Of a stretch of 64,000 bases of DNA, positions 1 to 64,000 are shown in pieces. The DNA comes from an uncultured Collinsella sp. GTDB lineage: Bacteria > Actinomycetota > Coriobacteriia > Coriobacteriales > Coriobacteriaceae. A program made the position numbers and the translations under genes. Each line of letters opens with the position of its first letter. Within the stretch, counting starts at the first letter, position 1. A model generated the notes under the pieces. It was not told where the DNA came from and ran no database searches. It saw only the letters and a program-made list of their open reading frames with translations. The stretch spans positions 8,536-72,535 of the forward strand of contig CABUGI010000003.1 in assembly GCA_902491055.1 (NCBI GenBank). The letters run 5' to 3'.

Positions 1-2
1 TC

Positions 3-1016
3 ATGCTTGATCGTTTCTTTTCGCCCGGTGGCAACATCAACGAATTCCTTCGCAAGATGGGCATCTACTTGGGCATTTCGCTCTTTCTGATCTTTATCCA
101 GCCCGATTTCGGTACTGTCCTGATCATCCTGTTGACCCTCATGTGCATGGCGTTGTTTGCGGGTCTCGACCCCAGATTTATCATCGGCGTGCTAATCTTC
201 GGCATTCTCGTGATTGTGATTGCGCTTGTTGCAGAGCCGTACCGTATGGTGCGTATTCAGGTTGCCTTGAACCCTTGGGCCGACGAGTATGGTGACGGCT
301 ATCAGGCTACGCTTGCCATCATGGCCTTTGCCTCGGGCGGTCTGTTCGGCCGTGGCATCGGCAACTCAACCATGAAGTACTCGTATCTGCCCGAGGCGCA
401 CAATGACTACATCCTGGCCATCATTGGCGAGGAGGTCGGTTTTGTCGGAACCGTGCTGTTCTTCTTGGTGTTTGCGATGCTGATCTATTCGGCGTTTCGC
501 ATTGCCGAGCAGGCGACCGATCGTCGGGGCGCGCTTATGGCGTCTGGCTCCGCGGTCATTCTCGCGGTGCAGTTTTTGATTAACGCGCTGGGCATCCTCA
601 ACGTGTTTCCCATGACGGGCAAACCGTTGCCGTTTATTAGCTACGGCGGTTCGTCGATTATTGTGTCGCTTATGCTTGCCGGATTGATCCTGCGCGTTTC
701 ATACGAGAGCGCCCGTCGCGATGAGTACGACCGTCGCCGCGAGAGCTTTGCCGTTATGGATGAGAGTACCGCTGGCGTGCCCCACGTGCGCGGCGAGCGA
801 TCTTCGCGTAACGGTTTTACCGTCCTGGATGGCTCTGCGACCGAGCCGGCAGTCCGCCCGCGTCAGCGAACGGCGCCGCAAGGTCGTCCTCAGCGCCCCA
901 GCCCTCGCAACGCGGGCGGCGGATATAATCGAATCGATTTGAACTCGGACCCGTCGGCGCGTCTGCGCACCGACGACCAGGGACCGCGTGTACGAAGGGA
1001 CTACCATGACCGATAA
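3..1016 (+). CDS. ftsW: FtsW/RodA/SpoVE (SEDS) family cell-division protein, 5' partial
   Basis: ORF runs off the left edge. Multi-TM, with the motif GRGIGNSTMKYSYLPEAHNDYI. Lies directly upstream of murG in a dcw cluster. Has an R/P-rich C-terminal tail. Confidence 0.9.
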   Translation: MLDRFFSPGGNINEFLRKMGIYLGISLFLIFIQPDFGTVLIILLTLMCMALFAGLDPRFIIGVLIFGILVIVIALVAEPYRMVRIQVALNPWADEYGDGYQATLAIMAFASGGLFGRGIGNSTMKYSYLPEAHNDYILAIIGEEVGFVGTVLFFLVFAMLIYSAFRIAEQATDRRGALMASGSAVILAVQFLINALGILNVFPMTGKPLPFISYGGSSIIVSLMLAGLILRVSYESARRDEYDRRRESFAVMDESTAGVPHVRGERSSRNGFTVLDGSATEPAVRPRQRTAPQGRPQRPSPRNAGGGYNRIDLNSDPSARLRTDDQGPRVRRDYHDR

Positions 1017-2121
1017 GATGACCGTTGCTATTGCAGCCGGCGGCACGGCAGGACACATCAACCCCGCGCTCGCCTTGGCCGAAGAGCTGCGTGATCGTGG
1101 CCACCACGTTGTGTTCGTGGGCCAGTCGCGCAAGCTCGAGGGTCGTCTGGTCCCCGAGGCTGGGTTTGATTTTGTGCCCATTACGGTCACTGGCTTCGAC
1201 CGCTCCCGTCCTTGGACGGCGCTGACCTCGCTGTGGCGTGTCAATAAGGCCAAGCGTGCGCTCGCTGGTCATTTCTCAAAGGTCGGCAAGCCCGACGCTG
1301 CCATCGGTTTCGGAGCCTATGTCGAGGTTCCGCTGCTGGGGTGGTGCAAGGGCGCGGGCGTTCCGTATCTGCTGCATGAGCAGAACTCTGTTCCGGGCCT
1401 GGCCAACAAGATGATGAACTCCCACGCCGCCCGCGTGTGCATCTCGGTGCCGGCAGCGCGTTCGGTCTTTGAGCGCGAAGGTGACCCTGGCCACGTGCTC
1501 ATGACCGGCAACCCCGTACGTCGCTCGGTGATCGAGGGCGATCGCGCTCGCGGCCGCAAAGCACTTGGCGTTCCCGAGGACGCTACGCTGCTGCTCGTCT
1601 TTGGCGGTTCACTTGGCGCCCAGCACCTCAACGAGCGCGTGGTTTCGCTCAAAAACGAGCTGCTTTCGCGCAAGAACCTCTATGTGTTGCATTCGACGGG
1701 TGCCGACGGCTTTGAGGAGACCGAGCGCGCTTTGGCGCTGACGCCCGAGGAGGCGAAGCGTTACCGCGTCCAGTCTTACATCGACAACATGGGCGATATG
1801 CTGGCTGCTGCCGATTTGGTGCTCTCGCGTTCGGGCGCATCGAGCGTGGCCGAGATCGCTGCGCTCGCCGTACCTTCGGTGCTCGTGCCGTATCCGCATG
1901 CGACGGCCGACCACCAAACCACCAATGCCCGTTATCTGGTCGACGCCGGGGCCGGCGTGCTCTGCGCCGATGCCGATATCGACGGTTTTGCCTTTGCCGA
2001 TGAACTGCTGCACCTGGTCGATGACGCGGCGGCGCGCGACGCCATGCGTCAGGCGGCGCGTGGTCTGGCTCAGGATAGGGTCGCCGCTCTTCTGGCGGAT
2101 GCGGTAGAGGGTTTGCGTTAG
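1006..2121 (+). CDS. murG: UDP-GlcNAc:lipid I N-acetylglucosaminyltransferase MurG
   Basis: AAGGTAGHINPALALAEEL motif and dcw position. Start taken at ATG 1006 (MTDKMTV), which overlaps the ftsW stop; the track ORF starts at 988. Confidence 0.93.
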   Translation: MTDKMTVAIAAGGTAGHINPALALAEELRDRGHHVVFVGQSRKLEGRLVPEAGFDFVPITVTGFDRSRPWTALTSLWRVNKAKRALAGHFSKVGKPDAAIGFGAYVEVPLLGWCKGAGVPYLLHEQNSVPGLANKMMNSHAARVCISVPAARSVFEREGDPGHVLMTGNPVRRSVIEGDRARGRKALGVPEDATLLLVFGGSLGAQHLNERVVSLKNELLSRKNLYVLHSTGADGFEETERALALTPEEAKRYRVQSYIDNMGDMLAAADLVLSRSGASSVAEIAALAVPSVLVPYPHATADHQTTNARYLVDAGAGVLCADADIDGFAFADELLHLVDDAAARDAMRQAARGLAQDRVAALLADAVEGLR

Positions 2122-2218
2122 TTAGACGGGATATCGTCGGTCGCCCTCGCGCTGATGCGGTAGGTGCGGTACAGTTAACGGGTTACAGGCAGTGTTTACG
2201 CAAGGAGTACACGAGCAC

Positions 2219-3637
2219 ATGGCTGATTCCCAGACTGCAACCTCCGCGCCCGAGTTTAAGAGCGCCCACTTTATCGGTATCGGCGGCGCCGGCATGAGCG
2301 GCATCGCCCTCGTTCTGCACGAGCGCGGTTATGCCGTTACCGGCTCCGACCTTAAGACGTCACGTTATATCCGCCAGCTTACCCGCGCTGGTGTGAAGGT
2401 GCATGTGGGCCATGAGGCCGCCACGATCGACGAGGTCAAGCCCGACGTGGTTGTTGTCTCCACCGCTATTCCGGAGTCCAACCCTGAACTCGTGCGCGCT
2501 CGCGAGCTTGGTATTCCCGTGTGGCCCCGTGCCAAGATGCTCTCTGCTTTGGGCCACGGCTACACCACCGTCGCTGTTGCCGGCACGCATGGCAAGACCA
2601 CCACGTCTTCGATGTGCGCCACCATGCTCGACCGCATGGGTCTGGATCCGAGCTTCCTGATCGGTGGCATCGTCGAGGGCTATGACACGAACGGCAAGAA
2701 CGGCTCGGGCGACTACTTTGTCGCCGAGGCCGACGAGTCCGACAGCTCCTTCCTGTTCCTGAACCCCAACGTGGTCATTGTGACCAACGTCGAGGCCGAC
2801 CACCTCGATCACTACTCGGGTATCGAGGAGATCGAGGCAACTTTCGCCAAATTCATGAGCCTGGTGGGCGAGGACGGCACCGTCATCGTCTGCGGTGAGG
2901 ACCCGCATCTGGTCGAGCTCGCCAAGTCGACGGGCCGTCACGTGCTTTCCTACGGCTTTGCCGAGAGCAACGACATCGTCTGCATGCACCCGGATGTCAA
3001 GGGCATCCAGAGCGACTTTATCGTTCGCTTTGAGGACGGCACTGAGCACGCTGTGGAGATCAAGAGCAATCCCGGTCGCCACAACATGCTCAACGCCACG
3101 GCGGTGCTCACCGTCGCCCATGTCCTGGGCCTTGACATCGACGCCGCCGCCAAGGCGCTCTCGAGCTTTGAGGGCGTCCGCCGTCGCTTTACCCACGTGG
3201 GCGATATCGATGGCATCACCGTGGTCGATGATTACGGCCATCACCCCACCGAGATCAAGGCGACGCTTGCTGCCGCTTCGTCGCTGGGCTACAAGCACGT
3301 TGACGTCGTGTTCCAGCCGCATCGCTATTCGCGCCTGCAGGCCCTGTGCGACGACTTTGCCGATGCATTTGCCAATGCCGATAAACTGCTGCTGATTGAT
3401 GTGTTCTCGGCTGGCGAGATGCCCATTCCGGGTGTCACCTCTAAGATGCTCGCCGATACCGTGCGCGCCAAGCATCCTGGCAAGGAGGTCGTGTACTGCT
3501 CCAGCCGTCTTGAGCTCAATCAGGAGCTCGAGCAGATGGTGGGCGAGGGCGACCTGCTGCTCACCATGGGTGCCGGTGACGTTACGACCGTCGGTCCCGA
3601 GTTTATCGAGTATCTGACTGCCAAGAAAGACGCTTAA
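2219..3637 (+). CDS. murC: UDP-N-acetylmuramate--L-alanine ligase MurC
   Basis: HFIGIGGAGMSGIA and GTHGKTTT Mur-ligase motifs. AAGGAG at 2203-2208 precedes ATG 2219. Confidence 0.95.
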   Translation: MADSQTATSAPEFKSAHFIGIGGAGMSGIALVLHERGYAVTGSDLKTSRYIRQLTRAGVKVHVGHEAATIDEVKPDVVVVSTAIPESNPELVRARELGIPVWPRAKMLSALGHGYTTVAVAGTHGKTTTSSMCATMLDRMGLDPSFLIGGIVEGYDTNGKNGSGDYFVAEADESDSSFLFLNPNVVIVTNVEADHLDHYSGIEEIEATFAKFMSLVGEDGTVIVCGEDPHLVELAKSTGRHVLSYGFAESNDIVCMHPDVKGIQSDFIVRFEDGTEHAVEIKSNPGRHNMLNATAVLTVAHVLGLDIDAAAKALSSFEGVRRRFTHVGDIDGITVVDDYGHHPTEIKATLAAASSLGYKHVDVVFQPHRYSRLQALCDDFADAFANADKLLLIDVFSAGEMPIPGVTSKMLADTVRAKHPGKEVVYCSSRLELNQELEQMVGEGDLLLTMGAGDVTTVGPEFIEYLTAKKDA

Positions 3638-3642
3638 GTCTA

Positions 3643-4554
3643 ATGGGTCTGTTTAACGCCGTCATGGCGCTCTCGGGCATGATCGACACGGATGTGATCG
3701 AGGACGAGCGCCTTGCGCGTCATACGAGCTATCGTATCGGCGGCAAGGCCGACCTCTTTGTGACGTGCCATAGCTATCATGCCCTTCGCCGCGCCGTGGC
3801 GGTGCTCGATCGCGAGCAGGTGCCGTGGGTCATCATCGGCAAGGGCTCCAATCTGCTGGTTGCCGATGGCGGTTATCGCGGCGCCGTCATTTCGCTCGGA
3901 CGTGAGTTTCAGCGCACGGTTGTTGCCGATGACGGTTGTACGCTGACGGTCGGTGCGGGCGTGATGTTTGCGCGCCTGGTCAACGATGCCCTGTCGCGTA
4001 GCCTCTCGGGCCTTGAGTTTGCCGTTGGCATCCCTGGCTCGGTTGGCGGTGCGATATCTATGAATGCCGGCACACGGACCGAGTGGATTGGCTCGCTGGT
4101 TGAGGATGTCGTAACGTTTGACCCGGCATCCGGTATCAAGCATTATGCGGGGTCCGAGATCACTTGGGGCTACCGCGAATGTAGCCTTCCCCGCAATGAG
4201 ATCATCCTCGAGTGCGTGCTCAAGCTTAAACCGGCGCCCAAGGCCGACATTCGCGAGCGCATGGAACGGTACCTGACGAGGCGCAAGCGTACGCAGCCCA
4301 TGGGTCGCGCATCCTGCGGGTCGGTCTTTCGTAACCCGCCCGATGCGAGTGTGGGCAAGCTTATCGAGGATTGTGGATTAAAGGGTTTTTCGATTGGCGG
4401 CGCGGAAGTTTCGCCCGTTCACGCTAATTTTATCGTTAATAACGGAACTGCCTCGGCCGATGACGTTGCCGCGGTTATCAGACATGTGCACGGAAAGGTG
4501 AGGGAGGCGTATGGCATCGAGCTCAGACCGGAAGTTAAATTCCTCGGCTTCTAG
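3643..4554 (+). CDS. murB: UDP-N-acetylenolpyruvoylglucosamine reductase MurB
   Basis: YRIGGKADLFV, GKGSNLLV and SCGSVFRNP motifs. Confidence 0.95.
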   Translation: MGLFNAVMALSGMIDTDVIEDERLARHTSYRIGGKADLFVTCHSYHALRRAVAVLDREQVPWVIIGKGSNLLVADGGYRGAVISLGREFQRTVVADDGCTLTVGAGVMFARLVNDALSRSLSGLEFAVGIPGSVGGAISMNAGTRTEWIGSLVEDVVTFDPASGIKHYAGSEITWGYRECSLPRNEIILECVLKLKPAPKADIRERMERYLTRRKRTQPMGRASCGSVFRNPPDASVGKLIEDCGLKGFSIGGAEVSPVHANFIVNNGTASADDVAAVIRHVHGKVREAYGIELRPEVKFLGF

Positions 4555-5767
4555 AGCATCGAAACCCACCTTCCGCCGCGCCGGAGGGCGTTCCGGCGCG
4601 CCTGCCAAACCTCAACGCAATACCGTCGCGCACTCTAAGTCTGTCGGGCATGCTCGACAGACCAGTCGTCCGGTTGTCGGCTCGCAGCTCGGTAATCGTC
4701 CGGCCGCAAAAAAGTCCTCGCGTCCCTCGGTGACGTCAAAGCCTGTTATGGGCGCCAAACCTGCCCGTCCCATGGCAACTCCTAAGCCCTCGACGGGAAC
4801 TAAAGCGCCGCGTCCAGGTCGCACGCTGGGCGCATCGAAACCGCGCTCGCTGACATCGGTGCCGGCTACCGCCAAGAAGCCTTCGGGTAAAAAAAGCGTC
4901 AACCCGTTGTCTTCACTTGGGGCGATGGTAAATAAAACATCAGACGCCGCTTCTGTCGTTACAGGCAAAGGCAAAATCGTTGGCGGCGTTCTGGCCGTCT
5001 TGGCCGTGCTCGTCGTCGTTGCCATCGTGGTGATTAACTCTGGATTGTTTACCGCCACTGATATTCAGATTCAAGGCAGCGAGCATGTGACGAAGCACGA
5101 TGCTATCCAGCTGATCGATTTGCCCGAGGGAACGTCGCTTTTTAACGTCGATCCCGACCAGATTACCGAGGACCTCAAGCAGAACCCGTGGGTCTCGGGC
5201 GTAGATGTCCAGCGTCAGTTCCCGCATACGCTCATCATTACGCCGATGGAGCGCAAGGTCATCGCAATTGCCTATATCAGCTCCGATGACCTTGCCTGGG
5301 CCATCGGGGATGATGACACCTGGATCGCCCCGCTGTCGACGTCGGTCGGAGTGGATGACCAGGGCAACGTCATCACGACGGGGCAGGGCTCAAATACCTT
5401 GACCGGAATCGATGCCGCGCTGGCGCTCGCTAAGCACTATGGCGCGGTGTTGTTGACTGATGTCTCGGCGGATGTCGCTCCGGTTTCCGGCCAGGCAGTG
5501 AGCTCCAAGGCCGTTAAGGCTGGCTTGGATTATGTGCGTGGTTTTTCGAGCGAGTTCTTGGGACAAGTCAAGGATATTTCCACGCCTTCGGTCGAAGCCA
5601 TCTCGGCAAACCTCAATAACGGCATTGAGGTGTCGCTGGGCGATTCAGACGATATCGTCAAGAAGGAGCGCGTAGTCACCAAGCTGCTTTCGCAGGTAGA
5701 GGGCGTAACGTATATCAATGTGCGCTCTCCGGGTAACTATACATTTAGGAACGCTCCGACCTCGTAG
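4511..5767 (+). CDS. ftsQ: Cell division protein FtsQ/DivIB-like (POTRA domain)
   Basis: Basic, Pro-rich N-terminus, one TM (VLAVLAVLVVVAIVVI), and a POTRA-like IQIQGSEHVTKHDAIQLIDLPEGTSLFNVD. Sits between murB and ftsZ. Start is uncertain because ATG 4511 lies inside murB. Confidence 0.75.
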   Translation: MASSSDRKLNSSASRASKPTFRRAGGRSGAPAKPQRNTVAHSKSVGHARQTSRPVVGSQLGNRPAAKKSSRPSVTSKPVMGAKPARPMATPKPSTGTKAPRPGRTLGASKPRSLTSVPATAKKPSGKKSVNPLSSLGAMVNKTSDAASVVTGKGKIVGGVLAVLAVLVVVAIVVINSGLFTATDIQIQGSEHVTKHDAIQLIDLPEGTSLFNVDPDQITEDLKQNPWVSGVDVQRQFPHTLIITPMERKVIAIAYISSDDLAWAIGDDDTWIAPLSTSVGVDDQGNVITTGQGSNTLTGIDAALALAKHYGAVLLTDVSADVAPVSGQAVSSKAVKAGLDYVRGFSSEFLGQVKDISTPSVEAISANLNNGIEVSLGDSDDIVKKERVVTKLLSQVEGVTYINVRSPGNYTFRNAPTS

Positions 5768-5966
5768 CGCTGGTTGATGCTTTGTTGAGGGGCCATACCA
5801 CGCCGTTTATCTGGTTTGTTTGGTTTTCACGGTCAATTATTTGACTGATACGTTCATAATGTGCAAACATAATACGGTTTACCTTTGCATTTACTTTCAA
5901 CCTGAAGGTTAATGTGCGCAGGGGTCGACCCATGCTATGGCTATAACCTTTGTTCGGAGGACCGAC

Positions 5967-7121
5967 ATGCACGAGACAGAGATCAACAACTACCTTGCCG
6001 TCATTAAGGTGGTCGGCGTCGGCGGCGGCGGTACCAACGCGGTCAATCGAATGATCGAAGAGGGCATCCGCGGCGTCGAGTTTGTTGCCATCAACACCGA
6101 TGCTCAGGCACTCGCGATCTCTGATGCCGATATCAAGGTGCACATCGGCACCGACCTTACCCGCGGCCTGGGCGCCGGCGCCAACCCCGAGGTTGGCCGC
6201 AAGGCTGCCGATGAGTCCCGCGACGACATTGCCGAGGCGCTCGCTGGCGCCGACATGGTGTTCATCACCTGCGGCGAGGGCGGTGGCACCGGTACCGGCG
6301 CTGCTCCCATCGTTGCCGATATCGCGATGAACGAGGTCGGTGCGCTGACCGTCGCCGTCGTGACCAAGCCCTTCACCTTCGAGGGCCGCAAGCGCAAGAA
6401 GAGCGCCGAGGAGGGCATTAAGACCCTCTCCGATTGCGTCGACACCATGATCGTCATCCCTAACGATAAGCTGCTCGACATCGCCGAGAAGAAGACCACC
6501 ATGCTCGAGGCCTTCGCGATTGCCGATGGCGTCCTTTCCCAGGGCACCCAGGGCATCACCGACCTCATCACCGTCCCCGGTATCATCAACCTGGACTTCG
6601 CCGATGTTAAGACCATCATGAAGCAGGCCGGTACCGCCATGATGGGTATCGGTACCTCTTCTGGGGACACCCGTGCCGTCGACGCTGCCCAGCAGGCCAT
6701 CTCCAGCCCGCTGCTCGAGAGCTCCATCGATGGTGCCACGCGCGTGCTGCTCTCCATCGCCGGTTCCAAGGACCTGGGCATCCAGGAGATCAGCGACGCC
6801 GCCGACGTTGTCGCCAACGCCGTCGACCCCGAGGCCAACATCATCTTCGGTACCGTTGTCGACGAGTCCCTGGGCGATCAGGTGCGTATCACCGTCATCG
6901 CTACGGGCTTCTCCGACTCCAACGTCAACCGTCAGGACGAGCTCTTTGCTGCTCAGCAGTCTCAGAGCAAGGCCGCTGCCTCCGCTGAGCCGCAGCGCAC
7001 CGCTCCTGCCACGAGCCCGGCTCAGGCCGCTCCGACCCGCAACGTCGGTGGCACCGAGCTTCCTAACTTCGGCAACGATCAGTTCGAGCTTCCCGACTTC
7101 CTGAAGCGCGGTAGCTTCTAA
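5967..7121 (+). CDS. ftsZ: Cell division GTPase FtsZ
   Basis: [13 protein letters not shown] and [10 protein letters not shown] tubulin signature. GGAGGA RBS precedes ATG 5967; the track ORF starts at 5937. Confidence 0.97.
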
Positions 7122-7146
7122 GTCGTTCTTTGCATTGTTGTGCACA

Positions 7147-7180
7147 GGGGCGTGTCCGTATGGACGCGCCCTTTTTATTT
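7147..7180 (+). terminator. Intrinsic terminator after ftsZ
   Basis: GGGGCGTGTCC / GGACGCGCCCT stem followed by TTTTTATTT. Confidence 0.5.
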
Positions 7181-7331
7181 CGACTTTGTAAACTAGAACC
7201 TCCAATCTCTTTACGTTCCCTTTACGATTGCCTCCAGCGCAGCAGGTATTCTTTTAGAGAAGTATGACAGCCGTATAAACGCGGGCTGTAGCGGCGATGC
7301 CGCGGTACTTGTGTTATTAGGAGGCTTTAGT

Positions 7332-8132
7332 ATGGCAGCACGTGCGGACAAAGTTTCGCGTGTCGACCATGATGGAGTTACGTTGGTGGAGGGCGCGACA
7401 TCCGATGTTCGCTTTGCCTTCACCGAGCGCGCCGGTGGCGTTTCCGAAGATGCGTACTCCTCACTCAACTTGGGCTCGCATGTTGGCGATGACCCCTTTG
7501 CTGTTCAAGAAAATCGTCGTCGTGCGCTCGAGGCTATGGGTGCCGCCGAGTGCGAGCACAACCTGCTCGTTCCCAATCAGGTCCATGGTGATCATATCGT
7601 TGCGGTGACCTCGAACGGCGCCGATGACCTTGAGGACGTTCGCGAGCAGATTGCCGAGGGCTGTGATGCCATCGTCTGCACGGCGCATAACGTGCCCGTG
7701 CTGCTCTGCTTTGCCGACTGCGTTCCCGTGGTGCTGGTGGCCCCCGGCGGATTTGCCGTGGTGCACTCCGGTTGGAAGGGCACGATTGCACGTATTTCCG
7801 CCAAGGCGTGCCAGGCGCTTTGCGATGCTGCCGGTTGCGATGCGAGCGACGTTTCCGCCTATATCGGCCCCCATATCTTGGGTGACGAATATGAGGTATC
7901 CCAGGAACTCATGGATCGCTTTGCCGCCGAGTTCTCTTGCATCGATGCGAATACCTCTCGCATGCTTGATCTTTCCGCTGCCATTCGCGAGGCGCTGGTA
8001 GATGTCGGTGTCGACACGGATAATATCGTGGATACCCAGCTTTCGACCGTGCGTCAGAACGACCGCTTTTATTCCTACCGTAACGAGGACGGCACCTGTG
8101 GGCGCCATGCTGCGATCGGCGTGATGCTATGA
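7332..8132 (+). CDS. pgeF: Peptidoglycan editing factor PgeF / YfiH (laccase-domain, DUF152) protein
   Basis: HSGWKGT and RFYSYRNEDGTCGRH motifs. Occupies the canonical post-ftsZ position. AGGAGG RBS precedes ATG 7332. Confidence 0.85.
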   Translation: MAARADKVSRVDHDGVTLVEGATSDVRFAFTERAGGVSEDAYSSLNLGSHVGDDPFAVQENRRRALEAMGAAECEHNLLVPNQVHGDHIVAVTSNGADDLEDVREQIAEGCDAIVCTAHNVPVLLCFADCVPVVLVAPGGFAVVHSGWKGTIARISAKACQALCDAAGCDASDVSAYIGPHILGDEYEVSQELMDRFAAEFSCIDANTSRMLDLSAAIREALVDVGVDTDNIVDTQLSTVRQNDRFYSYRNEDGTCGRHAAIGVML

Positions 8133-8965
8133 GAAAGATCGTATCGGTCCTGAGCGCCGCTGTGCTTACGCTTACGCTGTGCGCCTGTTCTTCGGGATCT
8201 TCTACCTCTTCCATTACCGTGGCCGGCTCCACGACCTGCCTTCCTATCGCCGAGATTGCGGCCGAGGGCTTTAAGGAGGAGACCGGCATCGACGTGCTCG
8301 TTTCCGGTTTGGGTTCTTCCGCTGGGATCGAGGCCGTCAGCGCCGGCACGGCCGATATCGCCAGCTCCTCCCGTGGACTCAATGCCGACGAACAGGATCT
8401 GGGCCTGACTCCCATCGTCATTGCCCACGACGGTATTGCGGTCATCGTGAACGACGACAACCCCGTCGATAACCTCTCGACCGAGCAGCTCCGCGATATC
8501 TACGCCGGCAAGATTACCAATTGGAAAGAGGTCGGTGGCGAGGACCTGAGGATTCAGGTCATCAACCGAGACGAGGCGTCCGGTACGCGCGAGGCCTTCC
8601 GTACCATCGTGATGGATGGCACGCCGTTCGATCGCCGCTCGGCTGTTCTTTCGGGTACGGGCCAGGTGCGCGACGTGGTATCTCGTTCGCGTGGGGCCAT
8701 CGGCTACATTTCGCTGGGCTTCGTCGATAGCCTCAACGCCAAGACCTCGGTCAAGGCTGTCTCGGTCAATCATGTTGAGGCGTCCGAGAAGACGGTCGCG
8801 AGTGGCGGCTATCCCATCTCGCGCGACCTTTACTTCTTTGTGAAGGGTGCGCCTTCGCAGCAGGCGCAGGATTACATCGACTACGTGACGTCCGAAAAGA
8901 TGGACAAGCAGATTCGCGAGGCGGGCTTTATTCCCGTCACCAACGACGAGAAGGGGAGTGAGTAG
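8129..8965 (+). CDS. pstS: Phosphate ABC transporter substrate-binding lipoprotein PstS
   Basis: Lipobox LTLTLCAC. PBP-fold sequence followed by pstCAB. The ATG overlaps the pgeF stop (ATGA). Confidence 0.9.
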   Translation: MRKIVSVLSAAVLTLTLCACSSGSSTSSITVAGSTTCLPIAEIAAEGFKEETGIDVLVSGLGSSAGIEAVSAGTADIASSSRGLNADEQDLGLTPIVIAHDGIAVIVNDDNPVDNLSTEQLRDIYAGKITNWKEVGGEDLRIQVINRDEASGTREAFRTIVMDGTPFDRRSAVLSGTGQVRDVVSRSRGAIGYISLGFVDSLNAKTSVKAVSVNHVEASEKTVASGGYPISRDLYFFVKGAPSQQAQDYIDYVTSEKMDKQIREAGFIPVTNDEKGSE

Positions 8966-8966
8966 C

Positions 8967-9893
8967 ATGGAAGCACAGGAAAACTCCCAGACTGAGCAGA
9001 ATGCTCAGGCACCCAAGAAGCGCGAGCTGGCGCTCGTATCGCGCAGTACCTATATCAAGGAGAAGGCGCTGCAGTGGATCTTCTTTGCCTGCGCGTTTTT
9101 GGCGGTCGTTACCGTCATCCTGATTTTTGTCTTTACCACGTACTCGGCGCTGCCCGTCTTTACCGACATCGGTCTGGCGGACTTCTTTAGCTTTACGTGG
9201 GCGCCCTCTGAGGGCCACTACGGCATCATGTCGCTGCTTGCCGGCTCAGGTCTGGTGACCGTCGGTGCGCTCGCCATGGGCGTGCCGCTGGGCGTGGGCA
9301 CGGCCGTGTACCTGGTCGAGATCGCCGGCAAGCGCGTGCGCAAGCTCATCAGCCCTGCCGTCGACCTGCTGGCCGGCATCCCTTCTATCATCTACGGCTT
9401 TTTCGGCATGATCATCATCCGCCCGTTTATCGCACAACTGACCGGCGGCCTTGGTTTTGGTGCGCTGACGGCGTGGTTTGTGCTCGCCATCATGATCGTC
9501 CCTACCATCACCACGCTCACCATCGATGCCCTCAATTCCATTCCCATGGGCATTCGCGAGGCATCGTATGCCATGGGTGCTACTAAGTGGCAGACCATCT
9601 ATAAGGTCGTGCTACCTGCCGCTAAGCTGGGTATCGTGGATGCCATCGTGCTGGGTATGGGCCGTGCCATCGGAGAGACCATGGCCGTGCTCATGGTCGT
9701 GGGTAACGCCCCGGTTATTCCCGACAGCATTGCGAGCCCTATCTCGACGCTCACGAGCCAGATCGCGCTCGACATGAGCTATTCCTCGGGTCTGCATCGC
9801 TCGGCGCTGTTCGGCATGGGCGTGGTCCTGTTTATCATCTCCGCCACGCTGGTGGGCATCGTCCGTCTGATTTCCAAGAAGAAGAGGGGGTAG
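8967..9893 (+). CDS. pstC: Phosphate ABC transporter permease PstC
   Basis: Multi-TM with the EAA-loop region AMGATKWQTIYKVVLP. Confidence 0.9.
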   Translation: MEAQENSQTEQNAQAPKKRELALVSRSTYIKEKALQWIFFACAFLAVVTVILIFVFTTYSALPVFTDIGLADFFSFTWAPSEGHYGIMSLLAGSGLVTVGALAMGVPLGVGTAVYLVEIAGKRVRKLISPAVDLLAGIPSIIYGFFGMIIIRPFIAQLTGGLGFGALTAWFVLAIMIVPTITTLTIDALNSIPMGIREASYAMGATKWQTIYKVVLPAAKLGIVDAIVLGMGRAIGETMAVLMVVGNAPVIPDSIASPISTLTSQIALDMSYSSGLHRSALFGMGVVLFIISATLVGIVRLISKKKRG

Positions 9894-9896
9894 GCT

Positions 9897-10802
9897 ATGT
9901 CCGATTCCGTTGACACGACGGTCGATACGACCTCGTCGCGCGAGCGCATCAAGCGTGCCCTTTCCCACGGCAAGAAGGGCCGCATCAACAAGGACCTGTC
10001 CAACAAGATCATGCTTGGCGTGTTTCGTGCCGCTGCCTACATCACCACGCTGGTGCTGGTCGCTATCATCGCCTACGTGGTCATCAACGGCCTGCCACAC
10101 ATCTCGCTCGACTTTATCTTCGGTTGGCCCCAGGGCGTCAACGCCGAGGGCGGAATTTGGCCCACGATCGTCTCGACCGTCTACGTGACGGCGCTCGCCA
10201 TGCTTATCTGCACGCCGATCGCTGTGCTGGCAGCCGTCTATCTGGCCGAGTACGCCAAGCAGGGCAAGGTCGTCGAGCTCATTCGCTACGCTGCTGACGC
10301 TTTGGCCTCGGTGCCCTCCATCGTTATGGGCCTGTTTGGCTACGCCTTGTTTGTCGAGGCCATGGGTCTGGGCCTTTCGATGGTCTCGGCCGCCCTGGCA
10401 CTCGCGCTCTTGATGCTTCCCATCGTCATGCGTACCACCGAAGAGGCCATTCGCGCCGTTCCGCGCTATATCCGCTGGGGCGCATATGGCCTGGGCGCCA
10501 CCAAGTGGCAGGTTGTCTCCAAGATCGTGCTTCCTTCTGCCTTTGGCCGTATTGCCACGGGCATCGTTCTCGCCATCGGCCGTGCCATTGGCGAGACCGC
10601 GGTGGTGCTCTACACCATGGGGCAGGCCATCAATCTACCTATTTCGCCGCTCGATTCCGGCCGCCCCATGACGGTTCACCTGTATCTGCTTGCCAACGAC
10701 GGCATCAACATGAACGCAGCCTACGGCACCGCGCTCTTGCTGATGGTGATCATTCTGGCCTTCAACCTGTTTGCGCGCTTCCTGTCGCGCAGGCGTCGCT
10801 AG
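9897..10802 (+). CDS. pstA: Phosphate ABC transporter permease PstA
   Basis: Multi-TM with GLGATKWQVVSKIVLP. Confidence 0.9.
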   Translation: MSDSVDTTVDTTSSRERIKRALSHGKKGRINKDLSNKIMLGVFRAAAYITTLVLVAIIAYVVINGLPHISLDFIFGWPQGVNAEGGIWPTIVSTVYVTALAMLICTPIAVLAAVYLAEYAKQGKVVELIRYAADALASVPSIVMGLFGYALFVEAMGLGLSMVSAALALALLMLPIVMRTTEEAIRAVPRYIRWGAYGLGATKWQVVSKIVLPSAFGRIATGIVLAIGRAIGETAVVLYTMGQAINLPISPLDSGRPMTVHLYLLANDGINMNAAYGTALLLMVIILAFNLFARFLSRRRR

Positions 10803-10814
10803 TTAAGGAGTCCC

Positions 10815-11618
<804 letters not shown>

Positions 11619-11710
11619 TCGGTGCGACTAGTCCCAAGCCGATCGGATCTGGTCCGGTGCGTATTCACTGTGCGGGCGGCATGACCGCACCCAACTGATT
11701 GGAGTGAACC

Positions 11711-12568
11711 ATGCGCAAACTGTTTTCCCGTCAGCTCATCGAGGCCCGTCACGAGATGCTGAGCATCTACGAGGCCGTCGATCTGGCCCTCCACGATGCC
11801 GTGAAGGCCTATGTGACCGACGACCGCAAGCTCGCCACCAAGACCAAGAAGCGCACGCTTTCGATTGACGCACGCTGCGCCAACCTGGAGGCCGTCTGCT
11901 ACAACCTGATTGCCACGCAGTCACCGGTCGCCTCCGACTTCCGCTTGCTGCAGACGATCATCTACGTCGACTTTAACCTGCAGCGCATGACCGATAAGGT
12001 TCGCCAGATTTGCCGCGCCACGCGTCATATGATCAAGGCCGACATCTCGCTGCCCAAGGAGCTTGTCGGCACGGTCGAGGCCGAGGCTGAGGCCGTCTAC
12101 CAGGTGCTGGGCTCTTCGCTTTCTGCGCTCGTCACCAACGACATGTCCATCATCTGCAACTTGGCCGTCGAGGACGAGCCAGTGCATGCCGCCTACGAGA
12201 AGTTCTTCCGCACCTTTAACCGCATGGACACGGGCGATTTTATGGACGACGACAGCAACTATGACGACCTGCGCCGCGCCATCATGGTATCGCGCTATCT
12301 CGATCGCATCGCCTCGATTTCCATCGATGCCGCCTGCCGTCTGACCTTCCTGTTGACCGGACAGCGTATGACTGCCGGTGATATCGCCTGCACTGATGAG
12401 GATGAGCTCGAGAGCATGCGCGTGCCTTCGGGCGAGGGTGTTATCATGAGGCCCGCCGTCGATGCACGCTACGTTGCCAAGGTGCCCGTTAACGAGGTCA
12501 GCGAGGGTCTTCGCTACCTGCTCGATCATCTTGAGGATGAGGACGATGGCGAGGACGACGAGGAGTAA
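11711..12568 (+). CDS. phoU: PhoU-family phosphate signalling protein with an acidic C-terminal tail
   Basis: Follows pstB. Helical PhoU-like repeats, plus a C-terminal DEDDGEDDEE tail that makes it longer than a typical PhoU. Confidence 0.8.
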   Translation: MRKLFSRQLIEARHEMLSIYEAVDLALHDAVKAYVTDDRKLATKTKKRTLSIDARCANLEAVCYNLIATQSPVASDFRLLQTIIYVDFNLQRMTDKVRQICRATRHMIKADISLPKELVGTVEAEAEAVYQVLGSSLSALVTNDMSIICNLAVEDEPVHAAYEKFFRTFNRMDTGDFMDDDSNYDDLRRAIMVSRYLDRIASISIDAACRLTFLLTGQRMTAGDIACTDEDELESMRVPSGEGVIMRPAVDARYVAKVPVNEVSEGLRYLLDHLEDEDDGEDDEE

Positions 12569-12687
12569 GTAACCCCGTTCGTCGAAAGATTGTAAATACC
12601 TAAGTGAGCGCGGCCTTGCACATGCGGGGCCGCGCTCTTGCGTTAGCATGGGACTACTTGTTTGGCTGTCAGCGGAGGCGATTGGCA

Positions 12688-13425
12688 ATGGATAACTATT
12701 TGGACTTGATGCGCGCTCGCCGCGAGCAGATTCTGGAACGTTTTTATGCGGCGCTCGATCGCGCGGGCCGTCCCCACGACGCCGCGCGCCTCATTGCCGT
12801 GTCCAAGACCGTTGGTGTCGATGAGACCGTTGCCGCCATCCAGGCGGGGTATCGCCATTTTGCCGAGAATCGCCCGCAGGAGCTGGTTCGCAAGCTCACA
12901 GGTTTGGCGGAGCATCCGGAGCTGCCCGAGGTGCGCTTCGATATGATCGGCAACCTGCAGACCAATAAGATCAATGCGGTGCTGGGCTCAGCCGAGCTGA
13001 TTCACTCGGTGGGTTCGCTGCATCTGGCGCAGGCGATCTCGAGCCGTGCTGCCCGCAAGATTGAGGCAGGCGAACTCGCCGGCCCCCAGCGTGTGCTCAT
13101 TGAGGTCAATGTGAGTGGTGAGGAGTCGAAGGGAGGCTTTTCGCCCGATGAGATTCGCGCCGCCGCGGGTGAGCTTGCGGAACTTGAGGGAATTTGCGTA
13201 CAGGGGCTTATGACTATGGCGCCCCGGGGGAATAAGGATGTGGCACGCCGCACCTTTGCGGGGCTTCGTGAGCTGAGGGATGAGCTGGAGGCGGCGCATC
13301 CCGATTTGAACCTGCCTGAGCTTTCCTGCGGCATGAGCGAAGACTTTGAGCCTGCCCTTGAGGAGGGCTCTACGCTCGTTCGCCTGGGCAGGGTAGTATT
13401 TAGCCCGGAGTTTGCAGTAAAATAA
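12688..13425 (+). CDS. yggS: YggS-family PLP homeostasis protein
   Basis: AVSKT (PLP lysine) and IGNLQTNKI motifs. GGAGG RBS precedes ATG 12688. Confidence 0.9.
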   Translation: MDNYLDLMRARREQILERFYAALDRAGRPHDAARLIAVSKTVGVDETVAAIQAGYRHFAENRPQELVRKLTGLAEHPELPEVRFDMIGNLQTNKINAVLGSAELIHSVGSLHLAQAISSRAARKIEAGELAGPQRVLIEVNVSGEESKGGFSPDEIRAAAGELAELEGICVQGLMTMAPRGNKDVARRTFAGLRELRDELEAAHPDLNLPELSCGMSEDFEPALEEGSTLVRLGRVVFSPEFAVK

Positions 13426-13485
13426 GGCTCTGAAGTGCGCACTGATTATCGGGGCGCCTGCACTAAACCGCGAGAGGACACAACC

Positions 13486-14208
13486 ATGGGCTTCCTTGAC
13501 GAGATTAAAAATAAGATGCACCTGGGCGGCCAGCAGGGTTACGACCAGGGTTATGGCCAGGACGACGACTACGGCTACGATGACGGCTATGACGATAGTT
13601 ATCAGGGCAACGGCTACAGCGGTGCTTCGGGCGAGGGCTTCTACACCCAAGACGAGCCGAGCAACGGCCTGCTTGGTCAGACGCGCCGCGGTGAAGCTGA
13701 GTCGGTTGCCGTGTATACGCGCTCCGGTCAGCTGGTCGGCGATGACTCCCGCCATGCCACGACGTATAACCCGCCTTCGCGCTCGCAGGACAGTGTTGCG
13801 AGCGGTTATCGTCCCGGTGCCTATGACACGCCGTCGAGCTACGCCGAGAATACCCGCGCCCGTGCCGCCGCTGCACCCGCGCCTGCACCGAGCGATGCCT
13901 CGGCCTATGCGAGCAATATCATCAACGCCACGCCGCAGCTGCCGGCCTATGTCCTGCGCCCCGAGAGCTATGACGACGTGGAGACTGTGGTGCGCCGCGT
14001 TCGCACCAAGCAGCCTGTCGCACTGATTTTTGTGGGCGTACGCACCGAAGTTGCCAAGCGCGTCTTGGACTTCTCTTACGGCTTTGCCTGCGGTCTGGGT
14101 GCCACGGTCAAGGAGGTGGGCGACCGCGTGTTCATGGTGCTGCCCGCCGGTTGCGAGGTCAAAGATTCCGATCTCAAGAAGCTTCGTGCCGACGGCTACC
14201 TTAAGTAA
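13486..14208 (+). CDS. sepF: Cell division protein SepF
   Basis: N-terminal amphipathic MGFLDEIKNKM and a C-terminal SepF core (LIFVGVRTEVAKRVLDFSYGFACG). Flanked by yggS and yggT. Confidence 0.85.
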   Translation: MGFLDEIKNKMHLGGQQGYDQGYGQDDDYGYDDGYDDSYQGNGYSGASGEGFYTQDEPSNGLLGQTRRGEAESVAVYTRSGQLVGDDSRHATTYNPPSRSQDSVASGYRPGAYDTPSSYAENTRARAAAAPAPAPSDASAYASNIINATPQLPAYVLRPESYDDVETVVRRVRTKQPVALIFVGVRTEVAKRVLDFSYGFACGLGATVKEVGDRVFMVLPAGCEVKDSDLKKLRADGYLK

Positions 14209-14229
14209 AGACAAGACGAGGAGATTCCC

Positions 14230-14511
14230 ATCAACATCTACACTATCGTCCAGCTGGTCAACACGCTGTTCAACTTCTATTCCACGCTCATTGTCGTCTA
14301 CTGCTTTATGACGTGGATTCCCATGAAGCAGGGTGGTTTGCTTCAGGATATTGCTGCGGTGCTTGATAGCGTGTGCGGTCCGTGGCTCAACCTGTTCCGT
14401 CGTTTCATCCCGCCGATGGGCGGTATCGATTTTTCGCCGGTCGTTGCGATTATTGCGTTGCAGTTGGTGCAGAGGCTGGTTCTGCAGCTTCTTATAGGTA
14501 TACTCGTGTAG
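14230..14511 (+). CDS. yggT: YggT-family membrane protein (start codon non-canonical or unresolved)
   Basis: YggT-like sequence (NIYTIVQLVNTLFNFYSTLIVVYCFMTWIP...GGIDFSPVVAII) extends upstream of the first ATG at 14308. Only ATT/ATC codons follow the GAGGAG at 14218-14223. Confidence 0.65.
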   Translation: MNIYTIVQLVNTLFNFYSTLIVVYCFMTWIPMKQGGLLQDIAAVLDSVCGPWLNLFRRFIPPMGGIDFSPVVAIIALQLVQRLVLQLLIGILV

Positions 14512-14572
14512 AACTGTCTTAGTAACTTACGTCGGGCGTGTAGCGCCGAGGCGATGAAAAAGGAGACTTGTT

Positions 14573-15247
14573 ATGGCTATTACCCCTGCAGACATCCAGG
14601 CTCAGACTTTCTCTGAGGCCAAGCGTGGCTACGATCCTGCCGAGGTCGACGTCTTCTTGGAGACGCTGTCCTCCGAGGTTGACGCTATGCTCGCTAAGAT
14701 CGTCGACCTTAAGGGTCGTCTGACTGCTACCGAGCAGCAGCTTGCCGATGCGCAGGCTCAGCTTGCCCAGGCTCAGGATGCCACCGCCCAGGCCGTTCCT
14801 GCCGCCCCCGTGGCTGCTCCCGCCCCTGACTTCTCCGCTCAGGAGCGCCAGATTTCCGCTGCCCTGATCGCTGCCCAGCAGACCGCTGAGACCATCGTCA
14901 ACGATGCCAACGAGAACGCTGAGCGTATCCGCAACGAGGCTGACGCCAAGGCCCGCGAGGTTATCCGCCAGGCTCTGACCGAGAAGCAGGCCGAGCTCGA
15001 GGAGATCGATCGTCTCAAGGCTTCCCGTGAGGAGTTCAAGGCAGAGTATCTCAAGCTCATCCAGCACTTCATGGACGATGCCCAGAATTCCTTCCCGGCC
15101 GATCTGATGGCTTCCACGCCGGTCGGTTCTGCCGCTTCTCCTGCAGTGACTGTTCCCGCCGAGCCGCTGCCCGTCGCTGACCCGGTTGTCCCCGTGGCCG
15201 ATCCCTTCGCCCCGATCGACAACTTTGCTGCCGACGACCTGGACTAA
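14573..15247 (+). CDS. divIVA: DivIVA-domain cell division/polarity protein
   Basis: N-terminus ITPADIQAQTFSEAKRGYDPAEVDVFLE followed by coiled-coil sequence. Confidence 0.85.
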   Translation: MAITPADIQAQTFSEAKRGYDPAEVDVFLETLSSEVDAMLAKIVDLKGRLTATEQQLADAQAQLAQAQDATAQAVPAAPVAAPAPDFSAQERQISAALIAAQQTAETIVNDANENAERIRNEADAKAREVIRQALTEKQAELEEIDRLKASREEFKAEYLKLIQHFMDDAQNSFPADLMASTPVGSAASPAVTVPAEPLPVADPVVPVADPFAPIDNFAADDLD

Positions 15248-15273
15248 CATTCGGCCTACAATTTAGTGCCTAG

Positions 15274-15303
15274 AAAGGACCCGCAGCTTGCGGGTCCTTT
15301 TTT
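15274..15303 (+). terminator. Intrinsic terminator after divIVA
   Basis: AAAGGACCCGC-AGCT-TGCGGGTCCTTT followed by a T-run. Confidence 0.65.
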
Positions 15304-15414
15304 ATGACTGTGCCGGAGTGCGTAACATAAAAAACCGAGCCCTGCACATAATGGCGCAGAACTCGGCGAATGGGTGAGCGGTAAAAGGTAGGTTTTAGGG
15401 CATGTGCCAAAAAA

Positions 15415-15945
15415 CTACTTGAGGAGGAAGTTGGGGAGGGGAATGGTACGGGCCTCGCGATGCTCGGGGTCGGCGATGTGGTCGGCAGGATAGCCACAGA
15501 CAAGCATGTGATAGGGATAAACGCCCTTGGGCAGATTGAACTGCTCCTGTGCCACCTCTGGCTTAAAATGGCATACCCAGCACGTTCCCAGGCCCTGCTC
15601 GGTGGCCTCCATCATCATCTGATCGCAAACGATGGATGTATCGATTTCGCTGGAATTCATCTGATCATACGGGCGCACCCAAGCATCATCGGTAACGCTG
15701 CAAATAAGGAAGATAAGCGGAGCGCCAAAGATAGACCCATCACGAGCAAACCGAGGCTGACAAACAGCAGCCTTCTCCAGAAGCTCAGGCGTATCCAACA
15801 CCATCACACGGGTTGGATGATTATTACAAGCAGAAGGAGCAATCCGCCCAGCCTCAACAATGGCATCCACCACAGCTTGCTCAACAGAACGATCCTCAAA
15901 CTCACGACAAGAATATCGACCCCGAGCCAGATCCATATACGACAT
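15415..15945 (-). CDS. Nitroreductase family protein
   Basis: RYSCREF and PSACNNHP motifs. GGAGGG RBS lies 5 nt before ATG 15945. Codon usage is atypical (T-ending codons). Confidence 0.85.
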   Translation of the reverse strand: MSYMDLARGRYSCREFEDRSVEQAVVDAIVEAGRIAPSACNNHPTRVMVLDTPELLEKAAVCQPRFARDGSIFGAPLIFLICSVTDDAWVRPYDQMNSSEIDTSIVCDQMMMEATEQGLGTCWVCHFKPEVAQEQFNLPKGVYPYHMLVCGYPADHIADPEHREARTIPLPNFLLK

Positions 15946-16130
15946 ACAAGCCCTCCAACAATTTAAAATCAAACAAACCCAAAGTAACCCAAACAGTATC
16001 CAAAGCAGCAATCAGCCAATCGCTCATCGAATACCAAAGTAAAACCCCGAGCAATCAAGGGTCATCACAGCAAAGGCCCCACCACGCTCAACCCCTCAGC
16101 CAAAGTTCCCAATGGTGGTACGTAAGGGAG

Positions 16131-16205
16131 CGGGCCCGACCACTAATACCTTTTGAACGACTCTGCTTGCAGCCGGAGTGAAAAAGGTATTAGTGGTCGG
16201 GCCCG
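16131..16205 (-). terminator. 24-bp perfect inverted repeat hairpin, 26 nt past the stop of the pit operon
   Basis: CGGGCCCGACCACTAATACCTTTT (16131-16154) pairs with AAAAGGTATTAGTGGTCGGGCCCG (16182-16205), leaving a 27-nt loop. Confidence 0.5.
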
Positions 16206-16230
16206 CGACCGGTGGGACACGTACCCCCAA

Positions 16231-16854
16231 TTAACTGTTCTTCATGACAATCGAATCCACAACATCGGCCACATTCTCACAGCAGTCAGCGCAGTACTCC
16301 AGGAAGGCGTACACGTCACGCCAGGCGATGACCTCGAGCGGGTCCTTGCCGTTAACGTGCAGGTTGCGCATGGCGTTGATATAGAGCTCGTCGGCTTCGG
16401 ACTCGATGGTGTTGATCTGGATGACGAGTTCGCGCAGGGTCTTGGACTTGCGGTAGTTGGGCAGCTCGACCATCAGGTCTTTCATGGCGCGGCAGGCGTC
16501 AGTCACCTTGTGAGCGATGACGATGGCGTCGGGATGGATGCTCTGGATGTTGGTGAAGTAGACGCGCTGCACGACGCCCTCGATGCGGTCGAGCACGGTG
16601 TCGAGTGAGCAGCTCATCAGATCCAGATCCTCGCGCTCGAGCGGGGTGATAAAGGCGGTGAGCAAGGCGTCTTCGAGCTCGTGGTGCTTCTTGTCTGCCG
16701 CATGCTCAATCGCATGCATCTTATCGAGCATGTCGTGGATCTGCGCGGGGTCAAAGTTCTCAAAAATCTTGGTGAGCAGCTCGGCTGCCTGAACGGCGAG
16801 GTCGGCGCAGGCAACGTAGTTATCAAAGTAGAACGAATCGGGTTTCTTTGCCAT
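16231..16854 (-). CDS. DUF47 (PhoU-like, YkaA-type) phosphate transport regulator
   Basis: Helical PhoU-like protein encoded directly downstream of a PiT transporter gene, which is the classic pairing. Confidence 0.8.
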   Translation of the reverse strand: MAKKPDSFYFDNYVACADLAVQAAELLTKIFENFDPAQIHDMLDKMHAIEHAADKKHHELEDALLTAFITPLEREDLDLMSCSLDTVLDRIEGVVQRVYFTNIQSIHPDAIVIAHKVTDACRAMKDLMVELPNYRKSKTLRELVIQINTIESEADELYINAMRNLHVNGKDPLEVIAWRDVYAFLEYCADCCENVADVVDSIVMKNS

Positions 16855-16921
16855 GGGTGGGTCCTTTCGAGGCGAAGACGGGTGGGCGAAGTAATGCGGT
16901 CCGGATGGACGTTCGGTTTGA

Positions 16922-17971
16922 CTAGAGGAACATCATGAACAGCTTGGCCATGACAAAGCTGATGAGTCCGCAGGCGGGGAAGGTGAAGAACCAGGTGAAC
17001 ATCATGTCTTTGACGACGCCGAAGTTGATGGCTGAGAGGCGCTTGACGGCACCGACGCCCATGATGGCGCAGGTCTTGATGTGTGTGGAGGACACGGGGA
17101 TGCCGGTAAGGGTGGCAAGCAGCAGGTTTGCGGCGCCCGCCAGGTCGGCGGAGAAGCCCTGATACTTTTCGAGCTTGACCATGCTCTGGCCGACGGACTT
17201 GATGATGCGCTCGCCGCCCACGCTGGTGCCGATACCCATAGTGGCCGAGCACAGCAGCATAATCCAGATGGGGATGCCTGCATCGCCGACGCTCGTCTGG
17301 CCGCTGGCAAAGGCCACGCCTAAAAAGAGCACGCCGATGAACTTCTGTCCATCCTGCGCGCCGTGCATAAAGCTCATGGCCGCAGCGCTCGCGATCTGAG
17401 CGTATTTAAAGAAGACATTGGCACGTCGCCTGTTGGCGGCGGCGAAAAGAATCGAGACGAGCTTGCACAGGACCCAGCCCATGACAAAGCCCAGGCCGAT
17501 GGAGAGCGCCAGGCCGTAGATGACCTTCATCCACTCGTGGACGTTGACGCTGCTCGCACCGCCGAGGGCGATGGCGGCACCGGTCAGGCCGGCGATAAGG
17601 CTGTGGCTTTGCGAGGTGGGGATGCCAAAACGCGACGCTGTGGCGCCGTAGACGACGATGGAGAACAGCGCCGCGCATAGGCAGGCGAGCGCCATGGTGC
17701 TGTTTCCGCCAAAGTCGACGATATGTGAGATGGTGTTGGCGACGCTCGCGTTAAAGTGCGTCATGATGAGCACGCCGAGGAAGTTGAATGCGGCGCTCAT
17801 GAGAATGGCGGCGCGGGCGGGCATGCAACGCGTAGTGACGCAGGTCGCGATGGCGTTGGGCGCGTCGGTCCATCCATTGACGAAGATGGCACCCAACGCG
17901 AGGATCACGGTGACGGCAAGGACTGGGTTCGACACAATTTGGCCGAGGAAGGTTGAGAACGTTACGTCCAT
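16922..17971 (-). CDS. pit: Inorganic phosphate transporter, PiT family
   Basis: GWTDAPNAIAT and HGAQDGQKF motifs; multi-TM. Confidence 0.9.
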   Translation of the reverse strand: MDVTFSTFLGQIVSNPVLAVTVILALGAIFVNGWTDAPNAIATCVTTRCMPARAAILMSAAFNFLGVLIMTHFNASVANTISHIVDFGGNSTMALACLCAALFSIVVYGATASRFGIPTSQSHSLIAGLTGAAIALGGASSVNVHEWMKVIYGLALSIGLGFVMGWVLCKLVSILFAAANRRRANVFFKYAQIASAAAMSFMHGAQDGQKFIGVLFLGVAFASGQTSVGDAGIPIWIMLLCSATMGIGTSVGGERIIKSVGQSMVKLEKYQGFSADLAGAANLLLATLTGIPVSSTHIKTCAIMGVGAVKRLSAINFGVVKDMMFTWFFTFPACGLISFVMAKLFMMFL

Positions 17972-18221
17972 ATATGGGCTTTCTCGAAGTTTGCAGACAC
18001 GTTACAAAAACATGATAAATCGTATCACCTCCTGCGGGTCTCTTTACCGAGTTCTGATGGGAGAAGTGGACTTTTTGGCACTAAAATTGAATATTAGCCC
18101 TGTTGACCGCGGGTGTTCTTTTTGCTAACACGCCATGCGGACACGTGCGATTACTACGACACTCCAAAACCACAGTCTGTTCGCTTTACAACATACAAAC
18201 ATGCGTTCGATAATAGGAGGC

Positions 18222-18560
18222 ATGGAATATCGACAGACAGACGGCAAAACTCGGCGCGTGCACAAGCAGTATGTGGACGTCGTGGCCCGCATCCTCGCGG
18301 GCGGACAGGTCGTGCCGGTCACCGTCTGCTGGGTCGACGGCCGTTGTTTTACGATCGACGAAATTATCTCGACCACCGGGTTTGGCCTGATGGTCTACGG
18401 CATCCGTACGGCAACATATAAGGTGCGTTTTGGCGGGCACGCGACCGAGTTGTATCTGGAGGACCAGACGCGCGAGCGGGCAGACGGCTCGCAGGCACAC
18501 GTGATGCGTTGGTGGGTCTGGGCCTTTGATCGTACGCTTGAGGGCGAGCGCCGTAGGTAA
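18222..18560 (+). CDS. Hypothetical protein (no family recognised)
   Basis: Open frame with host-like GC3. AGGAGG lies next to ATG 18222; ATG 18201 is an alternative start. No motif recognised. Confidence 0.4.
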   Translation: MEYRQTDGKTRRVHKQYVDVVARILAGGQVVPVTVCWVDGRCFTIDEIISTTGFGLMVYGIRTATYKVRFGGHATELYLEDQTRERADGSQAHVMRWWVWAFDRTLEGERRR

Positions 18561-18638
18561 GGACGTGCGGCATTCGGGTACAATGGCAGGAATCTTGTCA
18601 CCTACGGCGCTGTCGTGCGCTTTTTGAAAGGACGAAGT

Positions 18639-19334
18639 ATGAACGATATCCAGGGCTATCAGAACGGCCCCATCGAGACCGGTGCAAGCCGTGCCAAGGA
18701 GATGTCGCCGCGCGCGTACAACCTTGTCATGTCTGCCCTGATCTTTTTGGGCTTTTGCGCCATGGGCGTCGGTGCTTACTTTACGAGCACCATGTCGTTT
18801 GCGCGCATGATGATGAGCGGCGCCGCTTTGCCGCTGGTCTTTGGCTCATTTATTTTGACCATCGTCGGCATGGTCATGATGTCGGCCGCCGCCAGCAAGC
18901 AGTCCGTGGGCCTGTCCCTTGTGGGCTACGTAATCTTTGCGAGCACCTTTGGCCTGACCGCGTCGTTTGGCCTTGCCAACTACGACCTGCCCACCATCAA
19001 CACTGCCTTTATCGCCACGGCCGCTATCACCTTTGTCTTTGGCGCGTTGGGTGTGACCTTCCCCAAGTTCTTCCAGCGTGTGTATGGCATTGGTTTTGGC
19101 ATCCTGCTTGCCACGATTCTGGTCGAGATCGTGCTGATGTTTATGGGCGTCTCGCAGACCATCACCGACCTGATTGTGATCGTGGTGTTCGCCGGCTTTA
19201 TTGGCTACGACACCTATGTGGCCACGACAGTGCCGCCCACGCTGCCCAACGCCGTGCTCATGGCATCCAACCTGTTCGTGGACATCATTAACGTGTTCCT
19301 GCGCATTCTGAACATCCTTGGTCGTCGCGACTAG
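18639..19334 (+). CDS. Bax inhibitor-1/YccA family membrane protein
   Basis: About 7 TM segments of BI-1-like length and pattern. ATG 18639 follows GAAAGGA. Confidence 0.75.
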   Translation: MNDIQGYQNGPIETGASRAKEMSPRAYNLVMSALIFLGFCAMGVGAYFTSTMSFARMMMSGAALPLVFGSFILTIVGMVMMSAAASKQSVGLSLVGYVIFASTFGLTASFGLANYDLPTINTAFIATAAITFVFGALGVTFPKFFQRVYGIGFGILLATILVEIVLMFMGVSQTITDLIVIVVFAGFIGYDTYVATTVPPTLPNAVLMASNLFVDIINVFLRILNILGRRD

Positions 19335-19472
19335 TGCCAAATTGCAGCGGTGCTTGCCGCGCACGCAATTCGATGCGAAAGGCGGTCCTTCGGGGCCGTC
19401 TTTTTTGTACACGGCGGGGTATTATGGATGGGAAAAGCCGATAGCGGCAGAGACCGAGAAAGGTGACCACTT

Positions 19473-20606
19473 ATGGCAGACGTCGACAACAGGAACCGTA
19501 ACCGCAGGTCCAATCGAACGGGTCAGCCCAATCCCAAGCGCGAGGCGCGTGCTAAGGCCGCCGAGCGCCATGTGGCGGCTGTGTCCGAGGCCTGCGCCAA
19601 GGACATTGAGCGCTCGCTTGCCGGCGTGCGCGAGTTCGATGGTATGCCTGCCGGATTTGTCGCGGCGATGAAGGCCAAGGCCCAAGCGGCCGACGCTGCC
19701 GAGGAACAGGTTGCTGAGGAGTCTGAGGCCGCCGAGGTCGAGACCGCTGAGGTTGCGTCCGCCGAGACTGTGGTCACGGCCGAGCCTGCACCCGCAGAGG
19801 AGGCCGCGGAGATCGAGTCCGCGCCTGCTGCTGAGGAGCCCGCTCCGGTCCTGCCCGAGGTCACCGTGCTCGACGCCTCTGCCACGCAGGCCATTCTGGA
19901 TAACGGCCGAGGCTACGCGCAGTTCTGTGACATGGCCGTGCTCGCCTTTGCCTCGTTCACCAACCCGGGCGGTGGCTACATCCAGGGCTATCTGGGTCAG
20001 GAGGCCACGCTCTGCGCCGATTCGTATCTGTACAACGTACTCGATAAGCAGCGCAAATGGTACGGCGAGAACCGTCGCCGCAATATCAACTGCGAGCTTT
20101 ACCGCAACCGTGCGCTGGTGGTGCCTGCGGTGCGCTTCGACCGCAACCACGTGCATGCGTATGCCGACGTAATCGTTGCCGCTGCGCCCAACGTCAAGCG
20201 CGCTCGCCAGGAATATCGCGTGGGTGACGATGCCTTGCTGGATGCCCTGCGCGACCGTATCCGCTTTGTCCTTGCCATCTGCGATGAGCTGGGTCGCGAG
20301 AAGCTCGTGCTGGGTGCTTGGGGCTGCGATAATAACGGCTTTGACGCCGAGGCCGTAGCCGAGCTCTTCCGTAAGGAGCTCGCGTCGGGCGACTTTAAGG
20401 TCAAGCAGGTCTTCTTTGCCGTGCCCTCTACGCGCTGGGACGAGGATTTTGCCAAGTTTGAGCACGTGCTGGCAAACTTCCCCGCGCGCAACGAGGAGTC
20501 CTATGCCCAGGTTGTCGCTCGCGCTGCGGCTGCTCGCGCCGCCGAGCAGGCCCAGACTGCCGCCGAGGACGATGAGGACGATGGCGATTGGCGCAAGTAC
20601 CTGTAA
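19473..20606 (+). CDS. Microbial-type PARG-like macrodomain protein (TIGR02452/DUF2263-like) with an A/E-rich N-terminal extension
   Basis: NPGGGYIQGYLGQEA resembles the PARG GGG-X6-8-QEE signature. VLGAWGCDNNGF is present near the C-terminus. Confidence 0.7.
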   Translation: MADVDNRNRNRRSNRTGQPNPKREARAKAAERHVAAVSEACAKDIERSLAGVREFDGMPAGFVAAMKAKAQAADAAEEQVAEESEAAEVETAEVASAETVVTAEPAPAEEAAEIESAPAAEEPAPVLPEVTVLDASATQAILDNGRGYAQFCDMAVLAFASFTNPGGGYIQGYLGQEATLCADSYLYNVLDKQRKWYGENRRRNINCELYRNRALVVPAVRFDRNHVHAYADVIVAAAPNVKRARQEYRVGDDALLDALRDRIRFVLAICDELGREKLVLGAWGCDNNGFDAEAVAELFRKELASGDFKVKQVFFAVPSTRWDEDFAKFEHVLANFPARNEESYAQVVARAAAARAAEQAQTAAEDDEDDGDWRKYL

Positions 20607-20632
20607 TCGGTACGTGCCGACAGATAGGTCGA

Positions 20633-20666
20633 GCCGGCGGGAGGGGCTGCTCCCGTCGGCTTTTTA
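20633..20666 (+). terminator. Intrinsic terminator
   Basis: GCCGGCGGGAG / CTCCCGTCGGC stem followed by TTTTT. Confidence 0.5.
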
Positions 20667-20684
20667 CTAAAGGAAGGGCTTACG

Positions 20685-21344
20685 ATGAAAAACGTTCTGT
20701 GCTTTGGCGACAGCAATACCTATGGCTACGATCCGGCAGGTATGCGCGACAGCACCGCAGTGCGCTATGCGCAGGATGTGCGCTGGTGCGGTGTGGTGCA
20801 GCGTGACCTGGGTGAGGGTTGGCATGTGATTGAGGAAGGCCTAAATGGTCGCACGACGGTGCGCGACGATATGTGCCATCTGGACACCAACCTCAACGGC
20901 ATTCGCGCGCTGCCGATGCTGCTCGAGGCCCATAAGCCGCTGGATGCGATCGTGATTATGCTGGGCACCAACGACTGCAAGACGGTCTTTGGCGTGACGG
21001 CCTCCGATATTGCCCGCGGCGCCATGGCGTTGATTCGCGCCGTCCGTGCGTTTGCCTGGACCGATGCCGCGCCCTGCCCACGGATTCTGCTGATGGCGCC
21101 TATCAAGATTAAGCCGCAGATCGCCGACGTATATATGACCGATTTTGACGAGCATTCCGTAGAAGCCTCGGAACATTTTGGTGAGTACTACGCGCATGTG
21201 GCTGAGCAGTTTGGCTGCGACTTTTTGAATGCCGCCGATTTTGCCGAGCCGGGCGATATCGATTATCTGCACATGATGCCCGAGAGCCACGAGAGCTTGG
21301 GACATGCCGTGGCAGCCAAGCTCCAAGAGATGCTCGGTGAGTAG
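20685..21344 (+). CDS. SGNH/GDSL hydrolase family protein
   Basis: N-terminal VLCFGDSNTYGYDP (GDS block) and a C-terminal DxxH-like DYLHM. Confidence 0.85.
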   Translation: MKNVLCFGDSNTYGYDPAGMRDSTAVRYAQDVRWCGVVQRDLGEGWHVIEEGLNGRTTVRDDMCHLDTNLNGIRALPMLLEAHKPLDAIVIMLGTNDCKTVFGVTASDIARGAMALIRAVRAFAWTDAAPCPRILLMAPIKIKPQIADVYMTDFDEHSVEASEHFGEYYAHVAEQFGCDFLNAADFAEPGDIDYLHMMPESHESLGHAVAAKLQEMLGE

Positions 21345-21399
21345 TGCAGCCCCAAAGCGGTACAAAAGTTCCCCTTGCGGCGGCTTGTTTCGTTTGTTT

Positions 21400-21617
21400 G
21401 TCTTGATCTGTAACAGTACGAAGGCCGAAAACGGGCTAGATGTTACAGATTGAGATTATTCAGGTCGATATCGGTCGTTTGTCTCGATCTGTAACATCTA
21501 GGGTCGATTTTGCCGAGTTACTGTTACAGATCGAGATTATCTTCTCAGCTGAATTTGAATGTCTCGATCTGTAACAGGTGGGCCGAAAAATGGACTCTAA
21601 CTGTTACAGATCGAGAT
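21400..21617. repeat. Array of three ~57-bp hairpin units (six 16-nt arms in alternating orientation)
   Basis: Arms GTCTCGATCTGTAACA / TGTTACAGATCGAGAT at 21400, 21441, 21481, 21522, 21561 and 21602. Loops are 23-25 nt and related to one another; the middle unit is inverted. Confidence 0.85.
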
Positions 21618-21628
21618 ATTTGTGGGAA

Positions 21629-21665
21629 CCACCACAAAGGTGCCTGCCCCTTTGTGGTGGTTTTG
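21629..21665 (+). terminator. Intrinsic terminator (possibly bidirectional) between the SGNH gene and thiD
   Basis: Perfect 12-bp stem CCACCACAAAGG / CCTTTGTGGTGG followed by TTTTGG. Confidence 0.6.
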
Positions 21666-21676
21666 GGCTGCGAATC

Positions 21677-22507
21677 TTAATATTGCCACATATGGTTGAC
21701 GGGGCCGGAGCCTTTGCCCATGTCAAAGCCGGCGGCGAGAGCGCCGGTTAGGTAGGCCTTGCCGGCGTTGACGGCGTCGGCAAGATCCATGCCCTGGGCC
21801 AGCGCGCAGGCGATGGCGGACGAGAGCGTGCAACCGGTGCCATGCGTGTTGCCGGTCTCGATGCGCTTGTGGCGGAACCACGTGGTGAGCGGATCGCCCA
21901 GGTGGTTGCCCTCGTCATCGAGCGGCGCGGGCTCTGCTAGCACATCGTTGGCCTCGTTGACAAAATGCCCGCCCTTAACGAGAGACGCGCAACCAAAGCG
22001 GCGGGTGAGGAGCATGGCAGCATTTTGCTGCGTGCGCTCGGAGTCGACCTCGTAGTCGAGCAGGGCCATGGCCTCGGGAATATTGGGCGTGATAACCGTC
22101 GCTAGCGGGAACAGGCGGCGGGTGAGCGCCTCGGCGGCATCTTCGGCAATCAGCCGTGCGCCCGAGGTGGCTACCATGACGGGGTCGACGACCACGTTTG
22201 TTGCGTTCCAGGCGCTCAAGCGGTCGGCGATGACTTCGATAATCTCGACAGAAGAAACCATGCCGATCTTGACGGCGTTCGGGCGGATATCGTCAAAAAC
22301 GGCGTCAATTTGCGCGGCTACGATATCTGGCGAGATATCCTGTACGGCGGTGACGCCCAAGGTGTTCTGTGCGGTGATGGCGGTGATGGCCGTCTCGGCA
22401 TACAGGCGGTGCGCCGTGATGGTCTTGATGTCGGCCTGAATGCCGGCGCCACCGCTGGAATCGGATCCTGCGATGGATAGAACGGCAGGTACCTTACTGC
22501 GATCCAT
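21677..22507 (-). CDS. thiD: Hydroxymethylpyrimidine/phosphomethylpyrimidine kinase ThiD
   Basis: GSDSSGGAGIQADIKT motif; lies downstream of thiC. Confidence 0.95.
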   Translation of the reverse strand: MDRSKVPAVLSIAGSDSSGGAGIQADIKTITAHRLYAETAITAITAQNTLGVTAVQDISPDIVAAQIDAVFDDIRPNAVKIGMVSSVEIIEVIADRLSAWNATNVVVDPVMVATSGARLIAEDAAEALTRRLFPLATVITPNIPEAMALLDYEVDSERTQQNAAMLLTRRFGCASLVKGGHFVNEANDVLAEPAPLDDEGNHLGDPLTTWFRHKRIETGNTHGTGCTLSSAIACALAQGMDLADAVNAGKAYLTGALAAGFDMGKGSGPVNHMWQY

Positions 22508-22689
22508 GTTCGCTCCCTTGTTCGGTCGGAATCAAATGGGTCTATAAGCCAGCATTATAATGATGCCCGGGCCGACTCTATGTCGAACCCGGGCGGGCGA
22601 TGCAATCTTTACGCAAATGCAAGCAAATGTTCACACGTCAACAATTGACAGGCACCAGCTCGCCGCCAGAAGCGGCCGCGGCGACAGGG

Positions 22690-24024
22690 CTAGTCCTCCA
22701 TGCCGAGGTCGATCGTGGTGCCCTCGAAAATCTTGTTGACGGTGCGGACGGCACACATCTTGCCACACATGGTGCAAGTGCCTTCGGTGGCGGCGGGGGA
22801 CTCCTCGTAGCGCTTCTTGCCCGTAACCGGGTCGAGTGCGCACTTCCACATGGCGTCCCAATCGAGCTTGCGGCGTGCCTGGCCCATCTTGTCGTCCATG
22901 TCGCGGGCGTGCGGCACCTTCTTGGCGATATCGGCGGCGTGCGCGGCAATCTTAGTGGCCATGAGGCCGTCGAGCACGTCCTGGGCGTTAGGCAGGCATA
23001 GGTGCTCGGCCGGCGTCACGTAGCACAGGAAGTCGGCGCCGGAGCTCGCGGAGATGGCGCCGCCGATGGCTGCGGTGATGTGGTCGTAGCCCACGCCGAT
23101 ATCGGTCACCAGCGGCCCCAGCACATAGAACGGGGCGTTGTGGCACAGACGCTTCTGCAGCTTCATATTGGCGGCGATCTCGTCGAGCGCCATGTGACCC
23201 GGGCCCTCGACCATGACCTGGACGCCGGCGGCCCAAGCACGCTTGCACAGCTTGCCCAGTTCGATCATCTCGGCAGTCTCGGTGGCGTCGTTGGAGTCGT
23301 AGAGACAGCCCGGGCGGCAGGAGTCGCCGAGCGAGATCGTTACGTCGTACTCGTGGCAGATTTCGAGCACCTCGTCGTAGAACTCGTAGAAGGGGTTCTC
23401 GTTACCGGTGACTTCCATCCAGCCAAACAGCAGCGAGCCGCCGCGGCTGACGATGTTCATGAGGCGGCCGGTCTCCTTAAAGGTCTTTGTGACCGACTTG
23501 TTGATGCCGCAGTGGATGGTCATAAAGTCCACGCCGTCCTCGGCGTGCGCGCGCACGACCTCGAACAGGTCGTCCTTGGTAAGCTTGACCAGCGGCTTTT
23601 CCATGTAGCCGATGGCGTCGTACATGGGGACGGTACCTACCATGAGCGGCGTCTCGTCGATGAGCTGCTGGCGGAACTGGCGCGTCTTGCCCGAGTTGGA
23701 GAGGTCCATGATGGCGTCGGCGCCAAAGTCCTCGGCGATCTTGACCTTCTTCCATTCCTCGGCGGCATCGGCCTTGTCGCCCGAGATGCCCAAGTTCACG
23801 TTGACCTTGGTGGACAGGCCCTCACCGACGCCAAAGGCGCGCATGCCTTTTTTGATGTGCACGATGTTGGCAGGAATGGCGATGCGGCCGTCGGCCACGC
23901 GCTCGCGGATGTACTCGGGGTCGCGATGCTCGCGCTCGGCGACCTCCTTCATCTGCGGTGTGATCTGCCCGGCGCGGGCGAAGTCGATTTGCGTGACGAG
24001 CTTGGGCTCGGTCTGTGTGCTCAT
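22690..24024 (-). CDS. thiC: Phosphomethylpyrimidine synthase ThiC
   Basis: Radical-SAM ThiC sequence with C-terminal CTMCGKMCA. Start at ATG 24024 (MSTQTEPK). Confidence 0.95.
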   Translation of the reverse strand: MSTQTEPKLVTQIDFARAGQITPQMKEVAEREHRDPEYIRERVADGRIAIPANIVHIKKGMRAFGVGEGLSTKVNVNLGISGDKADAAEEWKKVKIAEDFGADAIMDLSNSGKTRQFRQQLIDETPLMVGTVPMYDAIGYMEKPLVKLTKDDLFEVVRAHAEDGVDFMTIHCGINKSVTKTFKETGRLMNIVSRGGSLLFGWMEVTGNENPFYEFYDEVLEICHEYDVTISLGDSCRPGCLYDSNDATETAEMIELGKLCKRAWAAGVQVMVEGPGHMALDEIAANMKLQKRLCHNAPFYVLGPLVTDIGVGYDHITAAIGGAISASSGADFLCYVTPAEHLCLPNAQDVLDGLMATKIAAHAADIAKKVPHARDMDDKMGQARRKLDWDAMWKCALDPVTGKKRYEESPAATEGTCTMCGKMCAVRTVNKIFEGTTIDLGMED

Positions 24025-24030
24025 TGGCAC

Positions 24031-24128
24031 GGCTCCCTTCGTTGGCATTACCCATATCAGGTTTGCGGGTCAGGGCGGGCGCGCCCAATCTCAGCCTGCC
24101 GTCTTGTCCTGCAAGCCCCCCGTTTATG
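24031..24128 (-). promoter_or_regulatory. TPP (THI-box) riboswitch controlling thiC-thiD
   Basis: The minus strand reads ...GGCTGAGA...TGACCC...AACCTGATATGGGTAATGCCAACGAAGGGAG, ending at the RBS 5' of the thiC ATG. Confidence 0.85.
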
Positions 24129-24195
24129 TAATGGGCTCAAGTATAGCTCGAATGGGTACGATTGGCCTAACGAGCGTGCCTGTGAGGAGGCGTAC

Positions 24196-24717
24196 ATGGA
24201 AGACAAGCATCTATATCGAGAGACGCAATGGGATGTATCGGCCGAGGAAAGCCGTGCGCACCATGGCCTTGTCGCGATCGGTTTTGCGGTGCTTGCCGTG
24301 CTGGTGATTGCCTTTTGTATCTGGACGTTTGGTGGTCGCGGCGGCGCTGCATGGGAGTTCGAGGCTGATGATAGCCTACCGATTATGACGGTGAGGAGTA
24401 CTGGCGGTAATGCCAATACGCTCGCCGTTCCGGGCGATTATTGGTACCCGTGCGATGAGTTTGTGCAGTTGCAGCTGAGTGGTGGGTCTATTCCTGGTGA
24501 GGAAATCGAACGCGTGACGTATGATGCGACGTTCAAAACGTTGACGGTGAAGCTCAAAGATCAAGGGGATGTGCCCACGACGATGGATATCGCGCTGACG
24601 GAATGGCGCCTGGAGCCCCCGTCGGGTGTTGCGGTGTCCGAGGTCGAGCACGTCAAGATTGTCTATCAGGACGGTTCGACAAACGGGATTGCAAAGGCCG
24701 ACGGTCTAGCAGAATAG
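24196..24717 (+). CDS. Hypothetical single-pass membrane protein
   Basis: GAGGAGG RBS before ATG 24196 and one TM (LVAIGFAVLAVLVIAFCIW). This is the 3' portion of a long shadow ORF that starts at 23002. Confidence 0.55.
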   Translation: MEDKHLYRETQWDVSAEESRAHHGLVAIGFAVLAVLVIAFCIWTFGGRGGAAWEFEADDSLPIMTVRSTGGNANTLAVPGDYWYPCDEFVQLQLSGGSIPGEEIERVTYDATFKTLTVKLKDQGDVPTTMDIALTEWRLEPPSGVAVSEVEHVKIVYQDGSTNGIAKADGLAE

Positions 24718-24745
24718 GTGTCGAGCCTAGCAGCCAATTCATAAA

Positions 24746-24811
24746 AGTTGCGGTGGAATAGTTCCTGATTGTGCGAAAAAGGCTCAAATAGGAATTATTC
24801 CACCGCAAGTT
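24746..24811. repeat. AGTTGCGGTG-family hairpin element, copy 1
   Basis: AGTTGCGGTGGAATAGTTCCT ... AGGAATTATTCCACCGCAAGT. Lies between the convergent stops at 24717 and 24852. Confidence 0.8.
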
Positions 24812-24851
24812 ATTTAGAGAAGACTGAGCGGGTCAGTGTTGGGTGCCGGCT

Positions 24852-25661
24852 CTAGAGCATCTGTTCGTTGATGAACATGAGGGTGCCTAGGTATGAGAGC
24901 TCGGGGACGTGGCGATAGCCGATGTTGAATGCGGTAAGTTCGCTTGCATCCTCGAGCTTGTTTTCTGCCATCCACCGCACCATGGAGCCGCGCGTCTTTT
25001 TGCTGGCGGTCGACTGTTGGATGGGCTTCCCGTTGCGGATGCCCTCGCCAAAGAGGCATGTGACGGCTGTGGCGTCGCCCGCGAGGTGGGGCAGAACGGC
25101 TTTGGCATACTCTACGCTGGCGAGGTTGACGATCGTGGTGTTTGAGCCTGCCGGGGCGATAGCCCGCGCGAGCTTGTCGCTCCAAAACGCGTAGAGGTCT
25201 CGGGCATCGTCAACGGCGAGCTTCGCGCCCATCTCCAGCCGATACGGTTCGACGGCATGAAAGGGACGAACGCACCCGTAGAGGCCGGAGAGGATCCACA
25301 GATGGTCTTGCAGCCATGCGAGCTGCGCGGAATCCATCACCTCGGGTGCCATGCTCTGGTATTGAATGCCGTGATAGGACATGACGGCAGGGGAGAGGTG
25401 GCGAGCGAGTGCGGGATTGTCGAGATCGCCGCTTTTCAGGATGGGCCCGAACTCATGCAGGGTGTTGAGGCAAGGCCCCAGCAGTTTGTTACTCACGTTC
25501 CACAGCGCCTGCAGGCCGCCGCTGCCTTCATTCCGCTCGATATCTAGCAGTGCGCGGTGGAGGCGAGCCGTCTCGCGCACAAAGGGTGGGATGCCCAGGG
25601 CTTCAAAAGCATCTTGGGCCGCGCGCATCTGCTTGGCGGGCGAAATGATGACCTGCAGCAT
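24852..25661 (-). CDS. yaaA: Peroxide stress protein YaaA (DUF328/UPF0246)
   Basis: N-terminus MLQVIISPAKQM. GGAGAG RBS; start at 25661 rather than the track start 25862. Confidence 0.9.
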   Translation of the reverse strand: MLQVIISPAKQMRAAQDAFEALGIPPFVRETARLHRALLDIERNEGSGGLQALWNVSNKLLGPCLNTLHEFGPILKSGDLDNPALARHLSPAVMSYHGIQYQSMAPEVMDSAQLAWLQDHLWILSGLYGCVRPFHAVEPYRLEMGAKLAVDDARDLYAFWSDKLARAIAPAGSNTTIVNLASVEYAKAVLPHLAGDATAVTCLFGEGIRNGKPIQQSTASKKTRGSMVRWMAENKLEDASELTAFNIGYRHVPELSYLGTLMFINEQML

Positions 25662-25684
25662 GAACTCTCCTCTGCCAAAAAAGA

Positions 25685-25752
25685 AATTGCGGTGGAATAC
25701 GGTCTGTTTTAGCCGTTTATGGGCCAGTTTAGTCCGTATTTCACCGCAAGTT
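25685..25752. repeat. AGTTGCGGTG-family hairpin element, copy 2 (degenerate)
   Basis: AATTGCGGTGGAATACGGTCT ... AGTCCGTATTTCACCGCAAGTT. Lies 13 nt after the aminopeptidase stop. Confidence 0.75.
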
Positions 25753-25764
25753 ATGAAGGGCTGG

Positions 25765-27162
25765 TTAGGCGCGCTCGAGGAAGGCCTTGTAGCCGCGGTA
25801 GGCCTCGTAGATATCGGCCTTGTTGGCGACCTCCCATAGGGCGTGCATGGACAGAACGGCAACGCCGGAGTCGATGACGTTCATGCCGTACTTGGCCATG
25901 ATGTAGGCGATGGTGCCGCCGCCACCAGCGTTGACGCGGCCGAGCTCGCAGGTCTGGAAGTCCACGCCGGCCTCGTCCATGATGTCGCGGACGAGGGCCA
26001 CATACTCGGCGTCGGCGTCGTTAGAGCCGCCCTTGCCGCGGCTGCCCGTGTACTTGTTAAAGCACAGGCCGCGACCCATAAAGGCGGCGTTTTTGGTCTC
26101 GAACTTGCCGGCATAGCCCGGGTCGAAGCCGGCGGACACGTCGGAGGAGAGCATGCGGCTGCGGGCGAGTGCGCGGCGCAGGGCCAGCGGGCTATCCTCG
26201 CCGGCGAGCGTCATGATCTCGGCGACGGTGTTCTCGAAGAAGCGGCTCGTCATACCGGTGGCACCCACGGAGCCGATCTCCTCCTTATCGACGATGAGCG
26301 TGATGCTCGTGCGCTCCACGTTGGCGACGTCGATCTGGGCAAGCATGGAGGGGTAAGCGCAGACGCGATCGTCGTGGCCATAGCCCAGAATCATGGAGCG
26401 GTCGAGGCCCATGTCGCGGGCGGGGCCGGCGGGCACGACCTCGATCTCGGCGGAGAGGAAGTCCTCCTCCTCGACGTCGTACTGCTCCTTGAGGATATCC
26501 AGGAACATCTGCTTGACGGGCTCCTTGGGGGCGTCCTTGTCGTCCTCATCGAACTTGACGGGACGGCCGCCCACGATCACGTCGAGGATCTCGGCGTCGA
26601 CGGCGTCCTTGGCGGGCTTGGACATCTGCTCGCTCGAGAGGTGGATCAGCAGGTCGGAGATGGTAAAGACCGGATCGTCTGCCTTGTCGCCGATGTTGAT
26701 GTCGACGGTGGTGCCGTCCTTTTTGCAGATGACGCCCACGAGTGCGAGCGGGGAGGCCACCCAGTGGTAGCTCTTGACGCCACCGTAGTAGTGCGTGTCG
26801 AGGTAGGCCATGTCGCCGGCCTCGAAGGCGGGGTTCTGCTTAAGGTCTAGGCGCGGCGAGTCCACGTGGGCGCCCAGGATGTTAAAGCCCTGCTCGAGCG
26901 GGGCGTTGCCCAGGTTGACGAGCATGAGGTCCTTGCCGTGATTGGCGGCGTACACTTTGTCGCCTGCCTTGAGCTCGCGGCCTTCGGCGATCACGGTCTC
27001 CAGGTCGACGTATCCCGCCTCCTCGGCCATCTTGATGCCGGTCTTGACGCACAGGCGCTCGGTCTTGTTCTCGCTCAAAAACTGCTTATAGCCGCGGCAA
27101 AGCTCCTCGAGCTCCTCGACTTGCTGTGGCGTGTACTTTTTCCATGCGCAGGGACGCTCCAT
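25765..27162 (-). CDS. M18-family aminopeptidase
   Basis: HVDSPRLDLKQNP and GYGHDDRVCAY motifs. Start at ATG 27162 with an AAAGGAG RBS. Confidence 0.85.
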   Translation of the reverse strand: MERPCAWKKYTPQQVEELEELCRGYKQFLSENKTERLCVKTGIKMAEEAGYVDLETVIAEGRELKAGDKVYAANHGKDLMLVNLGNAPLEQGFNILGAHVDSPRLDLKQNPAFEAGDMAYLDTHYYGGVKSYHWVASPLALVGVICKKDGTTVDINIGDKADDPVFTISDLLIHLSSEQMSKPAKDAVDAEILDVIVGGRPVKFDEDDKDAPKEPVKQMFLDILKEQYDVEEEDFLSAEIEVVPAGPARDMGLDRSMILGYGHDDRVCAYPSMLAQIDVANVERTSITLIVDKEEIGSVGATGMTSRFFENTVAEIMTLAGEDSPLALRRALARSRMLSSDVSAGFDPGYAGKFETKNAAFMGRGLCFNKYTGSRGKGGSNDADAEYVALVRDIMDEAGVDFQTCELGRVNAGGGGTIAYIMAKYGMNVIDSGVAVLSMHALWEVANKADIYEAYRGYKAFLERA

Positions 27163-27328
27163 GACGCAGGCTCCTTTCGGATCGATCGTGCTGGTTGATG
27201 TACCGTGAGCCATCGTATCACGCGCGGGCTCACGGTGGCGGGGGAGCTTGATGTGAGGTGGCCGCGGGGCGGGGAGCGTGTAAACTGGAGTGAGCAAACC
27301 GTGCCCAGCCCAAAGCGAGGTATTCAAT

Positions 27329-30076
27329 ATGTCTGACAAGCGCCGCACCTTTGCCGTCATCGACGGCAACTCGCTCATGCACCGCGCCTTTCACGCCGTG
27401 CCGCCGACCATGAACGCGCCGGACGGTCGCCCCACCAACGCGATCTTCGGCTTTCTGAACATGTTCCTCAAGATGATTGATGCCTTTAACCCCGACGGTG
27501 TGGTCGTGGCGTTTGATAAAGGCAAGCCGCGCGTGCGCATGGAGATGCTGCCGCAGTACAAGGCTCAGCGCCCGCCCATGGACCCCGATCTGCACGCGCA
27601 GTTTCCGATGATCAAGGAGCTGCTTACCGCGCTCAACGTGCCGATTCTGCAGTCCGAGGGCTGGGAAGGCGACGATATCCTGGGTACCATGGCGCGCCTG
27701 GGTGAGGAGGCCGGCTGCGACATGCTGCTGGTGACCGGCGACCGCGACATGTATCAGCTCGTGACCGAGCACGTCAACGTGGTCTCGACCCGCAAGGGCC
27801 TGTCCGACGTGGCGATTATGACGCCCGAGAGCGTGGATGACCTGTATCACGGCATTACGCCGGCGCTCGTGCCCGATTTCTACGGTCTGAAGGGCGATAC
27901 GTCGGACAACATTCCCGGCGTACCGGGCATCGGCCCCAAAAAGGCGAGCGCGCTCATCGCGCAGTACGGCAGCTTGGACGAAGTCATCGCACATGCCGAC
28001 GAGGTCAAGGGCAAGATGGGCGAGAACCTGCGTGCACACATCGACGACGCACTGCTGAGCCGCAAGGTCGCAACCATTCGCACCGATGCGCCCGTCGAGC
28101 TCGACTTTGAGGCGACGTCCTTCCCGGCGTTTTCTTCCGACGAGGTCTCCGCGGCGCTGGGCACGCTCGGCATTACGGCTATGCAGAACCGCTTCCTGGC
28201 GCTGATCGGCGGCGAGGGCGGGGCTGCTGCCTCCAGTGTTTTTGAGATACCTGCGATGGTTCGCGCAGCCGCCGACGATGCTGACGCGCTTGGTGCCGTT
28301 GCGGCTGAGGTCTCCCGCGCGATTGATGCCGGCGAGTGGGTCGCCGCCGTGGTGGACGACGACAAGGAAGAGGGCGCGCTCTTTGGACTGACGCGCACGC
28401 TGTGGTTGGCGACGTCCAAGGGCCTGTTCGCGCTCGAGGAGGGCGACAGCGGTGCAGCGGCTGAGGTTGAGGGCTTCAACTTCGTCTACGGCGTGATTGC
28501 CGGCGTGCTCGCGCGCCTGTTTATGGAGGGTCGCGTGGCGAGCCCGGATATGAAGGCGCTGCTGCACGAGCTTTCGCCCATCGATTCTTCTGAGCCCGAG
28601 CTCATGGATCCGCTCGCTGCCGATTCCACGCGCATCTTCGACACCGTGGTTGCCGCCTACCTGCTGGATTCCGACCGCTCCGAGTTCGATGAGGCATATC
28701 TGGCCGATACCTATCTGCAGATGGCGCTGCCTGCGGCGCGCGGTGCAGAGGGTGCCGGCGAGGACGCTCCGGCGCCTGCCGCCCGCACGGCGGCCTTGAC
28801 GCTGGAGCTGGTCGCACCGCTGCGCGACCACATGGCCCGCGAGAACGCCGCCAACGTGTTCGACGGCATCGAGATGCCGCTCGTGCCGGTGCTTGCCAAG
28901 ATGGAACGTGCGGGCATGCTCGTGGACCCCGACCGCCTGCACAGTCTGTCCGAGGGTCTGGCGACCCAGATTACCGAGGTCGAGCGAAGCATTCGCGACC
29001 TGGCGGGTGACGAGACCTTTAATATTGGCAGTCCCATGCAGCTGTCGCATGTGCTCTTTGATGTGATGGGGCTTCCGACCAAGGGCCTCAAGAAGACTAA
29101 GCGCGGCTATTATTCGACCAACGCCAAGGTGTTGAGCGACCTTGCCCGCGACCACGAGATCGTGCGCCTGATCTTGGACTGGCGCGAGAAGTCCAAGATC
29201 AAGTCAACCTATCTGGACACGTTGGGCCCGCTACGCCGTGGTGACGGTCGTGTGCACACTACGTACAACCAGACCATCACGGCAACGGGGCGTCTGTCCT
29301 CGAGCGATCCCAACCTGCAGAACATCCCGACGCGCTCTGAGCTGGGTCGTACCGTCAAGACGGCGTTTTCGGCAGGCGAGGGCAGCGTCTTTTTGGCGGT
29401 GGACTACTCGCAGATCGAGCTGCGTCTGCTGGCGCATCTTTCGGGTGACGAGCATCTGGTGCGCGCTTTTAACGAGGGCGAGGACTTCCACGCCGAGACG
29501 GCGGCGCGCGTGTTTGGCGTTCCCGTGTCCGAGGTAACTCCCGACCTGCGCAGTCGCGCCAAGGCCGTGAACTTTGGCATTGTGTACGGTCAGCAGGCCT
29601 ACGGTCTGTCGCAGTCGCTGCATATCTCGATGGCCGAGGCGCGCGATATGATCGATCGCTACTACGAGGCCTACCCGGGCGTGCGCACGTTCCTCGACAA
29701 CGTGGTGGCACGCGCCAAGCAGACGGGCTACGCCGAGACCATGTACGGCCGCCGCCGCCATATTCCGGAGCTTAAGGCCAAAAACCCGCAACTCCGCGGC
29801 TTTGGCGAGCGCACGGCCATGAACCATCCCATGCAGGGCACCGCAGCAGACATCATCAAGATCGCCATGGCCCGCGTAAGCCGCCGCTTGGAAGAAGAGG
29901 GCTTTGCCGCCCACATGATCCTGCAAGTGCACGACGAACTGGACTTTGAGTGCCCCATCGACGAAGTCGAGCGCCTAACCACCATGGTCCGCGACGTCAT
30001 GGAGCACGTAGTGGACCTCCGCGTTCCCCTAATCGCCGAAGCCAGCACCGGCATAACCTGGGCCGACGCGAAATAG
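27329..30076 (+). CDS. polA: DNA polymerase I
   Basis: 5'-nuclease N-terminus, plus polymerase motifs DYSQIELR and QVHDELDFE. Confidence 0.97.
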   Translation: MSDKRRTFAVIDGNSLMHRAFHAVPPTMNAPDGRPTNAIFGFLNMFLKMIDAFNPDGVVVAFDKGKPRVRMEMLPQYKAQRPPMDPDLHAQFPMIKELLTALNVPILQSEGWEGDDILGTMARLGEEAGCDMLLVTGDRDMYQLVTEHVNVVSTRKGLSDVAIMTPESVDDLYHGITPALVPDFYGLKGDTSDNIPGVPGIGPKKASALIAQYGSLDEVIAHADEVKGKMGENLRAHIDDALLSRKVATIRTDAPVELDFEATSFPAFSSDEVSAALGTLGITAMQNRFLALIGGEGGAAASSVFEIPAMVRAAADDADALGAVAAEVSRAIDAGEWVAAVVDDDKEEGALFGLTRTLWLATSKGLFALEEGDSGAAAEVEGFNFVYGVIAGVLARLFMEGRVASPDMKALLHELSPIDSSEPELMDPLAADSTRIFDTVVAAYLLDSDRSEFDEAYLADTYLQMALPAARGAEGAGEDAPAPAARTAALTLELVAPLRDHMARENAANVFDGIEMPLVPVLAKMERAGMLVDPDRLHSLSEGLATQITEVERSIRDLAGDETFNIGSPMQLSHVLFDVMGLPTKGLKKTKRGYYSTNAKVLSDLARDHEIVRLILDWREKSKIKSTYLDTLGPLRRGDGRVHTTYNQTITATGRLSSSDPNLQNIPTRSELGRTVKTAFSAGEGSVFLAVDYSQIELRLLAHLSGDEHLVRAFNEGEDFHAETAARVFGVPVSEVTPDLRSRAKAVNFGIVYGQQAYGLSQSLHISMAEARDMIDRYYEAYPGVRTFLDNVVARAKQTGYAETMYGRRRHIPELKAKNPQLRGFGERTAMNHPMQGTAADIIKIAMARVSRRLEEEGFAAHMILQVHDELDFECPIDEVERLTTMVRDVMEHVVDLRVPLIAEASTGITWADAK

Positions 30077-30209
30077 AAAAACAGCCACAGGTCCAAAGCA
30101 GCCAAACCAGAAGGGAGTCCCTTTCAGCAAGGAACTCCCTTCATCCATAATTATTCAGCCAAGTATCTAGACGCCAAGACGCCATCTAGGCGGCAAGCAA
30201 GTCACCCTA

Positions 30210-30339
30210 GGACCTGGCCGGGCGAGGCGGGTAAGTTTTTCGTAGATTCCGCACGAGCCGGAAAGCACTTAATGTGCTTTCCGAGCGAGCCCAGGACCTG
30301 ACCGAACGAAAAACTTACCCGTCTCGCCCGGCCAGGTCC
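30210..30339. repeat. 130-bp nested palindrome (33-bp arms plus an inner 10-bp hairpin)
   Basis: GGACCTGGCCGGGCGAGGCGGGTAAGTTTTTCG (30210-30242) pairs with CGAAAAACTTACCCGTCTCGCCCGGCCAGGTCC (30307-30339) with one mismatch. Inner hairpin is CGGAAAGCAC/GTGCTTTCCG. Confidence 0.8.
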
Positions 30340-30350
30340 GACGAGCCACG

Positions 30351-31178
30351 TTAACGAGCCGCCAAGATGGCGTCGATGAGCGTCAGTACGCCCCCGTCGT
30401 TGTTGCTCGGAATGCGCCACTTGGCGTGCGCGTTCATGTGCTCCTCGGCATTGTCCACGATAAAGCTGTGACCGACGCGCTCCAGCATGGGGATGTCGTT
30501 GTACGTATCGCCCACGGCGGCGGCGTCGGCAATATCGATGCCCAGGTGCTCGCACAGGTGCGCGACGCCGGCGCCCTTGTCGACACCCAGGTTCATAAAG
30601 TCGATCCACTCGCGCCCGGCGTTGGTGACGTAGAGCTTGTCCGAGAACTCGGGGCTATAGGTCTCGCGGAAAGCGGGCTCGGCGTCGTAGTCGGGGAAGA
30701 AGACCGAAATCTTGTTGGACTCGAAATCAATGCCCTCAAAGCTGTCGACGTAGTTGATTGTGTTGTAGTAGACGCTGATCTCGTCGTGGTACTGATGGTC
30801 GCGGGCAAGCACGTAGAACTCGTCGAAGCAGCACAGGACGGGAACGGCGCGCGGGTCCTCCGAGGCACGGCTCAAGACCTGCTGATACAGCGCCACATCG
30901 ATGTTGCTCTTATAGATATAGTTGCCGCGATAGATGACGCAGGCTCCGTTGTCGGGACAAAAGGCGAGGCGGTTCTTGATGCCCTCGAACATCTCTTCAA
31001 GCTTGGGGGCCGGACGTCCGCTAGCGGGGCAGAACACGATGCCAGCCTCGGCGAGCTTGTCCAGGCGCTCATCAAGACCCTGAGGTAGCACGCGCTCGTC
31101 GGTGAGAAGCGTCTTGTCCATATCAACGGCGAGAATCTTAATGTTTCCAATATTGGCGTCCGATTCGTAAGTTTGCAT
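30351..31178 (-). CDS. Cof-type HAD-IIB family hydrolase
   Basis: LAVDMDKTLL motif I and GDTYNDIPML motif IV. Confidence 0.85.
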   Translation of the reverse strand: MQTYESDANIGNIKILAVDMDKTLLTDERVLPQGLDERLDKLAEAGIVFCPASGRPAPKLEEMFEGIKNRLAFCPDNGACVIYRGNYIYKSNIDVALYQQVLSRASEDPRAVPVLCCFDEFYVLARDHQYHDEISVYYNTINYVDSFEGIDFESNKISVFFPDYDAEPAFRETYSPEFSDKLYVTNAGREWIDFMNLGVDKGAGVAHLCEHLGIDIADAAAVGDTYNDIPMLERVGHSFIVDNAEEHMNAHAKWRIPSNNDGGVLTLIDAILAAR

Positions 31179-31452
31179 AAAAGCGAGCCTTTCGTTTCGA
31201 AATTGTTTCAGATGTTATAACCATCAACTCGTAGTCAGGCGTATTTTCGCAGGAACGCAGCGTATTTGCACTGCATTTCACAAACTAATGAAAAAACTTT
31301 TCAGAAATTTGAATTTGTCGCTTGTGCAGCGGGCACTTTATCGTAATATAGCGACCATCGAAAACGGAGACGGAAAAACAACCGCTTGCCGAGGAAAAGG
31401 TACCGTTTACGATATTAGAATTGCGCCCGGCGATAGGTGAAAGGAGAGGCAG

Positions 31453-31527
31453 ATGCAGTTCGTAAAGATCATCACCACTGCAGACAATGCCATCCGACGC
31501 CAGCGCGCAATTTCCCGACGACGATAA
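31453..31527 (+). promoter_or_regulatory. Candidate Arg-rich leader peptide ORF upstream of argG (24 codons)
   Basis: AAAGGAGAGG RBS then ATG, encoding MQFVKIITTADNAIRRQRAISRRR. The last three codons are CGA CGA CGA, and the stop codon sits in the loop of a GACGAT/ATCGTC hairpin. Confidence 0.25.
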
Positions 31528-31732
31528 CAATCGTCTCTGTCCGCATGGGGCGAATTGCCTCAACAGAGTCATTTTGAGGTCGTTGGGTTTTAGTACGACA
31601 TTGCTGCATGTTTCTAGGGCATGTATGTGCTGATTTTTGCTATTTAACCTGATATTGCACGGTATATGACCTTGAAATGACTTGCAACTGACCGATGTTC
31701 TAACTGGCTACCAAGGGCGAAAGGAAACAGCC

Positions 31733-32959
31733 ATGAGCAAGGAAAAAGTCGTTCTCGCATATTCCGGTGGTCTTGATACATCCGTATGTGTCAAGTGGCT
31801 CCAGGACGAGAAGAATCTCGATGTCGTTTGTGTCTGCGGCAACGTGGGCCAGGAAGAGACCGGACTGGATGCCAAGAAGCAGAAGGCGCTCGACCTGGGC
31901 GTTCTCGATTGCCAGGTGCTCGACCTGCGCGACGAGTTCTCCGATGAGTTCCTGACTAAGGCCATCGCTGCAAACTCCATGTACGAGAACAAGTACCCGC
32001 TGCTCTCCGCTCTTTCCCGCCCGCTGCTCGCCAAGAAGCTTGTTGAGGTCGCCCACGAGTTTGGCGCGACCTACGTCGCCCACGGCTGCACCGGCAAGGG
32101 TAACGACCAGGTCCGTTTTGAGGCCGCCGTCAAGGCCCTCGACCCTGAGCTCAAGGTTATCGCCCCGGTGCGCGAGTGGGATCTGAAGTGCCGTCCCGAC
32201 GAGGTCGCCTATGCCCACGCCCACAACGTGCCGGTTCCCGAGGGTGCCAACGACAACCCCTACTCCATCGACGACAACCTGTGGGGTCGTGCCATTGAGT
32301 GCGGTCACCTGGAGGATCCCTGGAACGAGCCGCTCGACGACGCTTGGGTTATGACCAAGAACCCCGAGGACACGCCGGACACTCCGACCTACACCGAGAT
32401 TGAGTTTGAGGCCGGCAAGCCCGTCGCCGTCGACGGCAAGAAGATGAAGCTCTCCGAGATCGTCATCGCCCTCAACAAGATCTCCGGCGACAATGGCTTT
32501 GGCCGTCTCGATCTGGTCGAGGATCGCCTGGTGGGCCTTAAGAGCCGCGAGTGCTACGAGGTTCCCGGCGCCCTGACGCTCATCACCGCCCACAAGGCGC
32601 TCGAGGACATCTGCGTCGAGGGCGACCTGCTCAAGACCAAGATCAAGCTCGAGCAGGATTGGGCCACCGCCGTGTATAACGGCCAGTGGTACAGCCCGCT
32701 CAAAAACGCGCTCGATGCCTTTATGGCCGATACCCAGAAGTTCGTGACCGGCACTGTCCGTCTGAAGTTCTTTAAGGGCAACTGCCATGTCGTCGGCCGC
32801 AAGAGCCCCTTCAGTCTCTACGACTACGGTCTGGCTACCTACGACCGCGACACCACGTTTGACGAGAAGGCCAGCGCCGGCTTTATCGAGATCGATACGC
32901 TGTCGCTCAAGACGTGGGCAAAGGTCCAGGGCCCCAGCTCTGCTGCCGCTCAGGCCTAG
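31733..32959 (+). CDS. argG: Argininosuccinate synthase
   Basis: AYSGGLDTS motif, in a full-length ArgG-like sequence. Confidence 0.97.
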   Translation: MSKEKVVLAYSGGLDTSVCVKWLQDEKNLDVVCVCGNVGQEETGLDAKKQKALDLGVLDCQVLDLRDEFSDEFLTKAIAANSMYENKYPLLSALSRPLLAKKLVEVAHEFGATYVAHGCTGKGNDQVRFEAAVKALDPELKVIAPVREWDLKCRPDEVAYAHAHNVPVPEGANDNPYSIDDNLWGRAIECGHLEDPWNEPLDDAWVMTKNPEDTPDTPTYTEIEFEAGKPVAVDGKKMKLSEIVIALNKISGDNGFGRLDLVEDRLVGLKSRECYEVPGALTLITAHKALEDICVEGDLLKTKIKLEQDWATAVYNGQWYSPLKNALDAFMADTQKFVTGTVRLKFFKGNCHVVGRKSPFSLYDYGLATYDRDTTFDEKASAGFIEIDTLSLKTWAKVQGPSSAAAQA

Positions 32960-33112
32960 CGCCTCCTTCCCTTGGTATCCGCGCGGCCCATCCGCGTGAT
33001 ACATAACGGGCGCACGGGGTCCCTACCTTTCGTTATGCTTGCTGACACTTCTTAACATCGGTGGCCCCTACGTTCCGCCCGCATATATGATGCCGCGTCT
33101 GCGGCTGAGTCC

Positions 33113-33142
33113 GAGCCCCGCCGGGGTTGTCCGGCGGGGCTC
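33113..33142 (+). terminator. Hairpin after argG
   Basis: Perfect 12-bp stem GAGCCCCGCCGG / CCGGCGGGGCTC. The T-tract is weak. Confidence 0.5.
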
Positions 33143-33192
33143 CTTCTATCAATTTGGCGGCTCTGCGCCTATATATATGAGGAGTATCCATT

Positions 33193-33363
33193 ATGTTCAA
33201 TGCTATTGCGCATGCTTTACTTGCCCTCGCGCCCGAGTTCGATGCTGCAAAGGTCGAGGACGTTCCTATGAGCCTAAAGGCCTGGATCGATGGTTCGCAG
33301 GGCAACATCCGGAGGGTGACGTTGGGCGCCAAGTGCATGGCGCGTCACTTCTTTGCAAATTAG
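33193..33363 (+). CDS. Candidate small ORF (56 aa) between argG and argH
   Basis: GAGGAG lies 8 nt before the ATG. Encodes MFNAIAHALLALAPEFDAAKVEDVPMSLKAWIDGSQGNIRRVTLGAKCMARHFFAN. No family recognised. Confidence 0.25.
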   Translation: MFNAIAHALLALAPEFDAAKVEDVPMSLKAWIDGSQGNIRRVTLGAKCMARHFFAN

Positions 33364-33481
33364 CTACATGGCACCGCACACGGTGGGGAATGTGTAAAAC
33401 TAGCGGTTGAAAAATCGCTTTAGCGACATGGCGCATTGCTTTGGGCGCTTGTTTTGGTATTTGGAGAAAGGGGACGGTTCC

Positions 33482-34912
33482 ATGGCTCTTTGGGGCGGTC
33501 GTTTTGAGGCAGGCGTGGCCGAGGTCACGCAGGAGTTTGGCGCGTCGCTGCCGGTCGACAAACATCTCTATAAGCAGGATATCGCCGGCTCTAAGGCGCA
33601 TGCCAAAATGCTGGCGGCCCAGGGCATCATCAGTGCCGAGGACGAGCAGGCGATTGCCAAGGGCCTGACCGGAATCGAACAGGATATCGATGCCGGCAAC
33701 TTTACCTTCGATATCAACGATGAGGACATTCATATGTCCATCGAGAGCGAGTTGACGCGCCGCATCGGCGAGGCCGGTAAGCGCTTACACACCGGGCGTT
33801 CGCGCAACGACCAGGTGGCGACCGATACGCGCCTGGGCGTCAAGGCGCTGGCCAAGGAGCTCATGGAGGCCAATCTTGAGCTGCGCCATGTGCTGGTGGA
33901 TGCGGCCAAGAAGTACGGCAAGGTGATTCTGCCGGGCTACACGCACTTGCAACATGCTCAGCCCGTGCTGCTGTCGCATCATCTGTTGGCGTATTCCTGG
34001 ATGTTCGCGCGCGACTTTACGCGTTTGAAGGCCGCCTTTGATGCCGCTGACAACTGCCCGCTGGGTGCCGCCGCGCTTGCCGGTACGAGCTATCCGCTCG
34101 ATCGCCAGATGACGGCTGCCGAACTTGGCTTTGCGGGTGTGATTCCCAACTCGCTCGATGCGGTTTCCGACCGTGATTTCCTCCTCGACCTGCATTACGC
34201 CGGCTCCGTCATGGCCATGCACCTGTCGCGTCTTTCCGAGGAGATCGTGCTGTGGTCGAGCTCCGAATTTGGCTTTATCACGCTTTCCGACTCCTATTCC
34301 ACTGGCTCGTCCATCATGCCGCAGAAGAAGAATCCCGACTTTGCCGAGCTTATCCGCGGCAAGAGCGGCCGTGTCTTTGGCAACCTGGTGCAGCTGCTGG
34401 TAACCATGAAGGGCTTGCCGCTTGCTTATAACAAGGACTTGCAGGAGGACAAGGAGAGCGCGCTCGATACCGCCCATACGCTCATGCAGTGCCTGTCCGT
34501 TATGGCCGGAATGATTTCGACTTGGACCGTCAACGAGGATGCCATGGCGCGCGAGTGCGGCGTGGGGCACCTTGCCGCTACCGATGTTGCCGATTACCTG
34601 GCCAAGCGTGGCCTGCCGTTCCGCGAGGCACATGCCGTGGTGGGGCATCTGGTCCTGATGTGTGAGAAGCGCGGCTGCAATCTTGAGGACCTGCCGTTTG
34701 AGGTGTTCCAGGAGGCAAGCCCGCTCTTTGAGCGCGACATTACCGAGGCGCTCGACATCCCGTCGATTGTCGCCGCGCGCACGACCGAGGGCGGCACCGC
34801 CCCTGCCGCCGTTGCCGTGCAGCTGCAGCGTGCCGAGGCACAGCTCGTGGCCGACGAGGGCGTGTTTGGATCGCTGACCAAGGTCGTCGAGATGGGCCAC
34901 GGGATAAAGTAA
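33482..34912 (+). CDS. argH: Argininosuccinate lyase
   Basis: GSSIMPQKKNPD fumarate-lyase signature; start MALWGGRF. Confidence 0.97.
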   Translation: MALWGGRFEAGVAEVTQEFGASLPVDKHLYKQDIAGSKAHAKMLAAQGIISAEDEQAIAKGLTGIEQDIDAGNFTFDINDEDIHMSIESELTRRIGEAGKRLHTGRSRNDQVATDTRLGVKALAKELMEANLELRHVLVDAAKKYGKVILPGYTHLQHAQPVLLSHHLLAYSWMFARDFTRLKAAFDAADNCPLGAAALAGTSYPLDRQMTAAELGFAGVIPNSLDAVSDRDFLLDLHYAGSVMAMHLSRLSEEIVLWSSSEFGFITLSDSYSTGSSIMPQKKNPDFAELIRGKSGRVFGNLVQLLVTMKGLPLAYNKDLQEDKESALDTAHTLMQCLSVMAGMISTWTVNEDAMARECGVGHLAATDVADYLAKRGLPFREAHAVVGHLVLMCEKRGCNLEDLPFEVFQEASPLFERDITEALDIPSIVAARTTEGGTAPAAVAVQLQRAEAQLVADEGVFGSLTKVVEMGHGIK

Positions 34913-35297
34913 GGGTTTGGCCGAAGCCGTTTTTGCCATTTATTGAGGAATCATTTTTTGCTTTACGGACGTCTGCTGATGTGGGCGCCCGTATTTTGTT
35001 GCTATGGGGGAGGGGCTTGTCGAGAACTTCTGTAGGACCTTTGAGCAGGTTGTGAAGAGGGTACGTTCGCGGGCGGCAACCGACCGTCTGCTCTGCTCGA
35101 TGCGGTTGATGGGCGGGCGGATGGTACTCTAATCGGGCTTCGAAACAGAAGTGACACATATGGAGCGCTTTAATAAATTGCAGCGTTTCAATAAACAGCT
35201 TTTTGTTTAACTGCAGCTAAAACTCTGTTACGATGCAGTACAGGCGGGTGCCGGAATGGGACTTGGGCACGCGCGAACCTACTTGAAAGGCTACCTT

Positions 35298-35702
35298 ATG
35301 GCTATCGAGAAGACCTTCATCATGATTAAGCCCGACGCCGTGCGCGATCGCAAAATCGGCGAGATTGTTGCTCGCATTGAGCGCAGCGGCCTTGTCATCG
35401 AGCGCATGGAGATGACCACGCTCGAGCGCGCTACCGTCGAGGAGCACTACGCCCATCTGGCCGACAAGCCCTTCTTTGGCGGTCTCTGTGACTTTATGAC
35501 GAGCGGTCCGGTCGTCAAGATGGTCGTTTCCGGTCTCTCCGCTGTTGCTAAGATGCGCACCCTCATGGGCGCTACCAACCCGCTTGAGGCTGCCCCCGGC
35601 ACCATCCGCGGCGACTTTGCCGTCGATGTCAACGCCAACGTGATCCACGGCTCCGACTGCCTGGAGAACGCCGAGATCGAGATCAAGCGCTTCTTTGGCT
35701 AA
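35298..35702 (+). CDS. ndk: Nucleoside diphosphate kinase
   Basis: MAIEKTFIMIKPD and NVIHGSD motifs. Confidence 0.95.
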   Translation: MAIEKTFIMIKPDAVRDRKIGEIVARIERSGLVIERMEMTTLERATVEEHYAHLADKPFFGGLCDFMTSGPVVKMVVSGLSAVAKMRTLMGATNPLEAAPGTIRGDFAVDVNANVIHGSDCLENAEIEIKRFFG

Positions 35703-35853
35703 ACCAGCTTTGACTCCTTAAAGCTGTTAGCGTGTGGCTTGGGCGCCGCGGAACTCCATCCGCGGCGCCCTTTTATTCCAGAATCTATGAAGGGGCCCGC
35801 TCGGACATGTGTTCCGAGCGGGCCCCTGCTGTTAGCTTGTGGCGCTGAATAGT

Positions 35854-36321
35854 TTAGGCTTCGTCGACGATCTTAAGGCCGCGCGTGTGATCGATCTCGT
35901 TGAGGAGATTGACGCGACGCTCGTGGCGGCCGCCCTCAAACTCGGCGTCGAGCCACTCGTCGACAATCATCTTGGCGAGCTCGGAGCCCACGACGCGGGC
36001 GCCAAAGGCGAGCACGTTGGTGTTGTTGTGCATGCGGGAGAGCTTGGCGCTGAAGGGCTCGGAGCACACGACGGCGCGCACGCCCTCTACCTTGTTGGCA
36101 GCCAGGCTGATACCGACGCCGGTGCCGCAGATCAGGATGCCCAGGTCGACGTCGCCGTTGGCAACGGCCTTACCCACCTTGTAGCCGGCGATGGGGTAGT
36201 CAAAGCTCTCAGAGGTGTCGGTGCCAAAGTTCACGACCTCGCAGCCGCGCTCCTTCAGGTGCTCGGAGATGATGTTCTTGAGCTCGACGGCGGCGTGGTC
36301 GTTACCGATACCGATCTTCAT
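35854..36321 (-). CDS. rpiB: Ribose-5-phosphate isomerase B (RpiB/LacA/LacB family)
   Basis: MKIGIGNDHAAVELK and ICGTGVGISLAANK motifs. Start at 36321. Confidence 0.9.
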   Translation of the reverse strand: MKIGIGNDHAAVELKNIISEHLKERGCEVVNFGTDTSESFDYPIAGYKVGKAVANGDVDLGILICGTGVGISLAANKVEGVRAVVCSEPFSAKLSRMHNNTNVLAFGARVVGSELAKMIVDEWLDAEFEGGRHERRVNLLNEIDHTRGLKIVDEA

Positions 36322-36592
36322 GGATGGTTCCTCTCTGGTCTGTGCGGCGCAAATGCTAAAGGTGTTTACCGCGTTCGACTGCATGATAGCGCGACTTTTG
36401 AGTAAACGCTCGAGCGTTTTTTGGTCAAACGCTTTAGCAGGCAACAAGACTGGCTTCTCGTGAATGAATGTCGTCAGTTTGCGCTTGAGCGCCGTCTGCC
36501 GGAACCATGGTTGCGGTTTTTGATGCATTGTTATCAAATAAAGGAGCTAACTATTATGAGAGTCCAGCCCGTTATGCAAGCAGGAGATACCT

Positions 36593-37912
36593 ATGCCTAC
36601 TGATTCCATCCGTGATGCCGCTTTTTGCGATGTTTTGAACCGCGAGCTTGTCTGTGCACTCGGCTGCACCGAGCCCATTGCCGTTGCCTATGCAGCGGCG
36701 CTGGCGAGCCAGACGCTCGGTTGCGAACCCGATCATATGGATGTTGCCTGCTCGGGCAACATCATCAAGAACGTCAAGAGCGTGACCGTGCCCAACTCGG
36801 GCGGTATGCACGGTATTGAGGCCGCGGCCGTGCTGGGTGCCGTGGGCGGCGACGCCAAGAGCGCGCTCGAGGTGCTCGAGAGCGTTAACGATGAAGACCG
36901 TGCTCGCGTGGCCGAGCTCCTCGCCGACGCCGGCTACTGCGATGTGTCGCTTGTCGAGGGTGTGCCCAACCTCTACATCAAGGTGACTGCCACGGCCGGG
37001 GGCCATACCGCGGTCGTCGAGATTACCGACCACCACACAAATGTCACGTGCCATACGCTCGACGGTATTCCGGTATGCGGCAAGTCGGCGGGGGAGTGTG
37101 CCGCCTGCGCCGAGCGCGTGGTGGCCGAGCGTGCGGCGGATAACGCCGATACCCCTATGAGCATTGAGTCTATCATCGACTTTATCGAGGACGGTGACAT
37201 TGAGGACGCCCGCGCTGCCGTTGAGCGTCAGATTGAGCTGAATGGCGCGATCAGTGCCGAGGGCCTTGCGCACGCTTGGGGCGCCGAGGTGGGTCGTACA
37301 CTGTTGGGCGCTCGTGCTGATGACGTCGCCTGCCGTGCCCGTGCCCGTGCGGCCGCCGGGTCCGACGCCCGCATGAACGGTTGCGCGCTGCCGGTCGCCA
37401 TTGTGTGCGGCTCGGGCAATCAGGGCATTACCTGCGCATTGCCCGTCATGGAGTATGCCGAGTACCTGCGTTGCGACCACGAGCGCCTGGTGCGCGCCGT
37501 GATGCTGTCCGATCTTATCGCCGTGCATATCAAGAGCTATATTGGTGCGCTCTCGGCGTTTTGCGGTGCTATTTGCGCCGCGTGCGGCGCCGGCGCTGCG
37601 ATTACCTGGCTGTGCGGTGGCACGCGCGAGCAGATTGGCGCGACGGTCTCGAATACGCTCGGTAACGTGGGCGGCATCGTGTGCGACGGCGCCAAGGCGA
37701 GCTGTGCCGCCAAGATCTCGGCTGCCGTCGATGCGGCGATTCTGGGCCACGATATGGCTATGCAAGGTCGCGGCTTCCGCGCCGGCGAGGGCCTGATCCA
37801 GGATACCGTTGAGCAGACAATCGCCAGCATGGGCTACGTGGGCCGCGTGGGCATGAAGGACACCGACATCGAGATCCTCAACATCATGATCGGTAAAACC
37901 CAGGTCTGCTAG
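36593..37912 (+). CDS. UPF0597/YhaM-like serine dehydratase alpha-type protein (L-cysteine desulfidase family)
   Basis: N-terminus ALGCTEPIAVAYAAA, with the length and Cys/Gly-rich pattern of the family. Confidence 0.75.
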   Translation: MPTDSIRDAAFCDVLNRELVCALGCTEPIAVAYAAALASQTLGCEPDHMDVACSGNIIKNVKSVTVPNSGGMHGIEAAAVLGAVGGDAKSALEVLESVNDEDRARVAELLADAGYCDVSLVEGVPNLYIKVTATAGGHTAVVEITDHHTNVTCHTLDGIPVCGKSAGECAACAERVVAERAADNADTPMSIESIIDFIEDGDIEDARAAVERQIELNGAISAEGLAHAWGAEVGRTLLGARADDVACRARARAAAGSDARMNGCALPVAIVCGSGNQGITCALPVMEYAEYLRCDHERLVRAVMLSDLIAVHIKSYIGALSAFCGAICAACGAGAAITWLCGGTREQIGATVSNTLGNVGGIVCDGAKASCAAKISAAVDAAILGHDMAMQGRGFRAGEGLIQDTVEQTIASMGYVGRVGMKDTDIEILNIMIGKTQVC

Positions 37913-37918
37913 ATATTA

Positions 37919-37985
37919 AGTTGCGGTGAGATAGTTCCTAAAATTACCCGGGTGAGGGGCAAACAGGAACTATCTCACCGCAACT
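37919..37985. repeat. AGTTGCGGTG-family hairpin element, copy 3
   Basis: Perfect 21-bp arms AGTTGCGGTGAGATAGTTCCT / AGGAACTATCTCACCGCAACT with a 25-nt loop. Starts 7 nt after the upstream stop. Confidence 0.85.
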
Positions 37986-38004
37986 GCGCTAGATGTTCTG
38001 GCGC

Positions 38005-38871
38005 CTACGATAGTTCGTCGGCTATTTGGTGCTCGTAGAAGGCCTCGATTACGGCGTTAAAGTCGCGGGCGAAGTCTTCCATGGTTCCGCGCCAGGTGGC
38101 TCGGCTGGGCTTGCCCTGGCCCACAAAGGCGGTTTGGATGCCGCAATCGGGGGACGGGAAGTCGCGTTTGGGGTCGTTGCCCACCATAAGGACCTCGTGT
38201 GGCTCGAGCCCCATCACCTGAAGCTGCTCTAGATAGTAGGTGGCATCGGGCTTGCATCGGGTGGCGTTTCCCATGTGCGTCACGAGTTCAAAGGGGGCGT
38301 CGGCCAGGTCGCCCCAGCCCATGCGGCACTCGATGGCCCCCTGGGGAAAGCTGGGGTTGGTAAAGAGCGCACAACGCAGTCCAGCGTCCTGTACGGCCTG
38401 GAGCGCGGCGTGCGCGCCCGGCATAGCGTGGGCGTTAATGAGTTCGTCATTCTTGTACGGAAGAACTTCGCGGTCGTAGTAAGTAAACGCCTCGTAGATG
38501 AAGGGATCGGAGAGGCAGATGCCGCACCTGTGCTCGACCTCGGTGCGGTAAAACTCAAGATTGGTGCGGTTATCCGTGCCGCTGCGGCGATTGGCGTTGA
38601 GGTCGACCAGGATGGTGCCGAGGCGTGCCATCGTGCCACCGCGACTGCGGCGCCCGATATCCGCGAGCATCGAAGAGACATCCTTAAAATAGCGAAGGAT
38701 GAACGCGTTAAGGTTGATGCTAAGAAGCGTTTCGTCCATATCGAAAACGACTGCTTTGAGCACGCGGGCACCTTTCTCGTAAATTTGATCTGGAGTCGTT
38801 GACTCCGGATACTTTACCCCAAAGCCAAATGCCTGGCTGGTTATCGTCAAGTTGTGGAGACGTGTGTTCAT
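38005..38871 (-). CDS. HAD-family hydrolase
   Basis: VVFDMDETLL motif I and MVGNDPKRD motif IV-like. Start at 38871 is tentative. Confidence 0.7.
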   Translation of the reverse strand: MNTRLHNLTITSQAFGFGVKYPESTTPDQIYEKGARVLKAVVFDMDETLLSINLNAFILRYFKDVSSMLADIGRRSRGGTMARLGTILVDLNANRRSGTDNRTNLEFYRTEVEHRCGICLSDPFIYEAFTYYDREVLPYKNDELINAHAMPGAHAALQAVQDAGLRCALFTNPSFPQGAIECRMGWGDLADAPFELVTHMGNATRCKPDATYYLEQLQVMGLEPHEVLMVGNDPKRDFPSPDCGIQTAFVGQGKPSRATWRGTMEDFARDFNAVIEAFYEHQIADELS

Positions 38872-39078
38872 AAGATTACGAAAAAGTCTCCACACGAGTA
38901 AAAAATCGCAGTTCACGCTTGAAATCGAACTCATTTCCCCGTAACCTATACGAACGTGATTGCATAAGCGTCACATTAGTATCTGTCGGCTCCCGAGTGT
39001 TCCTAAACGTTGTGTGCTTGTCGCACCCTTCTGTAGGTCCTAGCAATCGGGGCCCCGTAGTTCGAAAGGGGTCCACCT

Positions 39079-40245
39079 TTGAGTGAGATTCAGAACTCGT
39101 CCATTTTCTCTCTTGACGATGTCAACGAGGAGGAGATGAACAACCTCATCGACGGTACGATTACCGACTTTGATGAGGGCGATCTCGTTAACGGCACTGT
39201 CGTTAAGATCGAGCATGACGAGGTGCTCGTTGACATCGGATTCAAGTCCGAGGGCGTTATCCCGGTCCGCGAGCTGTCCATCCGCAAGGACGCTAACCCT
39301 GCAGACATCGTTGCACTCGGTGATCCCATCGAGGCTCTGGTACTCCAGAAGGAGGACAAGGACGGTCGTCTGGTCCTGTCCAAGAAGCGTGCCGAGTACG
39401 AGCGTGCTTGGAACCGCATCGAGGAGAAGTTCAACTCCGGCGAGAACGTCGAGGGCGAGGTTATCGAGGTTGTCAAGGGCGGCCTGATCCTCGACATCGG
39501 CCTGCGTGGCTTCCTGCCCGCCTCCCTCGTCGACCTCCGTCGCGTCAAGGACCTCACCTCCTACATGGGCACCCGCATCGAGGCCCGCGTCATCGAGATG
39601 GACCGCAACCGCAACAACGTCGTCCTCTCCCGTCGCGTCGTGCTCGAGGAGTCCCGTAAGGCCGAGCGCTCCGAGATCCTGTCCAAGCTCAAGTCTGGCA
39701 TGCGTCTCCAGGGCACCGTTTCCTCCATCGTCGACTTCGGCGCCTTCGTCGACCTCGGTGGTATCGACGGCCTCATCCACATTTCCGAGCTCTCCTGGAA
39801 CCACGTCAACCATCCTTCCGAGGTTGTCAAGGTCGGCCAGGAGGTCGAGGTCGAGGTTCTCGACGTCGATCTCAACCGCGAGCGCATCTCCCTGGGTCTC
39901 AAGCAGACCACCGAGGATCCGTGGCGCGCACTGGTCAAGAAGTACCCCGTCGGCGCTATCGTCGAGGGCACTGTGACCAAGCTTGTCCCGTTCGGCGCTT
40001 TCGTCGATCTGGGCGAGGGCATCGAGGGCCTGGTGCACATCTCCGAGATGGCCAACAAGCACGTCGATCAGCCTTCTCAGGTCACCCACGTGGGCGACAA
40101 GGTTCAGGTCAAGGTCATGGAGATCGACCTCGACCGTCGTCGTATCTCCCTGTCCATGAAGTCCGCTGCTGAGACTCTGGGCGTCGAGATCGAGGTTACC
40201 CCGCTGCCTTCCGAGAAGAAGGACGAGGAGACCGACGCCGAGTAA
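39079..40245 (+). CDS. rpsA: 30S ribosomal protein S1
   Basis: Four S1 OB-fold repeats (G.V.G.V....GAFVDLGG..GL.HISE). TTG start follows AAAGGGG. Confidence 0.93.
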   Translation: MSEIQNSSIFSLDDVNEEEMNNLIDGTITDFDEGDLVNGTVVKIEHDEVLVDIGFKSEGVIPVRELSIRKDANPADIVALGDPIEALVLQKEDKDGRLVLSKKRAEYERAWNRIEEKFNSGENVEGEVIEVVKGGLILDIGLRGFLPASLVDLRRVKDLTSYMGTRIEARVIEMDRNRNNVVLSRRVVLEESRKAERSEILSKLKSGMRLQGTVSSIVDFGAFVDLGGIDGLIHISELSWNHVNHPSEVVKVGQEVEVEVLDVDLNRERISLGLKQTTEDPWRALVKKYPVGAIVEGTVTKLVPFGAFVDLGEGIEGLVHISEMANKHVDQPSQVTHVGDKVQVKVMEIDLDRRRISLSMKSAAETLGVEIEVTPLPSEKKDEETDAE

Positions 40246-40270
40246 ATCGGTTTGACGATCACCTGTTTTA

Positions 40271-40304
40271 AGGGATCCGTCCGCAATGGACGGGTCCCTT
40301 TTTG
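40271..40304 (+). terminator. Intrinsic terminator after rpsA
   Basis: GGGATCCGTCC / GGACGGGTCCC stem followed by TTTTTG. Confidence 0.6.
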
Positions 40305-40582
40305 CATTTGCTGCTGAGGCGCGCGATGCTACCCGTGCGCAATGCTGCCCGGGTTGTCTGTTTGCTATTGGGTTGTCGGTGCATGAAAAATGCCGACATC
40401 CCGCCTCGGGGAGGAGGCGGGAACGCACCGAGTAGACGGAGGGGTGCGGAGCGCGGTCGCGTCTCGACTGACGACGTTGCCCATCGACAGGACCATTGTA
40501 GCGCATGGCGGTTCTTGGTTTATCGTGTCGAGCGTTTGCGTTGTGCCATTGCCTGAGGCAGCGGTGTGTTACACTCTTGCAC

Positions 40583-40946
40583 TGCTGAGTGGGCCAGACG
40601 GTCGCGCGATGTGCTGCTTGCAGTACGCGTGAGGAAAGTCCGGGCTCCAGAGGGCGGGATGCCGGCTAACGGCCGGGCGGAGTGATCCGACGGAAAGCGC
40701 CGCAGAAAAGAAGACTCCCACCTGCGCCGCAAGGCGTAAAGGGAAAAGCTGAAACGGTGGTGTAAGAGACCACCAGCGTCGTGGCAACACGGCGGCTTGG
40801 CAAGCCCCATCCGGAGCAAGCGCGAATAGGAACGCTATGGGCCGGCCCGGTCCGCGTTCGGGTAGCGTGCGTGGAGCTGCACGGTAACGTGCAGACAAGA
40901 TAAATGACCGTTCACGACAGAACCCGGCTTATAGGCCCACTCAGCA
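40583..40946 (+). ncRNA. rnpB: RNase P RNA, bacterial type A
   Basis: GAGGAAAGTCCGGGCTCC near the 5' end and ACAGAACCCGGCTTA near the 3' end. P1 pairing is TGCTGAGTGGGCC / GGCCCACTCAGCA. Confidence 0.9.
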
Positions 40947-40959
40947 CTTTGTTGACGCT

Positions 40960-41064
40960 GCGAACCCGTCAGCGCGGCAATCTGCCTTTCAAGCCTTCGG
41001 GCATGACCATAAGGTCAATGCCCTCGTCTTTCAAGGCACCTTGCTCGCGCTGACGGGTTCTCGC
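40960..41064 (+). terminator. Long structured hairpin downstream of rnpB
   Basis: GCGAACCCGTCAGCGCG pairs with CGCGCTGACGGGTTC(T)CGC about 70 nt away, followed by TTTCGTTT. Confidence 0.45.
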
Positions 41065-41172
41065 TTTCGTTTACGGAATCATCGGTGTTGCCGTTCTATT
41101 TACCGGGATTAACGGTACGATCTTTGCCGTATTATTGAGGCTGTTTGTTGCTTTGCTTGTTGTTGAGGGGCT

Positions 41173-41811
41173 TTGTTGGACAGCTATTTTACTCTGCAAT
41201 CGAATATTGAGGTTTCGGGCGAGTTTGTGGACCGCAAGAGCCGGTTTATTGCCCAGCTGGTCCATATTGAGTCCGAGGATGAGGCGAATGCCTTTATCGA
41301 GACGGTTCGCAAGCGTCATTACGACGCTCGACACAATGTTCCCGCGTGGATTTTGGTCGATGGACGCGAGCGCCAGAGCGATGACGGTGAGCCGAGCCGC
41401 ACGAGCGGCATGCCGACGCTCGAGGTGTTGCGCGGCGCGGGGCTCAAAAATGTTTGCTGCGTAGTGACGCGCTATTTTGGTGGCACGCTGTTGGGGCCTG
41501 GTGGCTTGGTACGCGCCTATACCGCGGCGACGCAGGCGGCGGTGGCCGCGGCTCAGGAGGCCGGGCAGATCGTTGAGATGACAAGCGTCGTGCCGGTTGA
41601 CGTGCATGTGGCCTATCCGCAGTACGAGCAGGTGCTTCGCTTGGCGCAGGATTCGGGTGCCAAGGTTTCGGATACCGATTACGCGGATGCCGTGACACTT
41701 CATTTGGCGTTTAAGGCAGGGGGGCAGGAGCCGTTTTGCGCTAAGATGCGCGAGCTTATGGCGGGGCGCGAGGAGATTGAGGTCGGCGCTCCCGAGTTTG
41801 CCGAGTTCTAA
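41173..41811 (+). CDS. yigZ: YigZ/IMPACT-family protein
   Basis: KSRFIAQL...DARHNVPAW...DDGEPSRTSG motifs. Confidence 0.85.
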   Translation: MLDSYFTLQSNIEVSGEFVDRKSRFIAQLVHIESEDEANAFIETVRKRHYDARHNVPAWILVDGRERQSDDGEPSRTSGMPTLEVLRGAGLKNVCCVVTRYFGGTLLGPGGLVRAYTAATQAAVAAAQEAGQIVEMTSVVPVDVHVAYPQYEQVLRLAQDSGAKVSDTDYADAVTLHLAFKAGGQEPFCAKMRELMAGREEIEVGAPEFAEF

Positions 41812-41879
41812 CGGCGACGGCCGGCGTGCTTTTGGATGGATTCCAAGCGCGCCGGCCGTCGTTTTTCTGTTGCTGCCGT

Positions 41880-42326
41880 TTACTCGGCGAGCTGCTTTAG
41901 CACATCGCAGGCAATCTCGACGGCATCGTCGATGCAACCGGGGCAGCTGCGGAGCGGACCCTTGTCCGATCCGATGCCCTTGAGCGTGCCGCAGACGGTC
42001 GTCGTGTTCTTCTCGCCAAAGCGCTTGGCGATTTCGCGCGACAGCTTGTAGGTCTGGCCCTTGGTCTTGGGGTTTTCCATGCCGTCGCTCATTACAAAGC
42101 CCATGATGGCCACGGCGCCCGAGATGGCGCCGCAGGTCTCGGTCATGCCGCCCATGCCGGCGCCAAAGCCCTCGGTGAGGGTAAAGGCGACCTGGGGGTC
42201 GAGCCCGACGGCGGGCGCGAGCGTGCAGGCGACGGCCTGGGCGCAGTTAAAGCCACGTGCGTGGTATTCGGCAGCCTGAGCCTGACAGGCGGTGATATCG
42301 AGCTGGGCCGTATCGATTTGCTTCAT
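41880..42326 (-). CDS. C_GCAxxG_C_C family redox-type protein
   Basis: GFNCAQAV, TCGAISGAV and a C-terminal SCPGCIDD. AAGGAGAC RBS precedes ATG 42326. Confidence 0.8.
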   Translation of the reverse strand: MKQIDTAQLDITACQAQAAEYHARGFNCAQAVACTLAPAVGLDPQVAFTLTEGFGAGMGGMTETCGAISGAVAIMGFVMSDGMENPKTKGQTYKLSREIAKRFGEKNTTTVCGTLKGIGSDKGPLRSCPGCIDDAVEIACDVLKQLAE

Positions 42327-42557
42327 CGTTGTCTCCTTGGTCACGGTGTACCCGCCTATGGTACCCGTGACGGGGCATGTAATCATCGAGAGCTTCATGT
42401 ATGCCTCGTTTTTATCAATCGAGCAAATGCCCAAGGCTTGAGATAAATACCCCTGATCAATTTGTCCCATAACCTACCTTGGGGATGGGTTGAGAGGGGT
42501 GCGGGGTAGCGGTATCGTGAACCGAATAAAACTAAAACCCAGGCAAGGGAGCTAGAT

Positions 42558-43841
42558 ATGAGCGAGCAGACCATCGGTACTACATGTGTTCAGGGCGGCT
42601 ATCACCCGGGAGATGCCGAGCCGCGCCAGGTGCCCATCTACCAGTCCACCACGTGGAAGTACGACACGTCGGAGCATATGGGCAAGCTGTTTGACCTGGA
42701 GGAGTCGGGCTACTTCTACAGCCGCCTGCAGAACCCCACGTGCGATCTCGTTGCCGCCAAGATCTGCGAGATGGAGGGAGGCACCGCCGCGATGCTCACG
42801 AGCTCGGGCATGGCTGCGAACTTCCTCGCGATCTTTAACGTGGCCGGTGCCGGCGATCATGTGGTCGCAAGCTCTGCCATTTACGGCGGTACGTATAACC
42901 TGCTCGCCCACACCATGGGCCGTATGGGGTTGACCTGCACGTTCGTCGCCCCCGACTGCACCGATGAGGAGCTCGAGGCAGCCTTTGAGCCCAATACCAA
43001 GCTCGTCTTTGGCGAGACGATCGCAAACCCCGCCCTTGCCGTGCTCGATATTGAGCGCTTTGCCAAGGCTGCACATGACCACGGCGTGCCGCTGATGGTC
43101 GACAACACCTTCCCGACGCCCGTGATGTGCCGTCCCTTTGAGTGGGGCGCCGACATCGTCACGCACTCCACGACCAAGTACATGGATGGACATGCTGCCT
43201 ACCTGGGCGGCGTAATCGTTGACCACGGCCAGTTTGACTGGATGGCTCATGCGGACAAGTTCCCGGGTCTTACCACGCCCGACGAGAGCTACCACGGCGT
43301 GACGTATGCCGAGAAGTTCGGTCGCGAGGGCGCCTTTATTACCAAGGCCACTGCGCAGCTTATGCGCGACCTCGGCCCCATGCAGAACCCGCAGGCGGCG
43401 TTCTTCCTGAACAGCTCGCTCGAGAGCCTGCACGTGCGCATGCCGCGTCATTGTGAGAACGGCCTGGCCGTTGCCAAGTTCCTGCAGAGCCATCCCAAGG
43501 TACGCTTCGTGAGCTATCCGGGCCTGGAGGGCGACAAGTACTATGACCTGGCTCAGAAGTACATGCCTAACGGTACCTGCGGCGTCGTGAGCTTTGGCTT
43601 TAACGGTGGTCGCGCGGCGGCCGAGACCTTTATGAAGAGCCTTAAGCTCGCCCAGATCGCTACGCACGTGGCCGATGCGCGTACTTGCTGCTTGCATCCG
43701 GCAAACGCTACCCATCGCCAGATGAACGACGAGGAGCTCATCGCCTGTGGCATCTCCGCCGATATGGTGCGTCTGTCGTGCGGCCTCGAGGACACGGCCG
43801 ATCTGATTGCCGACCTTGAGCAGGCGCTTGAGCAGTGCTAG
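42558..43841 (+). CDS. metY: O-acetylhomoserine/O-acetylserine sulfhydrylase (PLP-dependent)
   Basis: HSTTKYMDGH PLP-lysine motif, within a Cys/Met-metabolism PLP family sequence. Confidence 0.88.
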   Translation: MSEQTIGTTCVQGGYHPGDAEPRQVPIYQSTTWKYDTSEHMGKLFDLEESGYFYSRLQNPTCDLVAAKICEMEGGTAAMLTSSGMAANFLAIFNVAGAGDHVVASSAIYGGTYNLLAHTMGRMGLTCTFVAPDCTDEELEAAFEPNTKLVFGETIANPALAVLDIERFAKAAHDHGVPLMVDNTFPTPVMCRPFEWGADIVTHSTTKYMDGHAAYLGGVIVDHGQFDWMAHADKFPGLTTPDESYHGVTYAEKFGREGAFITKATAQLMRDLGPMQNPQAAFFLNSSLESLHVRMPRHCENGLAVAKFLQSHPKVRFVSYPGLEGDKYYDLAQKYMPNGTCGVVSFGFNGGRAAAETFMKSLKLAQIATHVADARTCCLHPANATHRQMNDEELIACGISADMVRLSCGLEDTADLIADLEQALEQC

Positions 43842-43914
43842 GCTAGCTTCCCGTATGAAGCGACGGTGCCCCTTGGGGTTCCGGTGACATATAGTTCCGA
43901 TTCCGTAGGCGGGA

Positions 43915-43957
43915 CCCCAATCGCGGCTGTTCGCAGGCGATTGGGGCCCCGTTTTTG
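43915..43957 (+). terminator. Intrinsic terminator after metY
   Basis: CCCCAATCGC / GCGATTGGGG stem followed by CCCCGTTTTTG. Confidence 0.6.
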
Positions 43958-43982
43958 CGTTGCACCACTCGAAAGGATGGAT

Positions 43983-45287
43983 ATGGAGAAAACTGCAGAG
44001 CAGCTGCGCCGCGAGCACATTGCCCTTGAGGGCGATACCCATGGCAAGAACAAATGGGCGATTCTGTTTACCGTGCTCATCATGACGTTTATGGTGTGTC
44101 TGGATTCGACCGTCGTGACCGTGGCGCTGCCCGTGATGCAAAAAGAGCTGGGTGTGGGCCTCGATCGCATTCAGCTGGTAAGCTCTGTGTATCTGCTTGC
44201 GACGTGCGTGGCTATGTTGCCGTTTGGCCGTCTGGGCGACGTGCGCGGCAAGGTGAATGTGTTTCAGCTGGGCGTCATCGTCTTTTCGGTCGGTTCGCTG
44301 CTGTGCGGCCTTTCGGCCTCGCTCGAGGTTCTTATCCTGGCACGCATTGTTCAGGGCGTCGGTTGCGCGGCGGCCATGGCTAACAACATGGGTATCATCA
44401 CCGAGTCGTTTCCGGCGCGCGAACGAGGCCGTGCCATGGGTATTCTCGCGACCTTTGTGGCCCTCGGCATGATGTGTGGCCCCGTGCTCGGCGGCATGCT
44501 GGTGGCAAGCTTTCCCTGGGAGAGCATCTTCCTCATCAACCTGCCCATTGGCGTCATCTCGTTTATCGTGGGGCTCTACACGCTGCCGCATGTTAAGCCG
44601 GAGGCCGGCGAGCGCCCCATGTCGCTGGCGGAGGCCGCGCGTCGCTGCTTTGCAAATTCGGCCTTCACCATCAATCTTGCCTGCATGCTCATCGTGTTTG
44701 TTGGCATTGGCGCATCCGAGTTTATCCTGCCGTTCTATTTTCAGGACGCCCACGGCTTTGGTTCCGACATTTCCGGACTGCTCTTTTTGGCGCTGCCGAT
44801 GGTGAATGCCTTTATCGGCCCGCTTTCGGGTACGGTTTCGGACCGTGTTGGTTGCGAGGGCCCCACGGCGGTGGGCCTGGGTGTGTACGTGTGCGGTCTC
44901 TTTGCGGTAAGTACGCTCGACGAGCACTCTTCCATCCCTGTGATCGTGTGCTGTGTCGCGTTTATGTCGTGCGGAACGTCGATTTTCCAGAGCCCCAACA
45001 ACTCGCTGTACATGGGCTCGGCTCCGCGCGAAGCGCTCGGCTTTGCGGGCAGCCTGGGTAGCCTGGCGCGCTATGCGGGTATGGCAGTGGGCATTACGGT
45101 GGCGTCGCATATCCTGTATGGGCAGATGAGCGTGGCGATGGGCGAGGCCGTGACCAGTTTTGTTGCAGGCCGTCCGGATGTGTTCCTGTTTGGTTTTCGT
45201 TCGGTGTTCTATGTGTTGATGGCCGTGGCAGCCGTGGGCTTTGTCCTCTCGATGGTTCGTTTGGTGAGGATGCGCGCCCGCCATTAG
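43983..45287 (+). CDS. MFS transporter, DHA2 (EmrB/QacA-like, 14-TM type)
   Basis: Multi-TM with MFS motif A-like GRLGDVRGK. Start could be 43977 or 43983. Confidence 0.85.
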   Translation: MEKTAEQLRREHIALEGDTHGKNKWAILFTVLIMTFMVCLDSTVVTVALPVMQKELGVGLDRIQLVSSVYLLATCVAMLPFGRLGDVRGKVNVFQLGVIVFSVGSLLCGLSASLEVLILARIVQGVGCAAAMANNMGIITESFPARERGRAMGILATFVALGMMCGPVLGGMLVASFPWESIFLINLPIGVISFIVGLYTLPHVKPEAGERPMSLAEAARRCFANSAFTINLACMLIVFVGIGASEFILPFYFQDAHGFGSDISGLLFLALPMVNAFIGPLSGTVSDRVGCEGPTAVGLGVYVCGLFAVSTLDEHSSIPVIVCCVAFMSCGTSIFQSPNNSLYMGSAPREALGFAGSLGSLARYAGMAVGITVASHILYGQMSVAMGEAVTSFVAGRPDVFLFGFRSVFYVLMAVAAVGFVLSMVRLVRMRARH

Positions 45288-45445
45288 CGTGTTGGGAGGC
45301 TGCCTGCCACGTATCCGCGCCGTCCCAAAAAGACTGGTTTGTGGTGCGATGCGGCTTGTGGGGCGGGCGGGGGTCGGTCCGTGGTAGACTATCGAACAAC
45401 GTTTATTAATCGCGCGGTATCCTTGCCGCGAGAAGGGGTTGCGCC

Positions 45446-46024
45446 ATGCAGGAGCTTGAGGATCGTATTCGCCATGACGGCATCGTAAAGGCCGGTAACG
45501 TCCTTAAGGTTGATGCCTTCCTCAACCACCAGTGCGACGTTGAGCTGTTCGACCACATGGGTGCCGAGTGGGCCCGTCTGTTCAAGGATGTCGAGATCAA
45601 CAAGATCCTGACGATTGAGGCTTCGGGCATTGGTATGGCTTGCATCGCGGCTCAGCATTTTGGCGGCGTGCCGGTGGTCTTTGCCAAGAAGGCACAGTCC
45701 ATCAACCTCGACGGCGAGCAGTACGCCACGACCATCTACTCCTTTACCAAGCAGAAGGAGTACCCGGTCATCGTTGGCAAACGCTTCCTGTCCGAGGGCG
45801 ACAAGGTCCTGATCATCGACGACTTTTTGGCCAACGGCTGCGCGCTCGAGGGTCTTATCAAGATCTGCGAGGCTGCAGGTGCCGAGGTATCCGGCATTGG
45901 CATTGCGGTGGAGAAGGGCTTCCAGGGCGGTGGCGATAAGCTCCGCGAGCGCGGCTTCCGCGTTGAAAGCCTAGCCCGTATCGCCGATATGGACTGCGAT
46001 ACCGGCGAGATCACCTTCGCCTAA
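45446..46024 (+). CDS. xpt: Xanthine phosphoribosyltransferase
   Basis: [30 protein letters not shown]-terminus and PRPP motif [11 protein letters not shown]. Confidence 0.9.
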
Positions 46025-46052
46025 GCGCGCAACACAAGCGATTGGTATGCGA

Positions 46053-46087
46053 TGTGACAAAGGGACTTTCCCTTTGTCACATTTTTT
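46053..46087 (+). terminator. Intrinsic terminator after xpt
   Basis: TGTGACAAAGGG / CCCTTTGTCACA stem followed by TTTTTT. Confidence 0.65.
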
Positions 46088-46105
46088 ATGAAGGGAGGTG
46101 TTGAT

Positions 46106-46486
46106 ATGGATGAGAACAAGATGGGATGGCGCGAGTATGCGCGCTATGCCGAGATGTCGGTCGAGGAGTTGGCGCGAGATTGCGAGGTGCAGGTGTTTCG
46201 CGCGACAGGTCCGGGCGGACAGGGCGTGAACACGACGGACTCGGCGGTGCGTATGAAGCATGGGCCCACGGGGATTGTTGTGACGGCGCGCGAGAGCCGT
46301 AGTCAGTTTCAGAATCGCGCGAGCTGCCTGCGTAAGCTGCGCGCTGAGCTGGAGCGTCGCGGGCGTCCACCGCGCCGACGCGTAAAGACTAAGGTGCCTC
46401 TGCGCTCTCGCCAGCGCAGGCTCAATGACAAGCACTTCAACGCCATTAAAAAGGCCAACCGTCGCAAGCCGGGTAGCGACGAATAG
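46106..46486 (+). CDS. arfB: ArfB-type GGQ peptidyl-tRNA hydrolase (alternative ribosome rescue factor)
   Basis: [17 protein letters not shown] motif and a basic C-terminal tail. GGGAGG RBS precedes ATG 46106. Confidence 0.8.
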
Positions 46487-46496
46487 CCTCCTCATG

Positions 46497-46563
46497 AGTT
46501 GCGGTGAAATAGGGACTGTTTTGCGGCTTTAGCTGCATAAACAGTCCCTATTTCACCGCAACT
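46497..46563. repeat. AGTTGCGGTG-family hairpin element, copy 4
   Basis: Perfect 25-bp arms AGTTGCGGTGAAATAGGGACTGTTT / AAACAGTCCCTATTTCACCGCAACT. Lies 10-11 nt from both convergent stops. Confidence 0.85.
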
Positions 46564-46572
46564 TAGGTTGGG

Positions 46573-47535
46573 TTAGCGGGCCGGGTGCCAGACCTCGAGG
46601 ACGGCGGGAAGGATGTCGACCTCGATGCGCGAGGCGACGATGGGCTCGCCGTCGGCCTGGATGGGATAGTCGGGCTCCTCAAAGGTGAGCTCGACATGGC
46701 GGCAGCGGCGCATGCGAACCGGCGGCAACTTGGTATGGTGGCCGTCCTTGGCCGAAAGAAACATAGGCAGGGCAACCGCGCGAGGGACGGGACCGCAGGC
46801 GTAGCAGACGTCGAGTACGCCGTCGCAGGGGTCGGCATCGGGGCAGATACGATAGCCCGAGCCATAGGTAGGACCCAGCTGAATCGCCATGATAATCGCC
46901 CTCACGCGCTCGGCGGGCGCCCCGTCAAAGCTGACTGTCATGGGGTAGTTGCGATAGCGCAGGCCAAACTGCTCAAGTCCCGAAAGGGTGTAGAGCGGCG
47001 CGCCCGTCAAGCCGGTCTTTTTGCGCAGCTCGGTGGTGCCAAGGCCGATGGCGGCATCGATGCCGATCGAAAGCGTCTGGTCGTAGTACTCAACGGTAGC
47101 CTCGCCGCTGCCGCTTGCGGGGTTCCATGAGCGAATGCGCCCGATGTCCTGGTGCTGCAGCTCGCAGGTGAGCAGCGCGCCAAAATCTTTGCCGGAGAAA
47201 TCGTCGATACCGAGCGTTTGGGCAAAATCGTTGCCGGAGCCCACGGGCAGGACGGCAAGAGCGGGGCGGGCGTCCTCCTCTTGCGTCATAAGCCCGTTGA
47301 CGACCTCGCGAATCACGCCGTCGCCGCCAAGGGCGATAACGGTGCGATAGCCCTGAGCCTGTGCGGCCAGCTCCTTGGCGTGTCCCATGCGCTCGGTCAG
47401 CACCAGATCAAACTGGGATGCGCGCGCGGTCATATCCAAAAAGCGTTGCAGGCGCTCGGCAACTTCGCGCGCCGCACCCGACTGGGCGGCTGGGTTGGCG
47501 ATGATGAGCGTGCGGCCAAAATCAGTTGCGTGCAT
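46573..47535 (-). CDS. Diacylglycerol/lipid kinase family protein (YegS/DagK-like)
   Basis: LGGDGVIREVVNG motif. Start at ATG 47535. Confidence 0.85.
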   Translation of the reverse strand: MHATDFGRTLIIANPAAQSGAAREVAERLQRFLDMTARASQFDLVLTERMGHAKELAAQAQGYRTVIALGGDGVIREVVNGLMTQEEDARPALAVLPVGSGNDFAQTLGIDDFSGKDFGALLTCELQHQDIGRIRSWNPASGSGEATVEYYDQTLSIGIDAAIGLGTTELRKKTGLTGAPLYTLSGLEQFGLRYRNYPMTVSFDGAPAERVRAIIMAIQLGPTYGSGYRICPDADPCDGVLDVCYACGPVPRAVALPMFLSAKDGHHTKLPPVRMRRCRHVELTFEEPDYPIQADGEPIVASRIEVDILPAVLEVWHPAR

Positions 47536-47622
47536 GGGGCGACTCCCGGCGTATGACGTGACGGTGCGGTCGCGCTCAGGTCGAATTGCCCCCGATTGTG
47601 GCTGCACGTCGAATACTTACGT

Positions 47623-49044
47623 CTACTCTATCAGGTCGTTGTGGCGCTCGATAGCATCCGCTACCGTACCGCCCTCATCCACAATAAGCGAACGGCGCTT
47701 GGGCGAGATGATGCGCTGGGCGGGGTACACGCCGCGGTGTCCGGCGGTTAGGTAGCTGATAAAGGCCACGATGACAAAGAACCCGGCTGCCGTGCCGTGG
47801 AACAGGTCGATGGCCATCATACAGGTGGTGATAGGCACGTTAAGGCCGGCGCAGAACACGCCGAGCATGCCCAGCGCTGCCAGAAAGCTGGGATCGATTC
47901 CGACGAGGCAACCGATCCAGCCGCCGAGCGCCGCACCGATACCAAACAGGGGCGTGACCTCGCCGCCTTGGAAGCCGGCACCCAGGGTGAGCGCTGTGAC
48001 GACCAACTTGATGGCTGCGTCCGCCAGGGTGGTGTTGCCGGCAAATCCGGCGCCGGAAAGCCACGTGGAAAGGCCGGCGTAGTTCCAGGCGTCGAGGAGG
48101 GCATAGGCGGCCAAAACCACGAGTGCGCCCATGAGTGCGCGAACGAGGTAATTGGTGATAAAGCGACCGTACAGGCTCTTGACGGTTCGAACCGACCAGG
48201 CAAAGAGGCGTGCCGTCAGACCGAAGATAATGGCGCTGATAACAACGATGACGACCGTTTTGGGCGTCATAGCGGGAACGCTGGCGATGACATTCGCTTC
48301 GTACTCGGTTCCCAAGGCAAGCGATGTAAAGTAGCCGGTAAACGAGGCGACCAGGCAGTAGATGCCTGCGGTGTAGTCGATCTTGCCGATAAAGCACATC
48401 TCCATGCCAAAGAACGCTCCGGCAAGGGGCGAGCCGAACACGGCGCCAAAGGCCGACGAGATGCCGGCGAGCATGAGGTCGTGGTGGTCATGCTTTTTGA
48501 GGTGGGCGAGGCTCGAGATGTTGCTGGCGATGGTGCCGCCAATCTGCACCGCGGCTCCCTCGCGACCGGCCGATCCGCCCGTTAGGTGCGTGAGCGTGGA
48601 GCAGACGAAGGTGAGGACGGCCATGCGCATATGGATGAGGCGTGTGCCCAGGGCGGAGTCGATGACCAGGTTGTTACCGCGTTTGGCGGCAAGACCGTGG
48701 TTTTTGTACACCCATGCGGTGGCAACGCCCACAACGGGAAGCAGCGCGTAAATCCACGCATGGTGCTCGCGATAGTCGGTCGCGATATTCAACGAGGCCA
48801 AAAACGCCCAAGCGGCAACGCCCATGGCGAGCGAGACGATGACGACGAGTGCGAGCAACTTGGCGCTCGCGAGTAGGTTGCGGGCGTTGCGGCGCGTGTC
48901 GGCAGCCAAGAGATGCTCGGAGCGGGTAAGTTGATGCCTGCCTGCCGTGATGACGTCATTAAGGGAGAAAAAGCCGCCGTCGTCGAGCGGCTGGGAATGA
49001 TCCTGCGCTTTGTTTGCGCTTTCGGGTTTGTCGTTATGAGCCAT
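47623..49044 (-). CDS. ClC-family voltage-gated chloride channel/antiporter
   Basis: GSAGREGA and GSPLAGAFFGME selectivity motifs; multi-TM. Confidence 0.9.
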   Translation of the reverse strand: MAHNDKPESANKAQDHSQPLDDGGFFSLNDVITAGRHQLTRSEHLLAADTRRNARNLLASAKLLALVVIVSLAMGVAAWAFLASLNIATDYREHHAWIYALLPVVGVATAWVYKNHGLAAKRGNNLVIDSALGTRLIHMRMAVLTFVCSTLTHLTGGSAGREGAAVQIGGTIASNISSLAHLKKHDHHDLMLAGISSAFGAVFGSPLAGAFFGMEMCFIGKIDYTAGIYCLVASFTGYFTSLALGTEYEANVIASVPAMTPKTVVIVVISAIIFGLTARLFAWSVRTVKSLYGRFITNYLVRALMGALVVLAAYALLDAWNYAGLSTWLSGAGFAGNTTLADAAIKLVVTALTLGAGFQGGEVTPLFGIGAALGGWIGCLVGIDPSFLAALGMLGVFCAGLNVPITTCMMAIDLFHGTAAGFFVIVAFISYLTAGHRGVYPAQRIISPKRRSLIVDEGGTVADAIERHNDLIE

Positions 49045-49254
49045 ACGTTCCTCTTTTAGGTTGCAACGCAAGCATTATAAAACGCGGTAAACGCGACGAG
49101 CCGGTGGGTTGGTTTCCATTCTGTTTCGCGGCCTGCAACCGACAGGTGTATTTGCGGGTACAGGCCGAGTCGCGGTCGTGCGTCGGGGGATTATACTGAG
49201 ACAAGCATAAAGAATTGGCGCCCCTGTTGTGCGCCGTGGCATTAAGAGGTGCAT

Positions 49255-50517
49255 ATGGCAGAGAAACTCATTCCACTGGAGGACGCACAGTCGATTGTCC
49301 TGTCGCACGTTGCTCCGACCGATCTCGTCGAGATTCCCGTGTGGCAGGCGGCTGGTTTTCCCTTGGCCGAGGACGCGGCGGCCGATATCGATATCTCGCC
49401 GTTTGCCAACAGCGCTATGGACGGATATGCCGTGCGCTCGGCGGACTTGGTGCAGGCATCTGGCGAGGCGCCGGTGACGCTCGACGTTATCGGACACGAG
49501 GCCGCGGGCCATGTGTTTGAGGGCGCAATCGGTGCGGGCGAGGCGGTCCGCATCATGACAGGCGCGCCGGTGCCCGAGGGTGCCGATGCCGTGGTGAAGT
49601 ACGAGATCGTCGATGTGCTCGACGGTGACGGCAACGAGGGCTCGCACGTTCGCTTTTCGGCGCCGGCCAAGGTAGGGGAGAACGTTCGCTCTGCTGCCGA
49701 GGAGGCCCATGCCGGCGATGTTGTGATGCACGCCGGCGAGGTCGTGGCTCCGGCGGGCGCGGGTCTGCTGGCGAGCGCCGGATACGCGAGCGTGAAGGTG
49801 CACGCTGCCCCGCGTGTGGGCATTATCTCGCTGGGCACGGAGCTGGTCGCGCCGGGTGAGCTGCCGGCGCGCGGGCAGATTCGCGATTCCAACTCGTCGG
49901 CGTTGATGGCCGAGGCACTCGATGCCGGCGCCGAGCCCGTATTCTACGGCATTGCGCCCGATGATGAGCAGGCGATCGCCGAGCTGGTGCATCGTGCCGT
50001 GCAGGAGTGCGACTTTGTCATTACGAGCGGTGGCGCCTCGGCGGGCGATTACGATTTCGTGACGGCGCTCGTCCGGCGCGAGGGCGAGGTACTGTTTGAC
50101 CGCATCTCGATGCGTCCGGGCAAGGCCATCACGTTTGGCTTGCTCGGGGGTAAGCCCTACCTAGGGCTTTCAGGCAATCCGGCTGCGGCGTATGTGGGCT
50201 TTGAGATGCTTGCCCGTCCGGCGATTCGCAAGATGCGCGGTTTTGCCGAGGTTGCGCGTCCCGTGCAGCAGGCGACGCTCACACACGGCGTGAAAAAGCG
50301 ACAGCATCGCCGCTTCTTCGATCGCGCCACGGTTTTGCGCGACCCCGAGACCGGTGAGTTGTTGGTGACCGAGGCTAAGACACAGAATTCGGCGCTGCTT
50401 GGAACTATGCAGCGTGCGAATTGCCTGTTGCGTATTGACGAAGGGCCGTGCGAGCTCAAGGCGGGAGATGCCGTGGACGTTGTTCGCGTCGACCTGCCCG
50501 AGGGAACGGCGCTATAG
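49255..50517 (+). CDS. moeA: Molybdopterin molybdotransferase MoeA
   Basis: MoeA-like length and sequence (SPFANSAMDGYAV, SGGASAGDYDF). Confidence 0.9.
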   Translation: MAEKLIPLEDAQSIVLSHVAPTDLVEIPVWQAAGFPLAEDAAADIDISPFANSAMDGYAVRSADLVQASGEAPVTLDVIGHEAAGHVFEGAIGAGEAVRIMTGAPVPEGADAVVKYEIVDVLDGDGNEGSHVRFSAPAKVGENVRSAAEEAHAGDVVMHAGEVVAPAGAGLLASAGYASVKVHAAPRVGIISLGTELVAPGELPARGQIRDSNSSALMAEALDAGAEPVFYGIAPDDEQAIAELVHRAVQECDFVITSGGASAGDYDFVTALVRREGEVLFDRISMRPGKAITFGLLGGKPYLGLSGNPAAAYVGFEMLARPAIRKMRGFAEVARPVQQATLTHGVKKRQHRRFFDRATVLRDPETGELLVTEAKTQNSALLGTMQRANCLLRIDEGPCELKAGDAVDVVRVDLPEGTAL

Positions 50518-50527
50518 GAGGAACGCT

Positions 50528-51007
50528 ATGGAGTTGAAGATTTCGATCGTGACGTGCTCGGACACACGCGATCTTTTGCAGGATGAGGCCGGAGCCGCAC
50601 TCGAGGAACTTATCGAGGCACAGGGCTGGACGGTCGCCTCACATGTGGTCGTGCGCGACGACGTCAGCGAGATCGGTGATGCCATTGTGGAAGCCGCCGA
50701 TGAGTGCCACGCCAATGTCGTGCTCACCTGCGGCGGCACGGGGCTTTCGATGCGCGACGTGACACCCGAGGCGACGCGCGCCGTCTGCGACCGCGATGTG
50801 CCGGGTATTGCAGAGGCGATTCGCGCGTACTCCATGACCAAGACGCGCCGCGCCATGCTCTCGCGCGCCGTGTGCATGCAACGAGGTCATACACTTGTCG
50901 TAAACTTTCCCGGTTCTACGAAGGCCGCCCGCGAAAGCTGGGAGGCCATAGCAGACCAGCTGGAGCACGCGGCTCAGATGACAGCGGGCGGCGGACATAC
51001 CAACTAA
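50528..51007 (+). CDS. mog: MogA/MoaB-family molybdenum cofactor biosynthesis protein
   Basis: TCGGTGLSMRDVTPEAT motif. AGGAGG RBS precedes ATG 50528. Confidence 0.85.
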   Translation: MELKISIVTCSDTRDLLQDEAGAALEELIEAQGWTVASHVVVRDDVSEIGDAIVEAADECHANVVLTCGGTGLSMRDVTPEATRAVCDRDVPGIAEAIRAYSMTKTRRAMLSRAVCMQRGHTLVVNFPGSTKAARESWEAIADQLEHAAQMTAGGGHTN

Positions 51008-51021
51008 GCGGTTTACCTGCG

Positions 51022-51058
51022 GCGGGGCGACCTTATCGGTCGCTCCGCTTTTGTTTTC
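51022..51058 (+). terminator. Intrinsic terminator after mog
   Basis: GCGGGGCGACC / GGTCGCTCCGC stem followed by TTTTGTTTT. Confidence 0.6.
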
Positions 51059-51106
51059 TGCCGAATCGACGCCAAGGTGCACGGTAACTTGAAACTATAT
51101 TCTCTG

Positions 51107-51139
51107 GCGAGAATAATTTCTCATTATCATTATTCGCGC
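51107..51139. promoter_or_regulatory. Inverted repeat adjacent to a TATAAT box upstream of modA (candidate operator)
   Basis: GCGAGAATAAT-N11-ATTATTCGCGC with one mismatch. TATAAT lies at 51145-51150. Confidence 0.3.
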
Positions 51140-51210
51140 GGAAGTATAATCTAGTAACAGAATAAAGCCTGCGGCGGGGTGCCCGGGCATAGCGTTCGAA
51201 AGGGTTGAAT

Positions 51211-52083
51211 ATGTTCGATATGGTTTCACGCCGCGGTTTTGTCTCGCTTTCTGCTGCCGCTGCCGCCGGCCTTGGCCTTGCCGGCTGCTCGGGCAACAAG
51301 ACGTCCGAGCCGGCCGGATCCGATGCCGGTTCTGCTAAGGCATCTTCCAAGAAGGTCGTCGAGCTGCAGGTCTTTGCTGCCAACTCGCTCGAGAAGGCTC
51401 TGCCCGAGGTTCAGGAGCTCTACACCGACCAGACCGGTACCACGTTTGCCGACACGCAGTTTAAGGCGTCTGGCGACCTTGTCGAGCAAATGCGCGCCGG
51501 TGCCGCCGTCGACGTGCTTGTCACGGCCTCCAAGGGCACCATGGATGACGCCGAGGCCGCCGAGCTCGTCGACGCCGACACGCGTGAGGACATGTTCGTC
51601 AACGACCTCGTGATCATTCGCGCCGAGGGCTCCGATACTAAGGTCGAGGCCATCGCCGACGTCGCGAATCTGGACGGTAAGATTGCCATCGGCGACGCCA
51701 AGACCGTCCCCGCCGGCAAGTACGCCAACCAGGCGCTGGCTTCCGTGGGCCTCTATACCGGTACCGAGGGCGACGACGGCGAGTGCGCGCCCGAGCTCGC
51801 CGACAAGGTAGCCCTGGCCGACAAGGTCGGCACCGCTGCGTCTTACGTCTCTACAGGCGACTGCGTGGCGGGTTTTGTCTACAGCTCCGACATCTTCCGC
51901 TACGACGGCATCGAGGAGGCCTTTGTGTGCCCCGAGGACTCGCACAAGCCCATCGTGTATCCCGGTGCCGTCGCCGAGAGCTCCGAGCACGCCGACGAGG
52001 CCAAGGCGTTCATCGACTTCTGCCTGACCAACAAGAAGGCCCAGAAGATTTGGGCCAAGTACGGCTTTGAGCTTTCCGAGTAG
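51211..52083 (+). CDS. modA: Molybdate ABC transporter substrate-binding lipoprotein ModA
   Basis: Signal SRRGFVSLSAAAAAGLGLAGCSG (twin-Arg-like plus lipobox); ModA-like body. Confidence 0.88.
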   Translation: MFDMVSRRGFVSLSAAAAAGLGLAGCSGNKTSEPAGSDAGSAKASSKKVVELQVFAANSLEKALPEVQELYTDQTGTTFADTQFKASGDLVEQMRAGAAVDVLVTASKGTMDDAEAAELVDADTREDMFVNDLVIIRAEGSDTKVEAIADVANLDGKIAIGDAKTVPAGKYANQALASVGLYTGTEGDDGECAPELADKVALADKVGTAASYVSTGDCVAGFVYSSDIFRYDGIEEAFVCPEDSHKPIVYPGAVAESSEHADEAKAFIDFCLTNKKAQKIWAKYGFELSE

Positions 52084-52151
52084 TGCGGCTTGGCGCGATA
52101 ATTCCATCGTTTTGTGTTTCACTCCGTCCTTGTATTCGCTTGGAGCTTTTC

Positions 52152-53594
52152 GTGCTTAATAGATTCCGCATGCTTGCCGCTTGTGCTTTGACCTTCGCGC
52201 TTTGCTGGGTGCCGGGATTTGCGTTTGCCGGGGACGCCGAGGACGGGGCCCAGGTTGCTGCGACCGCTCATGGGCTTTCCTATGGAATCGAGGGTTTTGA
52301 GCGGTTGGCGAAGGGGACCGCTCGTGCCATGGAGGGCCAGCCTGAGGGCTACCGGTTTCCCGTTGACGAGGATGTGGACCTTGTAGTGGCGCCTGCTGCC
52401 GATCGCGTTGTGGCGTGGATATCGCCCAAGGCGGTCGAGAAGTATGGATTGGATCCGCAGGACAACGAGTGCGTATCGGGTCTCAAGGCCCTCGTCTGTG
52501 ACCTCGACAGCGCAAACTGCATGGGAGGTGCGCGGCTGGGGGACGTGGATCTTCCTTGGTATGTCACGGCGGAAACAACGTTTGATGCCGGCGGGTATAC
52601 CTATGGCTTTGATGAGCGTGGTGCGGATGGGGACCGCTATGTGGTGATTGCATCAGCCTCGGGTGATGCCAAGGGCGGCGCGCGTTGGCTTGATAGCGCT
52701 CAAATGGTAGAGGCGTCGTCTGTCATATTGCGGGATGAGCAGGGGCCCTTGACCTCTCTGGTCTCCTTTTTGGGCGACATCGACTATCGCCCGTTTTGGG
52801 TGTCCATTAAAACGAGCGGCCTTGCCCTGGTGATCTCCCTTGCGCTGGGCCTGTTCGCCGCGTGGAAGACTATGGGTACCTCGAGTCGCATCAAGGGCCT
52901 GCTCGACTCGGTCTTTACCATCCCCATGGTGTTGCCGCCCACGGTCTGCGGCTTTTTGCTGCTTATGCTGTTTGGTCGCTCGACCGGGGTGGGCCAGTGG
53001 CTGATTGCGCACGGCGTCTCGATTGTCTTTACGTGGCCGGCGGCGGTGATCTCTGCCGTGGTGGTATCGTTCCCCCTGGTCTACCGTACGGCGCTCGGCG
53101 CCTTTGAGAGCCTCGACACGCAGATGCTTGACGCCGCGCGAACCCTGGGATGGTCCGAGCGTCGCATCTTTGCCAAGCTTATGATGCCGCTTGGGTGGCC
53201 TTCTATTGCCGCTGGTACGGTCCTCGCCTTTGCCCGCGCGATGGGAGAGTTTGGCTGCACGCTGTTCTTTGCGGGCAACTACGCCGGCATTACGCAGACC
53301 ATCCCCATTGCGATTTACTTTGAGTGGATGGGCGGCAACACCTCGGTGGCCCTCTTTTGGGTCGCCGTCGTGATCGTGTTCAGCTTCCTGGTCATCCTGT
53401 TCATCAACATGTACACCGCTCATTCGCAAAAGTATCGCGAGCGGGGCCTTTCCCGTGCGGAGCGCAAGCGGATCAAAGATCTTGCCGGACAGGGCGATTC
53501 GCTCGATCCGGCGGGCGGCGATGCCTTGCGTATCGATCGCGAGGCGCTGGCCGAGCTCATGCGCGATGATGCCGCTTTGCAGGGAGGTCGATAG
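52152..53594 (+). CDS. modB: Molybdate ABC permease ModB fused to a ~200-aa N-terminal extracytoplasmic domain of unknown type
   Basis: The C-terminal ~270 aa is ModB-like (FTIPMVLPPTVCGF, EAA-type LDAARTLGWSERRIF). The N-terminal part has a signal peptide and no recognisable family. Single open frame. Confidence 0.8.
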   Translation: MLNRFRMLAACALTFALCWVPGFAFAGDAEDGAQVAATAHGLSYGIEGFERLAKGTARAMEGQPEGYRFPVDEDVDLVVAPAADRVVAWISPKAVEKYGLDPQDNECVSGLKALVCDLDSANCMGGARLGDVDLPWYVTAETTFDAGGYTYGFDERGADGDRYVVIASASGDAKGGARWLDSAQMVEASSVILRDEQGPLTSLVSFLGDIDYRPFWVSIKTSGLALVISLALGLFAAWKTMGTSSRIKGLLDSVFTIPMVLPPTVCGFLLLMLFGRSTGVGQWLIAHGVSIVFTWPAAVISAVVVSFPLVYRTALGAFESLDTQMLDAARTLGWSERRIFAKLMMPLGWPSIAAGTVLAFARAMGEFGCTLFFAGNYAGITQTIPIAIYFEWMGGNTSVALFWVAVVIVFSFLVILFINMYTAHSQKYRERGLSRAERKRIKDLAGQGDSLDPAGGDALRIDREALAELMRDDAALQGGR

Positions 53595-53597
53595 GCC

Positions 53598-54668
53598 ATG
53601 TCGCTCGTTCTGGATATCAAAAAGCGCTATCCCGGGTTTATGCTCGACATGCAGCTTGAGGCCGGCGAGGATCGTGTGGCGCTGCTCGGTGCCTCGGGTT
53701 GTGGCAAGAGCTGTACGCTGCGCTGCATCGCCGGCGTGGAGACGCCCGACGAGGGCAAGATCGTCGTCAACGGCGTGACCTTTTTTGACTCGGCGACGGG
53801 CATCAACCTGTCGCCCCAGGAGCGAAAATGCGCCCTGCTGTTCCAAAACTATCAGCTGTTTCCCAACATGACGGTGGCCGATAACGTATGCGCCGGTGTA
53901 AAGGATGCGGGCGACGCCGCCGCGCGCAAAAAGCTCGCCGAGCGCTATCTGGGCATTTTCGGTCTGTCCGATTTTGCCGACCGCTATCCCGCGCGACTCT
54001 CGGGCGGTCAGCAACAACGTGTGGCGCTTGCCCGCATGGTGGCGGCGCATCCGGGCATTTTTATGTTCGACGAGCCCATGAGCGCACTCGATTCCTATCT
54101 TAAGAGCGCCCTCGAACAGAACATGCTCGACCTGTTCGATGTATGCAACCGCACCGTGCTCTACGTGAGCCACGACATCGACGAAGCGTGCCGCCTGTGC
54201 GGGCGCATCTGCGTGATGCACGACGGGCATGTTGAGGAGATCGGCTCCGTCGAGGACGTGGTCCGCCGTCCGCAGACGCTGGCGGCACTGCGCCTGACGG
54301 GCTGCAAGAACACAAGCCGGGCGCGCAAGATCGGGTCTCAGGAAGTTGAAGCCCTGGACTGGGGCATGACCTTTAACGTGGGCCATGAGGTTCCCGATAA
54401 CGTGACGTACCTCGGTATTCGTGCGAGCTACTTCCATGTTGACAATCGCGCGGAGCGCGGTCGCAACAGCTACGATTTGCACGTGGCCCGTGTGAGCGAT
54501 TCGCGCTTTGAGCGGCTGGTGCTGCTGGACGTGCCGCGTGCTGATGCGCCCACGCGTCTGCAGTGGAAGGTGAATAAGGTGAGTGTACCCGTGGAAGAGC
54601 TGCCGCAGGCGGGTGAGACTCTGCGCATGCATTTTGATGCAAGCAGGATCCATCTCGTTTGCCGATAA
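53598..54668 (+). CDS. modC: Molybdate ABC transporter ATP-binding protein ModC (with C-terminal TOBE-like domain)
   Basis: GASGCGKSCTL Walker A and [13 protein letters not shown] signature. Confidence 0.9.
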   Translation: MSLVLDIKKRYPGFMLDMQLEAGEDRVALLGASGCGKSCTLRCIAGVETPDEGKIVVNGVTFFDSATGINLSPQERKCALLFQNYQLFPNMTVADNVCAGVKDAGDAAARKKLAERYLGIFGLSDFADRYPARLSGGQQQRVALARMVAAHPGIFMFDEPMSALDSYLKSALEQNMLDLFDVCNRTVLYVSHDIDEACRLCGRICVMHDGHVEEIGSVEDVVRRPQTLAALRLTGCKNTSRARKIGSQEVEALDWGMTFNVGHEVPDNVTYLGIRASYFHVDNRAERGRNSYDLHVARVSDSRFERLVLLDVPRADAPTRLQWKVNKVSVPVEELPQAGETLRMHFDASRIHLVCR

Positions 54669-54680
54669 TGCGGGTGCGAT

Positions 54681-54716
54681 GCGGTCGAGGAGGTAGTCCT
54701 CGACCGCTTTGTTTTC
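54681..54716 (+). terminator. Intrinsic terminator after modC
   Basis: GCGGTCGAGGA / TCCTCGACCGC stem followed by TTTGTTTT. Confidence 0.65.
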
Positions 54717-54750
54717 ACTTCGCCGTTCGCCGATTTCTACATGACTAAAC

Positions 54751-54778
54751 CTTATCAGTCTGATAATTAATTATCAGA
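54751..54778. promoter_or_regulatory. Fur-box-like palindromic operator candidate
   Basis: Perfect 20-bp palindrome TCTGATAATTAATTATCAGA (54759-54778), preceded by a third half-site TTATCAG. GATAAT/ATTATC hexamers resemble Fur-family boxes. Confidence 0.4.
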
Positions 54779-54884
54779 CAGCGAGATGCTCACATCCCAA
54801 CGTTGTCGTACGCGTGTCGGCGGTGTTCGTCTTGACGACAACCGTTGATATAGTTACCTTCGACGAGAAAAGGAGGGCGCGCCG

Positions 54885-54953
54885 ATGCTGCAGAAGACAT
54901 ATTCGCGTCGCGTTGCCGCGCGCGCCCTGTATATGGCTCGGAGCCGCATATGA
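54885..54953 (+). promoter_or_regulatory. Candidate 22-codon leader ORF in the long 5' region of the reductase-selenium operon
   Basis: AAAGGAGGG lies 7 nt before the ATG. Encodes MLQKTYSRRVAARALYMARSRI. Confidence 0.2.
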
Positions 54954-55112
54954 GCAGGTATGTTCACGGCTCCGGGAGAGACGACGCACAACTAAATAAT
55001 CGACCGCAAAGCGGGTTCCCCAAAATTCCGGGTTTGAGCACGGCTGGGTTTTCGCCACCCACCGTGCAGAAATACCGTAGCTATTCATTTTTGGTTCGAG
55101 AGGGGAACCGTC

Positions 55113-56396
55113 ATGGCTGAAGAATTCGATTTCCATCCGATGTGGGAGAGCCTCGGCATGAATCTTGCCGACCACGACATGCTGCTGGGCGCCGTGGGCC
55201 AGATGTACGGCGATATGTTCCTGACGCAGAACAATCGCCCCAAGTCTACGTCCTACCTGGATTTTGTCGCCACCAACATCCACAGCGGCCGTATTAAGGA
55301 GATGCTCGACAAGAAGGAGGCCGGCGAGGCCACCAAGATCGTCGGTTCGTTCTGTGTGTACGTGCCCGAGGAGATCGTGCTTGCCTGCGATGGCATCCCC
55401 GTGGGCCTGTGCTCGGGTGCCGACTGGGCGACCGACAAGGTCGAGGAGCATCTGCCGCGCAACACCTGCCCGCTCATCAAGAGCTTTGCCGGCTTTAAGC
55501 TGGGCGAGGTTTGCCCCTACATTGAGTCGAGTGATCTGGTGGTGGGCGAGAACACCTGCGATGGTAAGAAGAAGGCCTACGAGTTCTTTGCCACGCAAAA
55601 GAACATGTACGTCATGGATATTCCCAACGTGCACGACGAGTCGACGCTCGTGACCTGGAAGGCCGAGGTCAAAAAGCTCGCCGCCAAGATCGAGGAAGAG
55701 TGTGGCGTCAAGATTACGCCCGAGCGCCTGAAGGCTGCCATCCACGCCGTCAACGAGAAGCGTCGCGCCCTGCAGCGTCTGGCTGCGACCCGCGCTGCCG
55801 ATCCGGCGCCCATCAGCGGTCTCGACAGCCTGCTGACCGTTCAGGCCGCCTTTATGGATGACACGCCGCGCCTGACCGGCGCCATCAACGAAATGGCGGC
55901 TGAGTGCGAGCAGCGCGTTGAGGCCGGCGAGGGTGTGGCGCCCAAGGGCACCAAGCGCATCCTGTACACCGGTACGCCCATGGCCGTGCCCAACTGGAAG
56001 CTGTTCAACCTCATCGAGAAGGCCGGCGGCGTCGTGGTGGGCGAGGAGTCCTGCACGGGCTCGCGCTACTACAAGGATCTGGTCGACGAGTCCGGCGAGA
56101 CGGTCGACGAGATGCTCGACGCCATCGCCGAGCGCTACTTTAAGATCAACTGCGCTGTCTTTACGCCCAATGACCAGCGTATGAAGGACATTGTCCAGAT
56201 GGCCAAGGACCTGCATGCCGACGGCATCGTCGACGTGGCCCTGCAGTTCTGCACACTCTACGAGATGGAGTCGTTTGCCGTGGAGAAGGCCGCCGAGGAG
56301 GCCGGCATTCCGTTTATGCACATCACGACCGACTACGCCGGCGAGGATGCAGGCCAACTGCAAACCAGGATCGAGGCTTTCTTGGAAACCATTTAG
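55113..56396 (+). CDS. Double-cubane-cluster / 2-hydroxyacyl-CoA dehydratase (HgdB/BcrB-like) family protein, paralog 1
   Basis: Conserved Cys blocks FCVYVPEE, NTCPLIKS, ENTCDGKKK, ESCTGSR and QFCTLY. An activase gene follows. Confidence 0.85.
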   Translation: MAEEFDFHPMWESLGMNLADHDMLLGAVGQMYGDMFLTQNNRPKSTSYLDFVATNIHSGRIKEMLDKKEAGEATKIVGSFCVYVPEEIVLACDGIPVGLCSGADWATDKVEEHLPRNTCPLIKSFAGFKLGEVCPYIESSDLVVGENTCDGKKKAYEFFATQKNMYVMDIPNVHDESTLVTWKAEVKKLAAKIEEECGVKITPERLKAAIHAVNEKRRALQRLAATRAADPAPISGLDSLLTVQAAFMDDTPRLTGAINEMAAECEQRVEAGEGVAPKGTKRILYTGTPMAVPNWKLFNLIEKAGGVVVGEESCTGSRYYKDLVDESGETVDEMLDAIAERYFKINCAVFTPNDQRMKDIVQMAKDLHADGIVDVALQFCTLYEMESFAVEKAAEEAGIPFMHITTDYAGEDAGQLQTRIEAFLETI

Positions 56397-56413
56397 GGCT
56401 ATCCGTCTCGGCG

Positions 56414-56512
56414 GCTTCCCCAGGCACCCGATCTTGCCGTTCTAACTGTCGCTTGCGTACCAAAGTACGCGGCGCTCCTCTTTCACGGCAACCTCGAGCA
56501 CCTGGGAAAGCC
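56414..56512 (+). repeat. ~100-nt intergenic repeat, copy A
   Basis: GCTTCCCCAGGCA...GTCGCTTGCGTACCAAAGTACGC...GCGCTCCTCTTT...GCACCTGGGAAAG. About 83% identical to copy B by hand alignment. Confidence 0.8.
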
Positions 56513-56550
56513 GTTTCCTTGGTTGGTTAAAAGGTTTGTTAAGGAGCTAT

Positions 56551-57714
56551 ATGTCGGAATATATTGAGCAGCCGTTGCCGTCCACGTTTGAGGAGTTCAA
56601 CGAGCAGCGCAAGGCGGCGTTTATTCGCGTCAAGGATTATAAGCAGGCGGGTAATCGCCTGGTCGGCTTTTTGTGCAGCTACACGCCGCTCGAGATTATC
56701 GATGCCGCGGGCGCTGCAAGTGTGGCCTTGTGCGGCACATCCGACGAGGTGATTCCCGAGGCCGAGAAGGTGCTGCCGGCAAACCTCTGCCCGCTCATCA
56801 AGTCGACCTACGGTTTTGCCTACTCGCAAAAGTGCCCGTTTACGTACTTTAGCGACATGATCATCGGCGAGACCACCTGCGACGGCAAGAAGAAGATGTA
56901 CGAGCTACTCAACGAGCTCAAGCGCACGCACATTCTGCATCTTCCGCAGGGTCGCGATCGCGCCTACGAGCGCGAAGGCTGGTACGAGGAGTGCCGCCTG
57001 CTCAAGGAGGAGCTCGAGGGCTTCTACGGCATCACGATTACCGACGATGACCTGCGTGCTGCCGTCCGTCGTCGCAACCGCTTGCGTGCGGCTCAGCTCA
57101 AGATGTTTGCGCTGCAGGCCAACCAGCCGGCGGCCATGAGCGGCGTCGACTTGATGAGCACTATGTTTGCCGGTACGTTCAGCTTTGATATCGAGGCCTA
57201 TACGCAGCAGCTGGAGCAAAAGGTCGCCAAGCTGCGCGAGGCCTACGACGCGGGCGAGCGCCCGGTTGCGGCGGACGCCAAGCGCATTCTGATCACCGGT
57301 TGCCCGGTGGGCGGTGTGATCAACAAGATCGGCCGCACCATCGAGTCCAACGGCGGCGTGGTCGTGTGCATGGACGACTGCTCGGGCGAGCGCACGGCGG
57401 CCATGATGATCGACCCGGAGGCTCCCGACATCTTGCGCGCCATCGCCGACCGCTACCTGGACATTAACTGCTCGGTCATGACGCCCAACGACGGTCGTAT
57501 GGAAAACGCGCTGGCCATGTGCGAGAAGTACCATGTCGATGGCGTGGTAGAGAGCGTGCTGCAGGCCTGCCACACCTTTAACGTTGAGAGCGCACGCATG
57601 CAGGAGGCCGTCGAGGGTGCGGATATTCCGTACATGAAGATCGAGACCGACTACAGCAACGGCGACATGGGCCAGATCGAGACGCGCATCGCCGCCTTTA
57701 TCGAGACGCTCTAG
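56551..57714 (+). CDS. Double-cubane-cluster / 2-hydroxyacyl-CoA dehydratase family protein, paralog 2
   Basis: [24 protein letters not shown] and QACHTF blocks. AAGGAG RBS precedes ATG 56551. Confidence 0.85.
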
Positions 57715-57813
57715 CTTCCCCAGGCATAGGATCTTGCTCCTCAAACCGTCGCTTGCGTACCCAAAGTACGCTGCGCTCCTCTTTTGGGGCAATCTCCGGC
57801 ACCTGAGAAACCT
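57714..57813 (+). repeat. ~100-nt intergenic repeat, copy B
   Basis: Starts at the last base of the paralog-2 stop codon. Same order of conserved blocks as copy A, including the GCGTAC-loop-GTACGC hairpin. Confidence 0.8.
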
Positions 57814-57869
57814 AGAGCTAAGGCGCCTGAACACGCCGTTACCTTTGATGTTTAGATTGGGAGAGAGCC

Positions 57870-58634
57870 ATGATAGGGATCGGGATCGATATCGGGTCTA
57901 CGGCGGCTAAGGCTGCTGTGGTCGATGGGGAGGGTTCGGTGGCGTGGACGTGCGTGCAGCCAACCGGGTTCTCCTCGGTCGATGCTTCCGAGCGGCTGCG
58001 CGAGGCACTGGCAGCGGCCGGCTATGACGTGACGGGCGACGATGTGCGCGTGATCGCGACCGGCTACGGTCGTGTCGCCGTGCCCTATGCACACAAGGTC
58101 GTGACCGAGATCTCCTGCCACGGCACCGGTGCCGTGTGCCTGTTTGGCGACCACGGCACCGTGATCGACGTGGGCGGTCAGGACACCAAGGTCATTCAGC
58201 TTAAAAGTGGCCGCGTGTCCAAGTTTGCCATGAACGACAAGTGCGCTGCCGGCACGGGGCGCTTTTTGGAGATCATGGCCGATCGCCTGGGCATTTCCCA
58301 GCAGCAGATGGCCGATCTGGCGCGTTCCGGCGAGCCCACCAAGATCAGCAGCATGTGCACGGTGTTTGCCGAAAGCGAGGTCATCAGCCTGATCGGTCGC
58401 GGTGAGCCGCGCGAGAACATTGCGCGTGGCGTGATCGACAGCGTGGTCTCGCGCGTGGCGACCATGGCCGGGCAGGCCGCGGGCGCCCCGTACTACCTGA
58501 CCGGTGGCCTGTGCGAGAACGCCTTCGTGGTGGAGCGGTTGGGCGAGCTGCTGGGGTCGCCGGTGACCACCTCGCCCCAGGCCCGCTTTGCAGGTGCCAT
58601 CGGCGCGGCGATTCGCGCCGCCGCCTTGGCCTAG
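57870..58634 (+). CDS. Acyl-CoA dehydratase activase / BcrA-BcrD-HgdC family ATPase
   Basis: GIDIGSTAAKAAVV, DVGGQDTKVIQL and NDKCAAGTGRFLE (cluster-bridging Cys) motifs. Confidence 0.9.
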   Translation: MIGIGIDIGSTAAKAAVVDGEGSVAWTCVQPTGFSSVDASERLREALAAAGYDVTGDDVRVIATGYGRVAVPYAHKVVTEISCHGTGAVCLFGDHGTVIDVGGQDTKVIQLKSGRVSKFAMNDKCAAGTGRFLEIMADRLGISQQQMADLARSGEPTKISSMCTVFAESEVISLIGRGEPRENIARGVIDSVVSRVATMAGQAAGAPYYLTGGLCENAFVVERLGELLGSPVTTSPQARFAGAIGAAIRAAALA

Positions 58635-58648
58635 GGGCGTACCGCGAC

Positions 58649-59866
58649 ATGCGCATCCTCAATATCTCGGCACAAAAACCAGATAGCACCGGCAGCGGCA
58701 CCTACCTTGCCGCGCTCGTGCGCGAGCAGATTGAGACGGGGCATTGCGCCGCCGTGCTTTGCGGCGCGGCGCCGGGTGATACCCAAGGCGAGCTGGACCG
58801 GCGTGCTGCCGTGTTTGTCGTACCGTTCGAGTCGCCCGAGCTGCCGTTTCCCATCTGCGGTATGTCCGATGTCATGCCCTATCCCTCCACACGCTATCGT
58901 GACCTGACGCCTTCGATGCTCAAGGCATTTGAGCGGGCATTTGCTGCTGCAATCGATCGGGCGGTGGCTGAGCTTCGGCCCGATCTGGTGATCTGCCATC
59001 ACCTGTATCTGGTGACCGCATTGGCGCGCGAGTGCGTCCGGGGCGTGCCGGTTGTTGCCGTGTGCCATTCGACCGACCTGCGCCAGCTGCGTTCGCATGC
59101 GCTCGAGCGCGATCGCATCGTAAGTGCGGTTCGTCGGCTCGATGCCGTCTTTGCGCTCCATGCTGAGCAGGCTGAGCAGATTGGCCTGGTGTGCGGCGTC
59201 GATGCCGATCGCATCCACGTGATTGGGACGGGCTACGACCATCACGTCTTCTGCCGCGACGCAAGCGTGGCGAGACAGCCGGGATCGCTTGTGTACGTGG
59301 GCAAGATTTGCTTTAAAAAGGGCGTCGAGTCGCTGGTTCGAGCCATGTCATTGCCGATTGACGATGGCGTCCGCCCATCTGGCTTGGTACTTGTGGGCGG
59401 CCGCGGGGACGATGCCGAGTACGCGCGTATCGAGCGCTTGGCCGCGGCCTCGGATGTGCCGGTGACGCTGGCGGGCCGCCTGGATAGCGATGGGCTCGTG
59501 CGTGCCTACCGCAGTTCCGACGTCTTTGTGCTGCCTTCGTTTTACGAGGGTCTGCCGCTCGTGACGATCGAGGCCCTCGCGTGCGGCTGCAATGTTGTGG
59601 CGACCGATTTGCCCGGCGTTCGTCCCTGGATGGAGGCGATGCTTCCCGGTGCTCCCGTGACGTGGGTGGCGCCGCCGCGTATGATGGATGTCGACACGCC
59701 CGTGGCGGCCGACCTTCCGTTGTTTGAGCGCGCACTGGCAGACGCTATCGCGCAGGCGCTTGCGGCTCTGCCTTCGACGTTCGAGCCGTCGGCGGTCTCT
59801 TGGGAAGCGTGCCTGGCGCGTATACTTAAAGTCGTTGATTTGTTGGAAGGGGGTTCGTATGGCTAA
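58649..59866 (+). CDS. GT-B fold glycosyltransferase (GT4-like); candidate SenB-like selenosugar synthase (inference)
   Basis: FYEGLPLVTIEALACG (EX7E region). The stop overlaps the selD start by 8 nt. Confidence 0.8.
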   Translation: MRILNISAQKPDSTGSGTYLAALVREQIETGHCAAVLCGAAPGDTQGELDRRAAVFVVPFESPELPFPICGMSDVMPYPSTRYRDLTPSMLKAFERAFAAAIDRAVAELRPDLVICHHLYLVTALARECVRGVPVVAVCHSTDLRQLRSHALERDRIVSAVRRLDAVFALHAEQAEQIGLVCGVDADRIHVIGTGYDHHVFCRDASVARQPGSLVYVGKICFKKGVESLVRAMSLPIDDGVRPSGLVLVGGRGDDAEYARIERLAAASDVPVTLAGRLDSDGLVRAYRSSDVFVLPSFYEGLPLVTIEALACGCNVVATDLPGVRPWMEAMLPGAPVTWVAPPRMMDVDTPVAADLPLFERALADAIAQALAALPSTFEPSAVSWEACLARILKVVDLLEGGSYG

Positions 59867-60908
59867 AGATACCGTGAGGCTCACGTCCATGACGGCCGCG
59901 AGCGGTTGAGCCGCTAAGTTGGCTCCCGGAGCCCTCGCCCAGGTCCTGGGCGACTTGCCCAATGTGCATAACGACAACCTGCTCGTGGGGTTCGATACCT
60001 CCGACGATGCGAGCGTCTTTCGCGTTGGCGATAACTTGGGCCTCGTGCAGTCCATCGACTTCTTCCCGCCGATGGTCGACGACCCGTTTCTGTTTGGCCA
60101 GATCGCCGCGGCCAACTCGCTGTCGGATATCTACGCCATGGGTGGGCGGCCGAGCCATGCCATGAACCTGCTGTGCATTCCCAGTTGCCTGGGCGTTGAG
60201 GTTGCCGGTCAGATTCTGGCGGGCGGCGCCGACAAGTGCGTCGAGGCGAGTTGCTCCATCGCGGGTGGCCACACCATCAACGACGATGAGCCCAAGTACG
60301 GCCTGTCCGTGAGCGGGTTTGTCGCGCTTGACCGTATGCTCGCCAACAGCGGCGCGCGCGTGGGCGATGCGTTGCTGCTGACCAAGGCGATCGGCTCGGG
60401 CATCATCACCACGGCCATTAAGGGCGAGCTCATCGAGCAGGACGAGGCTGGTCCGATGTTCGACTCGATGCGCACCCTCAACGAGGCCCCGATCCGTCTG
60501 GCCGAGGGGCTCGAGCTTCACGGCTGTACCGATATTACGGGCTTTGGCCTGATCGGGCATGCGTGCGAGATGGCCGAGGGCTCGGGCGTGCAAATCGAGC
60601 TCGCGTCGGGGGCGGTGCCGCTCTTTGACCAGGTGCTCGACATGGCGCGTCTGGGCATTATCCCCGCGGGCTCCTACCGCAACCAGGACTTCTTTGGCCC
60701 GCGCGTGGCTGCCGACGATGACCTGGAGCCGGGCATGCTGGATGCGCTGTACGATCCGCAGACCTCGGGCGGCCTACTCATCGCGGCGCCTGCTTCCGAT
60801 GTGGATGAGCTTGCGCGCCGCCTGGATGCCGAGGGGCGCGTTTCCGCCACAATCGGCCGCGTGTGCGAGCCGGTGCCGGGCGGTCCTGCCGTTCGTGTTG
60901 TCCGTTAA
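59859..60908 (+). CDS. selD: Selenide, water dikinase SelD, selenocysteine-containing (in-frame TGA at 59907-59909)
   Basis: From ATG 59859 the frame reads MAKDTVRLTSMTAASG-U-AAKLAPGALAQVL, matching the SelD (C/U)GxK active-site loop. The track ORF starts only at 59919. Confidence 0.9.
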
Positions 60909-60965
60909 CGATACGTTTATTGAACTATGCACCGTTCTAAAACGATTTATTCGAAAGGAAAAACT

Positions 60966-61592
60966 ATGTCTACCAAAATTGAAGTCAATGCCATGGGCGA
61001 TGCCTGCCCGCTGCCCGTCGTCAAGACGCTTAAGGCACTCAAACAGCTTGATGGCGAGGGTGCCGTGGTGACCTCGGTCGATAACGAGACCGCCGTCAAG
61101 AACATCTCCAAGATGGCGCAGGAGAAGGGCTGCACGGCCTCGGTCGAGAAGGTTTCTGACGCCGAGTGGCACGTGACCGTGGCGACCTCTGGCGCCGTTG
61201 CCGTGGCCGATCCTGAGCAGGATGGCGCTGCCTTTTGCGACGCCAGCGCCGGCAAGGGCAAACTCGTCATTTCCGTCTACACCGACTGCATGGGCCGCGG
61301 CGACGACGAGCTGGGCCACAAGCTCATGAAGGCATTCATCTTTGCCGTGACGCAGCAGGAGGAGCTGCCCTCGACCATGCTGTTCTACAACGGCGGCGCC
61401 AAGCTCACCGTCGAGGGCTCGCCGGTGCTCGATGACCTGAAGGGTCTGGCCGAGCAGGGCGTCGAGATTCTTACCTGCGGTACCTGCCTAGACCACTTTG
61501 GCATTAAAGACCAGCTTGCGGTGGGCGAGGTCACCAACATGTACGTGATCGTGGAGAAGATGGAGCAGGCCGTGCGCGTCGTGCGCCCGTAG
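60966..61592 (+). CDS. yedF: YedF-type selenium metabolism protein (TusA-like plus DsrE-like domains)
   Basis: AMGDACPLPVVKT CPxP motif, and a DsrE-like C-terminal half ending TCGTCLDHFG. Confidence 0.85.
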   Translation: MSTKIEVNAMGDACPLPVVKTLKALKQLDGEGAVVTSVDNETAVKNISKMAQEKGCTASVEKVSDAEWHVTVATSGAVAVADPEQDGAAFCDASAGKGKLVISVYTDCMGRGDDELGHKLMKAFIFAVTQQEELPSTMLFYNGGAKLTVEGSPVLDDLKGLAEQGVEILTCGTCLDHFGIKDQLAVGEVTNMYVIVEKMEQAVRVVRP

Positions 61593-61611
61593 CGTATTGG
61601 TTGGAGTTGCC

Positions 61612-61863
61612 ATGAGGGAGAAGCGCCCGGCGCTTGTCATCACGTTTCCCACCACGGCGGCCGCCATGGGTTGCGAGTCCCTGTGCATCGAGCGCGGCCT
61701 TCCCGGGCGCACGATTCCCGTGCCCGGGGAGGTCGCTGCCGGCTGCGGTTTGGCATGGAAGGCGTTGCCTGCCGATGAGGAACTGCTGCGCGGCGAGCTT
61801 GCCGCGGCGGGCGTTCCCACCGAGGGCTATACCGTGATCGATATGTGGGAGGTCGTGCGATGA
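61612..61863 (+). CDS. DUF3343-like small protein (putative Se/S carrier)
   Basis: About 83 aa. Occupies the typical position between yedF and a class-V desulfurase. ALVITFPTTAAAM...GCG pattern. Confidence 0.65.
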   Translation: MREKRPALVITFPTTAAAMGCESLCIERGLPGRTIPVPGEVAAGCGLAWKALPADEELLRGELAAAGVPTEGYTVIDMWEVVR

Positions 61864-62999
61864 TCTACCTGGATAACGCGGCGACGACCATGCACAAGCC
61901 GCAGACGGTCATCGATGCCGTGACGCAGGCGATGTGCTCGCTCGGCAATGCCGGGCGCGGCGCCACGTCGGGTGCCCTCGATGCCGCTCGTACGATTCAC
62001 GCTTGCCGTGCCAAGCTCGCGTGCCTTTTGGGTTGCCCGCGGGCGGACCATGTGTGCTTTACGCCCAACTCTACGGCGGCGCTCAACACCGCCATCAACG
62101 GGGTGGTGTGCCCCGGCGACCGCGTGGTCACGACGGTGCTTGAGCACAACTCGGTGCTACGGCCGCTCAACCGCCTGGCGGCAGAGCAGGGTGTGACCGT
62201 TGAGCATGCGGGCTGCGACGCGAACGGCGTGCTCGACTACGACGAGCTCGAGCAGCTGGTCACGCCGGGCACGCGTGCCGTGGTGGTGACGCACGCCTCC
62301 AATGTGACCGGCAACGCGGTCGACATTGCGCGCGTGGCTGTCATGGCCCATGCGGCCGGCGCGCTCGTGATCATCGATGCCTCGCAGTCTGCCGGCACGG
62401 CGCATATCGATATGAAGGCCATGGGGCTCGACGTGGTGTGCTTTACCGGCCACAAGGGGCTCATGGGTCCGCAGGGGACCGGCGGCCTGGCCGTGGCAGA
62501 GGGCATTGACGTGGCGCCGTGGGCCATGGGCGGCACGGGCGTGCACAGTTTCGATGCGTTGCAGCCGCTTGAGTGGCCCACGCGCCTTGAGGCGGGCACG
62601 CTCAACGGCCACGGTATCGCCGGCCTTTCCGCTGGTCTCGACTTTATCGAGGCCCAGGGTGGGGTGGAGACGATTGCTTCCCACGAGCGTGCGCTCGCTG
62701 ATCGCTTCCTTGCCGGTGTGCGCGAGATTCCGGGGATTAAGCTCTACGGTGCGTTTGACCAACCCGCGCGCTCGGCGATCGTGTCGCTCAACGTGGGCGA
62801 TATCGACTCTGCCGAGATCTCGGACGCGCTCATGCAAGGGTGGGGGATTGCGACGCGCCCCGGTGCCCATTGCGCCCCGCTCATGCACCGTGCGCTGGGG
62901 ACCGAGCGCCAGGGCGTCGTCCGCTTCTCGTTTGGGTATTTCAACACTACCGAAGAAGTCGACACGGCCATCGATGCTCTGTGCGATTTAGCCTGCTAA
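61860..62999 (+). CDS. Class-V aminotransferase: cysteine desulfurase / selenocysteine lyase family
   Basis: MIYLDNAATT start and FTGHKGLMGPQG PLP-lysine motif. ATGA overlap with the upstream gene. Confidence 0.85.
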   Translation: MIYLDNAATTMHKPQTVIDAVTQAMCSLGNAGRGATSGALDAARTIHACRAKLACLLGCPRADHVCFTPNSTAALNTAINGVVCPGDRVVTTVLEHNSVLRPLNRLAAEQGVTVEHAGCDANGVLDYDELEQLVTPGTRAVVVTHASNVTGNAVDIARVAVMAHAAGALVIIDASQSAGTAHIDMKAMGLDVVCFTGHKGLMGPQGTGGLAVAEGIDVAPWAMGGTGVHSFDALQPLEWPTRLEAGTLNGHGIAGLSAGLDFIEAQGGVETIASHERALADRFLAGVREIPGIKLYGAFDQPARSAIVSLNVGDIDSAEISDALMQGWGIATRPGAHCAPLMHRALGTERQGVVRFSFGYFNTTEEVDTAIDALCDLAC

Positions 63000-63021
63000 A
63001 GCTGCTAGACCGTTTATACTT

Positions 63022-63056
63022 GCGGGACGGGTGTTTTTGCCCGTCCCGTTTTTGTT
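63022..63056 (+). terminator. Intrinsic terminator closing the selenium operon
   Basis: GGGACGGG / CCCGTCCC stem followed by GTTTTTGTTT. Confidence 0.65.
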
Positions 63057-63076
63057 TCGACCCGAAAGGTGTGCAT

Positions 63077-64000
63077 ATGGCCTCATCCGCTCCGCGCGGT
63101 TTGCGCTCCGACCATGTCGTCACCGTCGGCATTGCGCTGTTTTCGATGCTCTTTGGCGCCGGTAACCTCATCATTCCGCCGTTGCTGGCACTTCAGGCCG
63201 GCACGGCCACGCCGCTTGCCATGATTGGCTTTTTGATTGCCGCCATCGGCCTGCCCGTCATGGGCTTTATCGCCGTCGCGCTCGCCGGCACGGCCCGCGA
63301 GCTGGCTGGGCGCGTGCATCCTAAGTTTGGCGAATTCTTCGTTGCGGCGGTGTATCTGGCCATCGGCCCGTGCCTGGCCATTCCGCGCACAAGCTCTACG
63401 GCCTTCGAGATGCTGGTGCCGCTACTGCCCGAGGGCGTTTCGCTCGGCACGGCTCGCCTGGTGTTTGCCGTTGGCTTCTTTGTCGTCGCGTTTGCGCTCA
63501 CGCTGCGTCCGGGCGTTATCACGCGCGTGCTCGGGCGCATTACGGGCCCCGCGCTCATTGCGCTCATCGTGCTGGTCGTGGGTGCTGCCGTGATCTCGCC
63601 GCTGGGACCGGCTGCCGCGCCGCAGACTCCCTACAGTGCCGGTGCTACCGTGCAGGGCTTTTTGACCGGTTATCAGACCATGGATCTGCTTGCGTCGCTC
63701 GCCTTCGGCATCATCATCGCCGAGACCATCCACGAGTTGGGTGTTACCGATGACAAGCGCGTGGCCTTTGAGATTTCGCGTTCCGGCGTGATCGCCGGCG
63801 TGCTCATGGCCATCATCTACTGTGGCCTGGCGCTTGCCGGAATGCAACTCGGCGCGGTTATGCCCGATGCCACCAACGGCGCTGCCATCCTCGCTCGTTC
63901 GGCCTCCATGCATTTTGGGCTTGCTGGCACGGTCGTGGTCTTCGCGATCTTTTTCCTCGCCTGCATGAACGTGTGCATCGGTCTTATTAGCTGCTGCTCG
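63077..64000 (+). CDS. brnQ: Branched-chain amino acid transport system II carrier BrnQ (3' partial)
   Basis: My own translation from ATG 63077 gives FSMLFGAGNLIIPP and GYQTMDLLASLAFG. The frame is open to the window edge and is absent from the ORF track. Confidence 0.88.
   Translation, partial: MASSAPRGLRSDHVVTVGIALFSMLFGAGNLIIPPLLALQAGTATPLAMIGFLIAAIGLPVMGFIAVALAGTARELAGRVHPKFGEFFVAAVYLAIGPCLAIPRTSSTAFEMLVPLLPEGVSLGTARLVFAVGFFVVAFALTLRPGVITRVLGRITGPALIALIVLVVGAAVISPLGPAAAPQTPYSAGATVQGFLTGYQTMDLLASLAFGIIIAETIHELGVTDDKRVAFEISRSGVIAGVLMAIIYCGLALAGMQLGAVMPDATNGAAILARSASMHFGLAGTVVVFAIFFLACMNVCIGLISCCS

Follow-up and report, generated by a model that had tools for sequence, protein, structure and literature searches.

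The window, a 64,000-nucleotide stretch of a Collinsella contig, contains eight consecutive + strand genes between two terminator-like hairpins. The genes encode two double-cubane cluster proteins (DCCP1, DCCP2), an activase, a glycosyltransferase (GT4) and four proteins of selenium metabolism:

Ends at 54668: modC, 5' of the first hairpin
54681..54707, + strand: terminator-like hairpin after modC, 11-pair stem with 8 GC pairs and a T-run; upstream boundary
55113..56396, + strand: DCCP1, long, predicted class-I-type double-cubane [8Fe-9S] cluster protein, 427 aa (NF040772, 493 bits)
56536..57714, + strand: DCCP2, short, YjiM-like predicted double-cubane protein, 392 aa (NF040772, 495 bits); probable ATG start at 56551
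57870..58634, + strand: activase, ATP-dependent electron-transfer "archerase" of the BcrAD/BadFG/HgdC family (PF01869, 195 bits; TIGR00241, 234 bits)
58649..59866, + strand: GT4 glycosyltransferase, GT-B fold, unnamed GT4 subfamily, ~405 aa (Pfam GT4/GT1 domains)
59859..60908, + strand: selD, selenide,water dikinase (TIGR00476, 357 bits, cutoff 125)
60927..61592, + strand: yedF, TusA-like and DsrE-like selenium metabolism protein (TIGR03527, 214 bits, cutoff 110; PF01206; PF02635); alternative ATG start at 60966
61597..61863, + strand: DUF3343, putative Se/S carrier protein (PF11823, 65.7 bits)
61860..62999, + strand: csd, class-V PLP cysteine desulfurase/selenocysteine-lyase-like (TIGR01977, 414 bits, cutoff 377)
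63022..63049, + strand: terminator-like hairpin, 12-pair stem with 8 GC pairs and a T-run; downstream boundary

The identities of the eight same-strand genes, assigned in the first-pass annotation, were confirmed by family models. So were both overlaps reported there: the GT4 stop codon and the selD start overlap by 8 nt, and the coordinates of DUF3343 and csd give an ATGA overlap. The activase stop and the GT4 start are 14 nt apart. The gaps had been called short, which holds for most junctions, but not for DCCP1-DCCP2 (139 nt) and DCCP2-activase (155 nt); thus co-transcription of all eight genes is putative. The boundary hairpins are the only strong terminator-like hairpins on the + strand, as had been claimed, and a weak one was additionally observed within the unit at 60894-60915. 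The downstream hairpin is kept in related loci L022 and L035.

Genes 5-8 are exactly the set of support genes of the selenocysteine (Sec) trait described by Lin et al. 2015 (PMC5322559), each scoring above its family threshold; here, unlike in that module, they are joined to two DCCPs, an activase and GT4 as a single unit. The sole in-frame stop codon of selD is the TGA at 59907-59909 (codon 17), lying in the context SG-U(TGA)-AAK (codons 15-20), so that Sec occupies the catalytic Cys position and is followed by the conserved Lys; the protein is a member of TIGR00476. SelD therefore requires Sec insertion. YedF, a member of TIGR03527, contains the TusA-like CPxP cysteine within DACPLP. The csd product scores 349 bits against the SclA model NF040779 (cutoff 525) and falls outside that family. 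From its sequence it is SclA-related, and its Sec specificity is putative.

The genes selA and selB were reported to be absent from the window, and this was borne out by tblastn. No tRNA was found in the window, and family scans of the 24 window ORFs, a non-exhaustive search, found no senA, selU or yqeB/C. In three syntenic Collinsella loci (L022, L053, L079), selA-selB lies ~2.8 kb downstream of csd, so the equivalent position here would be just beyond the window end. The selenocysteine trait does explain selD-yedF-DUF3343-csd, and only the DCCP/activase and GT steps stay unexplained.

Both DCCPs belong to the double-cubane-cluster anaerobic reductase family NF040772 of Haft (cutoff 350 bits), and the activase gene is adjacent. 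A search with slightly widened spacings for the seven-cysteine motif CX19CX18-19CX29CX166-170CX32-34CX32C gave one match per protein, at residues 81-380 of DCCP1 and 47-345 of DCCP2. The paralogues are 38% identical. DCCP1 aligns end to end with the DCCP of Carboxydothermus hydrogenoformans (DCCP_Ch; 6ENO/7YYL; 427 bits), which works with the reductase DCCP-R; judged by this alignment, it is orthologous over its full length to the class I DCCP, which reduces small molecules. DCCP2 aligns with 6ENO at 271 bits and lacks the N-terminal ~30 residues. A double-cubane [8Fe-9S] cluster is predicted in both. The pairing of a long (class I) with a short (class II-like) DCCP distinguishes this locus from the C. 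hydrogenoformans system.

The first-pass annotation knew of no published connection of double-cubane enzymes to selenium, a statement that is out of date. Phylogenetic profiling had already tied DCCP to SelD (Haft 2022/2023), with 955/970 DCCPs found in SelD-positive genomes, and a selenium role was proposed. The mlp-cluster preprint also shows DCCP and its reductase as putative selenium genes. For Slackia, a STRING table from 2015 lists, with no discussion, a dehydratase-type subunit, an activase and a glycosyltransferase beside YedE/YedF/DUF3343 (PMC5322559). Compared with the adjacency in Haft's selenocysteine-assisted organometallic (SAO) loci, the link seen here is physical and operonic, joining DCCPs to selD/yedF/DUF3343/csd, and in T. 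immobilis to yedE. The Sao models gave no match among the eight operon proteins, which places the operon outside the SAO loci; the ABC genes of T. immobilis are also below the Sao cutoffs (SaoA, 197 against 360; SaoP, 72 against 295).

One possibility is that the DCCPs are clients of selenium metabolism, receiving SelD-derived selenium in their own cofactor or acting in a pathway some of whose steps require selenoenzymes. For example, selenium could take the position of the bridging sulfide in the double cubane, and adjacency to selD would then be of the same kind as for fdh or grd genes. This was listed by Haft as a formal possibility arising from the co-occurrence with SelD. Genes of selenoprotein clients do cluster with sel genes: a split fdhA adjoins selD in L084, and in T. 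immobilis the DCCP module and selD are separated by grd genes. A DCCP-activase pair of Thermoleophilia has no selenium neighbours, as is often the case for clients. However, the solved DCCP, reportedly of heterologous origin, has an [8Fe-9S] cluster, and DCCP_Ch with its activase reduces small molecules. In-frame UGA codons are absent from both DCCP genes here. In Thermophilibacter (T. immobilis), the gene order is sclA-like, yedE (TIGR04112, 500 bits), tusA, DUF3343, DCCP1, DCCP2, ABC importer, activase and a C_GCAxxG (seleno)protein; this locus ends ~2.7 kb upstream of L083, which carries selD-selA-selB-yedF-DUF3343-GT-csd. The DCCP pair is thus placed directly between yedE-tusA-DUF3343, a putative selenium importer with carriers, and the ABC importer, which fits substrate processing better. 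We consider the client role rather unlikely.

No NCBIfam model matched the GT4 protein at its cutoff; it scored 44 bits against the MshA model (cutoff 462) and 33 bits against BshA (cutoff 274). The protein has the EX7E motif by which retaining GT4 enzymes are marked; this motif is invariant, as are the family-specific N-domain motifs AQKPDSTGSG, GMSDxMPY..RYRD, CHHLYL and HSTDLRQ. The AF2 model (pLDDT 92.7) was matched by Foldseek to retaining GT4 enzymes, with E-values between 1e-19 and 1e-15 and TM-scores that range from 0.43 to 0.73 (mostly 0.6-0.7). By sequence and structure, the best matches are MshA (mycothiol), BshA (bacillithiol), GlgM and sucrose-phosphate synthase, which have the EX7E motif and a G-rich N-terminal loop in common with GT4; however, identity is only 15-23%, and the N-domain motifs are peculiar to this family. 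Unlike in the mycothiol and bacillithiol pathways, no deacetylase or ligase genes are linked to GT4. These nearest relatives act on small anionic or phosphorylated acceptors (Ins-1-P, Glc-1-P, Fru-6-P, malate). GT4 is probably a soluble, MshA/BshA/GlgM-like enzyme of the retaining type with a small, anionic acceptor.

In the first-pass annotation, GT4 was proposed to be a SenB-like enzyme, in an operon that would make an undescribed organoselenium molecule. GT4 would then form a C-Se selenosugar from selenophosphate and a nucleotide sugar, and the DCCPs would tailor or recycle the product. The locus does resemble SenB/SenC of the SenABC selenoneine pathway, in that a GT-B gene overlaps selD and an NDP-sugar-dependent step stands beside selenophosphate synthesis; a GT stop overlapping a selD start is the same criterion by which SenB was uncovered. 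Selenophosphate is also small and anionic, like the acceptors of the GT4 relatives. However, the similarity to SenB is limited to the generic GT-B nucleotide-binding half (TIGR04348, cutoff 300; 19.7 bits over residues 215-324), other members of the GT family score 35-47 bits with this model, and no SenB entry was observed among the top 50 Foldseek hits. SenB is an inverting enzyme that relies on K158 and on an EGGAHV motif (PMC10891094), whereas GT4 is of the EX7E retaining type; the lengths are ~310 aa (TIGR04348 profile) and ~405 aa, respectively. A SenB-type selenosugar synthase identity of GT4 was rejected given the TIGR04348 score, the EX7E motif and the Foldseek neighbours.

All eight genes are present in each of the 53 related Collinsella loci that were long enough to judge (at least 15.9 kb), and thus the arrangement, recognized as a unit in the first-pass annotation, is not due to chance. 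An ABC importer operon of 5.5 kb is inserted in the DCCP1-DCCP2 gap in 22/64 of the related Collinsella loci. Beyond Collinsella, GT lineages were clustered at 80% identity, and selD, selA, selB, yedF, DUF3343 and csd were counted as selenium genes. The GT has at least two of these within 10 kb in 16 of the 20 high-GC (Coriobacteriia) lineages, and in 11 of 12 among those with at least 5 kb on both flanks. In most linked lineages a selenium gene lies within a few hundred nucleotides of the GT, the adjacent partner being selD, csd, DUF3343, selA or selB depending on the lineage. Arabiibacter, Slackia and Thermophilibacter are among the cases of adjacency. A DCCP or activase gene was found within 10 kb of the GT and selenium genes in 7 of the 20 lineages. 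Both the GT-selenium and the reductase-selenium adjacency are therefore conserved, with shuffled order, in several families of Coriobacteriia. This is the test of a functional link that had been proposed with the first-pass annotation, and its interpretation is partly supported.

Conserved GT-selenium adjacency is also what an organoselenium pathway would predict, and in Lachnospiraceae the gene for a PHP phosphoesterase, which could carry out Se-P hydrolysis, comes after the GT. In the selenoneine pathway this hydrolysis is done by SenB itself (PMC10891094). On the other hand, in other genera the GT sits within selD-selA-selB clusters, suggesting service to the Sec trait rather than to a separate product. 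The GT family outside Coriobacteriia has no selenium linkage (0/13 low-GC, Lachnospiraceae-type lineages), so the chemistry of the GT need not involve selenium. Unlike in SenABC, the host probably has the Sec trait, and senA/egtB-like or other C-Se-utilising genes were not found linked to the GT in any inspected locus. An organoselenium product therefore seems unlikely. The original statement that no known trait explains the cluster was too strong, in view of the Sec residue of SelD, the proximity of selA-selB in relatives and the GT within selD-selA-selB clusters.

Another explanation is that the GT and/or DCCP genes are passengers, that is, ordinary metabolic genes in a conserved island with sel genes. 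The GT could then be a compatible-solute or thiol-type glycoside synthase, and the DCCPs would reduce some unrelated substrate. The GT family occurs widely (657 clusters at 50% identity, E<=1e-30), with no selenium linkage in Lachnospiraceae or in one Eggerthellaceae-like clade; in this abundant high-GC clade (L146-148 and relatives) the GT has a housekeeping context. Domain fusions in the family (GFO/IDH/MocA, GGACT, DUF6873) point to sugar or amino-acid chemistry, and the gaps around DCCP2 could harbour separate promoters. However, in three Coriobacteriia families the GT-selenium linkage outlasts extensive reshuffling of gene order, strand and immediate partner, which neutral synteny would not do. 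Start/stop coupling also recurs: besides the GT/selD overlap, the GT abuts DUF3343 with a gap of -1 nt in L087 and lies 26-63 nt from csd (tblastn coordinates). Passenger status is very unlikely.

In our preferred interpretation, which we hold with about even confidence, the operon is the Collinsella version of a Coriobacteriia-wide operon for selenium acquisition and activation, with the DCCP and GT proteins performing accessory steps. It would serve the ordinary selenium traits, selenocysteine insertion and selenium-dependent molybdenum hydroxylases; the locus does not resemble a natural-product pathway standing on its own. By homology, SelD, a selenoprotein in its own right, makes selenophosphate, the SclA-like desulfurase would free selenium from selenocysteine, and YedF and DUF3343 would be the usual selenium trafficking proteins. 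The conserved linkage suggests that DCCP1 and DCCP2 with the ATP-hydrolysing activase form a very low-potential reductase of small selenium species. Candidate substrates are Se(0) or polyselenide, a carrier-bound perselenide, and an organo- or oxy-selenium compound taken up by import; reduction would yield selenide, feeding SelD. The Se(0)/HSe- couple probably has a very low potential. The same linkage suggests that GT4 takes part in this selenium process. GT4 is no SenB homologue; the most economical guess is that it glycosylates a small molecule that bears or carries selenium.

Several observations weigh against this selenium operon. Perselenides are readily reduced by thiols, and an ATP-driven reductase is not obviously required there. 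The housekeeping context of the GT in L146-148, the Lachnospiraceae-type GTs beside a PHP phosphoesterase gene instead of selenium genes, the Thermoleophilia DCCP without selenium neighbours and the long gaps around DCCP2 also count on this side.

The conservation of this operon in Collinsella of the human gut hints not at a selenoneine-like natural product but at unknown steps by which selenium may be made usable in anaerobes.

Eight genes transcribed in one direction (55113-62999) are bracketed by two strong terminator-like hairpins, in agreement with the first-pass annotation. This was established by the ORF listing, family scans and hairpins in the window. The features are as follows.

54681-54707: upstream terminator-like hairpin, strong
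55113-56396, + strand: double-cubane cluster protein DCCP1 (DCCP profile NF040772, 493 bits, cutoff 350; 7-Cys motif)
56536-57714, + strand: double-cubane cluster protein DCCP2 (NF040772, 495 bits, cutoff 350; 7-Cys motif)
57870-58634, + strand: activase of the BcrAD/HgdC type
58649-59866, + strand: GT4 glycosyltransferase (GT)
59859-60908, + strand: selD, in-frame TGA at codon 17 (context SG-U-AAK)
3' of selD, + strand: yedF, then DUF3343, then the class-V desulfurase gene csd (TIGR01977/SclA-related family)
63022-63049: downstream terminator-like hairpin, strong

The 8-nt overlap between the GT gene and selD was confirmed, and the ATGA overlap of DUF3343 and the desulfurase follows from the coordinates. 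The gaps, described earlier as short, are not so between DCCP1 and DCCP2 (139 nt) and between DCCP2 and the activase (155 nt). The two DCCPs are paralogues with 38% identity. The genes selD, yedF, DUF3343 and csd make up the usual set with which a Sec-using organism activates and traffics selenium. The UGA codon of selD is followed by GC-rich hairpins (59907-59960) that may be a candidate SECIS element; their fold z-score is only -1.66, and therefore no SECIS claim is made. No riboswitch or other RNA family was found by an Rfam scan of 54500-64000. A weak terminator-like hairpin was observed at the selD/yedF junction (60894-60915).

The operon is directly preceded by moeA and modABC (49249-54668). 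In ModB (52083-53594, 503 aa) the permease domain (residues 253-450) is preceded by an extra, unexplained ~230 aa at the N terminus. An ORF of the C_GCAxxG_C_C "(seleno)protein" family (41880-42470, - strand; TIGR01909, 69 bits, cutoff 47) is found 12.6 kb before the operon. Beyond the csd terminator, positions 63100-64000 encode a BrnQ-type branched-chain amino-acid carrier. The region 3' of csd is syntenic with the related locus L022 (14366-20584), where csd is followed by a BrnQ-type transporter, an FNT (formate/nitrite) channel and then selA and selB ~2.8 kb beyond csd. The window itself contains no selA, selB or tRNA, as the first-pass annotation had noted for the two sel genes. Only three of 35 full-length Collinsella loci have selA within 10 kb, and thus the position of selAB differs among strains.

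A search with the GT gene produced 80 loci, all from Collinsella with 96-98% identity, and is therefore uninformative on deep conservation. All eight genes are complete in each of the 53 Collinsella loci of at least 15.9 kb. A 5.5-kb ABC importer operon of the Opp/Nik/GsiB type is located between DCCP1 and DCCP2 in 22 of 64 Collinsella loci. In locus L007 (2654-7931) its five genes code for one binding protein of family 5 along with a pair each of permeases and ATPases. The window strain has no such operon, the equivalent position being the gap 56397-56535.

Homologues of the GT with 51-60% identity were found in Thermophilibacter, Olsenella, Arabiibacter and Slackia. The following gene orders were observed.

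Arabiibacter: selB-selA divergent from GT-csd-yedF-DUF3343; selD adjoins
Slackia faecicanis: selB-selA divergent from GT
Thermophilibacter immobilis: selD-selA-selB-yedF-DUF3343-GT-csd
Atopobiaceae MAG: DCCP, activase, selD-GT-selA-selB-yedF-DUF3343-csd
metagenomic Eggerthellaceae-like contig: DCCP-activase-DUF3343-DUF3343-GT-csd-yedF-DUF3343, then selD and a Sec-split fdhA

A metagenome scan from a distant GT seed yielded 80 further loci. Linkage was counted by tblastn with selenium proteins, the GTs being clustered at 80% identity into 33 lineages. At least two selenium genes occur within 10 kb of the GT in 16 of 20 high-GC lineages, in 11 of the 12 high-GC lineages whose GT has 5 kb or more of sequence on each flank, and in none of the 13 low-GC lineages. 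Adjacency of the GT and selenium genes in relatives, proposed earlier as a check, is thus conserved in Coriobacteriia with reshuffled order. The immediate partner of the GT may be selD, csd, DUF3343, selA, selB or yedF, with gaps from -5 to a few hundred nucleotides. In the neighbour-joining tree the mostly selenium-linked clade is set apart from the low-GC clade; L146-148 and their relatives, a high-GC clade, no longer show the linkage. One explanation of the operon is that its accessory genes are passengers; it is the third by weight of three rivals. The linkage is kept yet reshuffled, and genes for importers recur within the DCCP module or next to it; both argue that the DCCP/activase system and the GT4 act in one process with the selenium module.

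The reductase genes, whose adjacency to selenium genes was likewise to be checked, recur as well. Of the 20 high-GC lineages, 7 carry a DCCP or activase gene within 10 kb of the GT or selenium genes, and T. immobilis has a DCCP1 orthologue with 82% identity. One orthologue from Thermoleophilia has only an activase nearby. The T. immobilis DCCP locus contains, in order, an sclA-like gene, yedE (TIGR04112, 500 bits), tusA, DUF3343, DCCP1, DCCP2, an SsuA/Tau-type ABC importer, the activase, a C_GCAxxG (seleno)protein and a tehA-like gene. It ends ~2.7 kb upstream of the locus with grd genes and selD-selA-selB-...-GT-csd.

Together these two loci (L167 and L083; CP063767, ~1.616-1.657 Mb) form a ~40-kb selenium "super-island" of four blocks. 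The first contains purine-degradation-type genes (OTCase, carbamate kinase, amidohydrolase). The second is the DCCP module, from the sclA-like to the tehA-like gene, followed by osmC; the C_GCAxxG_C_C family member here is directly 3' of the activase (L167, 14243-14758). The third contains a Gly_reductase-domain gene, likely more grd genes, a thioredoxin-reductase-like gene and thioredoxin. The last comprises selD-selA-selB-yedF-DUF3343-GT-csd, a second ABC importer and yqeC.

The alignment of DCCP1 with the solved DCCP of C. hydrogenoformans runs from end to end (427 bits), and DCCP1 belongs to class I, a type with narrow channels fit for small molecules; DCCP2 is of the short YjiM-like type. 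The reading we favour is that the DCCPs would use ATP to obtain selenide from a small selenium species by reduction. A thermodynamic argument for it is that the Se(0)/HSe- potential is very negative; nothing usable on this potential was found in the literature.

The first-pass annotation knew of no link between double-cubane proteins and selenium. In fact, it is partly foreseen in the literature. Haft, who built NF040772, found 955 of 970 strong DCCP hits in SelD-positive assemblies and proposed that DCCPs process selenium compounds or that selenium sits in the cluster; the work later appeared in J Bacteriol. In a preprint on mlp clusters, a DCCP and its reductase are shown among the putative selenium genes. 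[quoted passage not shown] 2015, PMC5322559). The weightiest rival to selenide formation is that the DCCPs are selenium-dependent clients.

The link between the GT4 and selenium appears to be new: no paper discussing a GT4 subfamily embedded in sel clusters across Coriobacteriia was found. Kayrouz et al. discovered SenB, the selenosugar synthase of the selenoneine pathway, by ranking selD-overlapping genes; in the accessible parts of that paper and its supplement we found no mention of the GT4 family and no selD-overlap table with GT4, respectively.

The GT had been proposed to be SenB-like. As homology this fails when profile HMM, motifs and fold are compared. TIGR04348, the SenB model, scores the GT at 19.7 bits (cutoff 300), the match being confined to the nucleotide-binding half. 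SenB is inverting and depends on K158 and the EGGAHV motif (PMC10891094), whereas the GT family alignment contains the GT4 EX7E motif. Its own invariant N-domain motifs are AQKPDSTGSG, GMSDxMPY..RYRD, CHHLYL and HSTDLRQ; invariant residues include R82, H117, H118, H140 and R145. Sequence matches in PDB are GT4 enzymes: sucrose-phosphate synthase, GlgM, MshA, PimB' and BshA. An AlphaFold model, for which 38 family members were used, is of high confidence (pLDDT 92.7). Foldseek again places it next to these retaining GT4 enzymes, many of which use soluble anionic acceptors, and SenB is absent from the top 50 matches. No NCBIfam model reaches its cutoff for the GT or the distant family members tested, and none names the subfamily among all members tested. 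The family comprises 657 clusters at 50% identity (E<=1e-30). SenB-like chemistry by convergence is possible. The second rival by weight is that the operon produces a separate organoselenium metabolite.

A set of apparent activase-GT fusions (P0001, P0002, P0005, P0008, P0009, P0013) was considered as Rosetta-stone evidence and discarded as a whole, since the activase gene is altered at its 3' end in three of them: P0005 and P0002 run on into the reading frame of the GT, and in P0013 sequence is deleted. These public gene calls of 602-669 aa are frameshift or deletion artefacts (equivalent window positions 58511-58648). Natural fusions of the GT domain in distant members (P0191, P0199, P0261, P0223) involve DUF6873 (twice), a GFO/IDH/MocA oxidoreductase and a gamma-glutamyl-cyclotransferase-like GGACT domain. 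They may hint at the acceptor; they are mutually inconsistent and give no clear one. No mention of DUF6873 was found in the literature.

The low-GC clade includes Faecalimonas umbilicata and Luxibacter massiliensis. In Lachnospiraceae the GT is not adjacent to selenium genes, and nothing usable on the selenium traits of these hosts was found in the literature. A small PHP-domain phosphoesterase gene is located 3' of the GT in three low-GC lineages (L139, L156, L161; ~11.3-12.1 kb). The structural relatives and this Lachnospiraceae neighbour hint at an acceptor that is small and anionic and may be phosphorylated. Halves of a putative split ChrA-type (chromate/oxyanion) transporter, assigned by N-terminal sequence only, occur near the GT in two low-GC lineages; in L120 and L156 putative ChrA-like genes are upstream of it.

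The operon is real and conserved, a previously undescribed form of the known sel-gene neighbourhood. It is rather improbable that it encodes two new steps of selenium metabolism, a selenide-forming DCCP1/DCCP2-activase reductase and a second Se-glycosyltransferase of origin independent of SenB. If so, the former would be a physiological, ATP-driven reductase supplying SelD with selenide from refractory selenium species, and the retaining GT4 would make a selenosugar or glycosyl-selenophosphate for selenium buffering or delivery in gut Coriobacteriia. This would provide the first natural substrate for double-cubane proteins.

The strains that have a uric-acid (2,8-dioxopurine) cluster, C. aerofaciens ATCC 25986 being one of them, all had YqeBC and SelD, and Se-dependent purine degradation has been shown in Clostridium sporogenes. 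Selenium supply to gut Coriobacteriia bears on this process and on formate metabolism. In an abundant, culturable human-gut bacterium, one operon joins two questions, the physiological substrate of DCCPs and the way anaerobes make selenide and hand it over to SelD, and the conserved GT4 of sel clusters is a candidate for a new participant in how bacteria handle selenium.
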